Part shown: in pieces, positions 1 through 64,000 of the stretch
Layout: each line of letters opens with the position of its first letter
Position numbering within the stretch: position 1 is the first letter of the stretch
Source of the DNA: an uncultured Planctomycetaceae bacterium
GTDB taxonomy: Bacteria > Planctomycetota > Phycisphaerae > SM23-33
Assembly: GCA_964472875.1 (NCBI GenBank)
Contig: CAYYMD010000001.1
Span: 11,505 to 75,504 of the forward strand
Length of the DNA stretch: 64,000 nt
Direction of reading: 5' to 3'
Position numbers and translations under genes: made by a program
Notes under the pieces: model-generated
The model's database searches: none
What the model saw: the letters and a program-made list of their open reading frames with translations, nothing else
Told to the model about the DNA's origin: nothing

Positions 1-172
1 CGACGCTCGCACCGCGCGCAATATTCTTTCGCAGATCCACCCGCCTGAACTGAAAACCTGAATCTCGACTCAAACCACGTGTTCAAAAAAAAACAAGGAT
101 CGTATAACAAGAAGGCTGCACTTTCAGCAATGTCACTCTGCCATTTATGTAGCCATTCCTACACCTGAAACG

Positions 173-213
173 TTGAATTGCTCTCCATGGTGCATAGAAT
201 GAAATGGTATAAT
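173..213 (+). promoter_or_regulatory. candidate sigma70-type promoter for nifU (extended -10 TGgTATAAT at ~205-213; weak -35-like TTGAAT at ~173-178 with poor spacing)
   Basis: Motif read directly ~37 nt upstream of the nifU ATG; not validated. Confidence 0.3.
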
Positions 214-249
214 CAGAATTAATGCAGTGAAATCCACGGCGAGAATAAC

Positions 250-1107
250 ATGTGGGAATATACGCAAAAAGTTAAAGATCACTTTCTCAATCCCCGCAAC
301 ACGGGCGAAATTGAGAATCCGGACCTGGACGCCACTGTTGGCAACATGGTCTGCGGCGACGCCCTGCGGATTATGATACGATTGGACGAGGAAGGCAAAA
401 TCGCCGACGCCAAGTTCCAGACGTTCGGCTGTGCCAGCGCCATCGCCTCCAGCGATGCGCTCGTCGAGGTTATCAAGGGCAAAACCGTGGATGAGGCCGC
501 CGAGGTATCCAACGACGACATTGCCGATTATCTCGGCGGACTGCCCAAGGCCAAACTCCACTGTTCTGTGCTTGGCATGGAGGCCCTCCAGAAGGCAATC
601 GCCAAATATCGCGGCCGGCCGTTCGACCTCGAAGAGGAAGGCGAAGTTGTCTGCCAGTGCTTCGGCGTCACGGACCGGCTGATAGAGAAGGTTGTCCGCG
701 AGCACGACCTCAAGACGGTGGACGAGGTAACACACTACACCAAGGCGGGCGGCGGATGCGGGTCCTGCCACGACAAAATCCGTGAGATCATTTCCAGGGT
801 TCAAGGCGAGACAGAAACGGCCCCCGCGCCAAAAGAGCATCCGGCCGGTAAGCCCATGACAAACCTCCAGCGAATCCGTCTTATAGACGAAGTCATCGCC
901 AATGAGATCCGCCCCATCCTGCGCAAGGATGGCGGCGACATCGAACTTGTGGACGTGGACGGAAAGAAGGTGCAGGTCGCCTTTCGCGGAAACTGCGCGT
1001 GGTGCCGCACGCGCGAATTCACAGCAGACAGCACCGTCGGCGCTAAACTGAGAGAACTGGTGGACCCACAGATAGTCGTGGATGACGTGAGCGAACGGCT
1101 TGAATAG
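250..1107 (+). CDS. nifU: Fe-S cluster assembly scaffold NifU, full three-domain form (IscU-like N-domain, central BFD-like [2Fe-2S] domain, C-terminal NifU/Nfu domain)
   Basis: IscU-like N-domain with three Cys (VCGDALRI, FGCASA, LHCSVL); central CQCFG...GGGCGSCHD; C-terminal NCAWCRTRE CxxC; cysteine desulfurase gene follows 19 nt downstream. Confidence 0.85.
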   Translation: MWEYTQKVKDHFLNPRNTGEIENPDLDATVGNMVCGDALRIMIRLDEEGKIADAKFQTFGCASAIASSDALVEVIKGKTVDEAAEVSNDDIADYLGGLPKAKLHCSVLGMEALQKAIAKYRGRPFDLEEEGEVVCQCFGVTDRLIEKVVREHDLKTVDEVTHYTKAGGGCGSCHDKIREIISRVQGETETAPAPKEHPAGKPMTNLQRIRLIDEVIANEIRPILRKDGGDIELVDVDGKKVQVAFRGNCAWCRTREFTADSTVGAKLRELVDPQIVVDDVSERLE

Positions 1108-1125
1108 TTTGAGAAGGTCGGGTAT

Positions 1126-2328
1126 GTGCGTATGAGCGAAGACGTTATATACATGGACAACAACGCCACCACTCGCGTGGCCGACGAGGTCCGAGAAGCG
1201 ATGGCGCCGTTTCTGAGCGAGTATTACGGCAACCCATCAAGCATTCACAATTTCGGCGGGCAGGTTGCCGCCCACGTGGACAAAGCCCGCCAACAGGTGG
1301 CACACCTGCTTGGCTGCCATCCTACCGAGATAATCTTCACCTCTTGCGGCACCGAGAGCGACAACACTGCTATACGAAGCGCGCTGGAGGTAAACCAGGA
1401 CCGTCGGTACATCGTAACCACCCGCATTGAGCATCCGGCCGTTCGGAATCTCTGCTTGAAATTATCCGATTCGCGGGGGCTGACGCCGCAGTATCGCCTC
1501 AGCGAAGTACCCGTCGACAGCCGTGGCTCACTGGCACTGCCGGATGTGGGAGATGCAATCAACAACGACACGGCCGTGGTCTCGGTCATGTGGGCTAATA
1601 ACGAAACTGGAAATATCTATCCTGTAGAAAAGATAGGTGCGATGTGCCGCGACCACGGCGTGCTGTTCCATACCGATGCTGTCCAGGCCGTGGGCAAAGT
1701 CCCAATGAATCTCTCGCAGACGCCCATCGACATGCTGAGTCTCTCCGGCCACAAACTTCATGCGCCCAAGGGCATAGGCGCCCTGTATGTGAGGCGGGGA
1801 GTGCGATTCAGTCCGTTTATGGTCGGCGGGCACCAGGAAAACAACCGCCGTGGCGGCACCGAGTCCGTGCCGCTGATCGTAGCCCTTGGCAAGGCCGCGG
1901 CAATAGCCGCACAACGGCTGGAAGACGAACAGACCCGCGTGCCGGCGCTGCGCGACCGCCTGGAGCGGGAACTGCTCGCACGCTGCCCCGACGCGCGCGT
2001 AAACGGCGACCCGGAACACCGCCTGCCGAACACCTCAAACATAAGTTTCGAATATGTTGAGGGCGAGAGCATTCTGCTGATGCTCAACGAGCACGGCATT
2101 TGCGCATCCAGCGGCTCCGCCTGCACCACCGGCTCGCTGGAGCCCAGCCACGTTCTTCGCGCCATGGGCATTCCATACACGGCCGCACACGGCTCGGTAC
2201 GGTTTTCGCTTAGTGTGTACAACACGGATGAAGAGGTCGACAAGGTCATCAAGGTGCTCCCGCCGATAATCCGCCGGCTGAGGGAAATCTCGCCGTTCGG
2301 GCGGGATTCCGTAAAAGCAAAGGCGTAG
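1126..2328 (+). CDS. nifS: cysteine desulfurase, NifS/IscS class (PLP-dependent)
   Basis: Class V aminotransferase signature: MDNNATTRV, SGHKLHAPKGIGALYVR (PLP Lys), HGICASSGSACTTGSLEPSHVLRAMG (active Cys); 400 aa. Confidence 0.9.
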   Translation: MRMSEDVIYMDNNATTRVADEVREAMAPFLSEYYGNPSSIHNFGGQVAAHVDKARQQVAHLLGCHPTEIIFTSCGTESDNTAIRSALEVNQDRRYIVTTRIEHPAVRNLCLKLSDSRGLTPQYRLSEVPVDSRGSLALPDVGDAINNDTAVVSVMWANNETGNIYPVEKIGAMCRDHGVLFHTDAVQAVGKVPMNLSQTPIDMLSLSGHKLHAPKGIGALYVRRGVRFSPFMVGGHQENNRRGGTESVPLIVALGKAAAIAAQRLEDEQTRVPALRDRLERELLARCPDARVNGDPEHRLPNTSNISFEYVEGESILLMLNEHGICASSGSACTTGSLEPSHVLRAMGIPYTAAHGSVRFSLSVYNTDEEVDKVIKVLPPIIRRLREISPFGRDSVKAKA

Positions 2329-2420
2329 CGGTGTCTAAAATGAAATGTAATCCCCGAAAAAGATGAATTCGTGGGCGGGTGATTGTAACCGGGTGTATAT
2401 CATCAAAGGATGTGATAAAA

Positions 2421-3158
2421 ATGCTCAAACCGCAATGCCCCGGACAGGACAGGAGATACTGGAAAGCCCAGGACGTTGTGGAGGAGCCATGCCCCTTCTG
2501 CGGCGAGGTGCTGGAATTATGGAAGGACGACGCCCGCCGGCGATGCAGCGGCTGCGGAAAGGTCGTCAGGAACCCGCACTTCGACATGGGCTGCGCCAAG
2601 TGGTGCAAGTTCGCCTCGCAGTGCCTGGGCATACCCGACTCGCAGGTCAGGGATGAGTCGCTGTGCGACCTGCTTATAAGGAAGATGCAGAAGGTCTTCG
2701 GTACCGACCAGCGCCGCATCCGCCACGCCTATCGCGTGCTGGATTTCGCCGAGCAGATACTGAACCGGCATGAAGCCGACCCGCTGGTGGTCATGGCCGC
2801 CGCCATTCTGCACGACATCGGCATAACCAAGGCGGAAAAAAAGTATGGATCTTCGGCCGGTAAATACCAGCAGATGGAAGGCCCGCCCATAGTCCGACGT
2901 ATACTCACCGAAGCCGGTGTGGATGAGCAGCGCACGAAACACATTTGCGGCATAGTAGGTGACCACCATTCCGCAGCACACATGAACACGCCGGAGTTCC
3001 ACATCCTGCGGGATGCGGACAATTTGGTGAACCTCTTCGTCGAGGCGGAAAAACCTTCCGCCAGGAATATTGGGGATGTCATCGACCGCGTCTTTAAAAC
3101 TGACGCCGGCAAAGAAATCGCCCGGCGCCTGGCGGACTCAAAACACACTGCGTACTGA
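2421..3158 (+). CDS. HD-domain metal-dependent phosphohydrolase with N-terminal Cys-rich zinc-ribbon region
   Basis: ORF is open from 2379 but ATG 2421 has an AGGA Shine-Dalgarno ~10 nt upstream. N-term CPGQ..CPFCG..CSGCG..CAKWC; HD motif AAAILHDIGI and downstream His-rich GDHHSAAH. Confidence 0.6.
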   Translation: MLKPQCPGQDRRYWKAQDVVEEPCPFCGEVLELWKDDARRRCSGCGKVVRNPHFDMGCAKWCKFASQCLGIPDSQVRDESLCDLLIRKMQKVFGTDQRRIRHAYRVLDFAEQILNRHEADPLVVMAAAILHDIGITKAEKKYGSSAGKYQQMEGPPIVRRILTEAGVDEQRTKHICGIVGDHHSAAHMNTPEFHILRDADNLVNLFVEAEKPSARNIGDVIDRVFKTDAGKEIARRLADSKHTAY

Positions 3159-3181
3159 ATAAAGTTACACATAAGCGGCTT

Positions 3182-3220
3182 GGAGGCATCGAAGGGCGCC
3201 AAAGACCTCCATTTTCTTAT
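3182..3220 (+). terminator. weak candidate stem-loop (ggagg...cctcc) plus T-rich tract after the HD gene
   Basis: Imperfect inverted repeat followed by attttctt; read by eye. Confidence 0.2.
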
Positions 3221-3627
3221 AAAGAAATATGAGCAATGACCATTCTTCGTCAGGACTCCGCCTACACTACAAATAAAAGATTCTATGCCATATAATGCGC
3301 TGCCGCTAGGTGCAATAATGAAAATACGAAAAATCATCCCGGCTGCAGAAACAACCTGGCAAACAGTTCCCGGCACCGCGATCTTGTCGAGAAGCATCGA
3401 AAATCGCTTGAAAAATTTATGCGGGAGACCGAAGATCCTGCTCTTCCTCTCTTTCTCAACCGTCACGACACCGATTTTTGCGAGAAGTTTATGAAATGAT
3501 GAGTGGCCTCTAAAGTTGACCCCACAATCCACCGCACAGCCAGGACAACGGCAAATTATTGCCTTGAGCGGGGGCTTGATTTTAACTACATATAAAAAGC
3601 TAAACACAAAGCAGAAGGGAGTTCCAA

Positions 3628-5058
3628 ATGATAAAGAGAAGAGTCTTTCTGAAAAACTCGATTTTAGCAGGTCTTGCCGCAACGGCTACAAGCAGCTTCG
3701 CGGTCACTGTGAAAAGACCCAATATCCTGTTTATCTTCATAGATGATATGGGTTTTGCGGACCCTTCCTGCTTTGGCAATTTCATGGTCGAAACTCCCAA
3801 CATAGATAAACTCGCCGCAGAAGGTACAAAACTAACCAATTTCTATGTAAACTCCCCTATATGCTCTCCTTCCAGGGTTGCGGTAATGACCGGTCAGTAC
3901 CCTCAGCGCTGGAAGATACATTCATACCTCTGCTCGAAAAAGAACAACGAGAAACGCGGCATGGCGGACTTCCTCTCGACCAGGGCCCCAGCTACTGCTC
4001 GGGAGTTGCAGAAAGTCGGTTACAACACCGCGCACTTCGGCAAATGGCACGTCGGCGGAGGCAGGGACGTGGACAACGCCCCGCTGCCCCAGGAATACGG
4101 ATTCGATGAATCTCTCGTTGCCTTTGAAGGTCTCGGAGACAGATTGATATATGAAGGGCATAGACTTTCTTCGCAAAGCGCAAAGTTGGGAAAAGGCGAA
4201 ATCATCAGGACAAAGAAACACAAGGGGACGAAACACTACGTCGACCGGGCATTGAAATTCATGGAAATGAGTAGCGACAAGGACGAGCCGTTCTATATTG
4301 AGCTTTTTCCGAACGATGTTCACGATAAACACAATCCTGAAAAAGGTTCCGCCGAAAAGTGGGAACAGGTAACTGAAAATCCATGGAAGCAGAAATTTTT
4401 TGCCGTCCTCAAAGAGATGGACCGCCAACTCGGAAGAGTGTTCGACAAAGTCAAGCAACTCGGCATAGCCGACAACACTCTTATCGTATTCACCAGCGAC
4501 AACGGTCCGACGGATTGGCGTTTCTACTATCGCGATGGTTGGTCACCGCCGGGATCCACGGGAAAATTCTACGGCCGGAAATGGAGCCTTTACGAAGGCG
4601 GCATAAGAATGCCGTTCGTCGCAAAATGGGAAGGCAAAATACCAACCGGCGCTATCAATACCAAGGCAATATGCGCGGGTATAGACCTTTCGCCAACATT
4701 CATTAATATTGCGGGCGCCGATGGCTCGGCAAAAAAGGATGGCGAGGATATCATGCCTGCGCTTCTCGGCAAGAAATTCGAACGGGCAAAGCCCATTTGC
4801 TGGCAATATGGAAAACCTTTCGCCAAATTGATGCCCGGTAATAAAGAATTCGTCAGCCCCTCTTTTGCGGCCAGAGACGGCAGGTGGAAGTTGCTTGTCA
4901 ATCCTGACGGGTCACATGTCCAGCTTTACGACCTCAGAGGCGACCCAAAAGAAACTATAAATCTGGCTTCACAAAAGCCGGAAAAAGTGAAACATCTTAA
5001 GAAAGAAATCAAGAACTGGGCACAAAACGTAGGAATTGCAGACAAGGTCATATTCTGA
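3628..5058 (+). CDS. sulfatase (arylsulfatase family, formylglycine-dependent) with twin-arginine (Tat) signal peptide
   Basis: N-term KRRVFLKNSILAGLAATA matches S/T-RRxFLK Tat motif; sulfatase signature SPICSPSRVAVMTGQYP (C-x-P-S-R FGly site); GKWHVGG; AGGGAG SD upstream. Confidence 0.85.
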   Translation: MIKRRVFLKNSILAGLAATATSSFAVTVKRPNILFIFIDDMGFADPSCFGNFMVETPNIDKLAAEGTKLTNFYVNSPICSPSRVAVMTGQYPQRWKIHSYLCSKKNNEKRGMADFLSTRAPATARELQKVGYNTAHFGKWHVGGGRDVDNAPLPQEYGFDESLVAFEGLGDRLIYEGHRLSSQSAKLGKGEIIRTKKHKGTKHYVDRALKFMEMSSDKDEPFYIELFPNDVHDKHNPEKGSAEKWEQVTENPWKQKFFAVLKEMDRQLGRVFDKVKQLGIADNTLIVFTSDNGPTDWRFYYRDGWSPPGSTGKFYGRKWSLYEGGIRMPFVAKWEGKIPTGAINTKAICAGIDLSPTFINIAGADGSAKKDGEDIMPALLGKKFERAKPICWQYGKPFAKLMPGNKEFVSPSFAARDGRWKLLVNPDGSHVQLYDLRGDPKETINLASQKPEKVKHLKKEIKNWAQNVGIADKVIF

Positions 5059-5245
5059 TTACGCCGAGGCATATTTTGGCATGGCATAGAGAGTATTCGC
5101 GAAGGTGCAAATTCTCCTAAGTATGGAAGAACAACATTAATGTCGAATTACGAAACCTGCCCGTCCGCCGTAGACGAAACATAAGGCAAAAATGTAAAGT
5201 ACTATAGAGTTAGGTTTTAGCCCATAGTACTTAATCATCGGAATA

Positions 5246-6526
5246 CTACTTCGTCAGTTCTTTCCAGAGTGCCTGCTCGGCCTCGTCGAATCTGGAAAAA
5301 GTATTTTGTATCTGTTCCTTAATCTTCAGCATCTGCGGATCGTCGGCGGGGATACCTTCCGGATGCGCCTTTATCAGTCCTGCAAGCTTTGCCATCGCCT
5401 GGTCGAGCTCAGATGCCCCGGCCGAGAACGCCCTGGCTGCATCGTGTATATTCTGCGAGCGAAGTTCCTTGTCCTCCGGCCTGTACAGCAACCGCCACGG
5501 ACTTCGGCGGATTTCCTTGCTGGCGGATTTAAGGTTGGCCGAAACCTGGGCCATGTTATCTATAATCTCATCCACGTTGCCACGATGCATCAGAACGATT
5601 TCCTTGGCGTTTTTGGAAACCGTACCGAAGTTCTTGACTATCTGGAGCACCTCGGTGTTGGTCTTTCGAAGTTTTTTGAGGATTTCAGCTACATCATCCT
5701 TGGTATAGGTTTCGATGGCCTTGGTCGTTTTGACTATCGACGTTAGAGACTTGTCTATTTTCGGCCGGGCATCGGTGGTTATTTTTTTTATGTTCGTCAC
5801 GGCCACGTGCACCTTGGCGATGATGGAGTCATCGCTTTCGCGGTCGAGTTCGGTGCGAATCGAGGTGGTTGCTTTGTTTATATCGGCTACACTCTTGCCG
5901 ATTTTGGCCAGCAAAGAATCCACTTTCTCCGGATTAGTCTCGTTTTTAAGCGTCTTGGTGATATCTTTGATATCAGTCATTGCAGTCTTCATGGTGTCGA
6001 CAATTTCATGAATCTTTGCAATCAGCGCATTTTTGACCTTGGGATTCATTTCCTGCTTGAGCGACTTTGAAATATCGTCGAGATTAGCCATAACCCCCGC
6101 GCGCCTGAGTGCTATGGGATGTTTCTCATCAGCCGGGGGTTTTTCGCTGCTACCCCTATCTGTTATTACCAACAGTCCCCCACCAATAGGCGGGACCTTA
6201 GCATGGGCCCGGCCATCAGTGTATATTTCCATTCCCTCCCGCTCTATCCTGGCTACGTAAATTGTTCTGCTGCGGTCAGGATCGAAATAAATTTTCGTAA
6301 TTTTGCCTATCGCGTCATCGTTGACTCTGACTTCGTTACCGACCTCCAGCCCGACCGAACCGGTGGATTCCTCCACGTAAAAGTGCGCCTCGGACGCCGT
6401 CGGCGCGAAAACCTCTGCCACGCCAAGCCATAGCACCACGGCAATGGTTACAAGTAACGCCGCTATAACAAAAATTCCCGCTATCAGTTCATTGTGTTGT
6501 TTTTTCGCCATGATGCTTGTCTCCAA
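5246..6526 (-). CDS. MlaD/Mce-family substrate-binding protein (single N-terminal TM helix, MCE domain, long C-terminal coiled-coil extension)
   Basis: N-term TM LIAGIFVIAALLVTIAVVLWL; MCE-like core GNEVRVNDDAIGKITKIYFD...GGGLLVITDRG; ~280-aa K/E/T-rich helical tail; immediately downstream of the ABC ATPase and permease. Confidence 0.75.
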   Translation of the reverse strand: METSIMAKKQHNELIAGIFVIAALLVTIAVVLWLGVAEVFAPTASEAHFYVEESTGSVGLEVGNEVRVNDDAIGKITKIYFDPDRSRTIYVARIEREGMEIYTDGRAHAKVPPIGGGLLVITDRGSSEKPPADEKHPIALRRAGVMANLDDISKSLKQEMNPKVKNALIAKIHEIVDTMKTAMTDIKDITKTLKNETNPEKVDSLLAKIGKSVADINKATTSIRTELDRESDDSIIAKVHVAVTNIKKITTDARPKIDKSLTSIVKTTKAIETYTKDDVAEILKKLRKTNTEVLQIVKNFGTVSKNAKEIVLMHRGNVDEIIDNMAQVSANLKSASKEIRRSPWRLLYRPEDKELRSQNIHDAARAFSAGASELDQAMAKLAGLIKAHPEGIPADDPQMLKIKEQIQNTFSRFDEAEQALWKELTK

Positions 6527-6537
6527 TGATTAATCGC

Positions 6538-7398
6538 CTAAGACTCTGATACTGCGCCGAGTATATCTTCACGATACCCGGTACTGAGACGTCGGCGTGT
6601 AATAGGCCCGTCAGAGTCGCCTCGCAAAAACTGGCGGATTAGCTCCGTGGTTTCATCATCCGTAGGAGGACCGTCGCGGATTTCTTCGAACTCTTGGCGC
6701 GCTCCTATTTTCAAAATACGGCCGGCGTCGAGCATGGCCATGCGGTTTGCAATGGTGAATGCCGAGTCCATCTCGTGCGTAACGACCACAGATGTAACGC
6801 CAAGTTTACCCGAAAGATCCTTTATCAACTGATCGATTTCGGCCGAGGTCACCGGATCGAGTCCGGCCGAGGGTTCATCGTAGAAAAGTATCTCAGGGTC
6901 AAGTGCTATCGCCCGGGCCAGGCCCGCCCGCTTTTTCATGCCGCCGGAAATCTGGGCCGGCATAAGGTCAACCGCCCGCCGCATGCCCACTAATTCAAGT
7001 TTTATCCGTACGATAATGTCTATCGTGGCCTCGTCGAGGTCGCTGTGCTCCTTGAGCGGAAGGGCCACATTCTCGCCCACGGTCATAGAGTTGAAAAGGG
7101 CTCCGGACTGAAACAGTATGCCGAAACGCTTTCGTAGCGCATCCATCCGCTCTTCATCAAGCGAGGCGATATCCCTGCCGAAAATCTCCACTCTGCCCTC
7201 ATTCGGCACAAGCGAACCGATCATATGCCTCAGCAGCGTGCTCTTGCCGCACCCGGAGCCGCCCATGATGACCATCGTCTCCCCCGGGTATATGTTCAGG
7301 TTAACGCCGTCAAGGACAGGACGTGAATCGAACCGTTTGACCAGGTCGATCACACTTATGACGGGCTCGGGTTTTTGGTTTTCTTCAGGCATATTCAA
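6538..7398 (-). CDS. ABC transporter ATP-binding protein, MlaF-like
   Basis: Walker A GGSGCGKST, ABC signature ISGGMKKRAGLARA, Walker B ILFYDEPSAGLD; typical MlaF-length C-terminal extension. Confidence 0.85.
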   Translation of the reverse strand: MNMPEENQKPEPVISVIDLVKRFDSRPVLDGVNLNIYPGETMVIMGGSGCGKSTLLRHMIGSLVPNEGRVEIFGRDIASLDEERMDALRKRFGILFQSGALFNSMTVGENVALPLKEHSDLDEATIDIIVRIKLELVGMRRAVDLMPAQISGGMKKRAGLARAIALDPEILFYDEPSAGLDPVTSAEIDQLIKDLSGKLGVTSVVVTHEMDSAFTIANRMAMLDAGRILKIGARQEFEEIRDGPPTDDETTELIRQFLRGDSDGPITRRRLSTGYREDILGAVSES

Positions 7399-7471
7399 TC
7401 CACGAATTACATTAGCCGGGCGGATCTCAGGAATTTTTCAGCCCATTAGTGAGATTCGCGTAATTCGTCAA

Positions 7472-8296
7472 TTACAAACCAAACACGTAAAATACCATGG
7501 TAAACACGCACGCGGCGGATATTATCGCAACGATAGAATAAACAACTGTCATCGTAGTGGCCCTTCCGACTCCCTCTGCCCCACCACGGACGCTGAGGCC
7601 CTCGTAACAGGCGATAAGTGAAATAAGCACACCAAACACGCCACCCTGGATCAATCCGGTGTAAAAATCGCGATACAGTATTTGCTCCTGCATCCGCTGC
7701 CAGTAACCGACATACACCCGCGGGCCAAGTACGCCCCAGGCCGTTAGCCAGCCGCCGAAACCTATGACCACATCCGCAACAACCGTCAACAGCACCATCA
7801 CAACCAGCGTCGCCAGTACGCGTGGAACGACCAGGTAGCGGATGGGGTTCATGGCCATTGTCTCCATGGCCTCTATTTCCTCGCCGACAACCATCGTGCC
7901 AAGCTCAGCCGCTATGGACGCCCCCGCGAAGCCGCTTAGAACCACCGCGGTTATTATCGGCCCGAGCATACGGAAGCCCGCCTTGCCGATTATCAGCGAG
8001 ACCTGGTGCTCCTGTCCGTAGACCTTCAGGGGCGGTGTCATCTGAAGTGCCAGTATTACTCCTATGAACACCTGGACCAGCGCTACGATTGGCAGACTTT
8101 TGAGGCCGACCCGCACAATTTGCTTGCTGACCGCTTCACCGCGCAGATGAACCTTCCGCGAGAATATTCCTTTGCCGGCCCATTGAAACGTGGTCCCACC
8201 CAGCAGCGACATTCCACCGGTGTATCGCACGGCCGTTAGGAACCGTCGCCCCACAGCCCGGACAAAATCACCCAACATTCGACCGGAAGAACTCAT
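7472..8296 (-). CDS. ABC transporter permease, MlaE-like
   Basis: Polytopic membrane protein of 274 aa with MlaE-like organisation; sits between the STAS gene and the MlaF-like gene. Confidence 0.8.
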   Translation of the reverse strand: MSSSGRMLGDFVRAVGRRFLTAVRYTGGMSLLGGTTFQWAGKGIFSRKVHLRGEAVSKQIVRVGLKSLPIVALVQVFIGVILALQMTPPLKVYGQEHQVSLIIGKAGFRMLGPIITAVVLSGFAGASIAAELGTMVVGEEIEAMETMAMNPIRYLVVPRVLATLVVMVLLTVVADVVIGFGGWLTAWGVLGPRVYVGYWQRMQEQILYRDFYTGLIQGGVFGVLISLIACYEGLSVRGGAEGVGRATTMTVVYSIVAIISAACVFTMVFYVFGL

Positions 8297-8646
8297 GCAG
8301 TCATCGCCTCGTCAATACTATCGCAAATCTTAAAAATACCGTTAAGTCGTGTTATTTCGAAGAGACTTTTGACCCGAGGATTCAGGCCGGCCAGTACGAT
8401 TTTTGCGCCTGTCTTCCTGCTTCGCGACAGCAGTTTCACAAGCGACGCCAGGCCGGATGAGTCCATGTAGTTCACGCCATGCAGCGAAATCACAATACGC
8501 TGCGGGTTGCTGTTTAGAATTTTCAGCACCTCCTGCTGAAACGCCACACTGGAGGACATGTCGATATCACCTGTTGCGCTGACGATCGCGGTGGCGTCTT
8601 TCCAGTCGACTGACTCTATCGGTTGATTCACTGGAGTCTGGCTCAC
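8293..8646 (-). CDS. STAS-domain protein (anti-sigma-factor antagonist / MlaB-like) with canonical phosphorylatable Ser
   Basis: SpoIIAA-like fold motif VNYMDSSGLASLV (DSSG phospho-Ser motif); 4-nt overlap with downstream permease start and 4-nt overlap with upstream kinase stop. Confidence 0.8.
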   Translation of the reverse strand: MSQTPVNQPIESVDWKDATAIVSATGDIDMSSSVAFQQEVLKILNSNPQRIVISLHGVNYMDSSGLASLVKLLSRSRKTGAKIVLAGLNPRVKSLFEITRLNGIFKICDSIDEAMTA

Positions 8647-9146
8647 TTTAGCTCCTTCGAATCTGATGGTTCAAGCTGCTTTTCCATGGTCAGGACGGTC
8701 CCTCCGCCCTCGGCCGGATTGTATTCCACCCGGTCCATGAATTCTTTCATTATGTGCACGCCGAGCCCGCCGGGACGCACCTCGCCAAGGTCGCGAGATC
8801 GGATACGTTCTGCATCCACGTGTTTGCCGTAATCGCGTATGCGAATCCGCAATCCTCCCGGCGGCGCGGACAGCGGCGCCAGTTCGACCTCGATTCGCCC
8901 GTCGCCGGCACCGTCGTAGGCATGCCGGATAATATTGGTCAGCGCCTCATCCACGCTGACGCTGGCGCCGTGGGCGCCGTCTTCGTCAAAGCCGACCATA
9001 TTGCAGAAACGCCCCACCGCAGCCCTGACTACAGGCAGGTGCTCGGCCACCGACATTATCGTTATGCCAACAGTTTTATCCGCAAGTTCACTCATTTTGT
9101 TGTTTTTCTTTGGCCGGCCGTGTCCGGGGACCGGATGTTTTTTCAA
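8643..9146 (-). CDS. anti-sigma regulatory factor-type serine protein kinase (RsbW/SpoIIAB-like GHKL ATPase)
   Basis: N-box EALTNIIRHA; G-boxes IRIRDYGKHVD and RPGGLGVHIMKEFMD; alternative ATG at ~9095 (MSELADK) would remove overlap with upstream gene. Confidence 0.75.
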   Translation of the reverse strand: MKKHPVPGHGRPKKNNKMSELADKTVGITIMSVAEHLPVVRAAVGRFCNMVGFDEDGAHGASVSVDEALTNIIRHAYDGAGDGRIEVELAPLSAPPGGLRIRIRDYGKHVDAERIRSRDLGEVRPGGLGVHIMKEFMDRVEYNPAEGGGTVLTMEKQLEPSDSKELK

Positions 9147-9468
9147 GCCACCGACGCCAGCGTCTCACGGCCTCTGCCCGTTTGCAGGCGTCTTCATAAT
9201 GACAGTAGCCCATATTCTGCCCGGTAATTTTTCTCAGGGCCATTATTGCAAAAAATCGGACATCCGCCTCACTGTCCGTGAGACGGTCAACGAGAAAAGG
9301 CAAGGCCTTCTTGTCGTCGGTCTTTGCAGCCAGCTTGACGGCCTCGATTCGCCTGTCAGGGTCTTCAGACTGCAGGCCCTTGTAAATATCCATGTTACTT
9401 TCGGCACAACCACCGATTATGCACGTCACGTATATCTGCAAGAAACAAAACTTTCGAAATATGCTCAT
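9088..9468 (-). CDS. HEAT-repeat (PBS-lyase type) lipoprotein
   Basis: Lipobox-like CIIGGCAES after hydrophobic N-term; HEAT repeats DPDRRIEAVKLAAKTDD / DSEADVRFFAIMALRKITG. Confidence 0.5.
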   Translation of the reverse strand: MSIFRKFCFLQIYVTCIIGGCAESNMDIYKGLQSEDPDRRIEAVKLAAKTDDKKALPFLVDRLTDSEADVRFFAIMALRKITGQNMGYCHYEDACKRAEAVRRWRRWLEKTSGPRTRPAKEKQQNE

Positions 9469-9533
9469 GTCCGGGCCCTGCTTATTTCACGAAACGTAAT
9501 TACGGTAAGATTATAACCCACGGGCGTCTGGGT

Positions 9534-10220
9534 TCAACGACTGATGTTATATCGTTTTTTTATTTTCGTAACATATTCGTGTGCCCTGCGCGTCGGCTCG
9601 GGCAATCTTACGCCTTTAGCGGCACGTAGAGTCCAGCGTATTGCGTCCTCAAGCGTAACTCTGTGGCCCACCGAAACATAGACCGGCTTGACCGCCGTTC
9701 TCGTGCGCAGCACCGCTCCGATTACCCTGCGCTCGTGTCGAAGTTGTGTGCGGCAGCGGCGCTTTTGGCCCGGTGGGCGATGTTCACCCACAAGGCGGCT
9801 CTTGGCCACACCTATTGTGGGCACATCCAGCCAAAGTCCAACATGGCTGGCCAGGCCAAGCCCGCGGGGGTGAGCAACACCCTGCCCGTCACACATAAGC
9901 AGGTCGAAGGCGGGCATTTTCTTCAGCGCAGCGATGACAACCGGTGCCTCGCGAAAGGACAGCAGTCCCGGAACATACGGAAACTCACATGGCATGGCCG
10001 CCTCGGCGTCCGAGATTATTTCCATGGAGCCCGCTCTGCACAGCACTGCAGCAGCGATTATTTTTTTGCCGCCCTCGACAAACGCACAATCCACTCCCGC
10101 CACAGTGCTAACCTTTTTTCGCAACGGCGTCACGCGGACCTTCCCGGCCAGTTCGCGCTGAAGCGCTATCGCCTCCTTAGGTGTTACATCCCAGCGATGA
10201 TTTACATTTAGGCCAGGCAC
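9534..10220 (-). CDS. nfi: endonuclease V (deoxyinosine 3' endonuclease)
   Basis: YVPGLLSFREAPVVIAAL, DGQGVAHPRGLGLASHVGLWLDVPTIGVAKSRL, GHRVTLEDAIRW match the EndoV family. Confidence 0.8.
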   Translation of the reverse strand: MPGLNVNHRWDVTPKEAIALQRELAGKVRVTPLRKKVSTVAGVDCAFVEGGKKIIAAAVLCRAGSMEIISDAEAAMPCEFPYVPGLLSFREAPVVIAALKKMPAFDLLMCDGQGVAHPRGLGLASHVGLWLDVPTIGVAKSRLVGEHRPPGQKRRCRTQLRHERRVIGAVLRTRTAVKPVYVSVGHRVTLEDAIRWTLRAAKGVRLPEPTRRAHEYVTKIKKRYNISR

Positions 10221-10250
10221 AATTCTCGACCTGCAATCGGCGTTATCCTG

Positions 10251-11078
10251 CTACTTAATACCCAGCACGTCCTTCATGGAATACAGCCCCGGCTTCTGCC
10301 CGGTCACCCACCCGGCCGCACGAAGGGCGCCTCGGACGAAAACATCCCGCGTGTGGGCCGAATGTCCCAACGTTACAGTCTCGCCCAGCGAGCCGAACCG
10401 AATTGTGTGCTCGCCAACTGTGTCGCCCAGCCGTACGGCGTGCATGCCTATCTCGCCTTTTTTTCGCGGACACTGGCCACCGCGGCCAAAAGTTACGGTT
10501 TCGCCGTACTCCTTATCAGTGGCGCTGCATATGGACTTGGCCAGCGCTGCGGCGGTGCCGGAAGGTGCGTCTTGTTTGAATCGGTGGTGTGTTTCCGATA
10601 TTTCAATGTCGTAATCCTCTCCGAGCGCACGAGCAACATCGGCCACGAGTTTCAAAAGCAGGTTCACCCCGGGCGAAAAATTAGCCGCCTTGACGATGGG
10701 AATCTTTGCAGCGGAGTCGGCAACTTCCGCCTGTTGCGATTCGGTCAGTCCTGTAGTGCCGATAACCATCGCCACTCCGTGTTCCCTGCAAACCTCAAGC
10801 CAGTGCATCGCACCGGCGGGCGTGGAAAAGTCAATCAGCACATCGGGCTGGTCACGAAGAGTTTCGGTAACATCGAGACCGAATGGCCCGACCCCCGCCA
10901 GTTCGCCTATGTCACCGCCTATTGCCTCGTGTCCCTTCTCTTCCAGGGCCGAGACAATATCGTATTGCTCGGATTCTATCGCCAGTGCGGCAATCCGTCG
11001 TCCCATGCGTCCTGCCGCACCGGTAATCGCTATCTTTAACATTATTTGCTCCTGTGAAATTTTGTGTTTGTTGTTCAA
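10251..11078 (-). CDS. dapB: 4-hydroxy-tetrahydrodipicolinate reductase
   Basis: KIAITGAAGRMGRRI NAD(P)-binding N-term; catalytic ETHHRFKQDAPSGTA motif; true start possibly internal Met (MLKIAITG, ~11042). Confidence 0.85.
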   Translation of the reverse strand: MNNKHKISQEQIMLKIAITGAAGRMGRRIAALAIESEQYDIVSALEEKGHEAIGGDIGELAGVGPFGLDVTETLRDQPDVLIDFSTPAGAMHWLEVCREHGVAMVIGTTGLTESQQAEVADSAAKIPIVKAANFSPGVNLLLKLVADVARALGEDYDIEISETHHRFKQDAPSGTAAALAKSICSATDKEYGETVTFGRGGQCPRKKGEIGMHAVRLGDTVGEHTIRFGSLGETVTLGHSAHTRDVFVRGALRAAGWVTGQKPGLYSMKDVLGIK

Positions 11079-11177
11079 TTATACATTTTTCATTACACAC
11101 TCATATCATCGATTCGGGCTTTCTGCAACCGACGGCATTTCGCTATTACTTGCAATTTCGCCATCGATAAATAAACT

Positions 11178-11912
11178 TTGTCCGTTATGGCTGTTTTAAT
11201 AATACCTGCGCGATACTCCTCGAAGCGGCTCCCGGGCAAGGCACTGCTGGCCGAAACGGGCAAACCGCTCATCCAGCACGTAGTTGAGTCGGCGGCCCCC
11301 GCCGAGCGCATCTCTCGCGTAGTGGTAGCTACCGACGACGAACGAATCAGGGATGCTGTAATCGGCTTCGGCGGCGAGGCGATTATGACGGAACAAAAGC
11401 ACCGATGCGGTACCGAACGCGTGGCCGAGGCGGCCGGCAAACTTGACATAGGCGAAGATGAAATTGTTGTAAATCTCCAGGGCGATGAGCCGGATATGCC
11501 GCCGGCGGGCATTGATACGCTGGTTCGGTTGCTGGATGAAAGCGACGCTCCGATGGCGACGCTGGCCTGCCCGCTGCCGGCACAAGAGGTGAATCAGCCA
11601 CACAGAGTAAAAGTAGTCTGTGACATAAACTCCAAAGCGTTATATTTTTCACGGGCGCCGATACCGTTCGACCGCGACTCTTTAGGCGGCGTGCAGCATC
11701 TGCTGCATCTGGGTATTTATGCATATCGCGCGTGGTTCCTGAGGCGTTTGGCGCAATTGGACCAGACCCCTGCCGAGAAAGCGGAGAAACTCGAGCAACT
11801 GCGGGCGCTGGAGAACGGTTTTGAGATAATCGTAGGCCTGGTCGAATACAATTACCATGGAATCGATACTATAGAAGATTACCACATGTTCGTGGCCAAC
11901 CATACTCAGTAA
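11178..11912 (+). CDS. kdsB: 3-deoxy-manno-octulosonate cytidylyltransferase (CMP-Kdo synthetase)
   Basis: IIPARYSSKRLPGKALL, NLQGDEP, ALYFSRAPIPFDRD are characteristic of KdsB. Confidence 0.85.
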   Translation: MSVMAVLIIPARYSSKRLPGKALLAETGKPLIQHVVESAAPAERISRVVVATDDERIRDAVIGFGGEAIMTEQKHRCGTERVAEAAGKLDIGEDEIVVNLQGDEPDMPPAGIDTLVRLLDESDAPMATLACPLPAQEVNQPHRVKVVCDINSKALYFSRAPIPFDRDSLGGVQHLLHLGIYAYRAWFLRRLAQLDQTPAEKAEKLEQLRALENGFEIIVGLVEYNYHGIDTIEDYHMFVANHTQ

Positions 11913-11939
11913 TTAACATTATTTGATGAGGATATAAAA

Positions 11940-12353
11940 ATGGCGGAAAACGAGAATAAAAAACAGGAAAAAGCCAAAATAATCGCCGACGATGATTGGA
12001 AGTCGCAGGCCAAGGCGGAAAAAGAGAAACTGGCCAAGGAAGTGGAATCAAAGCAGGCCGCTGCCGCCCAGGGTAAGGGCGGCACCGGGCAGCAGCGCGA
12101 ACTACCCCCGGCCAGTTTTACGTCGCTGGTCAATTTTCTTGGAGCCCAGATTATGTTCGCCCTGGGCGGCATGCAGGACCCGAAATCGCAAAAACGATAC
12201 GTTGACCTGAACCTGGCCAAGCACTATATAGACACTCTCGAGGTCCTTGAAGAAAAGACCAAGGGCAATCTAAGCGATGAGGAAAAACAGCTTCTCGACC
12301 GCATTCTGTACGAAACGCGGATGAACTACGTGCAGTTGGCACAGCAGATGTAA
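11940..12353 (+). CDS. small conserved hypothetical protein (DUF1844-like; K/E-rich N-term, conserved C-terminal helical core)
   Basis: 137-aa ORF with clean codon usage; SFTSLVNFLGAQIMFALGGM motif; no function inferable. Confidence 0.45.
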   Translation: MAENENKKQEKAKIIADDDWKSQAKAEKEKLAKEVESKQAAAAQGKGGTGQQRELPPASFTSLVNFLGAQIMFALGGMQDPKSQKRYVDLNLAKHYIDTLEVLEEKTKGNLSDEEKQLLDRILYETRMNYVQLAQQM

Positions 12354-12357
12354 ACGG

Positions 12358-13455
12358 CTATTTGCGGCTGGCGATTCTTTTCGTTTCTTCCATGACTGCA
12401 TTGACTATTTCGCCAACCGATATGGTGCGGATTTTTTGGCCGCGTCGGTATAAAACTGCCTTCTCGGCCCCGGCAGCGCAGACTGCTATGTCGGCATTAT
12501 CCGCCTCTCCCGGTCCGTTCACTACGCATCCCATCACTGCTACTGTCAACGGCACCTGCACGTCGGCCAGTGCCTCCTGTACTTTCTCCACTATCGGCAG
12601 CAATTCCATCCGTACCCGTCCACAGGTCGGGCATGCGATAATCTCCGGCCGCAGCCGTGGGCGAAGACGAAGACTCGCCAATAGCTCCACAGCGACACGC
12701 ACCTCCGTCACCGGATCACCCGCAAATGATAGCCGTATCGTATCACCTATGCCTTCGCTCAGCAGTGTTCCCACCGCCGCAGCCGACCTGACCACCGCCG
12801 TTTGAACAGGACCGGCGTGGGTTACGCCCAGATGAAGAGGGTAATCCCACCTCTCGGCCAGCAAGCGATTGGCCGCGACGGTTGTGAATGCGTCACGACT
12901 CTTGGCTGAAAGCACAATGTCGTTAAAATCCGCCCGTTGGAATTCCTCCAGGTATTCTTTAATTTTATCGGCCATGAGTTCCTCCAGTGGCCGGGACATA
13001 TCCGCCGTTCTGCGGGCCGAGTCCTTCCTCTCTACTACAGACCCTTCATTTACTCCAACGCGTATAGCCACCGAGTTATCGGCAGCGGCGGAGATGACTT
13101 CTCGCAACTGAGCAGGGTTAGATATATTTCCCGGGTTGAGGCGTATTTTTGCGGCCCCTGCGCTGATCGCCTCCAGGGCGCGTCGGTAATTAAAGTGTAC
13201 ATCCGCTATTATTGGCGTCGGCGAACGATCGACAATCTGCTCAAGGGCCTTTGTATCGTCCCTCGTGGGGACAGCGACGCGAACCAGATCGGCCCCAGCC
13301 TCTGCCAGCTGCTCAACCTGCGCGCAGGTCGCCTCAACGTCGGTAGTAGCGGTCTTGGTCATACTCTGAACGCTGACCGGTTCTCCGCCTCCGATGGCTA
13401 CCCCCCCAACCTGCACGCAACGGGAATCGCGCCTTTTTATGCGTGGATATTGCAC
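12358..13455 (-). CDS. ispG: 4-hydroxy-3-methylbut-2-en-1-yl diphosphate synthase (MEP pathway, GcpE)
   Basis: RRDSRCVQVGGVAIGGGEPVSVQSMT N-term; IIACPTCGR and MGCVVNGPGE Fe-S ligand motifs. Confidence 0.9.
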   Translation of the reverse strand: MQYPRIKRRDSRCVQVGGVAIGGGEPVSVQSMTKTATTDVEATCAQVEQLAEAGADLVRVAVPTRDDTKALEQIVDRSPTPIIADVHFNYRRALEAISAGAAKIRLNPGNISNPAQLREVISAAADNSVAIRVGVNEGSVVERKDSARRTADMSRPLEELMADKIKEYLEEFQRADFNDIVLSAKSRDAFTTVAANRLLAERWDYPLHLGVTHAGPVQTAVVRSAAAVGTLLSEGIGDTIRLSFAGDPVTEVRVAVELLASLRLRPRLRPEIIACPTCGRVRMELLPIVEKVQEALADVQVPLTVAVMGCVVNGPGEADNADIAVCAAGAEKAVLYRRGQKIRTISVGEIVNAVMEETKRIASRK

Positions 13456-13541
13456 AAAATTATCATACCCCCCTCACGTGACAAATAAAAGAGGCCGCTT
13501 TTGCAGCCCCTTTCGGTGAATCTTTGCTCATCTGGAAGAAT

Positions 13542-13781
13542 CTAAGCCCCGACCAGCTGAGTGCGGGCATGATGGCGGAAAGAAAGAACAAGATTCTTTG
13601 TCGACGCGCCTTCGCCCGAACCGGTGCACAAACGCGGCGAACGGGCTATATGAAGATGGCGGAGGTACTCATCGAGGTCTTCCTGGTCGAATTGAGCCAG
13701 AAATTCCGGCTTAGCCGAACGGTTCATGTTCAGTATCTGATCGATTGTCTGTCGTTTTGTCATTTTAGTATCCTTGCACAC
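13542..13781 (-). CDS. possible small hypothetical protein (79 aa) in the ispG/methyltransferase divergent spacer
   Basis: ORF only; helical-looking TIDQILNMNRSAKPEFLAQFDQEDLDEYLRHL segment; no recognisable family. Confidence 0.2.
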   Translation of the reverse strand: MCKDTKMTKRQTIDQILNMNRSAKPEFLAQFDQEDLDEYLRHLHIARSPRLCTGSGEGASTKNLVLSFRHHARTQLVGA

Positions 13782-13950
13782 TTAGAAAATATTTCAGAGA
13801 ACCACGAATTCTCTGGAATTTATCGGTTCACAGGCCATGATAACTTTAGGCCCAACGATTTCTGTTCACTCAAGTATTACTGGTTTGATGGACGAAATAC
13901 TTGTATACTGAAAGCATCAACAAGGAAGGCAAACCACACCAGGACAAGAC

Positions 13951-14838
13951 ATGAATATTGATACCTCGGATATAAATTTTGAGCGCCACGGGTCTGTTAG
14001 GAAAATTTTAAAGCGCTCGATGGTGAATCCACTGGCCAATTACCTGCCCGCCGGATTACTCAGGGGCCTTCTGCGTTTCGGTAAAAGTGAACTGGCCGCG
14101 GCGAACTGGACCGACCCTGGCGGTTGGAAGAGCATGATAATCAGCTACACCGGCAGGACCAGCCAGGTAGCCGACATACTGCTGCTTGCCGGTGGCACAC
14201 TTCATATGGCCCTGCGAAACCGCAGGCGACTGGCCGGAAAGATGCTTTCGGAACTTATAGACTCCAGCTCCAGCAAAAAACCGCACTTGCTTTCTCTCGG
14301 TGCCGGTCCGGGCCAGATTATCTTAGACGCCCTCTCGCAGGCAAAGTCTCCCGCAGAAGCAACTATGGTTGACCTTAATCCTGAGGCGTCGGATTATGGC
14401 CGCCAGCTGGCCGCGGACGCCGGTCTGGAAGACAGGATATATTACATAGTCGGCGACGTCCGAGATGTATCGGAGATGCTCTCCAAGCCGCCTGACGTAG
14501 TCGTCATGCTCGGGATATGCGAATACCTGACGGACCACCAGATCAGCAGTATCGCCAAAACGGTCTCAGAAGTTATGCCACATGGCTCATCGATTGTGTT
14601 TAACAGCATTTCGCCCGCCCACGGCACTGACAGGTTCTTCAGGCGGATATTCGGTCTGCATATGAATTACCGCACACCACAGGAATTGCAGAAATTGATC
14701 GGAGAGGGGGGATTTGGAGAGTTTGCCTCGATTCCCGAACCCCTCAACGTGTATCATGTTGTTGTAGGCCAGAGGCAGAAAATCTACACGCGGCAAGAAA
14801 ATACTGAACGTTCCCAAAACAGCGTGGTGAGCAAATAA
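13951..14838 (+). CDS. class I SAM-dependent methyltransferase
   Basis: Motif I LLSLGAGPGQ, acidic motif II TMVDLNPE, motif III IYYIVGDVRD, VVVMLGICEYL. Confidence 0.7.
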   Translation: MNIDTSDINFERHGSVRKILKRSMVNPLANYLPAGLLRGLLRFGKSELAAANWTDPGGWKSMIISYTGRTSQVADILLLAGGTLHMALRNRRRLAGKMLSELIDSSSSKKPHLLSLGAGPGQIILDALSQAKSPAEATMVDLNPEASDYGRQLAADAGLEDRIYYIVGDVRDVSEMLSKPPDVVVMLGICEYLTDHQISSIAKTVSEVMPHGSSIVFNSISPAHGTDRFFRRIFGLHMNYRTPQELQKLIGEGGFGEFASIPEPLNVYHVVVGQRQKIYTRQENTERSQNSVVSK

Positions 14839-14872
14839 ATCCACGCACCCTGTTAATAAGGGCGCCCGTCAA

Positions 14873-16207
14873 ATGGCCAACGTATCACTACCCTGGAATA
14901 AAGGCGAAATCACACTGGATCTTCCGCAAAACTGGACGGTTCAGCAGACCGCTACTCCTAACCTGCCCAAGGCGCCTCAGGACTGGCGCGAACGTCTGGC
15001 CAGGGCGTGCGCGCGGGGAGAACCCGGAGATTCTTTGTCCGAACTTGCGACGGAGGCCGCCAGACATAACTGGCCAGTGGCTCTTATCGTCGAAGACCTC
15101 ACAAGACACAGCCCCCTGGCGGATATAATGGACATCCTCATGCGGGAAATGCGTCACGCGGGAGTGAAGGACGAACAGATAGAGATTGTATTTGCCGTGG
15201 GCATGCATCCGCCCATGACACCCCCGCAAGCTCGTGAGAAATTGGGGGCTTCATGTGATGGGGTTAAATTCACCAGTAACCCCTGGAATGACCCGACAGC
15301 ATACAAACACCTGGGGAGAATCGGGAAAACCGAAGTCTGGGTCTATCGCCCAGTGGCAGAAGCACAACTGCGCTTAGTTGTATCTTCAGTCTCACCGCAC
15401 CTACAGGCAGGTTTCAGCGGCGGATATAAAATGATTTTTCCGGGCTGCGCGAACCTGAAAACCATTCGTTCGCTGCATAAACTCGGAGTAAGCTCGACAC
15501 CGCGGCAATTAGTCGGCACGGATGCAGACCGGAATCCGATGCGCGAGACCTTAGACGCCGCCGGCGAACTGCTTGACCGCCACGGTGGTCGTACATTCAC
15601 TGTACAATATCTTCTGGATGATAAGGATATGCCGGCAGTAATCGCCACAGGGGCCGCCACTCCGACCCAGCGTATGCTTGCCAAGCAATGCGCCGTGGGA
15701 TGCGGGACGGTCATGGACGCTCCCTCCGATGTCCTCATTACAAACGCATATCCCCGCAATGTCGACCTGTGGCAATCGTTTAAGTGCATTATAAACACCC
15801 TGTGGGCGCTGAAACCCAATGGTGTGATAATATGCACCACCCCCTGCCCCATGGGTACAAATAACATGGATATCCCGCGCTGGCCTATCAGCGCGGCATG
15901 GACGCGGCGGTTTATACGATTGCTGGGACACGAGGCGCTGTATAACCTGCTTACGCGACTGGTGCCTTCACTGGGCGGAGAAGCGGAATTTTTTGTACGC
16001 ATGGCTCTTCAGACCATACATCGTAACCCCGTATTATTGGCCTCTCCCACCCTTGCCGAACAGCAGCTCCGTTTTCCGGCGATGGAAATTTACGCGCAGC
16101 CCCAGGATGCCGTTGAGGCGGCTGCAAGACTCCTTGGTGACGGCCCGCAGCGTGTATCAGTATTCCCTGCCGGAGGAATTACTTTCCCGGTTATGCCGTC
16201 GCAGTAA
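14873..16207 (+). CDS. LarA-like protein (lactate racemase / DUF2088 family; nickel-pincer-cofactor enzyme family)
   Basis: ~440 aa; VSPHLQAGFSGGYKMIFPG resembles the LarA His...GF-GG-K cofactor-tethering region; substrate unknown. Confidence 0.55.
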   Translation: MANVSLPWNKGEITLDLPQNWTVQQTATPNLPKAPQDWRERLARACARGEPGDSLSELATEAARHNWPVALIVEDLTRHSPLADIMDILMREMRHAGVKDEQIEIVFAVGMHPPMTPPQAREKLGASCDGVKFTSNPWNDPTAYKHLGRIGKTEVWVYRPVAEAQLRLVVSSVSPHLQAGFSGGYKMIFPGCANLKTIRSLHKLGVSSTPRQLVGTDADRNPMRETLDAAGELLDRHGGRTFTVQYLLDDKDMPAVIATGAATPTQRMLAKQCAVGCGTVMDAPSDVLITNAYPRNVDLWQSFKCIINTLWALKPNGVIICTTPCPMGTNNMDIPRWPISAAWTRRFIRLLGHEALYNLLTRLVPSLGGEAEFFVRMALQTIHRNPVLLASPTLAEQQLRFPAMEIYAQPQDAVEAAARLLGDGPQRVSVFPAGGITFPVMPSQ

Positions 16208-16221
16208 AATCAGAAAATACT

Positions 16222-17475
16222 ATGAAGCCGCACAAAACCACAAAAATTCATGACCTGCAGAAGGTTCTGGAAATTACGCGATCGATGGTTGCTGCCGAGG
16301 ATTTGCACTCGCTTCTGCAACTTATTATTGACAGGAGCATGGAACTTCTCGACGCCGAGCGTGCTTCTCTGTTTCTCTACGACCCCGACAATAATGAACT
16401 GTACAGCCGCATAGCCGCCGGCGTTGAGGAAATTCGCGTGCCCGCCAACAAAGGTATCTCCGGCGCTACCGTGAAAACGGGAAACACGATCAACGTCGCC
16501 GATGCATACGGCGATTCGAGGTTCAATCCGGATGTGGACAAACGTACGGGGTACCGCACACGAAACATCCTTTCGACTCCTCTGAGCGACCATATGGGCA
16601 ATCTGGTGGGCGTTCTACAGGTCATAAACAAGCGCAGCGGCAATTTCAGTGACTACGACGAGATGCTGGCAGAAACGCTCGGCGCTCAGGCGGGAGTAGC
16701 TATACAACGCGCTAATCTTATCGAACATTTCATGCAGAAACAGAGGATGCAGCGGTCACTTGAAATCGCCCACGAAATTCAGCAGGGCCTGTTACCGAGA
16801 GGGCAGGCGGCTATATCCGCATTTGACGTATCCGGCATCTGCGTGCCGGCCGATGAAACCGGCGGCGATATATACGACTTTCTCGAACTTCCCGGCGGCA
16901 ACTGGATGTTTATGGTCGCCGACGCTACGGGACACGGCGTCGGCCCTGCACTGATTGTAGTTCAAACCAGGGCCATGCTGCGGGCGGTGAGCATGTGCCA
17001 CGATACGTTACCCGTTGTAATGCAAACCGCAAATAACTTGCTTGTCAGGGACTTGCAATACACCCGCTTCGTGACGTGCTTCATGGGAATCCTGTCGCCG
17101 GATAACAGCCAACTCACGTATGCTTCCGCCGGCCATGGGCCAATGCTTTTCTACAGGCGCTGCGAGGATAAGTTCACAGAGGTTGCGGCTACGGCTCTGC
17201 CGTTAGGGGTGGATGAAGAAACTGCATACGATGAAATGGAATCTTTCAGTTTTACCTCAGGTGACTTCGTTGTAATCACCACCGATGGAGTTTTCGAAGC
17301 CGAGAACCCGGAGGGCGAGCAATTCACTATGGAACGCGTCAAAAAAGTTCTACACGAACACAGGGACTCACCGACGTCCGAGATGATAAGCACGCTTCGC
17401 GACAAAGTTAAGGATTTCACGAAATCTTCCATCCAAGGTGATGATTTAACGGCCCTGATTATTCGTAAAGACTAA
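16222..17475 (+). CDS. GAF-sensor PP2C-family (SpoIIE/RsbU-type) serine phosphatase
   Basis: N-terminal GAF (ERASLFLYDPDNNELYSRIAAG...GISGATVKTG); C-terminal PPM domain SLEIAHEIQQGLLP..GGDIYDF..MVADATGHGVGPAL..TTDGVFEAEN..GDDLTALI. Confidence 0.8.
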   Translation: MKPHKTTKIHDLQKVLEITRSMVAAEDLHSLLQLIIDRSMELLDAERASLFLYDPDNNELYSRIAAGVEEIRVPANKGISGATVKTGNTINVADAYGDSRFNPDVDKRTGYRTRNILSTPLSDHMGNLVGVLQVINKRSGNFSDYDEMLAETLGAQAGVAIQRANLIEHFMQKQRMQRSLEIAHEIQQGLLPRGQAAISAFDVSGICVPADETGGDIYDFLELPGGNWMFMVADATGHGVGPALIVVQTRAMLRAVSMCHDTLPVVMQTANNLLVRDLQYTRFVTCFMGILSPDNSQLTYASAGHGPMLFYRRCEDKFTEVAATALPLGVDEETAYDEMESFSFTSGDFVVITTDGVFEAENPEGEQFTMERVKKVLHEHRDSPTSEMISTLRDKVKDFTKSSIQGDDLTALIIRKD

Positions 17476-17510
17476 ATCCGCTTCACCGCAATTTTTGAGT
17501 TTGGCGGATT
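17475..17510. terminator. candidate bidirectional terminator: inverted repeat aaatccgc...gcggatt between convergent PP2C and folE genes
   Basis: 7-bp perfect inverted repeat with ~21-nt interior, T-rich middle; read by eye. Confidence 0.3.
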
Positions 17511-18087
17511 ATTTGCCCGTGAGCAGTTTGATAGCCTCGGTCCGTGTAGCAAGATTCGTCTTGAACAGGCCCCGCATAGCTGATGTGACCATTGTGGCGC
17601 CGGGTTTGTGCACGCCGCGAATTGTCATACAAGTGTGCGTGGCTTCGACTATCACACCCACACCTTTGGCGTCAAGTTCCTTCATCAGCAGGTCGGCTAT
17701 CTGACTTGTCAGACGTTCCTGCACCTGAGGACGGCGGGCGAAAGACTCCACCACCCGGGCGAGTTTGCTAATCCCCACAACCCTTCCCAGTGGCAGATAA
17801 GCCACATGCGCCTTTCCCATAAAGGGTAGAAGGTGGTGTTCACACATGGAATAAAATGCTATGTCCCGCAGGACTACCATTTCGTCATATTGCTCGTCGA
17901 AATGAGCGACTATGTGCTCAGCTGGCTCCTGAAACAAGCCCACAAAAACTTCGGCGTACAGGTTAGCAACCCGCCTCGGTGTATCCTTGAGACCCTGGCG
18001 AGCCGGGTCTTCGCCCACGGCTTCGAGTATTTGTCTGACCGCCTGTTCTATGGCGGCCGTGTCTATTTTTTGTTCTTTAGATGCCAT
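17509..18087 (-). CDS. folE: GTP cyclohydrolase I (FolE type I)
   Basis: GLKDTPRRVANLY, MCEHHLLPF, VAYLP..VVGISKLARVV conserved FolE blocks. Confidence 0.9.
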   Translation of the reverse strand: MASKEQKIDTAAIEQAVRQILEAVGEDPARQGLKDTPRRVANLYAEVFVGLFQEPAEHIVAHFDEQYDEMVVLRDIAFYSMCEHHLLPFMGKAHVAYLPLGRVVGISKLARVVESFARRPQVQERLTSQIADLLMKELDAKGVGVIVEATHTCMTIRGVHKPGATMVTSAMRGLFKTNLATRTEAIKLLTGK

Positions 18088-18146
18088 CTGCTCACCAAAT
18101 AACTATATCCCGCGATTATTACAAGGTCAAACTTGCGGATTTCCTA

Positions 18147-19190
18147 TTATGTCGTCGTTTGTTGCTCATTCAGTCTTTCCATAGCCCACCGGATAACCTC
18201 ATCGTGATTATGCAGACATAGATCAAGTTTTTTAAGTGCGGGAATTAAAGAAGCATCCTGCGAATTTCCAGCTGCGATGACGGCATTTCGCATAAACATT
18301 TGGTAATTCGCTCTATGGACGGCTGTGCCACGGACGGCAGCTGCATATTCATCCGGCTCAAATCTTAATATTTCCGCCAGTGAAGATTCACAAAGTGCCG
18401 AAGCTTGGCCTGACGATACCAACTCTTCATCGCCGGGCGGAATGTCTTGATTAAAAGGACACACCAGCTGGCACGTGTCGCAGCCGAAGACCCGACAACC
18501 CATCAAAGGCCAGTATCGGTGGTTAATTTTACCGCGGTGCTCCACTGTCAGATAGGAGAAGCATTTATTTGCATCAATAAGACCGGGAGAAACAAACGCG
18601 CCAGTGGGGCACACCTGCATGCACCGACCGCAATCCCTGCATTCTGATTCCATCGGAGAATCCGGCCTGAGAGGCAAATTGGAAACTATCTCGCAAAGGA
18701 ATACGTAACTGCCCACATTCGGCACTATGAGGCATCCGTTGCGACCTATCCATCCCACGCCCGCAGTCGCTGCAACACTCCGTTCAGCCAACGGAGCGGT
18801 GTCTACAAATGCCCTGCCGCTGAATTCAGGCGACAGTTCGCTTATCGCGCGCATGAGACGCCGACACCTATTTTTGAGTACCTCGTGATAATCTCGCCCA
18901 CATGCATATGCGCTTACAAATCTCTTTAGCTGTTGTTCTGTTCGGGCCGGCGCATAACTGACAGCCAGTGATATAATGCTCTTCGCCCCTGGGACTAAGT
19001 CTCTGGGCGAATAACGTTTATGGACGTTGCGGTTCATATAGTACATGCCCGCCTCGTAATTGTGGTCAAGCCACTGACGAAAAACATTTCCACCGGGCAA
19101 TTCTCCTGCCGTGGTTATACCCACGGCCGCAAAACCCGCATCGAGTGCGAGCGTCTTTACCGCATCGGTTAATGTATCGTCGTAAGGCAT
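18147..19190 (-). CDS. queG: tRNA epoxyqueuosine(34) reductase
   Basis: Two 4Fe-4S ferredoxin motifs CRDCGRCMQVCPTGAF and CDTCQLVCPFN; HEAT-like C-terminal region; length and layout of QueG. Confidence 0.8.
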   Translation of the reverse strand: MPYDDTLTDAVKTLALDAGFAAVGITTAGELPGGNVFRQWLDHNYEAGMYYMNRNVHKRYSPRDLVPGAKSIISLAVSYAPARTEQQLKRFVSAYACGRDYHEVLKNRCRRLMRAISELSPEFSGRAFVDTAPLAERSVAATAGVGWIGRNGCLIVPNVGSYVFLCEIVSNLPLRPDSPMESECRDCGRCMQVCPTGAFVSPGLIDANKCFSYLTVEHRGKINHRYWPLMGCRVFGCDTCQLVCPFNQDIPPGDEELVSSGQASALCESSLAEILRFEPDEYAAAVRGTAVHRANYQMFMRNAVIAAGNSQDASLIPALKKLDLCLHNHDEVIRWAMERLNEQQTTT

Positions 19191-19258
19191 ACTAAGAATA
19201 TTTCACGCCAGTATATATGGAGAAATAAACGACAAAAATGTGATTTGGCCTCCGCCGG

Positions 19259-19675
19259 TCAGGTTAGATTTTTGCGAATCTTATCAGCGAGATCCTCTAT
19301 ACGCCCTGATGGATAATTTCCTGCCGGCCAGTTGAAATGGAACTCGTCACCGGCGTTTCGTGGAATAATGTGGAAATGCACGTGCTGAACGACCTGGTGC
19401 GCTACCTGCCCGTTATTCTGTAGAACATTCACTCCCTGACAGCCAGTAACTTCTTTAACGGCCTTGACCAGAGCGGGCAGATGGCCGAGCAAAGCCGCTG
19501 CCTGAGTCGTTGTCATCTGGTCTGCAGTAACCACGTGCTCCTTGGGAATAAGCAATGTGTGGCCTTCGGCCAGCGGACCTATATCGAGGAATGCCACTGC
19601 ATTGTCATCCTCGAATATCTTCGCTGCGGGTATTTCCCCCGCGACAATTTTGCAAAAGATGCAATCTTCAGCCAT
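19259..19675 (-). CDS. HIT-family (histidine triad) nucleotide hydrolase
   Basis: CIFCKIVAGEIP N-term; histidine triad HQVVQHVHFHIIPR. Confidence 0.85.
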   Translation of the reverse strand: MAEDCIFCKIVAGEIPAAKIFEDDNAVAFLDIGPLAEGHTLLIPKEHVVTADQMTTTQAAALLGHLPALVKAVKEVTGCQGVNVLQNNGQVAHQVVQHVHFHIIPRNAGDEFHFNWPAGNYPSGRIEDLADKIRKNLT

Positions 19676-19707
19676 TTCTCTTTTCCTGAAAGTTGGCCGG
19701 CAGACGA

Positions 19708-20403
19708 CTATTCTTTATTTTCCTCGCTCTGCTCGCCGCCCTCTTCCTGTGGCTCTTCCGATTGTTCTTCCTGCGGCTGAGTTTCCGGTTCTGCAGCAGT
19801 CTTTGCTTCGTCCTTTGGCTTTTCCTGCTCCTGTTGGGGCTGATATTCAGCCGTCTCAGTCTCGGCCTCGGTTTGCTGCTGTTCGGTCGGTTTTGTTTCC
19901 TTGACGGCAGTAGCCGACTTGGTGACTGCCGCAGCTACCTTGTGCATCTTTTCAGCGCGGCGCCTGCGGCGCGACTGTCCACGTCTACGACCGCCCTCGG
20001 TTGGAGGAGTCTGCTCCACAAGTTGCAGAACTACCTGCTTGCCGGCATCGCCAATGCGCCTCTCAGCCAGATGTATTATTCGGGTATACCCACCAGACCT
20101 GTCTGCATAGCGTGGGGCAATCTCGTCAAAGAGTTTCTGAATGACTGTGTTCTCGAGCGGTTCTCCCTCGATGTCAAACATCTCCCTGTCGCCAAGGGCC
20201 GATATAATCCTTCTGCGGGCATGCAGTGTGCCTTTCTTGGCGATGGTTATGAGGCGCTCGACGTATCTTCGTAACTCCTTTGCCTTAGCTTCGGTAGTTC
20301 GTATAACCTCGTGCTGAAACAGCGCAACGGCCATATTACGCCGCGTCGCCCTGCGGTGAGGAGTGTTCCTGCTTAATTGTTTGCCTGCCATCCGATGACG
20401 CAT
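19708..20403 (-). CDS. rplQ: 50S ribosomal protein L17 with ~100-aa acidic, low-complexity C-terminal extension
   Basis: MRHRMAGKQLSRNTPHRRATRRNMAVALFQHEVIRTT...GGYTRI L17 core, then E/Q/K/P-rich tail ending ...EQSEENKE. Confidence 0.85.
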   Translation of the reverse strand: MRHRMAGKQLSRNTPHRRATRRNMAVALFQHEVIRTTEAKAKELRRYVERLITIAKKGTLHARRRIISALGDREMFDIEGEPLENTVIQKLFDEIAPRYADRSGGYTRIIHLAERRIGDAGKQVVLQLVEQTPPTEGGRRRGQSRRRRRAEKMHKVAAAVTKSATAVKETKPTEQQQTEAETETAEYQPQQEQEKPKDEAKTAAEPETQPQEEQSEEPQEEGGEQSEENKE

Positions 20404-20434
20404 GGTATATCTTTCCGTCTGCTGGTTAAGTTAT

Positions 20435-21457
20435 TTATTCTTCGCCGCCTGCTGCAGCGCCCTGCTGCTGAGGCACGGGAACATTCATGCCAAGAGATAA
20501 ACCCATTTCCTGCAATTTCCGCTTAATCTCACGGAGCGACGTTTTCCCGAAAGCCCTTATTTGCAACAATTCATTCTCGTTCATATTGACCAACTGCCCG
20601 ACGGTTTCTATGTGCTCCGACTCGAGACAGTTGCTGGACCGTACAGACAGGTCGAGTTCGTGAACGCTCATATTGAGCTTACGGCGCAGTTCGTCGTCCA
20701 ATTCCTTATGCGCGTCCGAAGGCGCCGACTCGATAATCTGCTCGCCGAGTTCGAAATACTCCACGAATGGATTAAGGTGTTTTCTAAGAATCTTGCCCGC
20801 CTCGACCATTGCCATCTCCGGCGTAATGGTGCCGTTGGTCCATATCTCTATAATCAGGCGGTCATAGTTTGTTTTCTGCCCCACACGCGTATCTTCCGTA
20901 CGATATCGCACTCGACGCACCGGTGAGAAAGAAGCATCCACGTTTATTCGACCGGCTTCCTTGGGCGCTTCGGGGTCACCTATTTCTTCCGACGGCAAAT
21001 ATCCACGACCTCTGCGCACACTCATCTCCAAATCGAATTCCACGTTATCCGTCAACGTAGCCAGGAGTAGCTCGCGGTTAATGATTTCTATGGACGGAGA
21101 GGACTCGATCATATCGGCGGTAACAGGCCCTTTGACCTCGCTGTGGACGTGCATGCTTTCGGGGGTCTCTGAAGTTGATTTTATCACGAGACTTTTGACG
21201 TTAAGGATAATGTCTGTAACGTCCTCGAGCACACCCGGCAACGAGGAAAATTCATGCTCGGCGCCTGCTATCTTGACGCTCGTTACGGCCGCGCCTTCCA
21301 GACTGCTGAGCAGCACCCGGCGCAGAGCATTCCCGATGGTTGTGCCGAACCCTCGTTCAAACGGTTCGACAATAAACTTTCCGTAGGTCGGCGACGATAC
21401 CGCCTGATCGCTGACCACCCGCGTTGGCAATTCCAGGCCTCGCCACCTTATACGCAT
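20435..21457 (-). CDS. rpoA: DNA-directed RNA polymerase subunit alpha
   Basis: Strong RpoA similarity (NALRRVLLSSLEGAAVTSVKI; C-terminal domain SVRSSNCL...TVGQLV); position after S4/S11/S13. Confidence 0.95.
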   Translation of the reverse strand: MRIRWRGLELPTRVVSDQAVSSPTYGKFIVEPFERGFGTTIGNALRRVLLSSLEGAAVTSVKIAGAEHEFSSLPGVLEDVTDIILNVKSLVIKSTSETPESMHVHSEVKGPVTADMIESSPSIEIINRELLLATLTDNVEFDLEMSVRRGRGYLPSEEIGDPEAPKEAGRINVDASFSPVRRVRYRTEDTRVGQKTNYDRLIIEIWTNGTITPEMAMVEAGKILRKHLNPFVEYFELGEQIIESAPSDAHKELDDELRRKLNMSVHELDLSVRSSNCLESEHIETVGQLVNMNENELLQIRAFGKTSLREIKRKLQEMGLSLGMNVPVPQQQGAAAGGEE

Positions 21458-21518
21458 TTAACATTGCCTCCAAACTTTAAGCTATTCATATTCATAGTCT
21501 TATATATTCCCTGCAAGT

Positions 21519-22151
21519 TTACTGGCTGCAGAATTCCACGATTAATTCTTCTTCAACCGGAATAGTTATATCTTCTCGCGTAGGCAGCGCCAGAATTTCC
21601 GCAGTCAACGCCGATGCATCCAGCTTAAGCCAGTTCTGCACGTGTGGTTCACCAATTTCTTCCAGGCACGCACGAACGAACCTCTTTGACTGTTCGGAAT
21701 CCTTTACGCTTATCTTATCTCCTACGTCCACTATGTATCCGGCCTTGTTTATTCGCCGGGAGTTGACACGAAAATGGCCGTGAGTAATACTCTGTCTTGC
21801 CGCTTTGCGGGAGGGCGCCATGCCCAACTTATATATCACGTTGTCGAGCCGCCTTTCCAGCAACGTCAGCAGCGCGGCGCCTGTATTACCTTTTTGGCGC
21901 TCCGCCTCACGGTAACATTTCAAAAACTGTCTCTCGAACAATCCATAATAGCGTTTAACCTTCTGTTTTTCGCGAAGGCGCACGCCGTATTCCGAGAGCC
22001 GACGGCCTCGCCAGTGATGCTGGCCAGGGGGGAAATTCCGCCACTGGCGCTCCATCGGACACTTGGCCGTTTCACACCTGGCGCCCTTGAGCATCAGTTT
22101 GATACCTTCGCGCCGGCATAATTTACACGATGGTCCGGTATAACGTCCCAT
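21519..22151 (-). CDS. rpsD: 30S ribosomal protein S4
   Basis: MGRYTGPSCKLCRREGIKL N-terminal Zn-ribbon-like S4 signature. Confidence 0.95.
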   Translation of the reverse strand: MGRYTGPSCKLCRREGIKLMLKGARCETAKCPMERQWRNFPPGQHHWRGRRLSEYGVRLREKQKVKRYYGLFERQFLKCYREAERQKGNTGAALLTLLERRLDNVIYKLGMAPSRKAARQSITHGHFRVNSRRINKAGYIVDVGDKISVKDSEQSKRFVRACLEEIGEPHVQNWLKLDASALTAEILALPTREDITIPVEEELIVEFCSQ

Positions 22152-22185
22152 TATTCAGTATACTCCTTGTGTCGATACAATCAGG

Positions 22186-22575
22186 TCAGACCCGCCTGCG
22201 TTTTTTGGGGCGGCAACCGTTATGAGGTATCGGTGTAATGTCTTCGATTGAGGTTATTTTAAGGCCGGCCGCCTGCAACGCTCTTATGGCGCTCTCACGC
22301 CCACTGCCGGGCCCTTTAACTTTTACTTCCACTTCTTTGACGCCCATCTTTTTAGCTTCACCGGCCACTCTTTCAGAGGCCCTCTGAGCAGCGAAGGGCG
22401 TGCTTTTCCTGGCGCCTTTAAAGCCCATCTTTCCGGCCGACGAACTGCACACCACTTCCCCCTTATGGTCGGTGACCGTTATGAGGGTGTTATTGAATGT
22501 GGCCTTGACGCATACTATCGCCTTGCCGATGCTATGTTTTACTTTTTTGCTTCTGCGACTTTTAGCCATTGTCAA
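22186..22575 (-). CDS. rpsK: 30S ribosomal protein S11
   Basis: [11 protein letters not shown]...[14 protein letters not shown]...[12 protein letters not shown]. Confidence 0.95.
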
Positions 22576-22955
22576 CGCAGCTCCTTGACCGATCTCTTAC
22601 CGGCCACTGTTTTTCGTGGTCCTTTGCGCGTACGAGCATTTGTTCTTGTTCGCTGGCCGTGCACCGGCAAACCCCGCCGATGCCTCATACCACGGTACGT
22701 GTGTATATCACGGAGTCTTGCGATATTCTGCTGCACCTGGCGACGCAACTGACCTTCTATAATATATTCATTCTCTATAACCGAGGCAATCTGCGAGAGT
22801 TGCTCTCCGGTCAATTCTTTTGCCCGCATCTGCGGGTCAACGTCGGCCTTACCACAAATATTATCAGCGCTTTTTGGGCCTATTCCGTAAATATATCTTA
22901 AAGCTATCCTGGTGGGTTTATTATCCGGTATGTCTACTCCAAGGATACGCGGCAT
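22572..22955 (-). CDS. rpsM: 30S ribosomal protein S13
   Basis: [26 protein letters not shown]...[23 protein letters not shown]. Confidence 0.95.
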
Positions 22956-22975
22956 AGTTCACCTCTTATCTATTC

Positions 22976-23089
22976 TCAACCTTGTTTTTGTTTATGCTTT
23001 GGGTTGGTACAAATTACTCGTAACACGCCTTTGCGGCGTATCATTTTGCAATTCTCACAAATTCTTTTGACTGAACTTTTAACTTTCAT
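22976..23089 (-). CDS. rpmJ: 50S ribosomal protein L36 (zinc-ribbon type)
   Basis: Hand translation gives [37 protein letters not shown] (37 aa, C-x2-C-x12-C-x4-H); not in ORF track (below length cut-off); canonical position between map and rpsM. Confidence 0.85.
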
Positions 23090-23136
23090 AATTCAAACTC
23101 CCGCCCCGTAATATGGGCGACAAATTATAATCTATG

Positions 23137-23931
23137 TTAATTAGAAGACGTTAAAACATCCGCACCTTCATCGGTCACAGCAACCGTATTCTCAAAATGC
23201 GCCGACGCCGAATGATCGCGGGTAACTATTGTCCACCCGTCCGCTGCGTATTCTACCGCAGCTGAACCGATGTTAACCATCGGTTCGATTGCCAGCACCA
23301 TTCCTTCTTTTAGAATAATATCGTTTGCTTCAAGCTCTCTCGAAACAAAATTTGGTATCTTTGGCTCTTCATGCATTTCGGCGCCTATGCCGTGCCCGAC
23401 AAACTCCCGGACGACGGAAAATCCTTCATCTTCAACATAATTCTGCAGCGCCCGTGCGATGTCAGACCATTTCCGCTGTGGAGCGACCATGCTCACTGCC
23501 ATGGCAAGTGCGTTTTGGGTAACTTCGACCAGCCGCCGCTTTGCCGCATCGACATTGCCAATCATATATGTATGGGCGGCGTCGCCACACCAGCCGTCCA
23601 GACGAACGCCGAAATCGACACTGACTATGTCACCGTCGCATATTTTTCTGTCCGAAGGTATGCCGTGAACCACCTGCTCGTTGATGGATGCACATATACT
23701 GGCCGGGAACGGTCCGGCTTTGCCGCGGCCGGGGACACCCTTGAAAAGGCATTGGGCGCTGTGTCGCCGGGAAATTTCTTCCGCCTCGGTATTCAACTGC
23801 TCAGTCGTAACGCCCGGGGCGGTCAATTCGCCGAGGCGGTCGAGTACTTCACGGACGATACGGCCGGCCAGCCGCATCTTTTGAATTTCCTCTGAAGTTT
23901 TAAGTCTTATTGCAACCAATTCTGCATCCAA
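23137..23931 (-). CDS. map: methionine aminopeptidase, type I
   Basis: Metal ligands in VSVDFGVRLDGWCGD, HGIGAEMHEEP, EPMV; 264 aa. Confidence 0.9.
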   Translation of the reverse strand: MDAELVAIRLKTSEEIQKMRLAGRIVREVLDRLGELTAPGVTTEQLNTEAEEISRRHSAQCLFKGVPGRGKAGPFPASICASINEQVVHGIPSDRKICDGDIVSVDFGVRLDGWCGDAAHTYMIGNVDAAKRRLVEVTQNALAMAVSMVAPQRKWSDIARALQNYVEDEGFSVVREFVGHGIGAEMHEEPKIPNFVSRELEANDIILKEGMVLAIEPMVNIGSAAVEYAADGWTIVTRDHSASAHFENTVAVTDEGADVLTSSN

Positions 23932-23932
23932 A

Positions 23933-24607
23933 TTATTCGGACGATTCTAAACTTTCCAGCTCGGCCAGTAACTCCCGGCCGACATCTTCTGGTGGCTTAT
24001 TTCCGTCTACTTCGATAATTCTTAGTCCGTTGTTGTCGCCTTCCGAACTACTACGGTAGTACTTTACGACAGGTGCGGTGAGATTTTTATACGCCTCAAG
24101 GCGTTTTTTTACCGCTTCTTCAGTATCATCCTGACGCTGGACGAGTTTTTCGCCGCAGGCATCGCAAATTCCGGGTTTTTCCGGCGGCATATTTTTTACG
24201 TGGTAGACTTTTCCGCAGGCCGGGCATATCCTACGGCCGGTTATTCTATCCACTATCACATCTTGAGCGGCATCTATTATTATCACGGCGTCGAGCGACT
24301 GTCCGGATTCCTGCAGCCGCGAATCCAGTGCCTCGGCCTGAAGAACCGTACGCGGAAAACCGTCCAGTAGCACGCGATCCCCGCCGCTGGTCAACGTTTT
24401 GGCCATAACATCCACCATTATATCATCAGGCACGAGTTTGCCTGCATCCATGTACTCGGCTACTTTATTGCCCAGCGCAGTGCCGCTGGACCTTTCAGCC
24501 CGCAGTATGTCCCCGCTGGACAGGTGCCGCATATCGAACCTGTCGGCAAGCTTCTTGGCCTGTGTGCCTTTACCGGCACCTGGCGGTCCTATCATAACTA
24601 CCTTCAT
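23933..24607 (-). CDS. adk: adenylate kinase (long form with Cys4 zinc LID)
   Basis: P-loop GPPGAGKGTQA; LID CPACGKVYH...CDACG; 4-nt overlap with secY stop. Confidence 0.95.
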   Translation of the reverse strand: MKVVMIGPPGAGKGTQAKKLADRFDMRHLSSGDILRAERSSGTALGNKVAEYMDAGKLVPDDIMVDVMAKTLTSGGDRVLLDGFPRTVLQAEALDSRLQESGQSLDAVIIIDAAQDVIVDRITGRRICPACGKVYHVKNMPPEKPGICDACGEKLVQRQDDTEEAVKKRLEAYKNLTAPVVKYYRSSSEGDNNGLRIIEVDGNKPPEDVGRELLAELESLESSE

Positions 24608-26175
24608 CGGTATGCCCCCCTTATTCTCGTACTGCCGCCTAAAAATCCGCTGTAATTATGCATTAGGAGATTCGCCTCTATCCGTTGAACCAGGTCGAGT
24701 GTCACCGAAACCACGATAAGCAGACCTGTGCCTCCCAGGAATGCCGAGACCGTAGTTGGAATGTCAAGTATAGCGGCGATAACCATAGGGATAACGGCGA
24801 TAACCGCAAGGAACGCCGCACCACAATAGGTAACCCGTTCCATGACTCGCTCAAGATAATCGGCCGTCCTCTTACCGGGCCGCAGGCCGGGTATAAAACT
24901 GCCGTAATCGCGCAACTGGTCGGCCATGTCCTTGGGCCTGAACTGAACAGTAGTCCAGAAATACGCGAAGAAAAATATCAACATAATATAAATCACCCAG
25001 TAGACGTAACTTTGACGCGTGAACGCCTCGTAAAGCATGCGAGTAGTGTTTGACGACCAGGTGTTGTTTATCCATCCAAAAAGTAGGTTGGGGAAAATCA
25101 TCAGCGACGAGGCAAATATAATGGGAATTACACCACCATGGTTCACACGAAGAGGCAGGTAGTGCCTCTGGCCACCATAAACCCTGCGGCCGCGTGTATG
25201 CTTGGCCTGCTGGACTGGTATGCGCCTCTGGGCCTGTGTTATTAAAATAGTGCCAGCCACCACGAACACGAACGCCGCAACCAGGAATAATATGTGTCCG
25301 ATACCGATTTTGCCTGTCTCTCCGGAACTTATCAGTCGCAGATCGGTTATGTCCTGGAGTATGAGTACAGCCTGTGGCAGGCGTGATACGATACCTGCCA
25401 TGATTATCAAACTGATACCGTTGCCGATGCCATATTCGTCTATCTGTTCCCCCAGCCACATCAGGAAAATCGTCCCGGCAGTCAGGCCAAAAATACCCGC
25501 CAGATAAATAATATACGATCCGCGCCATTCCGGATACAGCAGGTTGTTGCGGTTCATAAAGTTCATCCAGAAAGCCGCTTGGACAATACAAAGACCTACT
25601 GTCGCGTAACGGGTATATTCTTGTATTTTTTTCTGCCCGGTGGGGCCTTCCTTTTGAAGTCGCTCAAGCGAAGGCACTACGGTGGTTAGCAACTGGAATA
25701 TAATGGAGGCAGATATATACGGCATAATGCCCAGCCCGAACAGTGTCGCCTGACTAAGCGTGCCGCCGGTAAACATGGCGAAGTAGGTCATGGCCTGGCC
25801 GAGAATGCCCTCTTGTGCCTGGCGCTCCATGAATGTCATCACCTGTTGCTGGTTCAAACCGGGCAGAGGTACATGGAAACCAATCCGATAAATACACAAA
25901 AGCGCGACCGTAAATAAGATTTTTTTGACCAGTTCGGGAATCGAGAAAATATTCTGAAGCACTTCCCGAACACGGGAATCAGCCCAGAGTCCATAATAAT
26001 ACAGACCCAGCAGGATAACGGCCCCCACAAGTTTGATAGCCGGCGCTACCACCGCGCCCGTAATAGTCGCAGCCGATAAAACAGCACTCAGGGATGATAC
26101 ACCGGTGACTATCAACCATATCGCTATGGCCGCCACTATCAATCCCACTGCTGTTCTGAAAATTCGGAAAGCCAT
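24604..26175 (-). CDS. secY: preprotein translocase subunit SecY (with ~70-aa hydrophobic N-terminal extension, if the ATG at 26175 is used)
   Basis: Core begins LQNIFSIPELVKKILFTVALLCIYRIGFHVPLPG (matches SecY TM1/TM2 start); 523 aa vs ~440 typical. Confidence 0.9.
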   Translation of the reverse strand: MAFRIFRTAVGLIVAAIAIWLIVTGVSSLSAVLSAATITGAVVAPAIKLVGAVILLGLYYYGLWADSRVREVLQNIFSIPELVKKILFTVALLCIYRIGFHVPLPGLNQQQVMTFMERQAQEGILGQAMTYFAMFTGGTLSQATLFGLGIMPYISASIIFQLLTTVVPSLERLQKEGPTGQKKIQEYTRYATVGLCIVQAAFWMNFMNRNNLLYPEWRGSYIIYLAGIFGLTAGTIFLMWLGEQIDEYGIGNGISLIIMAGIVSRLPQAVLILQDITDLRLISSGETGKIGIGHILFLVAAFVFVVAGTILITQAQRRIPVQQAKHTRGRRVYGGQRHYLPLRVNHGGVIPIIFASSLMIFPNLLFGWINNTWSSNTTRMLYEAFTRQSYVYWVIYIMLIFFFAYFWTTVQFRPKDMADQLRDYGSFIPGLRPGKRTADYLERVMERVTYCGAAFLAVIAVIPMVIAAILDIPTTVSAFLGGTGLLIVVSVTLDLVQRIEANLLMHNYSGFLGGSTRIRGAYR

Positions 26176-26202
26176 TAATCTTCGCTCGTACAGTGTCTTT
26201 CG

Positions 26203-26655
26203 TTACACCTTTTCGGTTAGTTCTGCCTCACCGCCTGCGGCTTTAATTTTCTCGGATGCAGACGCGGAAAATTTATCCGCCTTTACTGCAAGTTTTTTGC
26301 TCAATTCTCCGTTACCGAGAATCTTTACCGGCTTCTCCGGCGAGTCGATAAGGCCGGCATCGGCCAACGCCTTGGCATCCACGTTCGCACCTTCGTCAAA
26401 TTTGTCCAGGGCCGCCACGTTAACAATCTGGTAGTTCCTGCGGAATAAGGCGTTTGAGAATCCCCTTTTGGGCATCCTGCTCAGGGCGGGAGTCTGTCCG
26501 CCTTCGTAACCATAACGGCGCTTCGCGCCGGATCGCGAGCCGTAACCCTTGTGTCCTCGGCCGCAGGTTTTACCTTTTCCGGTTCCTATGCCGCGACCTA
26601 CACGTTTTCGAGGTTTACGCTTGCTTGCGGATTTTAGAATTTCGTCCAGCTTCAT
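26203..26655 (-). CDS. rplO: 50S ribosomal protein L15
   Basis: MKLDEILKSASKRKPRKRVGRGIGTGKGKTCGRGHKG. Confidence 0.95.
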   Translation of the reverse strand: MKLDEILKSASKRKPRKRVGRGIGTGKGKTCGRGHKGYGSRSGAKRRYGYEGGQTPALSRMPKRGFSNALFRRNYQIVNVAALDKFDEGANVDAKALADAGLIDSPEKPVKILGNGELSKKLAVKADKFSASASEKIKAAGGEAELTEKV

Positions 26656-27164
26656 TGAACCTTGACTCCTCGCAATTCGCTGACGATTTTGGCGTCTCGC
26701 AGCGACCTAAGCGCACTCAATCCTGCCTTGAGCAGATTTTTTGGCGAGGTTGACCCGTACGCCTTGGTCAAAACATCGTGAATTCCGGCCAACTCCAGCA
26801 ATGGCCTGAGGTTCTTGCCTGCAATCACGCCCGTACCTTCTGAGGCAGGTAATAAAACAACTTTGGATGCGCCGCATCGACCGATGACGGGATGTGGAAT
26901 AGTTCTGCCTTTTCTGGTAATCGGTTCGAGTTGCTTTTTCGCATCCGATACACCTTTTTCAACCGCCAAAGGCACACCATTGGCCTTGCCGTACCCCAGA
27001 CCAACGTTTCCGTTGCGGTCGCCCACAACAACCAGTGCGGCGAAACTAAATTTTCGTCCGCCTTTTACCACCTTGGAACAGCGGTAAATCTGGATAACGT
27101 TATCTTCAAGTCCCGACTGGTCGTCCATGTCTCTTGATGATTTTTTACTCGGTCTTCTGGCCAC
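26652..27164 (-). CDS. rpsE: 30S ribosomal protein S5
   Basis: IYRCSKVVKGGRKFSFAALVVVGDRNGNVGLGYGKA dsRBD/S5 motifs; stop overlaps rplO start, so there is no rpmD between them. Confidence 0.95.
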   Translation of the reverse strand: MARRPSKKSSRDMDDQSGLEDNVIQIYRCSKVVKGGRKFSFAALVVVGDRNGNVGLGYGKANGVPLAVEKGVSDAKKQLEPITRKGRTIPHPVIGRCGASKVVLLPASEGTGVIAGKNLRPLLELAGIHDVLTKAYGSTSPKNLLKAGLSALRSLRDAKIVSELRGVKVQ

Positions 27165-27181
27165 CTGTTAACCTCTCAAAG

Positions 27182-27553
27182 TCAAAATTTCAGGCCGGCT
27201 TCACGAGCGGCCTGTGCTAATTGTTGTACTCTTCCGTGATAAACGTATCCGCCCCTGTCTAAGACCGCCTGCTTGATGTTATTTTCGACGGCCTTTTGGG
27301 CCAGGCGCTGCCCGACTACTTTGGCGGCCTGCACGTTGCCGCCCTTACCATTGAGTTCCTTGCGAACATCCTTTTCGAGTGAGCAGGCGGATACGAGCGT
27401 ATTCCCGGATGTATCGTCGATTAACTGCGCATATATGTTATTGATACTGCGGTACACCGACAATCGGGGTCTGTCGGGTGTGCCTATAATCTTCTTTCGG
27501 ACTCTCTTCTTCCGCCTTGCCCGGCGGATTTGTTTTTCCAGTGTTTTCTTCAT
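27182..27553 (-). CDS. rplR: 50S ribosomal protein L18
   Basis: [28 protein letters not shown]...[12 protein letters not shown]. Confidence 0.95.
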
Positions 27554-27568
27554 TGCTGCACCAAATCT

Positions 27569-28150
27569 TTATGCCGTACCTGTCCCGGCGAAGGCCTTTC
27601 CGACTTTACGGTGAACCCTTTCACCTGCGTATCTTATGCCCTTGCCCTTATAAGGTTCGGGTGGACGCGTTTTACGGACCAGAGCGGCGAACTGGCCCAC
27701 ATCGTGTTTATCGGGACCGCTTATGGTAAAACGAGCCGGCTCAGTGTCTCCACGGGCCTGCGGTGTAGTCACATCAACATTCAACCCATCCGGTATGGTG
27801 AACACGGCCGGGTGGCTGAAGCCGCAGTTTACTTTCAGCTGTTTGCCTTGCACCTCGGCGCCATAGCCAACGCCGTAAACTTCCAGCGATCTTGAATACC
27901 CGTTTTTGCATCCTTCGACCATATTTGCGATCAGTTTTCGTGTGAGTCCATGCAAAGAACGCACAAATCTGTCGTTCCTATTGCGGGAGACTTTTATGGT
28001 CTTGCCGTCGTCTTCAAGCTCCACCGACACCTCCGGCCGATGCTCCCATGAGAGTTTGCCTTTGGGGCCTTCAACGTTAACAGTTCTGCCTGAAAGCGTC
28101 ACTTTGACGCCATCGGGCAACTTTATCGGTTTTATTCCTATTCGAGACAT
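27569..28150 (-). CDS. rplF: 50S ribosomal protein L6
   Basis: MSRIGIKPIKLPDGVKVTLSGRTVNVEGPKGKLS tandem L6 domains. Confidence 0.95.
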   Translation of the reverse strand: MSRIGIKPIKLPDGVKVTLSGRTVNVEGPKGKLSWEHRPEVSVELEDDGKTIKVSRNRNDRFVRSLHGLTRKLIANMVEGCKNGYSRSLEVYGVGYGAEVQGKQLKVNCGFSHPAVFTIPDGLNVDVTTPQARGDTEPARFTISGPDKHDVGQFAALVRKTRPPEPYKGKGIRYAGERVHRKVGKAFAGTGTA

Positions 28151-28186
28151 CTTTCGCTTTCTATAACTGAATCATACTGCATGGAT

Positions 28187-28585
28187 TTAACAAACCGAAC
28201 ACAGCACTTCGCCGCCGACGTTCTCCTTCTTGCACTGCCTGTCGGACAGAATGCCTTTTGAGGTCGACACGACCGAAATACCAAGCCCTCCCATTACCTC
28301 GGGCATGTCGTCCACGCCCCGATATACTCTGAGTCCTGGTCTGCTAACACGCTGTATATCCGTTATAATGTCCTGGCCGGTAGGGCCATACTTTAAATAC
28401 ACGCGCAGTATGCCTTGCTTATTGTCATCAACGCGACGGTAGTCTTTTATGTAACCTTCATCCTTAAGCACCTTGCACAGTCCCTCGCACACACCTGAGC
28501 TGCGCACGTTAACGGTGGGCGACTTTTTCACCAAGGCGTTGCGAATCCTGGTCAGCATATCTGCAATCGGATCGGACAGACTCAT
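28187..28585 (-). CDS. rpsH: 30S ribosomal protein S8
   Basis: MSLSDPIADMLTRIRNA...GGLGISVVSTSKGILSD. Confidence 0.95.
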   Translation of the reverse strand: MSLSDPIADMLTRIRNALVKKSPTVNVRSSGVCEGLCKVLKDEGYIKDYRRVDDNKQGILRVYLKYGPTGQDIITDIQRVSRPGLRVYRGVDDMPEVMGGLGISVVSTSKGILSDRQCKKENVGGEVLCSVC

Positions 28586-28600
28586 ATCAAGCGGTCCTCA

Positions 28601-28786
28601 TTACCAACTGGTTTTCTTCATGCCGGGGATCTTGCCCTCATTGGCGAGATTCCTCAGGCATATTCTGCATATACGAAACTTGCGGTAGACGCCTCTTGGT
28701 CTGCCGCACAACTGGCACCTGCGCACTATCCTGGTCGAATATTTCGGCGTTCTGTTTGATTTTGCTATCTGCGCTTTAGTCGCCAT
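28601..28786 (-). CDS. rpsZ: 30S ribosomal protein S14, type Z (zinc-binding, 61 aa)
   Basis: [24 protein letters not shown] Cys4 motif. Confidence 0.95.
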
Positions 28787-28801
28787 TGTTCACCTTATCC
28801 T

Positions 28802-29347
28802 TCATGTACTTCTTATGGGCATCCCCATCAGGGTCAACAGTTCGCGGGCTTCTTCATCGGTTCGGGCGGTGGTGTTAACGGATATATTCATACCCTGAGT
28901 GAAAGACACTTTGCTGGGATCTATCTCTGGGAAAACCGTCTGTTCCACCAGCCCGATACTGTAATTACCCCGCCCATCAAACGCCGACGGACTCAGTCCG
29001 CGGAAGTCCCTGACCCTGGGGATAGCCATCGAAATCAATCTGTCGAGAAACTCGTACATTCTTTCCCGCCGAAGGGTAACTTTCAGCCCTACGATCATGC
29101 CCTTGCGGATCCTGAAGTTGCTGACGGCCTTGCGGGCTTTGGTGGGCAATGGCTTCTGGCCGGTAATAAGGGCCAGTTGCTCCATAACAGTGTTGAACTT
29201 TTCCTGCTCATGTTGCGCATCACCTATACCCATAGACACTATGACCTTGGTAACCCTGGGCACTGCCCATACGTTATCGTACCCGAATCTCTCGGCCATA
29301 GCGGGCATGACGTCATTTCTGTATTTTTCCAATAACCTTGGCGCCAT
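28802..29347 (-). CDS. rplE: 50S ribosomal protein L5
   Basis: LLEKYRNDVMPAMAERFGYDNVWAVPRVTKVIVSMGIG. Confidence 0.95.
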   Translation of the reverse strand: MAPRLLEKYRNDVMPAMAERFGYDNVWAVPRVTKVIVSMGIGDAQHEQEKFNTVMEQLALITGQKPLPTKARKAVSNFRIRKGMIVGLKVTLRRERMYEFLDRLISMAIPRVRDFRGLSPSAFDGRGNYSIGLVEQTVFPEIDPSKVSFTQGMNISVNTTARTDEEARELLTLMGMPIRST

Positions 29348-29351
29348 TTTA

Positions 29352-29693
29352 TTACTGCTTTCCTGCCTTGGTCACCTGTCCCAGTGACTGTCCCGAACGC
29401 TTGGCTATCCGTTCTTTGCTTCCGTCGGAATTAATCTTGAACCCCACCCGTGTGGGCAGGTTTGTCTCGGGGTCTACCGGGAGCACGTTGGAAATATCTA
29501 TTGGCATTTCCTTCTGTATTCTTCCGCCCTGCGGATGCTGCCTCGAAGGGCGCAAGTGCTCATACACTCGGTTTACGCCCTGGACAAGGACCTTGTCCGT
29601 ATCCGAGTCCACTCGCAAAACTTCGCCGGTCTTTCCTTTGTCGGCGCCGGCGATTACCATCACCGTATCGCCTTTTTTTACGTGTCTGGCCAT
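29352..29693 (-). CDS. rplX: 50S ribosomal protein L24
   Basis: MARHVKKGDTVMVIAGADKGKTGEVLRV KOW motif. Confidence 0.95.
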   Translation of the reverse strand: MARHVKKGDTVMVIAGADKGKTGEVLRVDSDTDKVLVQGVNRVYEHLRPSRQHPQGGRIQKEMPIDISNVLPVDPETNLPTRVGFKINSDGSKERIAKRSGQSLGQVTKAGKQ

Positions 29694-29739
29694 CTTTCAG
29701 TCTGCTTCTTTCATTTAACTGCCGCGGTACCTGTTGACT

Positions 29740-30126
29740 CTAAACAACTTCCGAAGCCAGCGAGATGATTTTCATAAAGTTCTTTTCTCGCAGCTCTCTG
29801 GCCACCGCACCGAATATTCTCGTTCCTCTGGGATTGCCGTCTTTATCAATAATCACGCCGGCATTACGGTCGAACCTGACATAACTTCCGTCGGGTCGGT
29901 GAACGGGGTGCGCGGTCCGAACAACCACACACCTTACCACATCCCCGGCCTTGACTTCGCTGCCAGGAAGTGATCGCTTCACTGAACATACGATTATATC
30001 TCCCAGGGAAGCCGTCCGTCGTGTCATACCCTGGCGCCTTGTCGAACCGCCGAGAACGCGAATGCATCCCAGTTCCTGGGCGCCAGTGTTGTCAGCTACA
30101 TCCAGTCGTGTTTCCGCCTGTATCAC
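29740..30126 (-). CDS. rplN: 50S ribosomal protein L14
   Basis: [28 protein letters not shown]. Confidence 0.95.
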
Positions 30127-30158
30127 AACTTAATCCTTCTCAACCATATTTTTATTTA

Positions 30159-30458
30159 TTATTTATTCTCAGGCATTTCGCTCGAGCGGATCACTCGGAG
30201 CAGCCGCCAACTCTTGTTTTTACTTATCCGCCTGCATGGGATAATTTCAACCGTATCTCCCACACCTGCCTCTTCTTTTGGGTCATGCACGCACAGCAAC
30301 GTGCGTTTGCTTATGAATTTCCCGTATAGAGGGTGACGAACCGGCCTTCCGATGGCCACCCTTATTGTTTTGCTGCCGCTTACGTTCTTCACCATTGCGG
30401 TTCTCGATCCGCTAAGAGCGGATGAGGCATTTATGTTCTGTTCTTTTGTATCCGGCAT
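30159..30458 (-). CDS. rpsQ: 30S ribosomal protein S17
   Basis: [49 protein letters not shown]; start possibly internal. Confidence 0.9.
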
Positions 30459-30462
30459 AATT

Positions 30463-30675
30463 TTATTCCGTCGTTTCTTCAGTCTGAGCCAGTTGACGCT
30501 GCCTTGACACGGTAATTATCCGCGCTATGTCGCGTCTGGCTTTGGTTATCATGGACGGATCCTCGAGTTTCTCAGTGACCGCCTGTGCCCTCAGGTCAAA
30601 CAGGTGTCGACGAAGACGAGCCAGTTCCGTCTGCAATTCTTCATCAGTAAATTCTCTGATTTCGTCGATCTTCAT
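30463..30675 (-). CDS. rpmC: 50S ribosomal protein L29
   Basis: ORF is open from 30732, but L29 homology begins at internal Met [31 protein letters not shown]; this start avoids overlap with rplP. Confidence 0.85.
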
Positions 30676-30698
30676 TTCGTTCTCAAATCCGTTAATTA

Positions 30699-31118
30699 TT
30701 ACAACGTTGGTCGACGTTGAATCATTCGACATTTCACCGGCATTTTGTGCGCTATCCGCTGAAAGGCGCCTCTTGCAGTCGGTTCATCGGCGCCTGCTAT
30801 CTCAAACAATACCGTCCCGGGCTTTATAACTGCCACCCATTGTTCGATTTCGCCTTTGCCTTTGCCCATACGGGTTTCCAGCGGTTGAGACGTAACCGGC
30901 TTATCCGGGAATATTCGAATGTACACCCGTCCTTCGCGATGCAGGTAATGGGTGGCCGCCACTCGACCCGCCTCTATCTGTCGTCCGGTTATCCATCCAC
31001 CCTGCGTGGCCTGTATTCCGAACTCACCGAATGCCACAGCGTTGCCTCGGGTCGCATTACCCTTCATGCTGCCACGCTGCTGCTTGCGGTGTTTTACTCT
31101 TTTTGGCATTAAAGCCAT
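30699..31118 (-). CDS. rplP: 50S ribosomal protein L16
   Basis: [23 protein letters not shown]...RMGKGKG; start may be second Met (~31109). Confidence 0.95.
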
Positions 31119-31130
31119 ATCGGCACCTGT

Positions 31131-32084
31131 TTATTCTTTATTCTCAGACTGGTCCTGTTGCTTGTTCTCGCTCTCTCCGGCTGCTTCACTATTGCCCTGT
31201 ACAGGAGGTGATTCTTGTTCCGCTGTCTCCTGCGGTTCTGTTTTCTGTCCGGCAGTATTACGTTTTTCTCGCGGCTGTTTCTTTGCAACTTTTTCAGCCT
31301 TAGTCTCCTGCGGCGACTGCTCGGCCTTTTCGGTGGTTTTCCTCTGTCCCCGCTTTGGCCCACCTTGCCCGGTGGATTTTTTCTGGCGTCGTCGTCGCGC
31401 CCGGGTCATTGCCGATTTGCGATCCGATTCTTCCTCGCTTTCCTGTTCGGCAAACATGCCCTTATAAACCCAAACTTTGACGCCCACAGTTCCGTAAGTC
31501 GTGAACGATGTAGCCCGGCCGTAATCTACGTTGGCCTCAAGCGTGTGGAGTGGAATACTTCCTTCAATCACAGACTCAGTTCGGGCTATTTCGGCCCCGC
31601 CGAGACGGCCTGATATTATAATTTTTACGCCCTTGGCGCCGGCCTGGGTTGCCGATTCGGCACGCTGCCTGATTACTCGCCTGAAGCCCGCCCTACGTTT
31701 CAGCTGTTCGGCTATAGACTCGGCTATCAACTGGGCGTCGAGATCCGGGTCGCGAACCTCTACGATATTAATGTTTACCTGCCTGTCGGTCAGTTCTTCC
31801 AGAGCCGCACGGAGTTTTTCAACTTCGGCGCCCTTGGGGCCTATTACCAGTCCGGGCCTGGCGGCTTTAATTATTATTCGCACCTCTTCGCGGGTGCGCT
31901 CAATCTCCACTGCGCTTATGGCAGCGTAAGGCGGCTGACGGTTCAGCCGCTGATCTATGAACCTGCGAATATGTTCATCCTCTACGATGAACTCTCCGAA
32001 GTTCGCCTTTGGGGCGAACCATCGGCTCTTCCAGCCAATTGTTACGCCTGTTCTGAATCCTATTGGCGATACTTTTTGTCCCAT
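31131..32084 (-). CDS. rpsC: 30S ribosomal protein S3 with ~95-aa basic/acidic low-complexity C-terminal extension
   Basis: MGQKVSPIGFRTGVTIGWKSRWFA KH-domain S3 core (~220 aa), then R/K/E/Q-rich tail ending ...QDQSENKE. Confidence 0.9.
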   Translation of the reverse strand: MGQKVSPIGFRTGVTIGWKSRWFAPKANFGEFIVEDEHIRRFIDQRLNRQPPYAAISAVEIERTREEVRIIIKAARPGLVIGPKGAEVEKLRAALEELTDRQVNINIVEVRDPDLDAQLIAESIAEQLKRRAGFRRVIRQRAESATQAGAKGVKIIISGRLGGAEIARTESVIEGSIPLHTLEANVDYGRATSFTTYGTVGVKVWVYKGMFAEQESEEESDRKSAMTRARRRRQKKSTGQGGPKRGQRKTTEKAEQSPQETKAEKVAKKQPREKRNTAGQKTEPQETAEQESPPVQGNSEAAGESENKQQDQSENKE

Positions 32085-32086
32085 AT

Positions 32087-32416
32087 TTACTCCACTTCCA
32101 CGACTACAGTAATGTGGCTGGTCGGTTTGTTAATGGGATGGGCCCGGCCTCTGTCCTTGGGCCGCCACCTTCGCAAACTTATACCCTGATCGATACGGGC
32201 GTCGTATATATATAACCTGTCCACGTCTGCCTCTGCCTCGTCCGCATTGGCCACTGCGCTGTTGAGCACCTTACTGATCATTCCCGCAGCTCTGTCGGGC
32301 ATGAACTTCAGCATGTTCAGAGCATCCTGAACATCCAGGCCGCGAATCATATTCGCCACCGGCCGCGCCTTGCGCGGGCTTATTCGTGCATATCTGTGTA
32401 TTGCCTGCCAGGGCAT
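32087..32416 (-). CDS. rplV: 50S ribosomal protein L22
   Basis: AIHRYARISPRKARPVANMIRG. Confidence 0.95.
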   Translation of the reverse strand: MPWQAIHRYARISPRKARPVANMIRGLDVQDALNMLKFMPDRAAGMISKVLNSAVANADEAEADVDRLYIYDARIDQGISLRRWRPKDRGRAHPINKPTSHITVVVEVE

Positions 32417-32426
32417 TATTAAATCC

Positions 32427-32705
32427 TTATCGTTTCACTTCGGGCTTTACGCCGCCATGACCGCGGAAACTGCGGGTGGGGCTGAACTCTCCGAGTTTGT
32501 GGCCCACCATTTCTTCTGTTACGAATACTTTCTGGTGTGTTTTGCCGTTGTGGACCATGAATGTATGTCCCACAAACTCCGGCACTATGGTGCAAGCGCG
32601 TGCCCAGGTTTTTATGGGCTGATCGCCTCCGGACTCTTTTATCCTTTGCACCTTCCGGAACAGTTTCTCGTCTACAAACGGTCCTTTTTTAACGCTTCTA
32701 CTCAT
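32427..32705 (-). CDS. rpsS: 30S ribosomal protein S19
   Basis: [15 protein letters not shown]...[33 protein letters not shown]. Confidence 0.95.
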
Positions 32706-32725
32706 CGTTTATGCCTCTCGGCCTG

Positions 32726-33574
32726 TTATAATCTTGTCTGACCGGTTCGGACGTTTCTTCTACGTCTCAGTATCAGCCGGTTGGTGGTTTTATTTCTTTT
32801 TCTGGTCTTACCGCCTTTGGCGAGCTTTCCGGTCGCTGAACACGGATGTCTGCCTCCGGCCCGCCGTCCTTCACCTCCACCCATGGGATGGTCAACAGGG
32901 TTCATCGTCGAGCCGCGAACGTGGGGCCTTCTACCCATATGTCTTTTGCGGCCTGCTTTGCCCCATCTTATGCCTGCATGATCAACATTGCCCAGCCGCC
33001 CTATCGTGGCACGGCACTTTGCGTTAACCATGCGCATTTCGCCGGATGGAAGAACCAGATGGGCGTACGTGCCTTCCCTGGCCACCAGTCTTGCACCGGC
33101 ACCGGCGGACCTCACCATGCTTCCACCGCGGCCGGGCGTCATTTCAATATTGTGAATTTCCATTCCCACCGGTATTTTTGAAAGCGGCATACAATGGCCT
33201 ACTCTCGGCTCGGCCTCGTCACCCGAGCGGATTGTTGCGCCAACCTCCAAACGCTGCGGGGCCAGTATGTAATTCCTCTGCCCGTCCTCGTATTCAATTA
33301 GTGCTATATTGCAGGTGCGGTTGGGATCATACTGAATACTCAGCACCCGGGCGGGCTGGTCATCTTTGTCCCGTTTGAAATCAATAAGGCGATACCTTCT
33401 TTTATGCCCGCCTCCGCGATGCCGGGAAGTAATTTTCCCGTGGTGGTTGCGGCCGCCGGTCTTTTTAACCGTACCCAGTAAATTCTTTTCCGGCTTGCTG
33501 TCTGTTACTTCCGTTCGGATGTTTACCGAACTAAAGCGGCGTCCTGCCGAGGTTTTTTTGTATTTCTTAATCAT
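32726..33574 (-). CDS. rplB: 50S ribosomal protein L2
   Basis: GRNHHGKITSRHRGGGHKRRYR; GGEGR...G C-terminal motif. Confidence 0.95.
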   Translation of the reverse strand: MIKKYKKTSAGRRFSSVNIRTEVTDSKPEKNLLGTVKKTGGRNHHGKITSRHRGGGHKRRYRLIDFKRDKDDQPARVLSIQYDPNRTCNIALIEYEDGQRNYILAPQRLEVGATIRSGDEAEPRVGHCMPLSKIPVGMEIHNIEMTPGRGGSMVRSAGAGARLVAREGTYAHLVLPSGEMRMVNAKCRATIGRLGNVDHAGIRWGKAGRKRHMGRRPHVRGSTMNPVDHPMGGGEGRRAGGRHPCSATGKLAKGGKTRKRNKTTNRLILRRRRNVRTGQTRL

Positions 33575-33602
33575 TGCTTCACTTAACTTAGCTTGGTTTA
33601 CG

Positions 33603-33890
33603 TCAGAATAAATCTATACGGTAATCCGGATGGAGCACCACCACGGCCTTTTTCCAATGTTTTGTCTTACCCCAGCGGTAACCTGTTCTGCGCGGTTTAC
33701 CCTGCTGGTTTGCGGTGCGCACCTGCACGACCTTTACATCATAAATATTCTCTACCGCCTGTTTAATCTGTGCCTTGTTGGCCTGGGGCGTAACCTGGAA
33801 TGCATAGGCATTATACGCAGAGGACTGATGCGTACTCTGCTCTGTAATCAGAGGGCGTATAATCACATTATATATATCTTGCTGTTTCAC
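33603..33890 (-). CDS. rplW: 50S ribosomal protein L23 (GTG start overlapping rplD stop as GTGA)
   Basis: ORF is open from 33992 but would overlap rplD by 100 nt; L23 homology starts at VKQQDIYNVIIRPLITEQS; GTG at 33890..33888 confirmed by hand. Confidence 0.8.
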   Translation of the reverse strand: MKQQDIYNVIIRPLITEQSTHQSSAYNAYAFQVTPQANKAQIKQAVENIYDVKVVQVRTANQQGKPRRTGYRWGKTKHWKKAVVVLHPDYRIDLF

Positions 33891-34516
33891 CGGTTCAAAC
33901 TCCGATTTATCAGTTCCTGCATTGCCTGGGTTGTTATGATCATTTTCTGGCGAATAGCCACGTCGTATGCATTCAATTCTTCCGCTGAGCACACCGCAAG
34001 ATCCTGCACGTTCCTGGCGCTCAGGTATACATTTCTGTCATGCTGCGGAAGGGCAAGCAGGCAAGAGCGATTTATGCTCAGTTTCTCGAGTACATCCGCT
34101 ATTCGTGAGGTTTTCGGCTGTTCAATCTTCAATTCATCGAGTATCAGCAGGTCGCCGCCGATTATCTTGGCCAGCAGCGCCGATTTTAGGGCGGCTTTCC
34201 TCATCTTCTGCGGCATTTTATTGCGGGGCGGCCTTGAGTTTTTAGCAAAAGCCACGCCGCCGCCTCGAAGAATGTTTGTCCTTTTTGACCCTCGCCGAGC
34301 AAAGCCGGTGCCCTTCTGACGGAACATTTTATGCCTGGAGCCTTTTATTTCACCCCTACTGCGGGTCTTGGCGGTGCCCTGGTGCCTTTGGGCGTGGTAG
34401 GCGACCACAGCCTGCTTTAAAAGATCCGCGTTCACCTTCGAGCCGAATACGTCGTCATCCACCTTGAAGGTGTCAACCTCACGGCCTTCCATATTGTAAA
34501 CAGGTACTTCCAGCAT
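33887..34516 (-). CDS. rplD: 50S ribosomal protein L4
   Basis: NADLLKQAVVAYHAQRHQGTAKTRSRGEIKGSRHKMFRQKGTGFARRGS. Confidence 0.95.
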   Translation of the reverse strand: MLEVPVYNMEGREVDTFKVDDDVFGSKVNADLLKQAVVAYHAQRHQGTAKTRSRGEIKGSRHKMFRQKGTGFARRGSKRTNILRGGGVAFAKNSRPPRNKMPQKMRKAALKSALLAKIIGGDLLILDELKIEQPKTSRIADVLEKLSINRSCLLALPQHDRNVYLSARNVQDLAVCSAEELNAYDVAIRQKMIITTQAMQELINRSLNR

Positions 34517-34534
34517 ATTCTCTTCTACATTCGC

Positions 34535-35194
34535 TTAGGATTTTCCCGGTGCGCCGACGGCCGGTCTTATAACCAGATATCCGCCGTTGGCGCCCGGAAC
34601 TGCGCCTTTAATCAGCAGCAGATTATTCTCGCTGTCGATTCTGACCAGGGTATTGTTTTTAGAAGTTCTTCGTTCGCAGCCCATGTGTCCGGCCATGCGC
34701 TTACCTTTTTTCAGTCCGCCGGTTTTACCGGCATTGCTGGCGTGCCCCGCAATAGACCCGGGTGAACGGTGCTTTCGTTCGACGCCGTGTGTGGCCAGCT
34801 GCCCTTTAAATCCATGCCGTTTCACTACACCGGCGAACCCTCTGCCCTTGGTGGTCCCTATTACGTCAACCTTGGAAACACCTTCGAGACATTCGACCGT
34901 TATACTCTGGCCGGGTTTAACATCTTCCGCCGGTGAAGGCAGGCGAATTTCGCGAACAAAATTTTTGGGAGCGGTTCCGGCCCTGGCAGCATGGGCGATT
35001 TGTGGCTTAGTTGTACGGTGCGGTTTAACGTCCCCAAAGCCAAGCTGGACTGCGTCGTATCCGTCGGACTCGGTATTTTTTACCTGCAACACAGTGCAAG
35101 GTCCGGCCTGCACGACGGTCACCGGGTGCAAACGACCCTCATCGTCGTATACCTGCGTCATGCCTATTTTTTTTCCCAGTATCGCCTGCAGCAT
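34535..35194 (-). CDS. rplC: 50S ribosomal protein L3
   Basis: ILGKKIGMTQVYDDEGRLHPVTVVQAGPC...GTTKGRGFAGVVKRHGF. Confidence 0.95.
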   Translation of the reverse strand: MLQAILGKKIGMTQVYDDEGRLHPVTVVQAGPCTVLQVKNTESDGYDAVQLGFGDVKPHRTTKPQIAHAARAGTAPKNFVREIRLPSPAEDVKPGQSITVECLEGVSKVDVIGTTKGRGFAGVVKRHGFKGQLATHGVERKHRSPGSIAGHASNAGKTGGLKKGKRMAGHMGCERRTSKNNTLVRIDSENNLLLIKGAVPGANGGYLVIRPAVGAPGKS

Positions 35195-35204
35195 GGTTTA
35201 CTCG

Positions 35205-35513
35205 TTATGCCTTAATCTTGATGAATACACCGGCCGGAACCACCAGGCGGTTCAGTGCCTCTACGGTCCGTACGGTCGGCTCGTAAATATCTATTATTCT
35301 TTTGTGTGTTCGTATTTCGAACTGCTCACGCGATTTCTTGTCTACGTGCGGGCTACGGAGCACAGTATATCTGCCTATGCGGGTCGGCAGCGGAATAGGC
35401 CCTCTAACGCGTGCGCCGGTGCGTGTAGTGTGATCGACGATCTCTTTCGCCGAGGAATCCAGGGCCCTGTGGTCGTAGGCCTCCATCCGTATTCTTATCT
35501 TATCTTGCACCAT
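35205..35513 (-). CDS. rpsJ: 30S ribosomal protein S10
   Basis: [40 protein letters not shown]. Confidence 0.95.
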
Positions 35514-35731
35514 CTCTATCGCATTACCTTAAGGAAATTAATGAGGCTAAAGTATTCCGCCTTTTAATGCGCGCAGTTACACTACCCACGCGTCGAGCAT
35601 AAAGTCCTATTAGGATATTAATTCTGACCATAAAGTCAACGTTTAATGGGAAATTTTTTAAGAATTTATGCATATTTTTCGATTCTTCGATAATTCTCAT
35701 CAATTCAATATTCATTTCGCCGTTATTCTTT
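35514..35731 (-). promoter_or_regulatory. AT-rich 218-nt fusA-rpsJ spacer; probable internal promoter/leader of the S10 operon
   Basis: Sharp drop in GC relative to flanking genes; the 63-aa ORF inside is AT-rich and non-homologous; no defined motif assigned. Confidence 0.3.
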
Positions 35732-37798
35732 CTATGATACGGCCACGTTTTCCGGTACTGGAGCGTATCTTTTGGGCTCCATTGTGCTGCTGCCGCGACC
35801 TCTGGTAATCGAACGCAGCCGCGTGGTGTAACCGAACATCTCAGCCAGCGGCACCTCGGCCGCTATAAGGCGGTATTTGCCTTTGTTCTGCAGGTGTTTG
35901 ATCTCTGCACGTCTGGAGTTCAAATCCGCCGTGACTGCGCCGAGATATTCCTCAGGAACAGTTACCTGAAGCAGCATCAGCGGTTCAAGATATACAGGAG
36001 AGGCCTTTTTTACGGCCTCGTTGAAGGCAATGCTTCCTGCCTGCTGGAAAGCCACGTCGCTGCTGTCGACTGGATGGTGTTTGCCGTCCAGCAAAGTGAT
36101 TTTTATGTTTTCCATCGGATATCCCGATAGCGGTCCGGCCGTCGCGGCGTCGCGGATGCCCCGCTCCACTGACGGTATAAACTCCTTGGGAATTACCCCC
36201 CCCTTGGTTTTGTCTTCAAAAACCAGCGTTTGTTCATCTTCTTCAGGGTCAGGTTGGTGCGGTTCAATACGAATCTCCACCACGCCAAACTGGCCTCGCC
36301 CTCCTGTCTGCCGAACAAATCTGCCTTCGGCTTCTGCCGGCTTACGGATCGTTTCTTTATAAGCAACCATGGGTTTGCCAACTCTAACGTCAAGTCCCAT
36401 CTCACGCAGAAGCTTGTTTCGTACGATCTCAAGATGCAGTTCACCCATACCTGATATTACCGTCTGGCCCGTTGCTTCGTCATAACGGAAGCGGAATGTG
36501 GGATCCTCCCGCTGTAGAGATACAAGCGCCTCGGAGAGCTGCTGTTTCTCTGCATTTGTATGGGGCTCTATCGACATCGTTACGACCGGCTCGGGAAATT
36601 TCAATTTCTCGAGTAACACTGGCTCATGTGAATCGCACAGCGTATCGCCCGTCAGAGAGTTTTTCAGGCCCACCACCGCTACGATGTCCCCCGCCACCGC
36701 TTGGTCTCTCCTGATACGCTTATCGGCGTGCATTTCCCATATGCGGGATACGATTTCTTTTTTGTCCTGGCTGCTGTTTAGTACGCGGGTCCCGGCCTTC
36801 AGGGTACCGCTGTATATTCGGATAAAATGAAGGTCGCCGTGTTGATCGGCTGTAATCTTGAAAACAAGTGCGGCAAATGGTGCTTCGGGGTCCGCTTTGC
36901 AGCTTATTTCCTGCGAGTTGTCAGAAATTTTCCTGCCCTGGACCGGCGGAACTTCAGGCGGAGAGGGAAGGTAGTTGACTATAGCGTCCAGAAGCGGGCG
37001 TACGCCCATGTGATTAAGCGCTGAGCCGCATAGTACCGCATGAAGCCGTCCGGTCAGCGTTCCCTGTCGAACCGCCGCGATTATATCATCTTCGGAAATT
37101 TCCTCGTCGTGGAGATACTTTTCCATAAGACGATCGTCGTATTCCGCGGCCTTTTCCAGCATTTCCATCCTCGCGGTTGCAACGGCGTCTTCGTACTCAG
37201 CAGGTATGTCCTCTATTCTCATGGTAGTGGCGACTTTTTGCGGATCATAATAATATGCCTTTTGACGGATAAGGTCTATCTGTCCCCGAAAATCTTCACC
37301 GCTGCCGATCGGCAACTGGAGTATTATCGGCTGGGCCCTGAGCCGGGAACTGATGTCTTTGACCGCCATTTCGAAGTCCGCTCCCGGACGGTCCATTTTA
37401 TTTATAAAGCACAGTCGCGGCACTTTGTATCTGTTGGCCTGCGCCCAGACCGTCTCTGACTGCGCCTCCACACCCCCAGTGGCGCAGAAAACCACCACCG
37501 CCCCGTCAAGTACGCGGAGCGAACGTTCCACTTCCACGGTAAAATCCACGTGCCCCGGCGTGTCTATCAGGTTGATGGTGTAGTCTTTCCAATTCAAGGT
37601 TGTTGCGGCCGAGGTTATGGTTATGCCGCGCTGCTGCTCCTCGGCCATGTAATCCATGACCGCTGTTCCTTCGTGCACCTCACCGATTTTGTACGTGCGC
37701 CCGGCGAAATACAGCACACGCTCGGTGACCGTAGTCTTGCCGGCGTCTATGTGTGCGGCTATGCCGATATTCCGAATTTGTTTAAGATTCTCTGCCAT
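35732..37798 (-). CDS. fusA: translation elongation factor G
   Basis: ORF track starts at TTG 37810, but ATG at 37798 gives [23 protein letters not shown], matching the EF-G N-terminus; G1-G5 GTPase motifs; 688 aa. Confidence 0.95.
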
Positions 37799-37969
37799 AT
37801 TAATAATCAACTTGCGGATAGTTCCGCAGGAAATACGAAATTACGATGTCGTGAAGACAAACTCCTCACAAACGACATTTACTACAATTTGCCGACCTTA
37901 GAGCAGGTCGCCCGGATTGTTCTTACCTCTTTGTTCCCCCGCTGACAAAAGTCCCGGTGGTCGATGCGA

Positions 37970-38446
37970 CTACCAGGCAAAGTGTGCAAAGGCCTTGTTC
38001 GCCTCCGCCATCCTGTGCACGTTCTCTCGTGTCTGCATAGCGGCGCCTTCGCGTTTGTAAGCGGCGATGAGTTCGTCGGCCAGTCGCTGGCACGTTCTGT
38101 TTCCGCCCCCGGCGTAGATGGCCTGTTTAATCCATCTAATAGCCAGCGAAAGTTTACGTTTCTCACTGACCGGAGTGGGAACCTGATAACTGGCACCGCC
38201 GACACGCTTTGAACGAACCTCAATCATCGGCTTAATGTTCTCTATCGCCTTTTCGAATACTTCTATTGGTTCGGCGTCCTTGACCTTCTTATCAATTATA
38301 TCCATTGCATCGTAAAACACACGCTGCGCCACGGCTTTTTTGCCGTCGCTCATGATGCAATTGACGAATTTGCTCACGAGTTTGCTTTTATACCTCGGGT
38401 CGGGCTTTAACTGTATCGTCGATGCTGTCCACTTTTTGTATGCCAT
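37970..38446 (-). CDS. rpsG: 30S ribosomal protein S7
   Basis: [30 protein letters not shown]...[10 protein letters not shown]. Confidence 0.95.
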
Positions 38447-38498
38447 AATATTTTACTTACTCTCCGCTACCTGCGTTCAACGCGGCGGTGCATCCGTG

Positions 38499-38870
38499 TC
38501 ATTTCGGTCTGGTAGTTCCGTACTTACTCCTGCCCTGCTTGCGTTCCTCGACACCAAGAGTGTCCATAGTTCCGCGGACGACATGGTACCGAACGCCGGG
38601 AAGGTCTCGCACCCTGCCGCCACGCACCAGGACGATGCTGTGTTCCTGAAGGTTATGATCTATGCCGGGAATATACGCAGTAACTTCCCGGCCGTTACTG
38701 AGCCGCACACGCGCCACCTTTCTAAGCGCAGAGTTCGGCTTCTTGGGCGTCACCGTCTTAACCGCAAGGCACACGCCTCGCTTCTGGGGAGATTCCTCCA
38801 GCGCGACGTTCTTTTTCTTTACTCGCTGTTTCTTTCGTTTTTTCCGAACTAACTGATTTACAGTAGGCAT
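38499..38870 (-). CDS. rpsL: 30S ribosomal protein S12
   Basis: [14 protein letters not shown]...[29 protein letters not shown]. Confidence 0.95.
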
Positions 38871-38960
38871 AAATACCTCGAATCTTTCCTTACAGTTATA
38901 TTTTTACAACCGCCCGTAGTCTCGGACAACTCGAATACGCGTATAGTACGGCTCCGACGG

Positions 38961-41900
38961 CTATTTATTCCCAGCCAGAGCCTGCTGAACTGCACGTGTA
39001 ATCTCTGCTTCGGTAAGTTCTTCTTTCTCGGTCGGGGCTTCGGGAAGTTCCACTTTCCGCTTGGTCCGCATTTCCTGATAAGGACGGAAACTGGTTCCGG
39101 CAGGTATCAGGTGGCCAAGTATAACGTTTTCCTTAAGGCCACGCAGTCTATCTACTTTACCAGCTAATGACGCTTCCGTAAAGACTTTTGTGCTTTCCTG
39201 GAAGCTAGCCGCTGACAGGAAGCTTTCTGACTGCAATGACGCCTTGGTGATGCCGAGCAGCAGCGTCTTGGCTGTTGCGGGTTTCGGCCGCCGTGTTTTC
39301 GGTGGCTGGCCATCTTTTTCTTCGACATCGGCCACTGCATCCTCGATCTTTTCGCGGGGGACAACCTGGCCTTCGCTGAAGCTGGTATCCCCCGGATCGA
39401 CTACTTTCAGGCAGCCGGCCAACCGGGAATTCTCCTGCCTGAACTTGAACTTGTCGATTACCTCACCGGGCAGCAGTTCGCTGTCGCCGACGGTCTGGAC
39501 ATTCACCTTACGCAGCATCTGGGAGAGTATCACCTCGACGTGCTTGTCGTTGATGGTGACACCCTGGCCGCGATAAACGGTCTGAACCTCGCCCAGCAGG
39601 TATTCCTGGAGTGCCTCTTCACCCCGAATGCCCAGTATGTCCTGCAGGATAAGCGGGCCCTCCGTCAGTGGTTGTCCGGCCTCGACGTTATCACCGGTGT
39701 GAACGAGCAGGTGTCTGTCGTGTGGCACATGGTGCTCGCGCTCCATGCCCGATTCACTTCTGACGATGATAGTCATCTTTCCACGGCGCTTGTCTGTCCG
39801 CAGTTCCACCTGGCCGGAAATCTCAGCCATGGCGGCCGGCTCTTTGGGTTTGCGGGCCTCGAATATCTCCGTGACCCTGGGCAGACCGCCGGTGATGTCC
39901 TGCGTACCACGGATTTCCCTGGGCTGACGCGCCAGTAACTCTCCCGGCTCGACCGCCTGGCCTTCGTTCACCTCGATGCGGGCCTTGGCCGGAAGGTAGT
40001 GGAAGTCCAGGATTTTGCCGTTTTTATCTTCTATTACTATGCGCGGATGCTTTTCGCCCTTGTGCTCGACGACCACGTAACTGGCATCCTGTCGCTCGGA
40101 TTCCAACCTGACGGTCTCGCCTTCTTCGATATCCTGGAAGCGGACATTGCCGGCAACCTCGGCCAGTATCGGCACCCTGTGGGGGTCCCATCTAACTGTG
40201 CATTGCCCCGGTTTGACTGTATCGCCTTCCCGGACAAGGACCAGTGCCCCGTAAGGCACCCTGTGACGCTCGAGTTCGCGCTCCTTCTCGTCCTGAATGA
40301 TAATTTCGCCATTACGCTTAAGAGCGATAAGAACGGTTTCCGAGGTCGGCTTGGCCTTACGACCGCGGGCGCTGCGGTCGGCGGCCAGCAGGTACTCGTG
40401 CCACTTTTTATCCGACTTGGGCGTCTCCACGGCTATGAGGTTATGATACTTGGCCTTGCCTTCCACCGAAGCCCGCATGTCGGACTGCACGATAGCCCTG
40501 GTGGCCACGCCGCCGGTGTGGAAAGTACGCATCGTCAGCTGTGTGCCGGGCTCGCCGATAGACTGGGCGGCGACTATTCCTACGGCCTGCCCTTCCTCTA
40601 CGAGTTTGCCTGTGGAAAGGTCGGTGCCATAGCACTTTGCACAAACACCCAACGGAGAGTCGCACGTCAGCGGACTGCGCACGTGGATGGTCTCAAGGCC
40701 CATTTCCTCAATCTTATCCGCCGCCTCTGCGGTGATTATTTCGTTTTCTTTTACGACGGTTTCATCTGTCACCGGATTGACTATATTTTCGCGCGCGATG
40801 CGCCCGACGACCATTTCCTTCAACGGCACTTCCACTTCTTCGCCCTTGTAGATGGCTGATTTCGGCAGACCCTGAAGTGTTCCGCAGTCAAGTTCGGTGA
40901 CAATTACATTCTGGGCCACATCCGCCAGTTTACGCGTGAGATAACCGGAGTCGGCCGTCTTCAATGCAGTGTCGGCCAGACCCTTGCGGGCTCCGTGCGT
41001 TGAGGAGAAATATTCCAGCACCGTCAGGCCCTCGCGGAAATTGGCGCGAATGGGCGTTTCGATAATCTCACCGGACGGCTTACTCATAAGCCCTCGCATG
41101 CCCGCCAACTGGCGTATCTGGTCCACGTTTCCGCGGGCGCCCGAATCGCTCATCAACCACACCGGGTTAAGGTAATTGGGAATATCCTCTCTGCGGTCGC
41201 TGGATAGACTCGCCAGCAGCGCCTTGGTAACCTGCTCGCGGGCGTGAATCCACACGTCAACCAGCTGGTTATAACGTTCACCCTCGGTGATGGCGCCTGC
41301 CTGATAACTCTTTTCAACGCGGTCCACGAACGCCTGGGCCTGGGAAATAATCTTTTCCTTGGCTTCTGGAATCCGCAGGTCCGTAACTCCGAAGGAAATA
41401 CCCGCCAGAGTCGAATACCTGAATCCCAAATCCTTCATATCGTCCAGAAGATTCAGCGTTTCCCGCTTGCCAAGCCGTTCATTACAGTCGCTGATGACTC
41501 GCCCTGCGCCCTTCTGGCTCAGCGGATAGTTATAGAACGGCATACCTTCGGGAAGCACATCGTTAAATACGCATCGCCCCGGCGTGGTTACCACCCTGCC
41601 CTGCTCAGCTATGCTGGAACTGTTTTCTTCGATTACCTCGCGTCCTTTTTCGATGCGAACGAGAATTTTTGCATGCGTGCCTATTCGCCCCAGTTCGTGG
41701 GCGGTTATCGCCTCGTGCGTGCTCGAAAATGCGGGATACTCGGCCCCGTCGTACTGCACCTTGCGCACCTCTGGCAGGGTGAATTCCGAACCGTGTTCGC
41801 TGGTCAGATAGTACGTGCCAAGCACAATATCCTGCATGGGCGACATAATCGGCTTGCCGTTTGAAGGCGAAAAGACATTGTTTGTGGCAAGCATAAGCGT

Positions 41901-43328
41901 GTGCGTCTCGGCCTGTGCCTCCACCGACAGCGGCAGATGCACCGCCATCTGGTCACCATCGAAGTCGGCGTTGAAGCCGCGGCAGACCATGGGGTGAATC
42001 TTGATGGCGTTGCCCTCGACCAGCACCGGCTCGAAGGCCTGAATGCCCATGCGGTGAAGCGTGGGGGCACGGTTCAGCATAACCGGATGCTGGTATATGA
42101 CTTCTTCCAGCACGTCCCAGATTTCATCTTCCCTTCGCTCCAGCATCCGCTTTGCGGATTTGATGGTGTCGGCCAAACCACGATCTTTGAGCCGACGTAT
42201 GATAAACGGCTGGAAGAGCTCCAGTGCGATTTTCTTGGGCAGGCCGCACTGGTGAAGTTTGAGTTCCGGGCCAATAACAATAACGCTTCGCCCGGAGTAG
42301 TCCACTCTTTTGCCCAGTAGATTCTCGCGGAAGCGCCCCTGCTTGCCCTTTATCATGTCCGTCAATGATTTCAGCGGACGGTTTGCTGTGCCCTGAACCG
42401 GACGACGGCAACGATTGTTGTCGAAAAGGGCATCGACCGCCTGTTGTAGCATACGCTTTTCATTGCGGATGATGACCTCAGGAGCGTTTAAGTCCAGAAG
42501 TTTCTTGAGACGGTTGTTTCGGTTTATGATTCGTCTGTAAAGGTCGTTAAGGTCGGATGTTGCGAAATTGCCGCTCTCCAGCAGCACAAGCGGACGAAGG
42601 TCAGGCGGAATCACCGGAACGACCTCCATGACCATCCACTCGGGCTTGTTGTCCGATGTGCGGACGCTCTCGACCAGACGGAGGCGCTTTGAAAGATCCT
42701 TGGTCTTCTGCTTGGAGGAGGTCTTTTTAAGTTTCATACGGATGTCGGTAACCAGTTCATCCAGGTTGAGATTTCCAAGCAGTGTGCGAATCGCTTCGGC
42801 CCCGATATCGGCCTGGAAGTCCATGCCGTACTTTTCACGCGCGCCGCGGAATTCATCCTCGGTAAGGACCTGTTTGTATTTCAGCGGAGTTTCACCCTGG
42901 TCCGTTACAACATAACTCTGGAAAAGGATGACCTTCTCCAGGTCGGCGGTCTTCATGGCCAGCAACGTGCCCAGGCGCGACGGCAGGGACTTAAAGAACC
43001 ATATGTGCACAATCGGCGCGGCCAGGTTAATGTGGCCCATCCGCTTGCGCCGCACGCGTGAGTGTGTAACTTTCACGCCGCAGCGGTCGCAGATAATACC
43101 CTTGTGCTTGGTGCCTTTGTACTTGCCGCACGCGCATTCCCAGTCGCGTTCGGGCCCGAAGATCCGCTCGCAGAAGAGACCGTCCTTCTCCGGCCGGTAT
43201 GTTCGATAGTTGATTGTCTCGGGTTTTTTTACCTCTCCGAACGACCAGCTGCGTATGTCATTGGGCGAGGCAAGGTTGATTTTTACCGACCCGTAGTCGT
43301 TTATTCTGTCGTATACGTTTTCAGCCAT
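38961..43328 (-). CDS. rpoC: DNA-directed RNA polymerase subunit beta'
   Basis: 1455 aa; Zn-finger CACGKY..CDRCGV; catalytic [12 protein letters not shown]; trigger-loop and clamp regions. Confidence 0.97.
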
Positions 43329-43381
43329 ATCTTTTAAGCTCCGCGTTTATGGTTAATTAACCTTACGCGCCTAATTAAACT

Positions 43382-46300
43382 CTATAGAAGTTTCTTTTTT
43401 TCCATCTGGATGTTCAGGCCAAGGCCTCGCAGTTCGTTGCACAGCACGTCGAAACTGATAGGCGTACCGGCCTCGAGTGTGTTGTTGCCTTTGACCATCG
43501 ACTCGTAAATCTTGGTTCGGCCTTCCACATCGTCGCTCTTTACGGTAAGCATTTCCTGAAGGGTGTAACTGGCGCCGTAAGCTTCGAGCGCCCAAACCTC
43601 CATTTCGCCGAACCGCTGTCCGCCTGTCCGGGCTTTTCCGCCCAGCGGCTGCTGCGTAATCAGCGAGTAAGGACCGGTCGAGCGGGCGTGAATCTTCTCA
43701 TCCACCAGGTGGTGGAGTTTATTTATGTAGATATAGCCCACGGTAACCTTCTGCTCGAACGGCTCGCCTGTGCGGCCGTCGTACAGGTTTATTTTGCCAT
43801 CTTCCGGCATCTCCACCAGCAGTTCCCGCGTTTGCCCGGCTTCCTGAAGGGATGCGGTATCCGCCTGCCGGCTGCGGACGTGCTCGTTGGCCTCGCGGAT
43901 GCATTCGAAGATTTCCTTTTCCTTCGCGCCGTCGAAGACTGGCGTGACCGCTTGGAAGCCCAGCACGGCGGCGGCCCAACCCAGATGCGTTTCCAGAATC
44001 TGTCCGACGTTCATTCGGCTGGGCACACCAAGAGGATTAAGCACAATGTCGATGGGTGTGCCGTCTTCCAAAAACGGCATGTCTTCTTCAGGTAGTATGC
44101 GGGCGATAACACCCTTGTTTCCGTGGCGGCCGGCCATCTTGTCGCCCACGCCAAGTTTCCGCTTGGTGGCCACGGTCACCTTGACTTTCTCGAGCACGCC
44201 GGAGGGCAATTCGTCTCCTCGCTTCATCTGCTCGAGTTTGCGCTTCATTTCCTTTTCAATTTCTTCAATTTTCGGCCAGTATCGTTCATAAATGGCCTCG
44301 GCCTGTTTTTTGGCCTCGGCTTTTTTGGCCTTTATCCACTTAAGCGTGAAGTTTTCTATCTGCTCGAGGATAATCTCATTGTCGTCGCTGGCGCCCACCT
44401 TTTGCCGCGTGGTGGGGTCGATCATGTCGGAGCCGATGACATCGTTGATTTCCTGCGCCATTTTTCTGAACGTATCGGCCATCCTGCCGCGCATGTGCTT
44501 GCGGTACTCACGCACCTGCTTGTTCAGTTCTTTCTTGCGCTGGTCCGACATGTGCGCCTTGCGGGCGAAATGTTTGGTATCTACCACTACGCCCTCTTCG
44601 CCGGCGGGCAGTTCGAGAGAATCGTTTTTGACGTCCTCCCCCGCCTGTCCGAATATGGCGTGCAGAAGTTTTTCCTCGGGGGTCAGTTCGGTCTTGGACT
44701 TGGGAGTAACTTTACCCACCAGTATATCGCCAGGGCCGACCTCCGTGCCCACGCAAACTATACCGTGTTCGTCCAGACTTGACAGGGCCTTCTCCGAAAC
44801 ATTCGGGATATCGCGACTGAACTCCTCGCGGCCGAGTTTCGTCTCACGCACCTCGACCTCGTATTCCTCCATGTGGATGGAGGTAAAGGAGTCGTCCTTT
44901 ACCAGCCGCTCTGAAACGAGTATGGCGTCCTCGAAGTTGAATCCGTCAAAAGGCATGAATGCGGCAAGCACGTTACGCCCAAGCGCCAGTTCTCCGTTTT
45001 TTGTGGCCGAGCCGTCGGCAATTATCTGACCCTTCTTGACGCGCTGTCCCTCTGTAACGATGGGCTTTTGGTTCAGGCATGCCCGTTCGTTAAGTTTGTG
45101 GAACTTGCGAAGATGGTATTCGTCGGTATCGTTGATGACTATTTTTTGCGCATCGGCATAGGTAACCGTGCCTGCGTTTTCGGCCCTGATTACCATGCCG
45201 GAGTTTTCGGCCACTGGTTTTTCCATGCCGGTGGCTACCACCGGCGGTTCGGTCTTGACAAGCGGAACCGCCTGACGCTGCATGTTTGCGCCCATCAGTG
45301 CGCGGTTGGCATCGTCGTGCTCAAGGAACGGGATCATCGCCGCCGACACACCCACCGTCTGCTTGGGCGATATGTCAACGTAATCCACATCCTTGGAATC
45401 GACGAGTTTCACCTCGCCCTGCGCCCTTGCCAGAACCTGGCCGTCGGGCAGTTTTTCCGGGCGGGGCGAGCCGTTTGTCTGCAGCACATCCGGCGGGGCC
45501 TGTATGGCCTCCATCTCCTCGTCGGCGCGAATCGACACCACCTCGCCTGTAGTCTTGCCCTTGTCCACCTTGCGGTACGGTGTGGTCAGGAAGCCGTACT
45601 CATCCACGCCTGCATAAATGCCCAGCGATGTAATCAGGCCGATGTTATTGCCTTCCGGCGTTTCAATGGGGCATATTCGGCCGTAGTGGCTTATATGGAC
45701 GTCGCGAACCTCGAAACCCGCGCGCTTTCTGTTCAGCCCACCCGGGCCTAACGCCGAAAGGCGCCTTTCGTGGGTCAGCTGACTAAGCGGGTTCTGCTGG
45801 TCGACAACCTGGCTCAGTTCGCCGCGGCCGAAGAAATAGTCTATACTCGAGGAGACCGCCTTGGAGTTTATCAGTTCGGCCAGTTTCCTCAGTTCCTTGG
45901 CATCCTTGAGCGACATACGCTCCTGAACGGTGCGGCGAAGTTTCAGCAGGCCCTTGCGGATTTCATCGGCGGCGAGTTCGTCTATGGTTCTCAACCGCCT
46001 GTTGCCCAGGTGGTCGATGTCGTCAACATAACCCTCACCGGAACGAAGTCTCACGATGTACTTCAGCGTGTTGAGGAAGTCCTCCACGGTAAGGGTCATC
46101 TCTTTTTCGGAGGTATCCTGTTTGAACTTGCGGTTTATGCGAAACCGTCCGACCCTGCCGAGACGATAGCGATTCTCGTCGTAAAACTTCTCCTGGAACA
46201 GCGTCTTGGCCTTTTCCAGCTGAGGCGGGTTGCCCGGCCGCAGACGCATGTAAAGCCGCAGCAGTGCGTTTTCATGGCTGTCGGCGTTGTCCTCGGCCAG

Positions 46301-47155
46301 TGTATGAAGTATCAGTGGATCATCTACCTTTTCGATCACCTCGATTTTTTTCTTATCGCCTGTCGCTATAGTGGTTCTGGCCTCGCCGACTTGGCCGCCG
46401 GGCGGGACAATTTCCTCGCCCGTGTCCGGGTCAACATAGCCCTCGACCAGGTGAGTTTCCGGCTGAAGCTTGTCGACCGGTATCTCTTTAGTGTCGTAGA
46501 ATGCGCGGATTATGGCCTCGGTGGTGCTGAACTTTTCGTCCATCGCCCGCAGATAGGTGGTTACCGGTATTTTACCGGACTGGTCTATCTTCATGGTGAG
46601 GACGTCTTTTTTACTCACCGCAAGCTCAATCCAGCTGCCGCGTTCGGGGATTATCCTGGCCCCGTGCAGCGGACGGTCGGACTCGGGCATGTCCACATTG
46701 AAGTCCACGCCGGGCGAGCGGTGCAGCTGCGATACTATCACCCGCTCGGCGCCGTTTATTATGAACTCTCCGCCGCCCATCATTATGGGCATTTCACCGA
46801 TGTATACTCCGTCCTCGACGACTTCTTCTTCGCCTTTTCTGTGCAGGCGACAGTGCACGCGCAGCGGCCGACCGTATGTCAGACGCAAATCGCGACATTC
46901 CTGATCGGTATATCGTGGTTCGTCCAGTTCGTAGTAGAGGTACTCCAGCTTGTTCTGCCCGTCATAGCTTTCTATAGGAAAGACTTCGCGCAGCAGCGCC
47001 TCCAGGCCGAGGTTCTTCCGCTTTGTCGGCTCGACGTCGAGCTGGAGAAAGCGGTTATAATTGGCCACCTGAATGTTGCTCAGGTTCGGTATAGGTGCAC
47101 CATCTCCGACCTTGGAAAAGTCCCGGACTTTTTCCATCTTCAACATAGTCTTCAT
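43382..47155 (-). CDS. rpoB: DNA-directed RNA polymerase subunit beta
   Basis: 1257 aa; rifampicin-cluster region [33 protein letters not shown]; C-terminal catalytic motifs. Confidence 0.97.
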
Positions 47156-47227
47156 TCCTTATATAGGCGCCTTCAAAGACGTATCGCGCCCACCCGATGC
47201 GCCGATCTCACCTTTGCTTCAGCCAGT

Positions 47228-47764
47228 CTACTTGACTTCGACTGTCGCGCCGGCTTCTTCAAGCGACTTTTTCGCCTCGTCGGCTTCTTCTTTGGCTATG
47301 CCTTCCCTGACAGGTTTGGGCACGCCTTCGACGAGTTCCTTGGCCTCTTTCAGGCCGAGGTTTGTCAGCGCCCGGACGGCTTTAATTACCTGTATCTTCT
47401 TGTCGCCAACGTCTTTAAGAACGACGTCAAATTCCGTTTGCTCTTCTTCTTCGCCGGCTTCTGCGCCTGCGGCCGCGCCGCCTGCGCCGGCCATCATTAC
47501 TGCTCCGCCTGCGGCCGGTTCTATGCCGTGTTCTTCCTTGAGATAATCCGCAAGGTCAACCGCCTGCTTTAGTGTAAGATCCGCTATCTTGTCGCCGAGG
47601 GTCTTTATCTCCTTGGCGAATTCTTTGGCGGGACCCGCCGCAGCTTCTTCTTTGGCTTCGGTGGCGGCTTCTTCGGCCTTTTCTTCTTTAGTTTCTTCCT
47701 CTTTGGCCTCTTCCTTTTTGGCCTGCTCTTCCTGCTTTTCTTCTTTTGCTTCTTGTTTAGCCAT
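47228..47764 (-). CDS. rplL: 50S ribosomal protein L7/L12 with ~45-aa K/E-rich N-terminal extension
   Basis: C-terminal domain [36 protein letters not shown]; N-terminal dimerisation region [23 protein letters not shown] preceded by [19 protein letters not shown]...; GGAG SD 10 nt upstream of ATG 47764 and no alternative internal start. Confidence 0.9.
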
Positions 47765-47902
47765 TATTTAAACTCCGTAATCTAAACGACCACGCCGGCC
47801 TGATAGGTGACCGCCCCTGTGGCGATCATTTAATCCCGACAAATCGGGACCAATCCGCAGCCGACACGAATTTTTCCATGTTTGTTTTTGAATACGATTA
47901 TC

Positions 47903-48448
47903 TCAGGCGGCCTGAGATTCGCCTTCCTGTTGTTCCATCGCTTTTAAAGCACCGCCCAGCGACCGGCCCGGACCGAGCATTGCGCCGCCTATGTTCGCCC
48001 CGGCCGACAGTATGCTCGTTACAACCTTGGCAACCGCCTCTTCGCGGGTGGGATAGTTGCTCAGTTCCTTGATTTGCTCGTCGCCTATGTAATCGGCGCC
48101 TTCGAGCATGGCCGCCTTAACCGTAAGCGCCGGCGACTCCTTGCCTATATCCAGCAGTTCGCGAACCATGGCCACCATGTCCATCTGCTGGGGGTCTTTG
48201 GGGTATGCAACGGCCGACGGACCTTCCAAAAGCGATGCGGCTTTATCGAGGCCTATGTCCTTGAAGGCCTGCCTGGCAAGAGAATTCTTCACCACCGTCA
48301 TGGCAATATTCTTCTCCTGCAGGCGAGCCCGCACTGCAGTAGTGGCCTTACCATCCAGTCCGGTAAAGCCCACCACCGCCAGCGACTCCAGACCTTCAAA
48401 CCGCTTCGCGAATTCTTTACGCATCAGTTTCTTTACGGGTTTGCTCAT
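47903..48448 (-). CDS. rplJ: 50S ribosomal protein L10
   Basis: Length, position and helical C-terminal L12-binding region consistent with L10. Confidence 0.9.
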   Translation of the reverse strand: MSKPVKKLMRKEFAKRFEGLESLAVVGFTGLDGKATTAVRARLQEKNIAMTVVKNSLARQAFKDIGLDKAASLLEGPSAVAYPKDPQQMDMVAMVRELLDIGKESPALTVKAAMLEGADYIGDEQIKELSNYPTREEAVAKVVTSILSAGANIGGAMLGPGRSLGGALKAMEQQEGESQAA

Positions 48449-48465
48449 TTTTTACACTTTCCGTT

Positions 48466-49149
48466 TCAGCGTATTTCCAGTTCCACCGAAGGAGACATTG
48501 TCGTGGACAGACACGCTCTTTTTATGTACATGCCCTTGGTTGTCTGCGGTCTCATTTTCTTTATCTGTGCGATAAAGTATTCGATATTCTCAACGAGCTT
48601 TTCGGTGGGAAAACTTGCTTTACCTACGACTACGTGCAAATTCCCGCCGTCGTCGTTACGGAATTCCACTTTACCGGCACTGTATTCCTTAACGCCCGTC
48701 GCCATATCTTCGGTCACTGTCCCGGCCTTGGGAGATGGCATCTTTCCCTGCGGGCCGAGAATTCTTCCCAGTTTCGATACCTTTTTCATCATAGCGGGCG
48801 TGGCCAGGGCAACGTCAAAATCAGTCCATCCGTCTTCAATCTTCTGTATAAGTTCATCTCCACCGGCTTCTGCGGCACCGGCACTTTTTGCCTGCTCGAC
48901 ATCCTGACCTTCGCAGAAGGCGATTACTGTGCGGCTTTTGCCAATTCCGTTCGGCAACGATATCGCACCTCGAAGCTGCTGATCACTTTGCTTGGGGTCA
49001 ATGCCCATTTGCATGGACAGTTCAACGCTTGCATCGAACTTGGCCGGCGGGAAGCTTTTTATCACTTCTACCGCCTCTTTGACGCCCTGCTTTTCTTCAG
49101 GCACCTTCTTTTGGCACTCTGCATATCTTTTACTTCGTTTGCTCGGCAT
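48466..49149 (-). CDS. rplA: 50S ribosomal protein L1
   Basis: KRSKRYAECQKKV...KFDASVELSMQMGIDPKQSDQQLRG. Confidence 0.95.
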   Translation of the reverse strand: MPSKRSKRYAECQKKVPEEKQGVKEAVEVIKSFPPAKFDASVELSMQMGIDPKQSDQQLRGAISLPNGIGKSRTVIAFCEGQDVEQAKSAGAAEAGGDELIQKIEDGWTDFDVALATPAMMKKVSKLGRILGPQGKMPSPKAGTVTEDMATGVKEYSAGKVEFRNDDGGNLHVVVGKASFPTEKLVENIEYFIAQIKKMRPQTTKGMYIKRACLSTTMSPSVELEIR

Positions 49150-49213
49150 ATCTGTTTCCTTTTAGGATTGCCTTCCACTGTTTTCGCCCGTGGTCAGGCC
49201 TTTGTTTTATCCG

Positions 49214-49636
49214 TTATTCCACCGTTATGCCCATACTACGTGCGGTACCTTCGATAATTTTGCAGGCCGCATCCGTATCCTGGGCATTTAGGTCTTTCAT
49301 TTTACGCTCCGCTATCTGGCGAACCTGGTCGGCTGTAACCGTAGCCACCTTTTCCTTGTTCGGCACGCCGGAGCCCTTGGCTATCTGCGCCGCCTCTTTC
49401 AGCAGCGCTGCGGCAGGGGGACTTTTGACGTGAAAAGTGAAGGTCCTGTCGCCGTATACGGTAATTTCAACTGTTACCGGCATCCCGCCAAGGTCCTTGG
49501 TCTGCTCGTTAAACTGGGACACGAACTGACCTATATTCACGTTATGCTGTCCCAGCGCGGGACCTATGGGCGGGGCCGGAGTCGCCTGACCACCCGGCGC
49601 CTGAAACTTAATTGTGGCTGCTACCTGCTTTGCCAT
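49214..49636 (-). CDS. rplK: 50S ribosomal protein L11
   Basis: [36 protein letters not shown]. Confidence 0.95.
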
Positions 49637-49709
49637 GTCATTTCTCGCTGATTATCTGAATTTAACGTCCCGCCATGCGGCGGTATACCCACTCGTCTCT
49701 GCGGATTGT

Positions 49710-50261
49710 TTAGGTCTTCTCGACCTGCCAGTACTCCAGTTCCACCGGAGTGGCCCGGCCGAATATCATCACTGTCACGCGTACAAGTCCCTTGTCTACA
49801 AGAACTTCGTCCACGGTCCCTTCGAAATTCTCGAAGGCGCCTTCTTTGATTTTCACCTGGTCGCCTTTGGCGAAATCCACGGCCACAGGAGCGCCTTCCT
49901 GGGCCTTCTCCACCTGCATGAGCATTTTCTGCACGTCTTCTTCCTTCATCGGGATCGGTTTCCCGGAAGTCCCGATAAAATCACCCACGCCGGTTGTTTC
50001 CCGGATAAGGAACCATGCCTTTTCGGGAATTCGCCCGTCTTCCTGCGGCTCCATTTCAATAAAGACATAACCGGGATATAGTTTTCGGTCCACGGTCTTG
50101 GCCGCGCCTCGGCCGCGTGGGGCCGGGCGACGCTCGGTGGGCACGAGAATCTGACCGATAGTATCCTCGAGCCCTTCTATCTTTACCTTGCGTTCCAGGG
50201 CATCGCGAACCTGGGATTCCTTGTTGGAAGCCACTCTCAATACGTACCATTGTTTAGCCAT
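49710..50261 (-). CDS. nusG: transcription termination/antitermination factor NusG
   Basis: MAKQWYVLRVASNKESQVRDALERKV NGN domain; C-terminal KOW GDQVKIKEGAFENFEGTV. Confidence 0.95.
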   Translation of the reverse strand: MAKQWYVLRVASNKESQVRDALERKVKIEGLEDTIGQILVPTERRPAPRGRGAAKTVDRKLYPGYVFIEMEPQEDGRIPEKAWFLIRETTGVGDFIGTSGKPIPMKEEDVQKMLMQVEKAQEGAPVAVDFAKGDQVKIKEGAFENFEGTVDEVLVDKGLVRVTVMIFGRATPVELEYWQVEKT

Positions 50262-50331
50262 GTAATTCTGCCTGTTTGAAACAACCGGCCAACTCTTTAA
50301 TTCGGGCGTGAAGCATAATTATTTTGTATTA

Positions 50332-50748
50332 TCATTTCGGCGGAGCCGGCATTACACCCGCCCACTGAAAGAAAATCTGAAAGATAAGATCCACCACGAA
50401 AAGTATTATGGCAAACATAAAGGTGGTAATAATAACCACTTTGGTAGATCCTATAACTTCCTTTCTGCTCGACCAGGAGACCTTTTTCATTTCGCTTTCA
50501 GTAGCGATTAGAAAGTCCGCCGTATTCTGCCGGTTTACCATCCAGAACATAAAGAGACCTGCCGCTATTACCAGCAGGGTGGGTATGCCGTAGCTCAGGT
50601 AAATACCGATACTCTCAAGGCCCCGGAGCTTATCGCCCAGAAGGCCACTGAGGCGGACGGCCCCTATCGTAATTATAACCATCACACCGATGAACGTGAT
50701 GATTCGCACGTATTTGCCCTGTCCTTGTTTGTATACGTTTAGTTTCAT
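50332..50748 (-). CDS. secE: preprotein translocase subunit SecE (three-TM form)
   Basis: 138 aa, three hydrophobic helices, conserved position between tRNA-Trp and nusG. Confidence 0.8.
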   Translation of the reverse strand: MKLNVYKQGQGKYVRIITFIGVMVIITIGAVRLSGLLGDKLRGLESIGIYLSYGIPTLLVIAAGLFMFWMVNRQNTADFLIATESEMKKVSWSSRKEVIGSTKVVIITTFMFAIILFVVDLIFQIFFQWAGVMPAPPK

Positions 50749-50875
50749 TAATCTTTAATGTTTGTTGGGCGAAACTAATCCGGACCTTTTAAGATTCTCT
50801 CTACACTCGCTTGTTCGACTTCGCCCTTTTCGCCGGCGATTTCATGCATCCTTCCCGCCCGCCACCAGGGCTCAA

Positions 50876-50948
<73 letters not shown>

Positions 50949-51031
50949 TTGCCGGGTGTTATTCTGGGGTTTTGCGTTATTAGTATTGCGTTGGAATACA
51001 GCAGACACAACCGAACAGCAAACGCCGGGGG

Positions 51032-51199
51032 TTATTTTCTTTTTATCTTGTGGCTGGTGTGCTTCCGCTCCCGCGGGCAATACTTGCTCAGTGTCAGCTT
51101 CGGCATCCCACCGAGCGTACGCACTTCGGTGCGATAGTTCAGGTCCTTGCACTCGCTGCACTGCAGCCACACATATTCTCTTGCTTTGGCTTTTGCCAT
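51032..51199 (-). CDS. rpmG: 50S ribosomal protein L33
   Basis: Hand translation gives MAKAKAREYVWLQCSECKDLNYRTEVRTLGGMPKLTLSKYCPRERKHTSHKIKRK (55 aa); below ORF-track size cut-off; classic position between tuf and tRNA-Trp/secE. Confidence 0.85.
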   Translation of the reverse strand: MAKAKAREYVWLQCSECKDLNYRTEVRTLGGMPKLTLSKYCPRERKHTSHKIKRK

Positions 51200-51232
51200 A
51201 TTCGGAAAGCGTTTTTCTGTTTTCTAAGTGTT

Positions 51233-52441
51233 CTACTCGAGTATCTTGGTCACAACGCCTGCGCCGACGGTCCTGCCGCCTTCGCGAATGGCGAATCGCA
51301 ACCCTTCTTCCATGGCGATGGAAGTATTCAAAAGCTGCACTTCCATGGTGATGTTATCGCCGGGCATGCACATTTCCGCGCCGCCGAGAAGTTTAATCGT
51401 ACCGGTAACATCGGTTGTACGGAAATAGAACTGCGGCCGGTATCCGGTGAAGAACGGCGTATGGCGGCCACCTTCTTCCTTGGTCAGCACGTACACCTCG
51501 CCCTCAAACTTATGGTGCGGGGTAATGCTGCCGGGCTTGGCCAGTACCTGGCCTCGTTCGAGATCTTCCTTCTCAACACCTCGCAGCAGACAACCGACGT
51601 TATCGCCGGCCTGCCCCTGCTCAAGGGTCTTATTGAACATTTCAACACCGGTCACCACGGTCTTACGCGTATCGCCGAGACCGACGATCTCAATCTCGTC
51701 GCCGACGTTGACCATGCCGCGTTCGATGCGGCCAGTGCCGACGGTTCCGCGACCCTTAATTGAGAACACATCCTCCACCGGCATCAGGAACGGTTTGTCG
51801 ACGTCCCTCTCCGGTTCGGGGACGTACTCATCCATCGCTTCGATGAGTTCCATTATGGGCTTGGCGGCTTCTTCGTCTTCCGGATTGTTAAGGGCATTCC
51901 AGGCAGAGCCCTTGATTACCGGGACATTATCACCGTCGAACTCGTACTTGTTCAGCAGCTCGCGAACCTCAAGCTCCACCAGTTCCAGCAGTTCCTCGTC
52001 GTCGACGAGGTCGCACTTGTTGAGGAACACCACCAGCGCGGGCACATTTACCTGCCTCGCCAGCAGAACGTGTTCGCGCGTCTGGGGCATCGGGCCATCG
52101 GCCGCCGATACCACCAGTATTGAACCGTCCATCTGGGCGGCGCCGGTGATCATGTTCTTGACGTAATCGGCGTGACCGGGACAGTCCACGTGCGCATAGT
52201 GGCGCTTCTGCGACTCGTATTCAACGTGCGCGGTGGCGATGGTCAGAATCTTGGTCTGGTCACGTCTGCCCTGAGATTCCGACGCTTTCGCTATATCGTC
52301 GTAACTTCTGAAACTGGACAATCCCTGTTTTTCCAGTACCTGCGTCATCGCCGCAGTCAGGGTGGTTTTACCGTGGTCCACGTGTCCGATGGTTCCGATA
52401 TTTACGTGCGGTTTAGTCCGTTGAAAGACTTCCTTGGCCAT
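51233..52441 (-). CDS. tuf: translation elongation factor Tu
   Basis: [31 protein letters not shown]...; 402 aa. Confidence 0.97.
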
Positions 52442-52562
52442 CAGTTATACTCCTTGTACGTTTGTTTCGCGACTTTTCGCTTTATTCCTTTTAACTTTAG
52501 TTTCCCGTTTAATTCTGTAATCGTCCTCGGCATGCCATTTAAAGACAAGGTCAGGCGACCCA

Positions 52563-52634
<72 letters not shown>

Positions 52635-52760
52635 ATTACATGACTTACGACATAGTATGCTGCCGTGGTCATTATAAAGATACACTTCAACTGCCGCCGA
52701 GGACAAGATTAATAATAATATATATTATCAAAATCAAACGTCAAATAAAAATTTTCAGGA
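52635..52760 (-). promoter_or_regulatory. AT-rich promoter region for tRNA-Thr-tuf (exact TATAAT at 52676..52671 ~40 nt upstream of tRNA; TTGACG at 52744..52739 with AT-rich -10-like region)
   Basis: Motifs read directly on the minus strand; marks the head of the co-directional ribosomal superoperon. Confidence 0.35.
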
Positions 52761-52818
52761 TTTTTGGATAAATTTTAAAAGAATGTGATTGCGACAAATT
52801 CCCCAAACCGCCGTTGCT

Positions 52819-54036
52819 TTATTGCGCAACTACGTTTGAGAGTTTGAACACCGGCAGAAGCAGCGCTATGGCTATGCCACCGACTATAAGCCCCATTATG
52901 ATTATCATAGCAGGTTCTATAAGAGATGTGATGGCCTTGACCGACACAGACAGTTCCTCCTCGCAGAAGTCCGCCGCCTTCTCCAGCACTCCGGACAGTC
53001 GGCCGGTGCGCTCCCCCGCGTCTATCATTTGAGTCAAGGTCCGTGGAACCAGTTCATATTCGAAGAGCCGCTCCGAAAGCGTCGAGCCGGTCTTGACCTG
53101 TTCGGACAGGTCCGTCCACATCTGTGAATAATAATAGTTACCCGAAACCTCCGCGGTAATCTGCAGCCCTTCCAGGATTCCCACATCCGTAGAAACCATC
53201 GTGGCCAAAGTACGCATGGATCTGGCAAGAGAGGCCTTCCGGTACATAGGTCCTATTATCGGCATGTTAATTTTAATCTTGTCCAGCAGGATGCTTCCTT
53301 TTTGCGACCTGAAGTACATGTAAACGCCTACTATTATGGCAGCTACCGCCGGAATAAGCAGATACCAGTAATCCGTCATGGCGTGGCTGATGTATAGAAG
53401 GATTTGTGTCGGTGCAGGCAAAACGGCGCCTTTGCCGCTGTAAATTTTCTCGAAACGAGGCAGCACCAGCGTCAGCAGCGCAATGATGACTATGGTACAG
53501 AAACTCAACATACATATCGGATACGTCATGGCGCCTTTTATCTGTTTGCGGGTCTTTCTCTCCGACTGCATGTACTGGCTGGCCCGCTGAAGCATCTGCC
53601 CCATTGTTCCCGAGGCCTCGGAGGCCCGCACCAAAGCAACGAAAAGTTTCCCGAACACTTTGGGATGACTCTCCATCGCCGAAGATAGTGTCTGCCCGGC
53701 CTTAACCTGCTCGGACAGGTCGCCGACCACCTCCGTAAGCTCCGGCTTGTCCGACTGCTGGGCGATGGCGTCCAACGCCTCATCCAGCGGGACTCCCGTA
53801 TCAACCATAACCGCCAGTTGGGTGGAAAAGAATATGACCTGGTCGCGCTTTATCTTTTTTCTTCGGCCAGTGGTACCGGTGGTGTCCGATGCCTGTTCTT
53901 GATGCGGGCGAATTGAAACTACGGACTTGCCCTCTCGCCTGAGCATACCGGCGGCTTCGTCCTTGTCCCTCGCGGCCAGGACACCGGCGTCCATTCTTCC
54001 TCCTCCCATACGTGCGTGATAAGCAAATTTAGGCAT
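52819..54036 (-). CDS. type II secretion / type IV pilus platform protein (GspF/PilC family)
   Basis: 405 aa inner-membrane protein with two T2SS-F repeats; adjacent to GspE/PilB ATPase. Confidence 0.85.
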   Translation of the reverse strand: MPKFAYHARMGGGRMDAGVLAARDKDEAAGMLRREGKSVVSIRPHQEQASDTTGTTGRRKKIKRDQVIFFSTQLAVMVDTGVPLDEALDAIAQQSDKPELTEVVGDLSEQVKAGQTLSSAMESHPKVFGKLFVALVRASEASGTMGQMLQRASQYMQSERKTRKQIKGAMTYPICMLSFCTIVIIALLTLVLPRFEKIYSGKGAVLPAPTQILLYISHAMTDYWYLLIPAVAAIIVGVYMYFRSQKGSILLDKIKINMPIIGPMYRKASLARSMRTLATMVSTDVGILEGLQITAEVSGNYYYSQMWTDLSEQVKTGSTLSERLFEYELVPRTLTQMIDAGERTGRLSGVLEKAADFCEEELSVSVKAITSLIEPAMIIIMGLIVGGIAIALLLPVFKLSNVVAQ

Positions 54037-54085
54037 TTTCAGACATTCCGTGTTTGCACATAGCTTATTTAGGCGAGTCCTGCGG

Positions 54086-55882
54086 CTAAGCCGCCGTGGC
54101 CCTGAATACCTCCTCCACAGTGGTTATACCGGCCGCTACTTTAGACATGCCGTCCTGTCGGAGAGTTACCATACCGCGTTCTATCGCAGCGGCCCGGATT
54201 TCGTCCCGCGTAGCCCCGGCATTGATTTTTTCAGTTATCTCGTCGTCCGGAACAAGCAGTTCGTAAATTCCTATTCGTCCTCCGTAACCGGTGCTGCGGC
54301 ATTTCTGGCATCCTGCGCCCCTGTAAAATTTTTCCACTTGCCCCACTTCCCGTTCGACTGCGCGTCGTATGCCCGCCGAGGGTTCGTAGGGCTCCTTGCA
54401 ATTGGTGCAGATTTTTCTGACCAGCCGCTGGGCCAGAACCGCCTCCGTGGAAGCGGCCACGAGGTAGGGCTCCACACCTATATTAACCAGGCGAGTGACC
54501 GCACCGGGCGCGTCGTTGGTGTGCATTGTGCTGAAGACCAGGTGACCCGTAAGCGCCGCCTGCACTGCAATCCGGGCCGTCTCTTCATCGCGTATCTCGC
54601 CCATCATTATAATGTCCGGGTCCTGTCGAAGCAGCGACCGCAGCGCCGAAGCGAACGAGAAACCGATACGCTCGTTAACCTGGAACTGGTTAACGCCGGT
54701 GAGATTGTATTCGACCGGGTCCTCCACAGTGCATATGTTCACCTGCTCGTTGCACAATTCATTAAGGACGCTGTAAAGGGTGGTGCTCTTGCCGCTTCCG
54801 GTCGGGCCGGTTACCAGGACAATTCCGTTGGGCACAGTTATCACCTTCCGCCAGGTCTTGAGCGTCTCATAGGCGAAACCGAGTTTCTCAAGATTCACGA
54901 GAACCCGGCGGTTGTCGATTATCCTGATGACCACTTTTTCGCCGTGCTGGCCGGGCATGGTGCTTACGCGCAGGTCGATAGGCCGGCTGTTCATCAGCAC
55001 GTGTATGCCGCCGTCCTGCGGCAAACGCCGCTCGGAGATATCCAGGCCCGCCATAATCTTAATCCGGCTGACAATAGCGGGAAGCATTTTGTAGGGTGGC
55101 TTCAGTTTCTCGAATAAAATACCATCCACCCTGTATCGCACGCGCAAAGAATTTTCATCCGGTTCGATATGTATGTCGGAAGCCCCCTCCCTGACGGCGT
55201 TGAACAGCAGATAATTTACCAGTTTGACCACCGGCGAACCTTCCGCCGCCGCCTCCAGGTCTGTTATGTCCTCTATCTTGTCTTCGACTATGGATACCTC
55301 ATCCGGCATCTCATCTTCGAATATATCGTCTATGACAAATACATTTGCCGAGGGAAGGTGAGTCTCCAGGGTGGCCTTTATATCGTTGCCGGTAGCGCAT
55401 ACCACCAGCACTTCACATCCGGTCAGACGAGCCACTTCTTCCATAAGGAATACATTGGCTGGCTCGTTAACGGCCAGTGAAAGGCGGTTTCTGACCTTGA
55501 ACAGCGGAAGTACAGTATGTTTGTCGAGAAATTCCCGGGGCAGCACATCGATAATTCTCGGGTCGGCCAGTCTTGGAGATATCCTGGCAAACGGAACGCC
55601 ATACCCAGCCGCCAGCGCCTGCATGATTTGCTCTTCGGTACATATCTCGAGTTTCTGAAGAACTTCGCCGAGCAGCAGATTACTTCCTGAATTTCGCTGA
55701 TAGTCCAGTGCCTCTGCGAGCTGCTCCTCGTTCAAGGTACCCTGCCTTATGAGCAACTGGCCCAGAGGCAGGGCGGACTTGGAGCCGGGACGCACTGGCC
55801 TGTTCGCTTCCTGAGAAGAACCCTCAGAAGCCACATGGACCTGCTCCGGGTCGGCGTTATTGTCTTCTGCTTTTGAAATCAT
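54086..55882 (-). CDS. type II secretion / type IV pilus assembly ATPase (GspE/PilB family) with N-terminal MshEN-like domain
   Basis: Walker A GPTGSGKST, Asp/His boxes, Zn tetracysteine CTNC...CQKC; N-terminal T2SSE_N with tandem LGxxLIxxGxLxxxxLxxALxxQ-like motifs. Confidence 0.9.
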   Translation of the reverse strand: MISKAEDNNADPEQVHVASEGSSQEANRPVRPGSKSALPLGQLLIRQGTLNEEQLAEALDYQRNSGSNLLLGEVLQKLEICTEEQIMQALAAGYGVPFARISPRLADPRIIDVLPREFLDKHTVLPLFKVRNRLSLAVNEPANVFLMEEVARLTGCEVLVVCATGNDIKATLETHLPSANVFVIDDIFEDEMPDEVSIVEDKIEDITDLEAAAEGSPVVKLVNYLLFNAVREGASDIHIEPDENSLRVRYRVDGILFEKLKPPYKMLPAIVSRIKIMAGLDISERRLPQDGGIHVLMNSRPIDLRVSTMPGQHGEKVVIRIIDNRRVLVNLEKLGFAYETLKTWRKVITVPNGIVLVTGPTGSGKSTTLYSVLNELCNEQVNICTVEDPVEYNLTGVNQFQVNERIGFSFASALRSLLRQDPDIIMMGEIRDEETARIAVQAALTGHLVFSTMHTNDAPGAVTRLVNIGVEPYLVAASTEAVLAQRLVRKICTNCKEPYEPSAGIRRAVEREVGQVEKFYRGAGCQKCRSTGYGGRIGIYELLVPDDEITEKINAGATRDEIRAAAIERGMVTLRQDGMSKVAAGITTVEEVFRATAA

Positions 55883-55950
55883 ATCGTGGTCAACCTATTA
55901 AAAAGTTTTCTCCAAGCCGGCGTCTGACCAACCGAAACTGCCTGTTTGCC

Positions 55951-56334
55951 TCACGTCGGCAAGCGCTCTTTAATCGCCTCCTCGCTGTTTTTATAGGTCT
56001 CAAAGGCCGAATCCAGTCGCGTGATTTCAAGTATCTTGCTTATGTTCTCATCACATCCGCACAACCTGAGGCGTCCCATGCGTTCGGCCAGTGTGTCCTG
56101 CAGGTCCAGAAAATATTCCAGCGCCGCACTATCAATGGCAGGAACGTTATGGAGATCCAGAACTATGTCGATTATCCACGGCTCTGCTCCGGCATTTTCC
56201 GGCGAAGATTGCCCCCTATCCTCCTCCAGTTGATGTTCGACCGTTCGGATAAGCTGTTCCAGCGAATCCTCGGTAAGCTCTCCTTTAATGGAAAGTATGG
56301 CCGCATGACCATATGTCTCTGTAGTTATGTTCAT
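55951..56334 (-). CDS. STAS-domain protein (anti-sigma-factor antagonist-like)
   Basis: SpoIIAA-like fold; HNVPAIDSAALEYFLDL motif; 4-nt overlap with upstream HD-GYP gene stop. Confidence 0.75.
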   Translation of the reverse strand: MNITTETYGHAAILSIKGELTEDSLEQLIRTVEHQLEEDRGQSSPENAGAEPWIIDIVLDLHNVPAIDSAALEYFLDLQDTLAERMGRLRLCGCDENISKILEITRLDSAFETYKNSEEAIKERLPT

Positions 56335-58022
56335 ATTTCACTCTCCGAGGCAGCACCAGCTATTCCCTCCAGTTCACACGGAGCCCCTGAGCCGATTTTA
56401 AAGGAACTTCTTCGGCCGATATTGCTGACGAATTCGCTCAAATCTATTGAAAGCAGCCTTTCGGCCAGGGCCGGGTCGAACTGTGTGCCCGCATGGCTTT
56501 TTATTTCTTCTATGGCCTCTTCCAGCGGAAGTGCTTTGCGATAGGTTCTGTCGGTAATCATCGCATCGAGACAATCCGCCAGACCTACAATCCTGCCCTC
56601 TATGGGTATCTGTTCTCCGGCCAGTTGCCGGGGGTATCCTTTGCCGTCAGGACGTTCGTGGTGTGTCAAAATTCCCCTGGCCACGCCCCGCCATTGGCGA
56701 AAACCACCAATGATTTTGGCGCCGGTGACGGGATGCTGTTTAATCTTTTCGAATTCGGCTCTGCTCAGTCGGTTCGTCTTTCGCAGCGTCTCTTCGGGCA
56801 CTCCAATCTTTCCTATGTCGTGCAGCAGCCCGGCGAGATAAACCTGCTTTACCTTCTCAGCATCCAGGCCGGATTCTTCGGCCAGCCGTTTGGATATAAG
56901 CGCCACTCGCTGTGAATGGCCGCTGGTGTACGGATCCTTGGCGTCAATCGAGGCAGTCAGCGCGTGCAGTACGCCTATAAGCAAATCCTGCAGGTCGGCA
57001 TAAAGCATGCTGTTGGCCAGGAACACGCCGGTCTGATTGGCAATGGAACTGAGCAACTGGAGGTCGGCGCTGTTAAAGTCGCCGGATAGTTTTTCGGCAC
57101 CTATTAACAACCCGACCTGTCTGTCCTCAGCAACAATAGGCACGGCCACCAAACCGCGCCTGGGTTCTTCGACGCCCTGGGCCGTTGGTATAGGAAACTG
57201 ATTATCCAGTAAAACGCGACGGCCTGAATCCATTCTCCGGTTTATCTCCTCCGCCAATCGCAGTATTTTTTCATCGGAGACCTTTTCCTGACCTGCCCTG
57301 ACCACCATGTTTTCTTCCCGTCGCTGTCGCTGGGGGTGAACAACAGCCCACGCGGCCGATATGTTCATTACCTCCAGCAGTTCGTTACATGCGTTCTGAA
57401 GGAAATCCCCTACCTGCTGGGTCACCTTTATGGAACCGCTTATTCTATATACCAGCGATAGTTCTTCATAAGTTCTGGCCAGGTTGGTGCTCATCGTGGC
57501 CAGTTCATCATCGGCGATTTGTTCGTTTAGCAGGTGCTCCAGCAGCCAACCCAATATACTGATGATATGTTCGGCCTGGGATGCGCTGTGTCGGCAGTAT
57601 TTTTCGGCGGCATTTCTGGTCGCCTGGCGGTCAAGATGGAGATGATCGCACATTCGCGAAAAATGTTCTTCTTCAAGAATTTCAAGGGGCGGGAAACACG
57701 CCACCACCGCGCCGGCTATACGTCTTCGCCGACGGACAGGCACGCCCAGCTGAAAACAGCCCGTCCGGCATTGATTTATGATGTTATTTCGCTGGGCCAT
57801 CGCCTTTTCAGCGACATCCTGAGCGCTTTGCCTGCAGGGCGCTTCGGCGCCGAGCATGAAGCGGCAGAACCTGCCGGAGGGACAGAAACCTTCTGCGCAT
57901 CTGCCGGTTTCGTCCCATGTCGAAAGATGCAGGCCCAACCGCTCCATGCGGGCGCGTAGCTCCTCGGCTACCGCTTTGGGAAGCGGTAGAATCCTCTGTG
58001 AGGCCGTTTCCAGTCTACTCAT
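56331..58022 (-). CDS. multi-domain HD-GYP c-di-GMP phosphodiesterase (Cys-rich N-terminal region + GAF + HD-GYP)
   Basis: HD-GYP signature LHDIGKIGVPEE...HHERPDGKGYP; preceding GAF-like domain; N-terminal CxxxCPSGRFCRF...CRQ...CRTGC. ORF is open to 58223 but ATG at ~58022 (MSRLETAS) overlaps the receiver stop as ATGA. Confidence 0.8.
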   Translation of the reverse strand: MSRLETASQRILPLPKAVAEELRARMERLGLHLSTWDETGRCAEGFCPSGRFCRFMLGAEAPCRQSAQDVAEKAMAQRNNIINQCRTGCFQLGVPVRRRRRIAGAVVACFPPLEILEEEHFSRMCDHLHLDRQATRNAAEKYCRHSASQAEHIISILGWLLEHLLNEQIADDELATMSTNLARTYEELSLVYRISGSIKVTQQVGDFLQNACNELLEVMNISAAWAVVHPQRQRREENMVVRAGQEKVSDEKILRLAEEINRRMDSGRRVLLDNQFPIPTAQGVEEPRRGLVAVPIVAEDRQVGLLIGAEKLSGDFNSADLQLLSSIANQTGVFLANSMLYADLQDLLIGVLHALTASIDAKDPYTSGHSQRVALISKRLAEESGLDAEKVKQVYLAGLLHDIGKIGVPEETLRKTNRLSRAEFEKIKQHPVTGAKIIGGFRQWRGVARGILTHHERPDGKGYPRQLAGEQIPIEGRIVGLADCLDAMITDRTYRKALPLEEAIEEIKSHAGTQFDPALAERLLSIDLSEFVSNIGRRSSFKIGSGAPCELEGIAGAASESEI

Positions 58023-58429
58023 GCTCCCTCCGCAATTTTTTTGACACCGGCTGTAATAAGTTCGTCGACCTTCCCAAGTACCTGGCGTGGCGAGAACGGT
58101 TTGGCCAGGACCCCCACAATGCCGGCGGCTGTCATTTCCGCCGGCTCGAGGTCGAAACCGCGTGCGGTAAGCATAATAGCCGGTATCCCCTCCGTGCGTT
58201 GTTCGGCTCGCAGACGCTGGCAAAGTTCCAAACCGGTAATCACCGGCATCTGGTAATCGGTGATAATAAGGTTCGGCCGCTGTTCCCGGGCCAGTTCAAG
58301 CGCTTCCTCACCATCTACGGCCGTGAGCACATCGTAACCGGCATTTTTTAGCTTTAGCGAAAGAACGTTGAGAATGTGGGATTCATCATCGGCGATTAAT
58401 ACTTTTCCGCGGTTATGCGACATATTCAT
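58019..58429 (-). CDS. stand-alone response-regulator receiver domain protein (CheY-like)
   Basis: DDESHIL...LIITDYQMP (phospho-Asp), MLTAR, LAKPF; no output domain. Confidence 0.85.
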   Translation of the reverse strand: MNMSHNRGKVLIADDESHILNVLSLKLKNAGYDVLTAVDGEEALELAREQRPNLIITDYQMPVITGLELCQRLRAEQRTEGIPAIMLTARGFDLEPAEMTAAGIVGVLAKPFSPRQVLGKVDELITAGVKKIAEGA

Positions 58430-58520
58430 CTCCCTTTAAACCTCCCTGCCGAGTCAGTCCCTCCTGCTGCGGCAGGCATAAGCTACTCCTTTTATTTATC
58501 GTTACAATACGGCGGCGTCT

Positions 58521-59963
58521 TTACTTGGTAAGTGGAAGTTCGAATGCAAACGTGCTTCCTTCGCCTTCTTTGCTGGCCACATCCAGTTTGCCGTTGTGAA
58601 CCGTCTCGATAATACGCTTTACGAGGGCCAGGCCCAGACCGGTGCCCTTGGCAACCTTTGTGCCTGCCCCGACGCGATAGAACTTGTCGAACACATGCGG
58701 CAGGTCGTCGGCGGAGATACCCATGCCGGTGTCGCGGACCTCGCAACGCACAATACTTGTACGTTCGTCCACCTCGACGGTGACAGCAACCTTCCCGCCA
58801 TTCGGGGTATACTTGACCGCGTTGGACACCAGATTCATCACCGCCTGGTAGATTAAATCATGATCGGCCTCGACCTGGTAATAAACCGGCGCCAGGGAGT
58901 GCTCTATGGTGATATCCTTGGCTCTGGCCTGAACTCCGGCCACATCCAGCACCTGCTTTACGATACCGGCAAGACTCATAGGTTTTCTGGCGACCTTTAT
59001 AACGCCCGATTCTATGCGAGAGATATTCAGTATGTTTTCTATGAGGCGGTGGAGACGGTTCGTCTCGGTGGAAATAATCTCGTAAAATTCCTGCTGCGTT
59101 TGCTTGTCCTGCGCCTCGTCGTCCAGCAGCATTTCTATATAGGCCTTGATGGAGGCCAGCGGCGTTTTCAGTTCGTGCGAGACATGCGATACGAAGTCGG
59201 TTTTCATATCAGCTATTTCTTTCTCGTGCGTGATGTCGTGAAGCACCGCAACCACACCGGAAATCTCATCGTCGGGCGTGACGACGCATCCCAGCGTGGC
59301 GTTGAAGGTCCGCTGTTTACCATCAACCGTTATCGTGTGTTCGACCTGCTTGCGGTCGACATGTTCGCCATGACTGCGGACATCGCAGATAAGATCAACC
59401 AGTCTACTGTCAGACAAAACCTCGGAGATATTGCGACGGTGATCGCGGGAAAAATCGAATCCCAGCAGTTTTTCGGCGGCCTCGTTGGCCAGCAGCAACT
59501 CGTCGAAACGGTTGGTCACAATCACTGCGTCGGAAATAGAGAATATAATGGCTTCGGTGTTTCTCTTTTCCCCAGAAATTATTCTGCGTTGCAGCTGCAG
59601 GTCGCGGTTTTCGGCCTCCAGTCGTTCTATCCTCGTTTTCACCGAATCGAGAAACTCGTTAAGCGACCTGGTAATCTGGGCGGGCTGACCGAAAGGATAA
59701 GTCCCCGTCAGATGCACTCGCCCGCTTCTGGTCATTTCGCGCAGTTGCGAGGATATCTGCGAAATTGTCCTGTAGAAATTCTGCCTGAACACAAACAGCG
59801 TCAGAAGCGCTACCCCCAGCACGAGCCCCAGCAGTGCGTGATTTATCGAATCATCGAGGCCCCAGTTGCTCTGCACCACCCTCATGCAGGCATAACTTGC
59901 CACGCCCGCTCCTATCGATAGCAGAATCTTTCCCACCAGCGGAGTGCTTTTAGTAAGCGTCAT
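58521..59963 (-). CDS. membrane-anchored PAS-domain sensor histidine kinase
   Basis: Two N-terminal TM helices; PAS segment; H-box FVSHVSHELKTPL; N/G-boxes NLVSNAVKYT, DTGMGI, GTGLGLALV. Confidence 0.9.
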   Translation of the reverse strand: MTLTKSTPLVGKILLSIGAGVASYACMRVVQSNWGLDDSINHALLGLVLGVALLTLFVFRQNFYRTISQISSQLREMTRSGRVHLTGTYPFGQPAQITRSLNEFLDSVKTRIERLEAENRDLQLQRRIISGEKRNTEAIIFSISDAVIVTNRFDELLLANEAAEKLLGFDFSRDHRRNISEVLSDSRLVDLICDVRSHGEHVDRKQVEHTITVDGKQRTFNATLGCVVTPDDEISGVVAVLHDITHEKEIADMKTDFVSHVSHELKTPLASIKAYIEMLLDDEAQDKQTQQEFYEIISTETNRLHRLIENILNISRIESGVIKVARKPMSLAGIVKQVLDVAGVQARAKDITIEHSLAPVYYQVEADHDLIYQAVMNLVSNAVKYTPNGGKVAVTVEVDERTSIVRCEVRDTGMGISADDLPHVFDKFYRVGAGTKVAKGTGLGLALVKRIIETVHNGKLDVASKEGEGSTFAFELPLTK

Positions 59964-60010
59964 TACCTTGGTTGCCTCCTGTGGGCCTCTTTTCCGTCGA
60001 CGGCTGAGAT

Positions 60011-61246
60011 TTATCGGCCGCCCAACGGCGCCATAGAAACCTCCTGCGACGAAGCTGCGGCATCGTCGTCCTGACGCAGTTTATCGAGCAACGCGCGGGC
60101 AAGTTTGCTGTCGGGGTCGATTTCGAGTGCCTTGGCGTAACACCTGGCCGCCTCAGCCCGCTCATCCCTGGCCGTATTCACCATACCAAGCAGACACAAA
60201 AGGGGCGCATCGGGTTCCCCAAGAGCCAAGGTTCTGTTGAGCACCTCGTCGGCCTGCGAGACACGGTCGGTCTTCAAGAGTGCATAGCCGAGCAACATAG
60301 CGGCATTGCTGTTTGCAGGTTTTTTTGACAGCGCCTTCCTTGTAGAGACAACAACACCTTCCAAATCGCCGCAGGCCAGTTCAGCCCTCGCCAGTTTCTC
60401 GTAGAGTTTGGCGCTGTCCCCTCTCTTTTTGACCGCTTTTTGGTAAGCGTTGCGGGCCTTGATGGGTTCGCCTGTGGCCATGTGACAATCGCCGAGCATC
60501 GCGAACACCCATGCCGGAGAATCCGCACTGGCGGCCAGTTCGTCAAGATGGCGCCTCGCTTCCTCATAACGGCCGGAAAGATATTCCGCCTTGGCCAGTG
60601 CCCGCAGATAACCCACATTTTCAGGGTCGAGATCGCAGGCCTGACTGTAGTATTCGGCTGCGGAATCGTATTCATCGCGCATCATTGCAATGCGGCCGCC
60701 AAGCTCGTACATGGAGGGGTCGTCATCGGCCTGCGATATATGGCTCTCCACCTGCAACTGCGCTTCACGGATGCGTCCCATCGCCACCAGAACCTCCGTA
60801 ACTGCATGCACGGCGTCCATATTGCGGTTATCCAATGCATAGGCCTGGCGGTAACTGTGAATTGCCTGTTGAAGGTTATCCGCTTTTTCCTGTGCAACGC
60901 CGAGGAGATACCATACCCGCGCAGAATTCGGCCGGTTGCTTTTTACCTGTTCAAACTGTTCTATCGCCTCTTGATAGCGGCCCTGTTCGATGCAGACTTT
61001 ACCCAGCAACATCCTTGCGTCTACAAAGTTCTCATCCAGTGCCAACGCACGAGCGGCATTGCTGTGGGCCTGGTCCAGTTCGCCGACCTTCAGATGCTCC
61101 TTGGCCACCTTGAAAACCACTTCTGCCCGGGCTTTGTGCCACTTTTCGTATACTTCCTTCTTATTGTCCTTTTTGAACAAAGCGACGTTTTGGCATCCTG
61201 ATGTCACTGCAAGGATTACTGCCGCCGCTATTATATATTTTTTCAT
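60011..61246 (-). CDS. TPR-repeat lipoprotein (PilF/PilW-like candidate secretin pilotin/assembly factor)
   Basis: Signal + lipobox AVTSGC; ~9 TPR repeats across 411 aa; sits between the secretin and sensor kinase genes. Confidence 0.6.
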   Translation of the reverse strand: MKKYIIAAAVILAVTSGCQNVALFKKDNKKEVYEKWHKARAEVVFKVAKEHLKVGELDQAHSNAARALALDENFVDARMLLGKVCIEQGRYQEAIEQFEQVKSNRPNSARVWYLLGVAQEKADNLQQAIHSYRQAYALDNRNMDAVHAVTEVLVAMGRIREAQLQVESHISQADDDPSMYELGGRIAMMRDEYDSAAEYYSQACDLDPENVGYLRALAKAEYLSGRYEEARRHLDELAASADSPAWVFAMLGDCHMATGEPIKARNAYQKAVKKRGDSAKLYEKLARAELACGDLEGVVVSTRKALSKKPANSNAAMLLGYALLKTDRVSQADEVLNRTLALGEPDAPLLCLLGMVNTARDERAEAARCYAKALEIDPDSKLARALLDKLRQDDDAAASSQEVSMAPLGGR

Positions 61247-61340
61247 GGTTTTGCTCCCGGCGACTCTAAGCCGCCAAATTCAGTATCTTTCTTAGAACTC
61301 CCTAATTAACGCGCAAGTCTAAAATTTTTTACGTGTGAGA

Positions 61341-63407
61341 CTATTCTTGCTTGCCGGACTGGCTCATCTGGCCGGTATTTTTCGCCTCATCCTGTCCGGC
61401 ATTGTTGCTCTTGCCGGCCGGTGTGTCTGTTCGGCCTTGCGGCCGCGGCTTCATATCCGGACGTTTCGGTCCTGGAAGAGGATCAACATACCTCTTCTGG
61501 AAACCGAAAGTATCCCTGACTTTCTTATCTTTAATCATGCCCGCATCACGTGGACGATTCGGAGGAACTACTCGAGGATAAGGTTTGCCGAGATCGTGCA
61601 TCATAATGTGTTTGATTAGATATTTGATGCTGGAGTGGCGAAACTCATCCGCCCAGTACGCCTGTTCTGTAAGACGTTCTTTCAGGCGGACCGCCTGTAT
61701 CATCCTCGGCTCCAGTGACAGGGCGTTATCCACATACCACAGGGCCTCCTGCGGCCTTCCGGCCCGCATCGCCTTTCTTGCCTTGCGCATGTAGCCCTGA
61801 GCGATGCGCTCGCGGGCCCACCACTGGACACCCTTGCGGCTGCCGATGTAATAACGGTAAACGTTGCCTTTCATCTGTTCTCCGACCGCTTCGGCGGCGT
61901 CCTGCTTGATTATGTGCGGGGTGATAAGGACGATTATTTCTCTTCGGGTAGTTTCATCCTTTGTACCGCGGAAGGCGGCGCCAAGGTATGGCACATCACC
62001 AAGCATGGGTATCTGGTTGCGACTCGTTGTTGTCTTTTCGCGGAACAGCCCGCCTATTACTATGGTCCTTCCGTCACGAACCATAACGTTGGAGGTCACT
62101 TCCGTGGTCTCCTCACTGGGCAGGGCCAGTTCACCCTGAACCTGCACGCTGCCTATTGAATCTTCGGGGTGGAGCTCCATCCGGACGTAGCCGTCCTTGC
62201 CCACGTAAGGCCTGACCACCAGCCGCGTGCCCGTTTCCAAGAATTCGACGGTCTGCGTGGCTGTGGTTTCGGTTATAGTCGTGGTTATGTAGCCGTCGCG
62301 GTTGCCGACCATCACCTCGCCCCGCTGCTTGTTGACCACGAGTATTTTTGGATTGGCCAGAACAGTAACGTCCGTTACGGACTCCAGCGCTCGAACGAAA
62401 AATGACACGTCATTGCTGAGAAAGCCAATGCTGACACCGCCCTCGGGTACTATGCCCGAGAAATCCGTTCCAACCTGACCGGCCCGGACTCCGCGTAGAG
62501 CGTCGCTTTCGAGGCCGCCGGTGGTCATGTCGCCGATCCCGCCGTTGCTCGTGGCCGAGCCGATGCTCTGGAAGTCGATGCCGGCCAGCGTATTCATGTC
62601 TATGCCGAGATAGTTTTTCTCGGTGAGCTTGGCGCTAAGAATGGTGGCCTCTATGAGCACCTGTTCTGGTTTGACGTCGAGGCGCTGCACGATTTTGCGG
62701 ACTTTCTCGATATTCTCCTTGTAATCACGGACAACCAGGACGTCATCGGTCGCGTAGGAGTTGCCGCCGGCCTCAGTGTCCGAGGTCTCGATGCCCATCT
62801 CAGCTTCCGGAGTAAGCGCTATGGCGCCCTGGTCCGAGAGAACCGGCTCTATAAGCGTCTTGGCGTCCTTGGCGGTAACGTATGAAAGGTGGAAAACCTC
62901 CACGGAGACCTTTCTTTGGGCCTTGCGGATCTCCTGGAGTTGTTCGGGCGTATATACGTAAATGAAATTTCCCTTCTCTACGTAAACGTATCCGGTGGAT
63001 TTAAGGACCGCCTCCAGGGCCTCATCGAACGTCACGCCGTAAAGGTCAGCCGTAACCTCGCCGGCAACCTCTTTGGTGGCGATTATATTCTTGCGTCCCT
63101 GCGTGCTGAGCATCTGTAATACGCCGCGAAGGTCCGCTCCCTGGACGTGTATTTCGAAAGTGCCCGGCCGGGTCATCTTTACAGGGCCGCTTTGTTCACC
63201 GGCCGGCTTGGCGGCGCCGGCGCTGTCATCCCCCTCGGCGGGGCCTGTGGTAGTCGTTTGGCCACCATCCGAAAATAGCCGTCCCAGAAAGGTGTCTTCT
63301 CCCGGGGCGACACCCGCAGATATAAATACAACCAGGACCGCTGCCACCGCAATCCGGGCACCAATGCCCTTGAATCCATTCATTTTTAAACTCCTCTTAT
63401 TTTTCAT
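61341..63407 (-). CDS. secretin (GspD/PilQ family) with ~190-aa C-terminal extension
   Basis: N0/secretin_N domains (ATKEVAGEVTADLYGVTFDEALEAVL), secretin core (VLIEATILSAKLTEK...GDVPYLGAAFRGT..EIIVLITPHII), then extra C-terminal region with TPR-like segment. Confidence 0.9.
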   Translation of the reverse strand: MKNKRSLKMNGFKGIGARIAVAAVLVVFISAGVAPGEDTFLGRLFSDGGQTTTTGPAEGDDSAGAAKPAGEQSGPVKMTRPGTFEIHVQGADLRGVLQMLSTQGRKNIIATKEVAGEVTADLYGVTFDEALEAVLKSTGYVYVEKGNFIYVYTPEQLQEIRKAQRKVSVEVFHLSYVTAKDAKTLIEPVLSDQGAIALTPEAEMGIETSDTEAGGNSYATDDVLVVRDYKENIEKVRKIVQRLDVKPEQVLIEATILSAKLTEKNYLGIDMNTLAGIDFQSIGSATSNGGIGDMTTGGLESDALRGVRAGQVGTDFSGIVPEGGVSIGFLSNDVSFFVRALESVTDVTVLANPKILVVNKQRGEVMVGNRDGYITTTITETTATQTVEFLETGTRLVVRPYVGKDGYVRMELHPEDSIGSVQVQGELALPSEETTEVTSNVMVRDGRTIVIGGLFREKTTTSRNQIPMLGDVPYLGAAFRGTKDETTRREIIVLITPHIIKQDAAEAVGEQMKGNVYRYYIGSRKGVQWWARERIAQGYMRKARKAMRAGRPQEALWYVDNALSLEPRMIQAVRLKERLTEQAYWADEFRHSSIKYLIKHIMMHDLGKPYPRVVPPNRPRDAGMIKDKKVRDTFGFQKRYVDPLPGPKRPDMKPRPQGRTDTPAGKSNNAGQDEAKNTGQMSQSGKQE

Positions 63408-63478
63408 CCGGCCGCTTCCTGAGCTGCCGGTACCGGCGCGCCCTTCATAAGCTGCCGGAATTACCTCATACGTATTCG

Positions 63479-63985
63479 TTATCGGCTTTTCATGGTAAGG
63501 ATTATACTAACGCCTTCTTTTTTTACCTCGCATGATCGGGCTGTTATGTCGACTACCTTGAAACCGCTAATCCATTCGCCTTCGCGCAGCACCTTCCCGT
63601 TGATAATGGCGATGGGAACATCCGACACCACCGTGCTCTGCAGTGAAAGCGCCTTGGACTGGGCAAGCACCATCTGCCTGTGGGCCTCGATGCGCTGCTG
63701 CTTCTGATTGCTGCTTTCCTTCTGCTGAGCATCGGTTTTTGTATCTTTCTTTACGCGAGGTGGAAAGTATTGTGGATCCGGTTTGAATATGTCCCTGTCA
63801 ATCCTGGGACGCTCCTTTTGAGCGGAATCTTTTTCACGTGAAAGAGCCCTTGCCATTTGCACCGGGTCATTTGGCAAACTTCTAATTGAGGAATCGGACG
63901 ATTGCGCCGGCGCGGCGGCAACCGTGCGTGGGCGCGCCGGCGAGCCGCCCTTTAATACCGTTTTCAAAACCACTACAAGCGCCAC
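63479..63985 (-). CDS. PilP/GspC-like pilus/secretion assembly protein (secretin-interacting C-terminal domain)
   Basis: C-terminal beta-domain VVSDVPIAIINGKVLREGEWISGFKVVDITARSCEVKKEGVSIIL resembles the PilP/GspC HR domain; N-terminal part K/Q-rich; function inferred. Confidence 0.45.
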   Translation of the reverse strand: MALVVVLKTVLKGGSPARPRTVAAAPAQSSDSSIRSLPNDPVQMARALSREKDSAQKERPRIDRDIFKPDPQYFPPRVKKDTKTDAQQKESSNQKQQRIEAHRQMVLAQSKALSLQSTVVSDVPIAIINGKVLREGEWISGFKVVDITARSCEVKKEGVSIILTMKSR

Positions 63986-64000
63986 GATAACGAGAATACC

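Follow-up and report, generated by a model that had tools for sequence, protein, structure and literature searches.

The stretch of DNA analysed here (64,000 nucleotides; hereafter the window) contains six genes on the minus strand, running from 9468 to 5246 in the order HEAT lipoprotein, kinase, STAS protein, MlaE, MlaF and MlaD-like protein (Table 1). All six open reading frames lie where the initial annotation had placed them, flanked upstream by the genes for endonuclease V and DapB and downstream by a sulfatase gene in convergent orientation. Direct reading of the sequence recovers the 4 nt overlaps claimed for the kinase/STAS and STAS/MlaE junctions (GTGA and ATGA, respectively), and the HEAT and kinase genes share a further 8 nt, ATGAGTGA. 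The STAS gene begins with GTG, and the kinase, MlaF and MlaD-like genes with ATG; each of the latter three also has an alternative TTG start (at 9146, 7398 and 6526, respectively). A promoter-like site upstream of the HEAT gene possibly marks the start of the operon, and is weak evidence because such sites are no more numerous in the region than in shuffled sequence. Neither MlaC nor MlaA is encoded in this gene cluster. Kinases of the RsbW type usually sequester a sigma factor. The claim that no sigma factor gene adjoins the operon is borne out by its endonuclease V, DapB and sulfatase flanks, and none was found among the 38 window ORFs scanned.

Table 1. Positions and domain assignments of the operon genes and related features in the window.
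Feature	Position	Strand	Details
HEAT-repeat lipoprotein	9088..9468	-	126 aa; Pfam HEAT_2 37.5 bits
RsbW/SpoIIAB-type serine protein kinase (GHKL fold)	8643..9095	-	150 aa; HATPase_c_2 86.5 bits
Single-domain STAS protein, anti-sigma-factor-antagonist type	8293..8646	-	117 aa; STAS 77.7 bits
MlaE-family ABC permease	7472..8296	-	274 aa; Pfam MlaE (PF02405) 214 bits
MlaF-type ABC ATPase	6538..7392	-	284 aa; ABC_tran 110 bits
Long MlaD/MCE protein	5246..6511	-	421 aa; Pfam MlaD (PF02470) 28.9 bits
Promoter-like site TTGAAC-16 nt-TATAAT	9510..9537	-	gap between endonuclease V and HEAT genes; consensus scan, 10/12 matches
GAF-SpoIIE (PP2C) phosphatase	16222..17475	+	417 aa; SpoIIE 151 bits, GAF 72 bits

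By sequence, the ABC proteins of the operon form an Mla/MCE-type transporter core, MlaE-MlaF-MlaD, and a putative lipid transporter. The permease belongs to the MlaE family (PF02405), displays five hydrophobic segments in its hydropathy profile and scores 198 bits against TIGR00056, just under the 212-bit cutoff. For the ATPase, the best NCBIfam match is PRK11831 (MlaF) at 217 bits, short of the equivalog cutoff of 441, and the protein aligns through its C-terminus with P. aeruginosa MlaF (7ch8_I; E 8e-61), as can be seen by comparing 'irqflrgdsdgpitrrrlstgyredilg' with 'irqfvkgipdgpvpfhypardyradllg' of 7ch8_I. The C-terminal extension (about 6541-6642) carries Tyr...Ile-Leu 'handshake' residues, a motif conserved in 35 orthologues, and the profile match, alignment and conserved motif together identify an MlaF-type ATPase with this extension. 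The corresponding residues of E. coli MlaF, Tyr261, Leu265 and Leu266, insert between MlaF and MlaB (PMC7367683). The extension does not in itself prove a STAS partner, because Veillonella MlaF also possesses one though Veillonella lacks MlaB (PMC10665443).

The MlaD-like protein is a membrane-anchored MCE-domain protein: a single N-terminal hydrophobic segment (residues 5-39), a predicted transmembrane helix, precedes an MCE domain that exceeds the PF02470 cutoff of 25.1 bits and matches TIGR00996 (MCE family) at 46 bits. Its tail had been described as unusually long at about 280 aa. The length holds (about 286 aa) but is ordinary for the family, since orthologues in our survey are mostly 372-484 aa and the long type accounts for 85% of MlaD homologues, averaging 374 aa (PMC10665443). 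Pro and Gly are scarce in the tail, and a single-sequence AlphaFold2 model of low confidence (pLDDT 51) places residues 157-420 almost entirely in helix.

At the other end of the operon, the HEAT lipoprotein consists of a signal peptide bearing a lipobox cysteine, Cys21, and then a short alpha-solenoid. A hydrophobic N-terminus and a nearly invariant G-C recur in about 70 orthologues. The AlphaFold2 model, whose pLDDT averages 83 overall and 95-98 in the blocks covering residues 31-110, contains five helices after the signal peptide, and a fold search with it returned generic alphaRep/HEAT matches only.

The kinase combines a HATPase_c_2 domain with intact N (DEAxxNxxxHAY), G1 (RDxG) and G2 (PGGLGxHI) boxes, all invariant in 28 homologues. 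It matches the NCBIfam RsbW and SpoIIAB models below their equivalog cutoffs (59, 52.5 and 52.7 bits, for cutoffs of 145, 155 and 135, respectively), and its top match among solved structures in a sequence search is RsbW (4.6e-14). The DSSG phospho-serine motif attributed to the STAS protein is present at 8452-8463, with Ser63 (codon 8458-8460) as the predicted phospho-acceptor, and [M/I]DSSG occurs in all 78 aligned orthologues. Two types of STAS protein were compared. The anti-sigma-factor antagonist model TIGR00377 is matched at 85.3 bits (cutoff 53.45) and by 33/33 orthologues; the conserved acceptor serine is accompanied by an adjacent cognate GHKL kinase in 76/78 loci. The NCBIfam equivalog model for MlaB, NF033618, gives 36.9 bits against a cutoff of 90 and is matched weakly by 32/33 orthologues (best E 1.5e-9). 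A profile of the STAS family likewise groups with TM1442 (8.5e-27) and with SpoIIAA and RsbV (both about 1e-17), its similarity to solved MlaB chains being weak (E 1.4e-4). By sequence, then, this is a canonical RsbV/SpoIIAA-type antagonist, and its assignment as an MlaB orthologue was rejected. In genomic context it is nonetheless encoded as MlaB is, as a single-domain STAS protein together with mlaFED genes, overlapping mlaE by 4 nt here and lying before it in 68/73 loci. It is also somewhat longer than the 97-residue E. coli MlaB chain recovered in the structure search, whose Thr52 aligns with Ser63.

Conservation of the gene order was surveyed in species-representative genomes with a kinase 39-59% identical to that of the window, from about 80 Planctomycetota species. 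STAS lies directly behind the kinase in 76/78 loci, MlaE comes next after STAS in 68/73, leaving about five without it, and a HEAT lipoprotein gene precedes the kinase in 69/76. MlaF-MlaD directly follows MlaE in only 25/55, and therefore the conserved core is HEAT-kinase-STAS-MlaE rather than the full set of six genes, which the initial annotation had correctly described for this genome. Stop/start overlaps of 4 nt recur at all three core junctions, the four-gene core is kept while its flanks differ in most loci, and the order is intact even where kinase identity falls to 39%. The kinase is thus conserved beside transporter genes, next to STAS and MlaE, across Planctomycetota, as a comparison set in advance had asked. 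With the same order in most of about 80 species amid variable flanks, the linkage is not chance. Where the cluster is split, STAS remains beside MlaE and not MlaF, which is unexpected for a pure MlaF partner; in three such loci (L035, L039 and L050) MlaF-MlaD lies 3.5-4 kb upstream and the only MlaE of the locus is the STAS-linked one. Across the roughly 80 loci, the neighbourhood of the module contains no conserved sigma factor gene, and a FliA-like (group-3 sigma) gene is nearby in only four of them. One locus with the window's own synteny (L093) encodes a kinase-STAS fusion.

The operon itself encodes no phosphatase of the PP2C type. A GAF-SpoIIE phosphatase gene lies 7 kb away, outside the operon, and its product is a candidate phosphatase for phospho-STAS; it shares 37% identity with a GAF-PP2C protein found near the module in another locus (L033). 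In two further loci (L056 and L067) a separate GAF-PP2C gene sits immediately upstream of kinase-STAS-MlaE, and in four cluster representatives (P0324, P0327, P0359 and P0397) GAF-PP2C is fused to the kinase in proteins of 520-587 aa. Three other metagenomic contexts show such a fusion followed by STAS-MlaE-MlaF-MlaD (L090 and L091) or by STAS-MlaE up to the contig end (L088). A fused phosphatase-kinase also occurs beside an Rce1-like protease, with neither STAS nor Mla genes (L095). Since the kinase is kept beside STAS-MlaE and recurs in these fused contexts, a functional tie between the phosphorylation switch and the Mla-type transporter is well supported by gene organisation. This part of the initial interpretation stands on the conserved linkage; a second comparison set in advance went half against it, in that the STAS protein is RsbV/SpoIIAA-type by sequence with a weak MlaB match, and the interpretation as a whole is partly supported.

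The operon can be compared with several characterised systems. The MlaFEDB transporters of E. coli, P. aeruginosa and A. baumannii share with it MlaE, an MlaF with the handshake extension, an MCE protein and a small STAS protein of one domain from the same operon, in which helix alpha-2 begins with a Ser or Thr (Ser63 here, Thr52 in MlaB). They differ in that STAS here belongs to the RsbV/SpoIIAA type (117 aa, DSSG, 36.9 bits on the MlaB model), that its gene lies upstream of mlaE whereas that of MlaB is last in the operon, and that a predicted kinase is adjacent, whereas MlaB has no known kinase (PMC7367683, PMC5016091). The cluster here also lacks MlaC and MlaA, and has a long-type MlaD and an added HEAT lipoprotein. 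It has in common with the minimal MlaEFD of the Veillonella parvula type a core of MlaE, MlaF and long MlaD without MlaA or MlaC, and a helical periplasmic tail on MlaD (predicted here); for the Veillonella type a kinase and HEAT lipoprotein are not mentioned (PMC10665443). The same study reports that the PVC group lacks the beta-barrel end, and counts MlaB as rare outside Proteobacteria, scoring it in only 1/16 Planctomycetes genomes of its dataset (PMC10665443).

With the B. subtilis partner switches SpoIIAA-SpoIIAB-SpoIIE and RsbV-RsbW-RsbU/P, the operon shares a roughly 150-aa GHKL serine kinase and a DSSG/DSTG STAS antagonist encoded by overlapping neighbour genes. The genome also encodes, as theirs do, SpoIIE-family PP2C phosphatases, which in relatives adjoin the kinase or are joined to it in a fusion. 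Unlike those switches, the operon has no sigma factor gene in or near it, is locked to genes for an ABC permease and an exported lipoprotein, and falls below the RsbW, SpoIIAB and SpoIIAA equivalog cutoffs. Some partner-switch-like modules act on targets other than sigma factors, among them Bordetella BtrU/V/W and P. aeruginosa HsbR/HsbA. In V. fischeri SypE/SypA, also of non-sigma output, the phosphorylatable STAS protein is the effector (PMC10120452, PMC4517449), and Anabaena HenR/All4160/Alr3423 is a further partner-switch-like system of this kind (bioRxiv 10.64898/2026.04.08.717354). In such modules a single protein may unite kinase and PP2C phosphatase, and the processes controlled are those of the cell envelope or of secretion; the putative target here, an MCE/Mla lipid ABC transporter, would set this operon apart. 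We found no description in the literature of such a transporter as the output of a partner-switch-like module.

On balance, we favour a model in which the conserved operon couples a partner-switch module to a lipid ABC transporter of the Mla/MCE type, in place of a sigma factor. Unphosphorylated STAS would act as an MlaB-like cytoplasmic accessory of an MlaF2E2D6 complex, its helical face docking on MlaF beside the C-terminal handshake and permitting assembly or ATPase activity. The kinase would bind the same face of STAS and phosphorylate Ser63, releasing STAS from the transporter and turning transport down. The modification would be reversed by a PP2C phosphatase with a GAF domain, whose gene lies outside the operon in this genome and in relatives stands next to the kinase gene or is fused with it. 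The exported HEAT lipoprotein may be a small protein-binding module, probably contacting the periplasmic side of MlaE/MlaD as an accessory or sensor. There is a parallel in MlaB, where Thr52 lies at the centre of the interface with MlaF; T52E weakens MlaF binding, T52A abolishes ATPase activity, and phosphoregulation, with no kinase known, was proposed in both papers (PMC7367683, PMC5016091). The conserved order amid variable flanks, the recurrent 4-nt overlaps and the independent fused architectures suggest this model, as do the intact kinase boxes, the invariant DSSG, the MlaF handshake residues and the lack of a conserved sigma factor. Counted against it are the RsbV/SpoIIAA-type STAS sequence, the retention of STAS beside MlaE, the few loci without MlaE (about 5/73) and the context that lacks Mla genes (L095); a sigma factor held by the kinase could, moreover, be encoded elsewhere in the genome.

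Whether this is the first natural case of an MCE/Mla lipid transporter being switched on and off through its STAS subunit by a serine kinase and PP2C phosphatase of its own, in a module present in most of about 80 Planctomycetota species and rebuilt with fused genes elsewhere, seems to us evenly poised. If so, phosphoregulation of lipid trafficking between two membranes would be a widespread mechanism, and the proposed phosphorylation of E. coli MlaB at Thr52 would gain an evolutionary precedent. The operon offers a natural system for testing the unproven idea that Mla transporters are switched by phosphorylation.

Information could instead flow in the opposite direction, with the Mla-like complex and/or the HEAT lipoprotein sensing envelope or lipid stress and setting the kinase/STAS balance, and the kinase inhibiting a sigma factor or other regulator encoded elsewhere. 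This is a minority possibility, and rather unlikely. It would suit the canonical RsbW/RsbV-type sequences of kinase and STAS, the FliA-like genes near the module in four loci, the preference of STAS for the membrane protein MlaE over the ATPase, and the conserved exported lipoprotein, whose translational coupling to the kinase would befit an input device. However, no sigma factor is conserved in the loci or present among the window ORFs scanned, and to our knowledge there is no precedent for an ABC permease feeding a partner switch. The fusion of phosphatase and kinase in one protein further points to STAS as the likely output; in the comparable SypE/SypA system it is STAS and not the kinase that carries it.

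Less probable again is a classical partner switch in which the transporter is the sequestered partner: the kinase would serve as an anti-transporter factor that binds MlaF or MlaE directly and inhibits it, and unphosphorylated STAS would pull the kinase off without ever sitting on the transporter. The gene set and its conservation would be identical to those under the favoured, STAS-docking model, the kinase is the size of SpoIIAB and RsbW, which sequester a partner, and STAS is RsbV-like rather than MlaB-like. Sequestration would, however, be less natural for the kinase domain of the 520-587 aa GAF-PP2C-kinase fusions, the 4-nt coupling of STAS to MlaE suggests a subunit-like protein made in step with the permease, and the conserved handshake residues of MlaF point to a protein docked at the place of MlaB. 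That the adjacency is functionally meaningless, a generic partner-switch pair standing before mlaE, is disfavoured and very improbable: the DapB-endonuclease V flank is common to some relatives, so part of the synteny is simply inherited, and about five loci lack MlaE, but the four-gene core outlasts its flanks, its order survives to the lowest kinase identity, overlapping stop/start codons recur, and the same link is rebuilt with fused phosphatase-kinase genes in divergent contexts.

Pfam and NCBIfam searches upheld every assignment that the initial annotation had made for the six-gene operon, which runs head to tail on the reverse strand of the window from 9468 to 5246. The 4-nt overlaps reported there between kinase and STAS (GTGA) and between STAS and MlaE (ATGA) were confirmed by reading the sequence, which also revealed an 8-nt overlap, ATGAGTGA, at the HEAT/kinase junction; counted from the ATG starts, the MlaE/MlaF and MlaF/MlaD spacers are 79 and 26 nt. 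Endonuclease V and DapB genes lie upstream of the operon and a convergent sulfatase gene downstream, while the remainder of the window is mainly a ribosomal protein, RNA polymerase and EF-Tu region together with housekeeping genes. The statement that no sigma factor is adjacent also stands, with none among the 38 window ORFs scanned. An Rfam scan of window positions 1-20000 returned zero matches, a repeat scan of the region gave nothing meaningful, and the signal in a promoter and terminator scan of the region was not above shuffled expectation.

Features of the window discussed in the text (window coordinates)
Feature	Length	Position	Strand	Remark
HEAT-repeat protein	126 aa	9088-9468	-	Pfam/NCBIfam
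GHKL kinase	150 aa	8643-9095	-	Pfam/NCBIfam; length from ATG
STAS protein	117 aa	8293-8646	-	Pfam/NCBIfam; GTG start
MlaE permease	274 aa	7472-8296	-	Pfam/NCBIfam
MlaF-type ATPase	284 aa	6538-7392	-	Pfam/NCBIfam
MlaD/MCE protein	421 aa	5246-6511	-	Pfam/NCBIfam
GAF-SpoIIE (PP2C) phosphatase	417 aa	16222-17475	+	7 kb from operon
Methyltransferase gene		13951-14838
LarA-like gene		14873-16207
KdsB-like CMP-KDO synthetase		11178-11912
DUF1844 gene		11940-12353
IspG/GcpE		12358-13455
HD-domain protein	259 aa	2379-3158	+	Cys-rich N-terminal region
L17 ORF	231 aa	19708-20403	-	domain ends at residue 129
SecY ORF	523 aa	24604-26175	-	Pfam match begins at residue 144
Type II/IV secretion ATPase and platform genes		52819-55882
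PocR-GAF-HD_5 signalling protein	630 aa	56331-58223	-

The kinase falls below the NCBIfam equivalog cutoffs, and its best relatives of solved structure are RsbW (4.6e-14) and SpoIIAB (1.6e-8); 28 homologues show no variation in the N box, G1 or G2. When the STAS family profile was compared with solved structures, it matched TM1442 at 8.5e-27, SpoIIAA and RsbV at about 1e-17 and MlaB at only about 1e-4. The anti-sigma-antagonist model was matched by all 33 STAS orthologues tested, and matches to the MlaB model were weak, far under its 90-bit cutoff. This pattern of strong and weak matches identifies the protein, as far as sequence can, as a canonical phosphorylatable antagonist and not an MlaB orthologue, so that of the two affiliations weighed in the initial annotation the DSSG antagonist was borne out and the MlaB type was not. 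Ser63, the first serine of the DSSG motif as read from the window sequence, is the predicted phospho-acceptor, and was assigned as the equivalent of the SpoIIAA phospho-acceptor, which we take to be Ser58, and of MlaB Thr52.

The closest named database relatives among the matches listed come from Phycisphaerae MAGs. Close homologues of the kinase number more than 1000. The first three contexts looked up, at 53-61% kinase identity, all contain the same six genes. A scan taking one genome per species returned at least 584 loci with a kinase relative, and the window's six proteins were searched against the best 80 of these. By the submitters' own labels, applied to MAGs, 77 of the 80 are Planctomycetota (Phycisphaerae, Sedimentisphaerales, Pirellulales, Planctomycetales and Isosphaeraceae). 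Among loci with enough flank to be counted, STAS directly follows the kinase in 76 of 78, MlaE directly follows STAS in 68 of 73 and a HEAT gene precedes the kinase in 69 of 76, but MlaF-MlaD directly follows MlaE in 25 of 55. The kinase-STAS-MlaE linkage noted in the window is therefore kept among relatives, and the conserved unit is HEAT-kinase-STAS-MlaE, of which the window carries the fully clustered form; the linkage of all six genes holds less widely. In three loci (L035, L039 and L050), MlaF-MlaD lies 3.5-4 kb upstream without an MlaE of its own, the sole MlaE of the locus being the STAS-linked one, and the remaining neighbours of the core differ between loci. Overlaps of 4 nt are the commonest junction type between HEAT and kinase (35/70) and between kinase and STAS (30/78), and are frequent between STAS and MlaE (at least 15/67); these counts are approximate because the relatives' start codons were inferred from alignments. 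True exceptions without MlaE after STAS are L012, L022, L058, L060 and L062; in L012 (8001-9971) an alanine dehydrogenase gene follows kinase-STAS, and both MlaE and HEAT are absent. In L064 (8001-9267) MlaE directly follows the kinase, with no STAS gene detected.

A kinase profile search over 1.84 billion cluster representatives yielded 167 kinase clusters at E <= 1e-30. Pfam annotation of the best 150 of these 167 revealed GAF-SpoIIE(PP2C)-kinase fusions (cluster representatives P0324, P0327, P0359 and P0397) and kinase-STAS fusions (P0273 and P0325). An apparent HEAT-kinase fusion, P0302, was treated as an indel artefact and not as a sign of a cytoplasmic HEAT protein, its neighbours also being of odd length (STAS 201 aa, MlaE 226 aa). 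Three distinct loci, L088, L090 and L091 (with duplicates L089 and L092), encode GAF, PP2C phosphatase and RsbW-type kinase domains in one polypeptide of 560-587 aa. In L090 and L091 the fusion gene is followed by STAS-MlaE-MlaF-MlaD, tightly packed in L090 and continuing in L091 to an ABC_trans_aux (PqiC-like) lipoprotein; in L088 it is followed by STAS and an MlaE 37% identical to that of the window, after which the contig ends. L093 has the order HEAT-[kinase-STAS]-MlaE-MlaF-MlaD with the DapB-endonuclease V synteny of the window, and L056 and L067 each have an unfused GAF-SpoIIE gene directly upstream of kinase-STAS-MlaE. The STAS proteins of all these loci (L056, L067, L088, L090, L091 and L093) contain [M/I]DSSG. 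GAF-SpoIIE genes are within reach of the module in few loci only; that of the window neighbours the LarA-like and methyltransferase genes. A further GAF-PP2C-kinase fusion, in a Verrucomicrobiae MAG (L095, JAFAPM010000473.1), overlaps by 4 nt a gene for an Rce1-like (CPBP) membrane protease on a short contig with no STAS or Mla genes, so that the tie between the kinase clade and Mla is not an exclusive one. A search for natural STAS-MlaE fusions with a chimeric STAS+MlaE query was uninformative, the 120 matches listed all being unfused MlaE orthologues.

The window MlaF aligns to P. aeruginosa MlaF across the entire C-terminal extension, and the motif RQFLxGxxxGP...[Y/F]xx[D/K][I/L][L/I/V] is retained in most of 35 MlaF orthologues. 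The corresponding residues of E. coli MlaF, Tyr261, Leu265 and Leu266, reach into a groove between MlaF and MlaB (PMC7367683). The MlaD-like protein has one transmembrane segment, an MCE domain that is weak yet above cutoff, and a Pro/Gly-poor tail of about 286 aa which is predicted to be helical (single-sequence AlphaFold2, mean pLDDT 51, used for tail helix content only). This tail, described initially as unusually long, proved ordinary: long forms account for 85% of MlaD homologues and average 374 aa (PMC10665443). About 70 HEAT orthologues begin with a short hydrophobic stretch and then have a Gly-Cys lipobox that hardly varies, which marks the HEAT protein as a predicted exported lipoprotein. 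Its confident predicted model is a five-helix HEAT-like solenoid, and the matches from a fold search with this model were all generic (alphaRep, HEAT and importin), did not reach E < 1e-3 and offered no functional clue.

We observed directly which genes the operon has, how far they are conserved, that the catalytic motifs are competent and that the serine is invariant; the mechanism set out below is what we infer from this. The simplest model of the operon, and the most likely, is a switch in which STAS acts on the transporter. Unphosphorylated STAS would dock, much as MlaB does, as an accessory of the transporter; the kinase would compete for the same helical face of STAS and phosphorylate Ser63, upon which STAS would be released and transport lowered, and a GAF-PP2C phosphatase would reset the switch. 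In E. coli, the interface between MlaF and MlaB is centred on Thr52 of MlaB (numbered as in PMC5016091 and PMC7367683), and T52E weakens MlaF binding while T52A kills ATPase activity (PMC5016091, PMC7367683). Counting against the model are the STAS sequence, which does not resemble MlaB, the split clusters, in which STAS keeps with MlaE and not with MlaF, and Veillonella, where MlaF has the C-terminal extension without MlaB (PMC10665443). A serious alternative is that sensing falls to the transporter or the lipoprotein, and that the target of the kinase is a sigma factor encoded elsewhere. Relevant to this is a gene for a FliA-like group-3 sigma factor (sigma-70 regions 2, 3 and 4), which is found on the opposite strand about 1-3 kb downstream of MlaE in L037, L047 and L048, and more distantly in L042; only 4 of the roughly 80 loci have it, and synteny within a clade is the probable reason. 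A second serious alternative is that the kinase itself inhibits the transporter and STAS is the kinase's antagonist. In view of the phosphatase-kinase fusions seen in other loci, STAS rather than the kinase is likely to carry the output, by analogy with SypE/SypA. Coincidental synteny is effectively excluded as an explanation of the linkage.

STAS subunits are already known in Mla systems. Partner switches are known too, among them ones with non-sigma outputs such as SypE/SypA (PMC10120452, PMC4517449) and Anabaena HenR/All4160 (bioRxiv 10.64898/2026.04.08.717354). Our literature searches turned up neither a kinase-STAS-MlaE linkage nor a dedicated kinase (with or without a phosphatase) tied to an Mla/MCE transporter; a broad phylogenomic survey of Mla, which says nothing of a kinase, scored MlaB in only 1 of the 16 Planctomycetes genomes it covered (PMC10665443). 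Its dataset lists MlaE-F-D genes for Planctopirus limnophila, with MlaE as ADG67891. Two papers on E. coli ask how Mla transport is regulated and explicitly propose phosphorylation of MlaB at the counterpart of Ser63, with no kinase known to either (PMC5016091, PMC7367683). The operon family offers candidates for both the kinase and the phosphatase as well as a canonical phospho-acceptor, all physically tied to the transporter genes, and so turns this question into a directly testable system. If the STAS-on-transporter switch is correct, an ABC lipid transporter would join the short list of non-sigma partner-switch outputs. The module further suggests that Mla systems in this phylum, whose cell envelope is unusual, have a conserved lipoprotein as a partner in the periplasm.

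Close to the operon, envelope and isoprenoid genes span window positions 11178-13455, comprising the KdsB-like, DUF1844 and IspG/GcpE genes; the first of these suggests that the organism makes LPS. The excess length of the SecY and L17 ORFs may reflect either over-called starts or genuine terminal extensions. The Cys-rich region of the HD-domain protein has CPxC...CSGC-type spacing, and the 630-aa signalling protein, which combines PocR sensory, GAF and HD_5 (HD-GYP-like) domains, is adjoined by the type II/IV secretion genes.

Follow-up and report, generated by a model that had tools for sequence, protein, structure and literature searches.

Do the neighbouring genes for a methyltransferase, a LarA homologue and a GAF-PP2C phosphatase form one functional unit in this window (the whole 64-kb stretch of DNA analysed), and is the phosphatase the partner of the two STAS proteins encoded in the same window? 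The explanation we favour, with a probability of about 0.5, combines a methyltransferase-LarA pair with a co-transcribed phosphatase carrying a cNMP-type GAF domain, which most likely acts on one of the STAS proteins (STAS1) and thereby on the Mla transporter.

The three genes and the methyltransferase-LarA pair

All three genes lie on the plus strand and encode a class I SAM-dependent methyltransferase with an N-terminal helical cap (13951-14838, 295 aa; Pfam Methyltransf_25/Methyltransf_20), a LarA homologue (LarAH; 14873-16207, 444 aa; Lar_N PF09861, E 2e-34) and a GAF-PP2C Ser phosphatase (SpoIIE/RsbU-type PPM; 16222-17475, 417 aa; GAF + SpoIIE). They are separated by 34 nt (14839-14872) and 14 nt (16208-16221); the coordinates and gaps given in a sequence-only reading matched the ORF check exactly, and its family calls for all three proteins were upheld by domain searches. 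Full-length orthologues of each gene, with 52-80% identity, were found in hundreds of Phycisphaerae/Planctomycetota assemblies, so the trio consists of real genes and not chance ORFs.

The comparative sample comprised 73 orthologous Phycisphaerae loci, 72 of which were informative for the position of the methyltransferase and 62 for that of the PP2C. The methyltransferase is immediately 5' of LarA in 70/72 loci, and the two genes form a fixed, near-obligate pair throughout the Phycisphaerae. This standing methyltransferase partner sets the homologue apart from L. plantarum LarA and the malate racemase Mar2, and the neighbour COGs in the available part of the supplementary tables of a published 25-group LarAH context analysis include no methyltransferase. 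We propose that the pair, with a small divergent ORF upstream, would be a first unit, in which the LarA homologue would most likely invert a 2-hydroxy acid at its C2 stereocentre, with the methyltransferase most likely working on the same metabolite.

The small conserved ORF (13542..13763, minus strand, 73 aa, N-terminus MTKRQTIDQI...) is divergent from the methyltransferase gene and gave no matches in Pfam or NCBIfam. Using tblastn, it was found 5' of the methyltransferase in about 45 orthologous loci. Full-length orthologues have in common the N-terminal motif 'MTKRQLIDEI..N.TA.P.FLA.F...L.EYL.HL...PRLSGD..RY..YF', a low-complexity tail rich in acidic residues and WLF/WLY at the C-terminus; the copies of the window and of L006 are without the tail.

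The nickel-pincer site of the LarA homologue

The LarA homologue was aligned with L. plantarum LarA (5huq/6c1w), and its residues D75, R78, H112, H176, K186, H202, Q301 and K304 pair with D72, R75, H108, H174, K184, H200, Q295 and K298, respectively. The lysine of 'GFSGGYK', which had been guessed to be a functional residue, is K186 and pairs with Lys184. The codons of H112 (15206-15208), H176 (15398-15400), K186 (15428-15430) and H202 (15476-15478) are on the plus strand. Across 22 orthologues, none of the residues for NPN binding, nickel binding or catalysis varies. The loss of Lys and His residues, named in advance as the result that would speak against the LarA reading, was thus not seen. 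Judged by these residues, the nickel-pincer-nucleotide site is intact, and since all eight of these LarA residues are kept, a racemase or epimerase using proton-coupled hydride transfer on a 2-hydroxy acid is expected.

The closest match in the PDB was Mar2, itself a LarAH (6d6z, profile E 1e-42). The homologue shares with LarA and Mar2 the Lar_N domain, collinearity over the full length and the same catalytic and cofactor residues, whereas its identity to them is only about 25-30% and several pocket positions of L. plantarum LarA are changed (F175/F176 to L/Q, R183 to Y, Y294 to W and V297 to F). It is collinear with the LarAH6 model over residues 5-440, but its score of 173 bits is below the cut-off of 500, and for all the other named LarAH families, too, it stays far under the threshold. 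We predict that it belongs to an uncharacterised LarAH group and is a nickel-pincer-nucleotide-dependent 2-hydroxyacid racemase/epimerase.

The absence of larB, larC and larE nearby, which the sequence-only reading had pointed out, was borne out among the non-ribosomal ORFs of the window that were searched with Pfam, and none of these genes was found around any of the 73 orthologous loci. The absence is unremarkable, however, and usual among LarA homologues: a unique context is found for most LarAH groups and tends toward substrate-related genes rather than LarB/C/E (PMC7583248). The cofactor genes would have to sit in another part of the genome, which is the common situation in the LarA superfamily. 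We also considered that the protein could be a degenerate or repurposed domain and not a nickel-pincer enzyme, which would explain the missing larBCE and would agree with its position under all curated LarAH cut-offs; some LarAH groups do lack residues for catalysis or NPN binding, and their dependence on NPN was considered unlikely (PMC7583248). This is very improbable in view of the unchanged residues in the 22 orthologues, the usual lack of linkage between LarAH genes and larBCE (PMC7583248), and the presence of LarAHs in 86% of Planctomycetota genomes, at about two per genome.

The GAF-PP2C as a facultative neighbour

The PP2C contains a GAF domain (residues 27-161, E 1e-19; about 16300-16704, plus strand) and a SpoIIE phosphatase domain (residues 224-415, E 3.5e-44; about 16891-17466, plus strand), both assigned by Pfam. 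A set of 25 orthologues shows no variation at the metal-binding residues D216, D234, D355, D407 and D408, and by this measure the phosphatase is catalytically competent. The best matches to residues 11-185 (E 8e-34 to 1e-18) were the GAF of the Persephonella HD-GYP protein PmGH (4mcw, 8e-34) and the cAMP/cGMP-binding GAFs of Anabaena CyaB2 and of PDE2A, PDE5 and PDE10. The window protein carries N-K-x4-F-x3-D-E. The NKFDE-type motif is only partly kept in the PP2C family, which always has N, has F and D at 90% or more and, in contrast to the cNMP-binding GAFs, varies at the last residue, E. The output domain also differs, being a PP2C here and a cyclase or phosphodiesterase in CyaB2 and the PDEs. 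With a GAF domain of the cNMP-binding class, the PP2C would most likely take cAMP or cGMP as its input. No nucleotidyl cyclase is encoded in the 64-kb window.

The sequence-only reading had treated the trio as a single conserved unit, and this did not hold: the methyltransferase adjoins LarA almost everywhere, but the PP2C lies directly 3' of LarA in only 22 of 62 informative loci. This adjacency is scattered over the LarA tree and missing from its basal clades. Outside the LarA context, PP2C orthologues (56-63% identity) stand alone in three loci (L085, L086, L168), and in three others (L169, L170, L171) they are convergent with a CHASE2+Guanylate_cyc gene 8-18 nt away; in L084, cyclase and PP2C orthologue are 4.3 kb apart. 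All copies form a single family in the PP2C tree, in which those linked to a cyclase make up a derived subclade and the LarA-linked ones are basal, so the LarA-adjacent position is the ancestral one. From the 22 adjacent cases and the orthologues that are alone or beside a cyclase, we conclude that the PP2C is a separable, facultative neighbour of the pair, probably co-transcribed with it here. The second unit would thus be a GAF-regulated PP2C, one orthologous family across the class, which is LarA-adjacent with operon-type spacing in about a third of genomes; in a derived clade, its neighbour is a CHASE2 class III nucleotidyl cyclase.

It could be argued instead that the trio is a single functional operon, in which the GAF domain senses the methyltransferase-LarAH metabolite or the PP2C controls these two enzymes and not distant STAS proteins. 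The genes are on the same strand, and the estimated LarA-PP2C spacing ranges from -11 to +126 nt and is at most 26 nt in 18 of the 22 loci; a tight, often overlapping junction in 22 divergent genomes is a classic signature of functional coupling and argues against a mere neighbour. The adjacency also persists at a LarA divergence of about 50%, the basal placement of the LarA-linked copies makes the position ancestral, and 2-oxo or organic acids are among the ligands known for GAF domains. We nevertheless consider a single operon unlikely. The methyltransferase-LarA pair occurs without the PP2C in 40 of the 62 genomes, PP2C orthologues occupy unrelated contexts, including three directly against a cyclase, and the GAF domain is most like cNMP-binding GAFs. 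The housekeeping genes folE-queG come after the PP2C or straight after LarA, depending on the locus, which indicates that general synteny persists in the region and offers a comparable residual linkage. Such a unit would also be without a STAS substrate for the PP2C; the STAS genes beside LarA in L029 and L044 are part of an LPS-core operon on the opposite strand.

STAS1, the Mla operon and the candidate target of the phosphatase

A census of the window recovered one SpoIIE phosphatase, one RsbW-type kinase and two STAS proteins, the same numbers as counted earlier. The kinase and STAS1 belong to a minus-strand operon that begins with a HEAT-repeat protein (9088..9468; HEAT_2 3e-9), followed by the RsbW/SpoIIAB-type Ser kinase (8643..9146 as the longest ORF, gene caller start 9095; HATPase_c_2 2e-24; 59 bits against the NCBIfam RsbW model, under its cut-off of 145), the SpoIIAA-type, anti-sigma-antagonist-like STAS1 (8293-8646; STAS 7e-22), MlaE (7472-8296; 2e-63), an MlaF-like ABC ATPase (6538-7398; ABC_tran 2e-31) and an MlaD/MCE protein (5246-6526; MlaD 1.4e-6). 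The RsbW and STAS1 genes overlap by 4 nt. An overlap also joins the STAS1 stop and the start of MlaE, and STAS1 is coupled translationally to MlaE-MlaF-MlaD. All 9 close relatives that were informative have the HEAT gene immediately 5' of RsbW, RsbW-STAS is present in 55/62 informative loci, and the order RsbW-STAS-MlaE is kept in 35/40 informative metagenome loci.

STAS1 passed the cut-off of the NCBIfam ant_ant_sig model (85 bits, cut-off 53) and did not reach that of MlaB (36.9 bits, cut-off 90). Its 'YMDSSGL' aligns with Ser58 of SpoIIAA and with TM1442, making Ser63 the candidate phosphorylatable residue, and D-S-S is invariant among 65 STAS homologues located after RsbW. The operon resembles E. 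coli MlaFEDB, in which the STAS protein MlaB regulates the ABC ATPase MlaF, in combining a STAS protein with MlaE, MlaF and MlaD, and the likeness of STAS1 to MlaB is weak but significant (E 0.0015 in the PDB search). STAS1, however, is not a minimal MlaB: it is full-length SpoIIAA-like, contains a DSSG serine that is invariant and comes with an RsbW-type kinase of its own, whereas E. coli MlaB has no known kinase. A Thr52Glu phosphomimetic of MlaB binds MlaF more weakly, and phosphoregulation of MlaB is hypothesised only and called an open question (PMC7367683).

The sequence-only reading had found no sigma factor as an obvious output, and none was seen among the window ORFs examined. Output candidates are nevertheless supplied by the context: the coupling of STAS1 to MlaE-MlaF-MlaD, and the position of STAS2, which has an HD-GYP protein on one side and a T2SS/T4P ATPase on the other. 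For the RsbW-STAS1 module, the output is likely to be the Mla lipid transporter rather than a sigma factor. We propose that the adjacent kinase would phosphorylate Ser63, that dephosphorylated STAS1 would act on the transporter in the manner of MlaB or free the transporter from RsbW, and that the switch would thus control lipid transport.

The PP2C had been named as the natural phosphatase of both STAS proteins; such a link is plausible for STAS1 only. STAS2 (55951-56334, minus strand; STAS 1.8e-15) is divergent, with DSAA where the STAS1 type has DSSG, and gave only weak matches in the PDB. Its cluster reads secretin, TPR, PAS-kinase, PocR-GAF-HD-GYP, STAS, T2SSE and T2SSF and contains no RsbW-type kinase, the sole RsbW of the window being about 47 kb away. 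For STAS1 the support is indirect. By analogy with other SpoIIE/RsbU phosphatases, the PP2C most likely dephosphorylates a STAS protein, and STAS1 would be the best candidate in the window. A SpoIIE gene is present in 12 of the 55 RsbW-STAS loci, and distant taxa have the same operon with a GAF-SpoIIE (L138) or PAS-SpoIIE (L147) gene, verified by Pfam and absent from E. coli MlaFEDB, so a PP2C partner for STAS1 is expected. Since 823 kb of sampled Phycisphaerae DNA contained one extra SpoIIE, two STAS and no RsbW genes, the window's set is locally dense.

The substrate of the PP2C could also be encoded elsewhere and be a further STAS protein or something other than STAS, with RsbW-STAS1 reset by a different phosphatase and the 7 kb proximity a coincidence. 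Related Phycisphaerae loci, viewed from the PP2C or from RsbW/STAS, never show the two within 6-10 kb of each other, and the Mla-linked GAF-PP2Cs of other taxa (25-36% identity) are outgroups to the family of the window PP2C and not orthologues. A PAS-SpoIIE paralogue in the relative L012, together with the PAS-type PP2C of the L147 Mla operon, suggests that a different PP2C could serve STAS1; PAS-SpoIIE genes also close the Mla operons of L152 and L154. We regard this alternative as possible though doubtful: the rarity of SpoIIE, STAS and RsbW genes in the sampled DNA leaves a short candidate list per genome, the GAF-PP2C and the HEAT-RsbW-STAS-Mla operon, each counted separately, occur in numerous assemblies assigned to the Phycisphaerae or to near relatives, and Mla operons elsewhere use the same GAF+SpoIIE architecture.

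The pairing of the PP2C with STAS1 that we favour would resemble the B. subtilis RsbU-RsbV-RsbW and SpoIIE-SpoIIAA-SpoIIAB systems in having a SpoIIE phosphatase with invariant metal-binding Asp residues and an N-terminal sensor, and in the same window an RsbW-type kinase and a SpoIIAA-type STAS protein with a conserved serine. It would differ in having the phosphatase gene outside the operon of kinase and STAS, with no linkage between them in any locus of this lineage, a cNMP-type GAF as sensor, and a STAS gene coupled to a transporter. No paper in the literature searched joined partner-switching, MlaE and STAS. Anabaena HenR (phosphatase/STAS, glycosyltransferase control) and Vibrio SypE/SypA are described as partner-switching-like modules in which a Ser phosphatase or kinase works on a STAS protein and the target of the latter is an enzyme or machine and not a sigma factor, as proposed here; the putative target in this window, an MCE/Mla ABC transporter, is different from theirs.

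The methyltransferase-LarA pair and the adjoining phosphatase gene

Three genes lie on the plus strand with gaps of 34 and 14 nt between them: a methyltransferase gene (MTase; 13951-14838, 295 aa, Pfam Methyltransf_25/Methyltransf_20), a LarA homologue (LarAH; 14873-16207, 444 aa, Pfam Lar_N, PF09861, E 2.3e-34) and a phosphatase gene, GAF-PP2C (16222-17475, 417 aa), whose product carries a GAF domain at residues 27-161 and a SpoIIE domain (PF07228, E 3.5e-44) at residues 224-415. The sequence-only reading had given exactly these coordinates, strand and gaps, and its family calls (methyltransferase, LarA/DUF2088-type and GAF-SpoIIE) were confirmed by Pfam and NCBIfam. The genes are real and that observation is correct; the interpretation it placed on the trio and the STAS proteins is partly supported. 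Full-length orthologues number in the hundreds for each protein (52-80% identity), all in Phycisphaerae/Planctomycetota assemblies, which places the window in the class Phycisphaerae. The base composition of the region is unremarkable. No riboswitch or other RNA was matched in Rfam at E ≤1 over 13300-17700, upstream of or within the trio, and promoter and terminator scans gave counts no better than shuffles and are hence uninformative. The trio comprises genes of known kinds: a LarAH of an unnamed group, its methyltransferase partner and a GAF-PP2C.

LarAH is collinear with the LarAH6 model over its full length, residues 5-440 aligning with positions 2-414 of 415. A 22-sequence family profile was aligned to solved structures, and the residues were mapped onto L. 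plantarum LarA. H112 and H176 correspond to the catalytic histidines H108 and H174, K186 to the cofactor-tethering K184, H202 to the nickel ligand H200, and D75 and R78 to D72 and R75; Q301 and K304 correspond to Q295 and K298, which together with R75 bind the carboxylate/substrate. H112, H176, K186, H202, D75, R78, Q301 and K304 are all invariant in this family of 22 orthologues. K186 is the GFSGGYK lysine that had been singled out from the sequence, and the alignment to L. plantarum LarA proposed with it finds the Lys and His residues kept rather than lost. The pocket, however, differs from that of L. plantarum LarA, with F175/F176 replaced by L/Q, R183 by Y, Y294 by W and V297 by F. The best NCBIfam score was 172.7 bits with LarAH6 (malate racemase), compared with a cut-off of 500, and the score on the LarA model was 136 against a cut-off of 460. 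No named family tested (LarA, LarAH5, H6, H10, H14-16 and H18) had its cut-off reached, so LarAH is a LarA-superfamily member of an unnamed, uncharacterised group.

Genes for synthesis of the cofactor, a nickel-pincer nucleotide, were also sought. As had been stated for the vicinity of the trio, no LarB-, LarC- or LarE-type family was present among the window ORFs examined by Pfam, and larBCE were not found recurrently around 73 orthologous LarA loci, where neighbour clustering for larBCE or substrate genes returned only MTase, LarA, PP2C, folE, queG and a second methyltransferase-like ORF as recurrent. This absence is ordinary, because the genomic surroundings of most LarAH groups are peculiar to the group and point to genes related to the substrate, not to LarB/C/E (PMC7583248), LarAHs occur in 86% of sampled Planctomycetota at about two per genome (PMC11770544), and the neighbour COGs in the available supplementary tables of the published 25-group LarAH context analysis include no methyltransferase.

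The MTase is a class I SAM-dependent methyltransferase. Its glycine-rich motif I (LGAGPG), D141 and D169 are invariant, and the Rossmann-type fold was obtained confidently both in the predicted model and in fold matches. All its NCBIfam hits score ≤27 bits, with cut-offs of 78-600, the closest structural neighbour, 3ocj, is itself uncharacterised, and no characterised family could be assigned. Two possible clues to its function were rejected as generic Rossmann similarity (30 bits, 13-20% identity): DsyB, a 2-hydroxyacid S-methyltransferase and the top PDB sequence match, and SgvM, a 2-oxoacid C-methyltransferase among the fold matches. The likeness to DnrK is likewise generic.

Gene order was compared in species-representative genomes, which yielded 73 orthologous loci (42-80% LarA identity, the closest LarA being 80% identical) and 5 distant ones. 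The MTase gene lies directly upstream of LarA in 70 of the 72 informative loci. Distant LarA homologues (30-32% identity, e.g. in Singulisphaera) have neither an MTase nor a PP2C neighbour. A small divergent ORF, found in the window on the minus strand at 13542-13763, precedes the MTase gene in about 45 loci and has no Pfam or NCBIfam match. Its family (e.g. L009, L012 and L074) combines a strongly conserved N-terminal part of ~55 aa (MTKRQLIDEI...PRLSGD..RY..YF) with an acidic low-complexity tail that varies, and ends in WLF/WLY; the copies of the window and of L006 are truncated to 73-79 aa and are without the acidic tail. The stable unit is thus MTase plus LarAH, with the small divergent ORF. 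The LarAH group is class-wide, single-copy and always methyltransferase-paired, and the pair is a clean target for a new nickel-pincer-dependent reaction with follow-up methylation.

The two loci lacking an upstream MTase are L063 (1-1872) and L078 (1962-3223). In L078, a small divergent ORF lies ~400 nt from LarA with no MTase in between, and the same metagenome-assembled genome also carries an ordinary MTase-LarA contig (L075); L078 may hold a second LarA copy or stem from a strain variant.

The phosphatase gene follows a different pattern, being located directly after LarA in 22 of 62 informative loci. Of the co-directional trio of the sequence-only reading, MTase-LarAH is a stable pair and the PP2C is separable. 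The estimated LarA-PP2C junctions range from -11 to +126 nt and are ≤26 nt in 18 of the 22. In the LarA tree, PP2C-bearing loci are scattered within a crown clade and absent from two other clades. Several loci have folE-queG directly after either PP2C or LarA, so some general synteny persists in the region. The PP2C gene is probably co-transcribed here with MTase-LarAH, in an arrangement that is old and has often been lost. Long stop-free ORFs across both LarA and PP2C in several loci were considered as fusion proteins and rejected, since they lie in other frames and are high-GC artefacts.

Catalysis, ligand and genomic contexts of GAF-PP2C

The metal-binding residues D216, D234, D355, D407 and D408 are invariant among 25 orthologues, so the PP2C should be catalytically active. 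Conservation is higher in its GAF domain than in the phosphatase domain (57-81% compared with 45-74% identity). Among solved structures, the GAF domain is closest to its counterpart in the HD-GYP protein PmGH and to the GAFs of CyaB2 and PDE2/5/10, which bind cAMP/cGMP. An NKFDE-type motif is present in the window protein as N136-K137...F142...D146-E147; in the orthologues, the N never varies, F and D are kept at ≥90%, and the E is not conserved. Two homologues with very high scores, P0242 (583 aa) and P0244 (635 aa), exceed the 417-aa family norm by 170-220 residues, which may represent an additional GAF domain, N-terminal or in tandem.

The survey from the PP2C side covered eight orthologues of 56-60% identity whose contigs are long. 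The trio context was found for one (L087), and contexts unrelated to trio or cyclase for three (L085, L086 and L168). The remaining four lie near a CHASE2 and class III nucleotidyl cyclase gene: convergently and at a spacing of 8-18 nt in L169 (11263-13989), L170 (9580-12468) and L171 (11268-14267), and at 4.3 kb in L084 (12585-15257). The cyclase (900-1000 aa) ends an operon of an Alginate_exp-like porin, an unknown gene, FecR and the cyclase itself. Neither the window nor any LarA-linked locus has a nucleotidyl cyclase with the PP2C. The PP2C tree comprises a single orthologous family, with LarA-linked copies at its base and the cyclase-linked ones in a derived subclade; this favours a cyclic nucleotide as the likely ligand of the GAF domain. 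These contexts suggest a pathway from cyclase through cNMP to GAF-PP2C, and the protein is a separable signalling phosphatase that probably responds to a cyclic nucleotide. The alternative that the PP2C is functionally tied to the MTase-LarAH pair draws on the tight LarA-PP2C junctions kept in 22 divergent genomes; we consider it improbable, as the orthologues in non-LarA contexts show that the phosphatase works independently of MTase-LarAH.

The RsbW-STAS-MlaEFD operon

A more interesting lead than the trio lies outside its coordinates. The one RsbW-type kinase and two STAS proteins that the sequence-only reading had listed are present, all on the minus strand, and six-frame profile searches of the 64 kb detected no further SpoIIE, STAS or RsbW genes. 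The kinase (8643-9146) and the first STAS protein, STAS1 (8293-8646), belong to a tight minus-strand operon at 5246-9468 in the order HEAT, RsbW-type kinase, STAS1, MlaE, MlaF and MlaD, the last three being components of a lipid ABC transporter. The junctions between the kinase (HATPase_c_2) and STAS1 and between STAS1 and MlaE are both 4-nt overlaps. Ser63 of STAS1, within the motif YMDSSGL, aligns with Ser58, the residue that is phosphorylated in SpoIIAA. STAS1 scores above the anti-sigma-antagonist superfamily cut-off and reaches 36.9 bits on the MlaB model, compared with a cut-off of 90. Unlike MlaB of E. coli, it is not a minimal STAS without the C-terminal strand and helix, and its alignment with TM1442, a full-length STAS protein, extends to the very end; like MlaB in MlaFEDB, it is located in an operon with MlaE, MlaF and MlaD.

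A metagenome scan with the kinase as query gave 80 loci. Of the informative loci, 55 of 62 have a STAS gene after the kinase and 35 of 40 have STAS and MlaE; the D-S-S motif does not vary among the 65 STAS homologues. Every close relative carries the HEAT gene upstream, and a PP2C is found in none of them. The RsbW-STAS cluster includes a SpoIIE gene in 12 of 55 loci, all distant relatives: it immediately precedes the kinase gene in L119, L123, L132, L138, L141, L161 and L163, follows MlaD with the same orientation in L147, L152 and L154, and has the opposite orientation in L122 and L130. By Pfam, L138 reads GAF-SpoIIE, RsbW, STAS, MlaE and MlaF, and L147 reads RsbW, STAS, MlaE, MlaF, MlaD, ABC_trans_aux and PAS-SpoIIE. 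Given these distant clusters, a PP2C partner is expected for the kinase-STAS1 pair of the window. Three further loci, L121 (5655-7387), L127 (5679-7402) and L143 (2896-4598), have a GAF-SpoIIE gene followed by an RsbW-type kinase gene with a 4-nt overlap and no STAS or Mla genes downstream; they look incomplete and represent a different module in other taxa.

No sigma factor was seen in the STAS1 operon or among the window ORFs examined. The sequence-only reading had described a partner-switching toolkit with no sigma factor as output; the sigma factor is indeed not seen, but an output is visible in the gene context, since MlaE-MlaF-MlaD, rather than the sigma factor of partner-switching modules, is translationally coupled to STAS1. 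Most simply, the output of RsbW-STAS1 is the Mla-type transporter, and STAS1 resembles an MlaB-type protein that regulates an MCE lipid transporter under phospho-control.

Kolich et al. reported that the phosphomimetic Thr52Glu substitution in MlaB weakens MlaB-MlaF binding, and described MlaB phosphoregulation as an open matter with no experimental evidence of Thr52 phosphorylation (PMC7367683). A phylogenomic survey of Mla systems mentions no kinases (PMC10665443), and our literature search found nothing that joins partner-switching, MlaE and STAS or that describes such an operon. Translational coupling of RsbW-STAS to MlaE-MlaF-MlaD occurs in many lineages, and the operon at times also includes a PP2C. 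E. coli is without a known MlaB kinase, and these operons offer a natural kinase/phosphatase pair for the question, making MlaB-type phosphoregulation directly testable.

Candidate pairing of GAF-PP2C with STAS1, and the other STAS genes

The sequence-only reading had proposed the PP2C as the phosphatase for both STAS proteins. STAS1, with Ser63 and an adjoining kinase, stands as a candidate substrate; STAS2 (55951-56334, minus strand) is divergent, with a DSAA motif and no RsbW-type kinase in its cluster. We regard GAF-PP2C as a tentative candidate phosphatase for STAS1, somewhat short of an even chance. It is the sole PP2C in the window and shares its domain architecture with the PP2C of the L138 Mla operon. 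In addition, 823 kb of sampled Phycisphaerae DNA contained 1 extra SpoIIE, 2 STAS and 0 RsbW genes, a sparseness that leaves few candidates per genome. Separate searches recovered the GAF-PP2C family and the HEAT-RsbW-STAS-Mla operon, each from many assemblies. Against the pairing, PP2C and RsbW/STAS are linked at no related locus examined: no STAS or RsbW gene lies within 6-10 kb of the PP2C at the 22 LarA-linked and 8 other orthologous loci, and in the window STAS1/RsbW are 7 kb away on the opposite strand. The Mla-linked GAF-PP2Cs are outgroups in the PP2C tree, not orthologues, a relative (L012) has a PAS-SpoIIE paralogue, and Mla operons, too, can be accompanied by PAS-type PP2Cs.

The kinase, STAS1 and GAF-PP2C may together form a partner switch, a reading to which we assign a probability of about one in four. 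The GAF domain would sense a cyclic nucleotide and provide the input to a serine-phosphorylation switch, and STAS1, as a phospho-controlled MlaB analogue, would control the MCE/Mla lipid ABC transporter instead of a sigma factor. If this reading is true, co-transcription of the PP2C with MTase-LarAH would tie envelope lipid transport to a 2-hydroxyacid modification pathway. Statements on ligand, substrate and interaction here are inferred from sequence, structure prediction and gene neighbourhood.

STAS2 belongs to a minus-strand cluster (52819-63407) encoding a secretin (61341-63407), a TPR protein (60011-61246), a PAS histidine kinase (58521-59963), a PocR-GAF-HD-GYP protein (56331-58223), STAS2 itself, a T2SSE ATPase (54086-55882) and T2SSF (52819-54036), and it may regulate the adjoining secretion/pilus ATPase.

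A STAS gene located right after LarA in two related genomes, L029 (7238-11731) and L044 (3075-3428), was considered as a partner-switching link and rejected, as it belongs to a convergent LPS-core operon. There it is accompanied by a WaaP/Kdo-type kinase, a GT9 heptosyltransferase, DUF2062 and DUF2617, and a link of this STAS protein to LPS-core synthesis is possible.

Follow-up and report, generated by a model that had tools for sequence, protein, structure and literature searches.

Extension of the MSHA pilus of Vibrio cholerae is controlled by c-di-GMP (PMC5013675, PMC7096442), and studies of MshE and its MshEN region describe c-di-GMP control of pilus ATPases (PMC5013675, PMC7096442, PMC4624772). 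The Xanthomonas RpfC/RpfG system ties type IV pilus function to a histidine kinase, receiver and HD-GYP enzyme, and phosphorylation of the RpfG receiver relieves inhibition of the HD-GYP domain (PMC3749722). STAS proteins bind c-di-GMP enzymes in the partner-switch systems HsbA-HsbD and BgrV-BgrR and in the STAS-like SiaC-SiaD pair, and HsbD also affects type IV pili (PMC5085249, PMC8457831). The 64,000-nucleotide stretch of DNA analysed here, the window, carries a gene cluster with likenesses to each of these systems. The classical type IVa clusters of Myxococcus and Geobacter have PilMNOPQ and pilB-pilT-pilC with pilS-pilR, and both organisms are also known to have a two-component system within their pil clusters. 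Among envelope machines, MlaB binds MlaF. We know of no signalling cassette in the Akkermansia Amuc_1098-1101 or Verru_Chthon pilin clusters of the PVC group, and a description of the layout reported below was not found in the searchable literature.

Gene order and extent of the cluster

Nine co-directional ORFs occupy the minus strand from 52819 to 63985 (Table 1), and the gaps between them are 71, 94, 47, 91, -4, -4, 68 and 49 nt, just as the earlier note described them (all under 100 nt, with two 4-nt overlaps). Read directly from the DNA, both overlaps are ATGA: the receiver stop overlaps the HD-GYP start, and the HD-GYP stop overlaps the STAS start. The second overlap recurs in the related locus L002. 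These overlaps indicate translational coupling of the receiver, HD-GYP and STAS genes. No terminator-like site was found on the coding strand in any intergenic gap of the cluster, and the platform gene is followed by tRNA-Thr and tuf.

Table 1. Positions of the cluster genes and their sequence motifs in the 64-kb window.
Feature	Position	Strand	Evidence
PilP-like bitopic protein: N-terminal membrane helix, small C-terminal beta domain	63479..64000	-	ORF, position; 5' end beyond window
Secretin: STN/N0, Secretin_N, secretin domain, C-terminal extension of ~185 aa	61341..63407	-	Pfam Secretin 139 bits
TPR lipoprotein	60011..61246	-	Pfam TPR families
Lipobox AVTSGC	61193-61210		Read from sequence
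Membrane-anchored PAS histidine kinase	58521..59963	-	Pfam PAS, HisKA, HATPase_c
H-box SHELKTP	59160-59180		
Stand-alone receiver: acidic pocket DD, phospho-acceptor Asp in IITDYQMP, Lys in LAKPF	58019..58429	-	Response_reg 89.8 bits
PocR-GAF-HD-GYP phosphodiesterase	56331..58022	-	PocR 41.9, GAF_2 43.5, HD_5 138 bits
Conserved linker TYEELSLVY	57447-57473		
HD	56808-56828		
HHERPDGKGYP	56631-56663		
Single-domain STAS protein	55951..56334	-	STAS 57 bits
Conserved Ser in AIDSAAL	56119-56139		
PilB/GspE/MshE-type assembly ATPase	54086..55882	-	T2SSE 452, MshEN 56.5 bits
MshEN motif I	55697-55768		
MshEN motif II, degenerate	55604-55675		
Walker A	54782-54808		
Zinc site CxxC...CxxC	54299-54409		
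PilC/GspF inner-membrane platform, last gene of cluster	52819..54036	-	T2SSF 192 bits, two stretches

Domains were called from matches above Pfam curated cut-offs, and a second set of models was scored against NCBIfam cut-offs. The secretin, TPR, PAS kinase, receiver, GAF/HD-GYP, STAS, ATPase and GspF/PilC assignments made earlier all passed the Pfam cut-offs. The first gene is less firmly named. The window end truncates its listed ORF (63479-63985), whose frame runs on without a stop up to base 64000, and in the same organism's contigs (L164/L001) the gene starts ~100 nt past that end. Its position and architecture agree with the previous description as PilP/GspC-like, but no family model matched at threshold, a profile search of PDB sequences found nothing, and the label PilP-like is drawn from position and architecture only. 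Sub-threshold T2SSB and CdsD_C matches occur in 9 of 10 orthologues, and in the relatives' loci the gene always lies between PilO and the secretin.

The window was said to hold no pilin, and a regex scan of all 64 kb found no prepilin motif. The pilM/N/O and pilin genes lie beyond position 64,000, where they had been anticipated: Logan contigs of the same organism carry, just past the window end, pilM-N-O together with six or seven pilin-like genes in a block, and the closest relative, which is 77% identical and shares the tuf/rpoB neighbourhood, has the same arrangement. PilN and PilO have Pfam matches in this upstream half, and PilM in L163 scores at the TIGR01175 cut-off (133.4 vs 133). By sequence, the region covers the 3' two-thirds of a single operon-like cluster from a Phycisphaerae-like planctomycete. 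The full cluster spans ~18 kb and ~20 genes, in the order GspG-like major pilin, 5-6 minor or pilin-like genes, PilM-N-O, PilP-like protein, secretin, TPR lipoprotein, PAS kinase, receiver, PocR-GAF-HD-GYP protein, STAS protein, PilB-type ATPase and PilC-type platform.

Of 21 close genome loci centred on HD-GYP, 19 have the same order, as do 20 of the 30 secretin-centred metagenome loci that were informative (at least 6 kb downstream) and L002, L163 and L165. The arrangement is far beyond chance, as dozens of loci repeat it although their proteins share only 25-75% identity with those of the window.

Assignment of the machine

The secretin scores 224 bits with the NCBIfam PilQ model and 216 bits with GspD, both under cut-off, and its C-terminal extension is conserved in the orthologue alignment. 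The TPR lipoprotein reaches 79.9 bits with PilW (cut-off 154); its gene comes after the secretin in nearly all relatives, a position that suggests a pilotin-like protein. The ATPase scores almost equally with PilB (617.6 bits) and GspE (616.7 bits), again under both cut-offs, and the platform scores 343 bits with GspF against a cut-off of 424. The best NCBIfam names of the pilin-like genes are GspG, GspH, GspI/XpsI and, faintly, GspK. These names, together with the known c-di-GMP-binding type II secretion ATPases (PMC4624772) and the glycoside hydrolase genes that follow a truncated cluster in L108, would fit a type II secretion system in which folded proteins such as glycoside hydrolases leave through the secretin by means of a short pseudopilus rather than a surface pilus, with the cassette gating secretion. 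We consider this improbable. The Gsp-named matches are all under cut-off, the assembly platform is PilM/PilN/PilO and not GspL/GspM/GspC, the ATPase finds its best solved matches in full-length PilB proteins from Geobacter and Myxococcus, and a PilT/PilU gene (393-420 bits, cut-off 319) lies between ATPase and platform in L012, L015, L084, L106 and L127. Because a PilT retraction ATPase sits in these five orthologous clusters, a type IVa pilus is the best reading of this group's machine. The cargo or fibre, given as unknown in the earlier note, can now be named in kind: the predicted fibre is a GspG-like major pilin with minor pilins.

Classical type IVa clusters share PilM/N/O, a PilQ-like secretin and a TPR lipoprotein with the planctomycete cluster, and the pilB-pilT-pilC order is seen in the five relatives with PilT. 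They differ in that the window proteins fall under the NCBIfam PilB and PilQ cut-offs, the major pilin is GspG-like, the response regulator lacks a DNA-binding or sigma-54 output, and HD-GYP and STAS genes lie within the cluster. In running from alignment proteins through secretin and TPR protein to ATPase and platform, the cluster also resembles mshI-J-K-L-M-N-E-G, and like MshE the window ATPase has an N-terminal MshEN region (PF05157). Unlike MSHA, the secretin scores only 132 bits with MshL (cut-off 250), the second MshEN motif is degenerate, the pilins are upstream instead of downstream, MshM is absent, four signalling genes are inserted ahead of the ATPase, and PilT occurs in orthologous clusters. 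Within the PVC group, the secretin matches Amuc_1098, PilM matches Amuc_1101, and the pilin-like genes match Verru_Chthon cassette proteins C and D, but all these NCBIfam scores are far under their cut-offs.

The signalling cassette and the assembly motor

The PAS kinase, receiver, PocR-GAF-HD-GYP protein and STAS protein form a conserved, built-in cassette with a predicted regulatory role, placed after the genes of the outer-membrane pore and ahead of those of the motor. That signalling genes are not usually inserted there holds for model organisms; in Planctomycetota, as judged from the loci compared, this layout is the rule. On balance we favour the explanation that a type IVa-pilus-class machine carries a cassette that controls its assembly motor post-translationally. 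The kinase would phosphorylate the receiver, which would modulate the HD-GYP enzyme in the manner of a split RpfG. The enzyme would also integrate signals through its Cys-rich PocR and GAF domains and lower local c-di-GMP. The ATPase may sense the change through its N-terminal MshEN-like domain, through the STAS protein as a bound accessory subunit or adaptor, or both, and low c-di-GMP would therefore disfavour pilus extension. We infer such gating of the machine by the cassette; the earlier proposal is supported by the confirmed domains and by the kept placement of the signalling genes in relatives, and its c-di-GMP part gains from links in relatives but is tempered by the degenerate motif II of the window ATPase.

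The kinase resembles PnpS/WalK/PhoR in NCBIfam models. Pfam detects no output domain, DNA-binding included, in the receiver, so a protein-level output is expected. The HD and HHExxDGxGYP motifs are invariant in 19 HD-GYP orthologues, with all metal-binding and GYP residues kept. The N-terminus of this protein, previously called Cys-rich, does have conserved cysteines, but its proper identity is a PocR sensory domain. A mechanical 630-aa ORF starting at TTG (56331-58223) is too long for this gene, and the real start is the ATG at 58022. Unlike RpfG, the receiver and the HD-GYP protein are encoded by separate, translationally coupled genes within the pilus operon, the HD-GYP protein has its own PocR and GAF sensors, and PilZ or GGDEF partners are missing from the window-type cluster.

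The signalling genes might instead be passengers, an ordinary two-component system, HD-GYP enzyme and anti-sigma antagonist that steer global c-di-GMP or a sigma factor and are merely co-transcribed with the pilus genes. L127 and L158 have the machine without kinase, receiver and HD-GYP, the cluster is broken after the kinase in L098 and L108, and in L013 and L022 the receiver and HD-GYP genes have no machine genes nearby; these loci were counted against the favoured explanation. The passenger reading nevertheless has little probability in our view, given that the signalling genes keep their place with the machine genes in relatives, in a slot between TPR gene and ATPase held over dozens of loci and the same wide range of identity, that the overlaps indicate coupling, that the same cassette is re-used beside a second, paralogous PilB-type ATPase, and that the cluster lacks sigma and anti-sigma genes as well as any DNA-binding output.

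MshEN motif I is conserved in all 36 ATPase orthologues. Motif II of the window-type ATPases has a spacer of 7 residues, not 5, Leu for Arg, and Gly or Ala for the terminal Gln, and the window's own ATPase additionally lacks the turn Gly. Because this second motif is degenerate, direct c-di-GMP binding by the window's ATPase is unproven, and the degeneracy was likewise weighed against control of the motor by c-di-GMP. Similar or lesser deviations abolish c-di-GMP binding by GSPII-A of Thermus PilF (PMC12002112). The cassette could belong to the machine with a readout other than nucleotide binding by the ATPase: HD-GYP and STAS proteins may act by contacts, as a trigger enzyme or adaptor comparable to the RpfG-GGDEF-PilZ complex on pilus motors, or the substrate may be another cyclic dinucleotide such as 3'3'-cGAMP. 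RpfG controls pilus motors via protein complexes and needs neither catalysis nor c-di-GMP binding by its partners to do so (PMC3749722), and SiaC binds the coiled stalk of its partner enzyme (PMC8457831). The linker NLxxTYEELSLLY between PocR and GAF domains, invariant among HD-GYP orthologues, is a candidate docking surface. The best solved relative of the HD-GYP protein is the HD-GYP protein in PDB 4mcw (140 bits), closely followed by the cGAMP phosphodiesterase V-cGAP3 (138 bits), a near tie that was also counted against the favoured explanation.

This alternative is unlikely, with a small but real chance of being right. The invariant metal-binding and GYP residues argue for catalysis, and the ATPase still passes the curated MshE-related c-di-GMP motif model NF053729 (48.1 vs cut-off 38). 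Two relatives, L097 and L106, carry c-di-GMP-I riboswitches (53 and 52 bits against a gathering score of 35) that start the search for the motor's signal upstream, ~470-480 nt before the first pilin gene. L068 has a paralogous cluster of the order HK-REC-HD-GYP-GAF/GGDEF-STAS-ATPase-platform-PilM-PilN-pilin, and in the ATPases of that cluster both tandem MshEN motifs are perfect and the spacer is the canonical 5 residues. Riboswitches, GAF-GGDEF gene and perfect motifs are three independent observations that strengthen the predicted link to c-di-GMP. The riboswitch was found in only 2 of ~15 relatives searched and not in the leader of the closest relative, and this scarcity, like the lack of diguanylate cyclase, PilZ, Ser kinase and PP2C phosphatase genes in the window-type cluster, was set against control by c-di-GMP.

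As in partner-switch systems, a single-domain STAS protein with a conserved Ser is encoded beside a c-di-GMP enzyme, and the paralogous cluster puts the GAF-GGDEF gene right before STAS. With neither a Ser kinase nor a PP2C phosphatase alongside the STAS gene, the proposed partner-switch type is not established. This locus differs further in lacking an HsbR/SiaB-type kinase, in having a phosphodiesterase as the partner, and in STAS keeping its place beside the ATPase in loci that lack the enzyme. L010, L016 and L023 have Gly in place of the Ser, so a phospho-switch cannot be universal; these substitutions, too, were counted against the favoured explanation.

A STAS gene is the immediate upstream neighbour of a PilB-like ATPase gene in Schlesneria, Pirellula, Pirellulales, Planctomycetales and Phycisphaerae loci, and the pairing spans Planctomycetota, also where kinase, receiver and HD-GYP are absent; in L127 and L158 STAS still adjoins the ATPase. 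Mla likewise has a small STAS gene directly adjoining the ATPase gene of an envelope machine, but the STAS protein here is only sub-threshold to MlaB (21 bits, cut-off 90), and the ATPase is of the PilB hexamer class and not an ABC ATPase. A putative MlaB-like accessory-subunit role, if true, would account for STAS following the ATPase through all the cluster variants.

Genes and boundaries of the cluster

Nine co-directional open reading frames lie on the minus strand within window positions 52819-63985, as the earlier note had claimed, and HMM searches placed all of the domains it had named above the curated Pfam cut-offs. Each part of the cluster is a known domain. The gaps between the genes, read beforehand as under 100 nt with two 4-nt overlaps, are 71, 94, 47, 91, -4, -4, 68 and 49 nt, and both overlaps read ATGA in the sequence. 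The receiver, HD-GYP and STAS genes are translationally coupled. The HD-GYP gene starts at 58022, an upstream TTG start having been discarded, and the segment of its product described earlier as Cys-rich corresponds to a PocR sensory domain in Pfam. A single transcription unit is weakly suggested and not proven; a promoter and terminator scan of the intergenic gaps did not rise above shuffled expectation. An exact look-up of the window secretin gave no record.

The label given to the first gene, PilP/GspC-like, held less well. The window end truncates the gene, whose product has no family match above threshold. "PilP-like" is kept here as a positional label, since a profile search of PDB sequences returned no match and the Pfam matches, none of them to GspC, were all sub-threshold. 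At the other end, the platform gene is followed on its 3' side by tRNA-Thr, tuf, tRNA-Trp, secE, nusG, rplKAJL, rpoBC and rpsLG, which sets the end of the cluster at 52819. The L7/L12 protein in this ribosomal block has 178 residues with a Lys/Glu-rich N-terminal extension of ~50 residues, and that of the closest relative has 189. A "GGEEF" string in the ribosomal protein region falls in a non-coding frame and was judged to be chance.

Beyond its secretin domain, the secretin continues for ~185 residues as a C-terminal extension. The segment WW..ER.A......A......G....AL......AL.L.P....A.RLKER within it is kept in 7 of 7 aligned orthologues, and the extension could be a candidate docking site for the adjacent TPR lipoprotein.

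Features of the window cluster and of loci of relatives (L-numbers)
Feature	Location	Strand	Remarks
Secretin		minus	Pfam Secretin 139 bits, Secretin_N, STN
Secretin C-terminal extension	window 61341-61904	minus	
TPR protein		minus	Pfam TPR
Kinase		minus	Pfam PAS-HisKA-HATPase_c
Receiver		minus	Pfam receiver domain alone, 136 aa
HD-GYP protein		minus	Pfam PocR, GAF, HD_5 (HD-GYP)
PocR-like domain	window 57500-58022	minus	HD-GYP protein residues 1-170
STAS protein		minus	Pfam STAS, 57 bits
STAS insertion	window 56183-56221	minus	STAS residues 38-50
ATPase		minus	Pfam T2SSE with MshEN region
Platform		minus	Pfam T2SSF
Ribosomal protein L7/L12	window 47228-47764	minus	
L7/L12 of closest relative	L163:20217-20786		
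"GGEEF" string	window 48296	minus	
PilT/PilU-family gene	L012:7215-8537		between ATPase and platform
PilT/PilU-family gene	L015:3985-5238		between ATPase and platform
PilT/PilU-family gene	L084:11198-12253		between ATPase and platform
PilT/PilU-family gene	L106:18630-19706		between ATPase and platform
PilT/PilU-family gene	L127:15182-16297		between ATPase and platform
c-di-GMP-I riboswitch RF01051	L097:1908-1990	plus	53 bits, gathering score 35
c-di-GMP-I riboswitch RF01051	L106:3252-3351	plus	52.1 bits, gathering score 35
PAS-GAF-receiver protein	L097:94-1758	plus	
Paralogous pilus-like cluster	L068:7247-19488	plus	also L053, L063, L029, second cluster of L130
Third STAS and ATPase pair	L127:17974-19400	minus	
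GH31 and apiosidase-like genes	L108:16238-20178		example

Upstream genes and the class of machine

DNA of the window organism is present in two Logan contigs, both of one sequencing run. L001 is identical to window 52587-64000, and L164 shares a 25-nt overlap with the start of L001. L164 encodes proteins of 394, 105 and 180 aa followed by PilM, PilN, PilO and the start of the PilP-like gene; the pilM/N/O genes predicted to lie past 64,000 are thus present in the same organism. The 180-aa protein occupies the position of a GspH-like pilin in L163 and L165, the contigs cited for the closest relative. Pfam matches to PilM_2, PilN and PilO were obtained in L164, L163 and L165 and in L002, another relative with the same gene order.

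The entire cluster is visible in the closest relative, which has an HD-GYP protein 77% identical to that of the window and shares its tuf-to-rpoB neighbourhood. There, hemC and a 555-nt leader precede a 149-aa pilin (MNRRNKAFTLVEILIVVIILGILAAIVIPQF...), followed by genes of 160, 182, 217 and 409 aa, a 106-aa gene, a 179-aa GspH-like pilin, PilM, PilN, PilO and a 201-aa PilP-like protein. Secretin, TPR, kinase, receiver, PocR-GAF-HD-GYP, STAS, ATPase and platform genes come next, ahead of a tRNA and tuf, and the full cluster takes up ~18 kb with 20 genes. The pilins also expected past 64,000 are seen in this relative as a block upstream of PilM. Three to five proteins of the upstream block carry an N-terminal methylation motif in other relatives, and their best names (GspG, GspI/PilV, GspK and GspH) are all sub-threshold. 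No prepilin peptidase (PilD) was seen among the Pfam-called genes of the complete clusters L002, L163 and L165.

Every equivalog or subfamily NCBIfam model of machine type tested on the window proteins scored below its cut-off. The secretin scored 224.1 against the PilQ model TIGR02515 (cut-off 284.35) and 216 against GspD (351.35), the platform scored 343.3 against GspF (424), and the ATPase scored 617.6 against PilB (TIGR02538, 675.65) and 616.7 against GspE (630.25), values at which PilB and GspE are not separable. The GspG-like pilin of relatives reached 60 for a GspG cut-off of 88.85, and PilM of L163 scored 133.4 with TIGR01175 (cut-off 133). Among solved structures, the ATPase matches full-length PilB of Geobacter and Myxococcus best. 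A PilT/PilU gene stands between the assembly ATPase and the platform in five orthologous clusters (TIGR01420, 393-420 bits; cut-off 319). No pilT was found within the 64-kb window, where ATPase and platform genes are 49 nt apart, and the corresponding gap in the closest relative is ~100 nt.

A type IVa pilus is favoured because of the PilM/N/O subcomplex, the full-length PilB proteins as best solved matches and the in-cluster PilT/PilU of five relatives. PilM/N/O take the position of GspC, GspL and GspM, and together with the in-cluster PilT of relatives they argue against classing the system as type II secretion. A machine with a secretion role is kept as a minor rival, since the pilin set looks pseudopilin-like, but PilM/N/O and the PilT of relatives speak for the type IVa pilus. 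Membership among MSHA pili was rejected on the MshL score and on gene content.

The signalling cassette and its conservation

The kinase H-box is present, as are the acidic pocket, acceptor Asp and Lys of the receiver. Lacking an output domain, the receiver must have a protein as its target. The HD-GYP protein contains LLHDIGK and HHERPDGKGYP, and the HD dyad and HHExxDGxGYP are invariant in 19 orthologues. Its domain matches Pfam HD_5 with 138 bits and has the HD-GYP motif with metal ligands. Compared with solved structures it scored 140 bits with the HD-GYP protein of PDB 4mcw and 138 bits with the cGAMP-specific 5z7c. The protein is a predicted cyclic-di-GMP phosphodiesterase, with the cGAMP-specific relative almost equal in score.

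In RpfG, phosphorylation of the receiver lifts inhibition of the HD-GYP domain (PMC3749722). The receiver and HD-GYP protein of the cluster have the look of a split RpfG. The RpfG receiver is fused to its HD-GYP domain, whereas here the stop of the receiver gene overlaps the HD-GYP start, the two are separate genes, and PocR and GAF domains form the N-terminus of the HD-GYP protein. The receiver may act on the HD-GYP enzyme as in RpfG, with the function split over two genes.

Five cysteines of the PocR-like domain (C53, C63, C89, C109 and C125) are invariant or nearly so, and an invariant linker, NLxxTYEELSLLY, follows the domain. The cysteines suggest metal or redox sensing and the linker a protein-docking helix.

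Conservation of the cassette (kinase, receiver, PocR-GAF-HD-GYP and STAS) was tested from two sides, with genome loci centred on HD-GYP and metagenome loci centred on the secretin; the secretin was used as seed of the metagenome scan, the PilM alignment being too diverse. Counts from both scans are a sample among the matches listed (80 loci kept, the closest genomes not among these) and no census. The HD-GYP-centred set comprises 21 loci with an HD-GYP match across most of the protein length, and their record titles name Phycisphaerae, Tepidisphaeraceae, Sedimentisphaerales, "Planctomycetota", "Pirellulales" and "Planctomycetaceae" MAGs. The gene order is the same, to contig limits, in 19 of these 21 among the matches listed; the receiver and HD-GYP genes stand alone in L013 and L022, also among the matches listed. 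In thirty secretin-centred loci among the matches listed, the contig continues for 6 kb or more on the downstream side of the secretin. Among these, TPR-kinase-receiver-HD-GYP-STAS-ATPase(-platform) is found in 20 of 30 and TPR-STAS-ATPase-platform in two (L127 and L158); the cluster is broken after the kinase, with glycoside hydrolase genes next, in two (L098 and L108), and secretin-TPR pairs occur in other contexts in six (e.g. L138). In this synteny comparison, which the earlier note had proposed, the signalling genes are kept in place with the machine genes, and clusters of this type normally contain the cassette. "Phycisphaerae bacterium" and "Planctomycetota bacterium" are the source names on homologues of PilM and of the HD-GYP protein.

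The genes past the kinase in L098 and L108, which derive from one metagenome, include GH31 and apiosidase-like genes. The receiver, HD-GYP, STAS and motor genes of these two loci must be elsewhere or lost.

The STAS protein, the motor ATPase and cyclic-di-GMP

No other component is tied to the ATPase as tightly as STAS. Its gene stays directly 5' of the ATPase gene in L127 and L158, where kinase, receiver and HD-GYP are absent, and STAS open reading frames above the Pfam threshold lie immediately 5' of PilB-like ATPases in loci titled Schlesneria, Pirellula, Pirellulales, Planctomycetales, Phycisphaerae and Planctomycetota. STAS is under-detected by tblastn, and several "missing" STAS genes were recovered by a Pfam scan of the frame 5' of the ATPase. 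The window STAS scored marginally below the TIGR00377 cut-off (53.2; 53.45). A 13-residue insertion in it, DRGQSSPENAGAE, is absent from 35 of 35 aligned orthologues. L127 holds a third STAS and ATPase pair on the opposite strand of the same contig, with a shorter ATPase frame that lacks an MshEN motif match and a STAS found by tblastn alone (34% identity).

The STAS protein had been taken to be of the partner-switch type. The Ser in AIDSAAL is kept in most orthologues and is Gly in L010, L016 and L023. Neither the window cluster nor the complete clusters L002, L163 and L165 contain an RsbW/SpoIIAB-type Ser kinase, a PP2C phosphatase or a sigma/anti-sigma target, and the HATPase_c_2 match of the window kinase is sub-threshold (22.5; threshold 27.4). 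A classical partner switch is not supported, since the Ser is replaced in three orthologues and the complete clusters lack a Ser kinase and PP2C phosphatase. Two kinds of precedent fit the cluster STAS. MlaB is a STAS accessory of the MlaF ATPase. STAS proteins also bind c-di-GMP enzymes, as in HsbA-HsbD, BgrV-BgrR and the STAS-like SiaC-SiaD (PMC5085249, PMC8457831). That STAS persists with the ATPase points to a candidate MlaB-like accessory more than to a partner of a c-di-GMP enzyme.

The N-terminus of the window ATPase passes NF053729, the NCBIfam MshE-related c-di-GMP motif model (48.1; cut-off 38), and its MshEN halves were read against the published tandem motif (PMC5013675). Motif I, PLGQLLIRQGTLNEEQLAEALDYQ, is near-canonical and kept in all 36 orthologues. 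Motif II, LLGEVLQKLEICTEEQIMQALAAG, follows a 7-residue spacer and has no Arg, turn Gly or terminal Gln; it is the window's protein that is without the turn Gly. Motif deviations of comparable size can abolish binding in Thermus PilF (PMC12002112). With the degenerate motif II and this precedent, the window ATPase is a candidate c-di-GMP receptor.

Perfect tandem MshEN motifs with the canonical 5-residue spacer are found in the ATPases of paralogous clusters, for example RLGQLLVDEGLVTADDLRRALDAQ-NKDNK-RLGEQLIELGILSPRAMLSALAKQ in L053. The paralogous cluster of L068, a Phycisphaerae MAG, encodes PAS kinase, receiver, HD-GYP, GAF-GGDEF, STAS, ATPase, platform, PilM, PilN, two unassigned open reading frames and a pilin. 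With GGDEF and HD-GYP proteins beside a perfect-MshEN ATPase, the phylum thus also has a bona fide MshEN-type motor to which the same cassette idea is applied, here with enzymes for both making and breaking c-di-GMP.

The anatomy, conservation and pilus class of the cluster are well supported, and we infer the direction and wiring of signal flow. A tentative reading, which we consider rather improbable as a whole, is that Planctomycetota evolved a machine-docked signalling complex with STAS as a direct PilB-family ATPase subunit coupled to a split RpfG-like module. STAS would be a direct regulatory subunit in the manner of MlaB that works without classical partner-switch kinases. It would couple the motor to the kinase, receiver and PocR-GAF-HD-GYP protein, joined in the paralogues by the GGDEF cyclase, and the split RpfG-like module would set c-di-GMP locally at the pilus base. 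If true, such a complex would add a new principle to the ways in which motors of the type IV filament superfamily are controlled, and the trait would span the phylum.

Factors encoded elsewhere usually regulate type IV pili and machines related to them: FimX, PilZ proteins and, at the level of transcription, Pil-Chp or PilSR. The whole phylum appears to hard-wire kinase, receiver, c-di-GMP phosphodiesterase and STAS between the pore and motor genes, and the same cassette plus a cyclase is reused on a second pilus-like system. Surface appendages of Planctomycetota are thought to be important in attachment to polysaccharide particles and are barely studied; the cluster is a handle on them and a compact, genetically defined model of local c-di-GMP signalling at a nanomachine. 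It also suggests a role for the STAS domain, as partner of a PilB-type ATPase, of which the searchable literature gives no description. Precedents exist for pilus ATPases controlled by c-di-GMP, for effects of HD-GYP proteins on type IV pili and for two-component systems in pil clusters (PMC5013675, PMC7096442, PMC4624772, PMC4686200, PMC3749722). No description of a fixed cassette of four genes set between the pilotin and motor genes, of its reuse on a paralogous system or of a phylum-wide STAS-PilB gene pair was found in the accessible, non-subscription literature.

Searches for RF01051 were negative in the window, which stops short of the organism's pilin leader, as well as in L163, L165, L002 and ten other relatives; with a limit as loose as E<=1 there was still no riboswitch in the window, the closest relative or the 555-nt pilin leader of that relative. 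Two orthologous clusters, L097 and L106, have a c-di-GMP-I riboswitch ~470-480 nt 5' of the first, GspG-like pilin gene, and their leaders are non-homologous to that of L165. Just 5' of the riboswitch and pilin block of L097 lies a gene for a PAS-GAF-receiver protein, which may be a further regulator.
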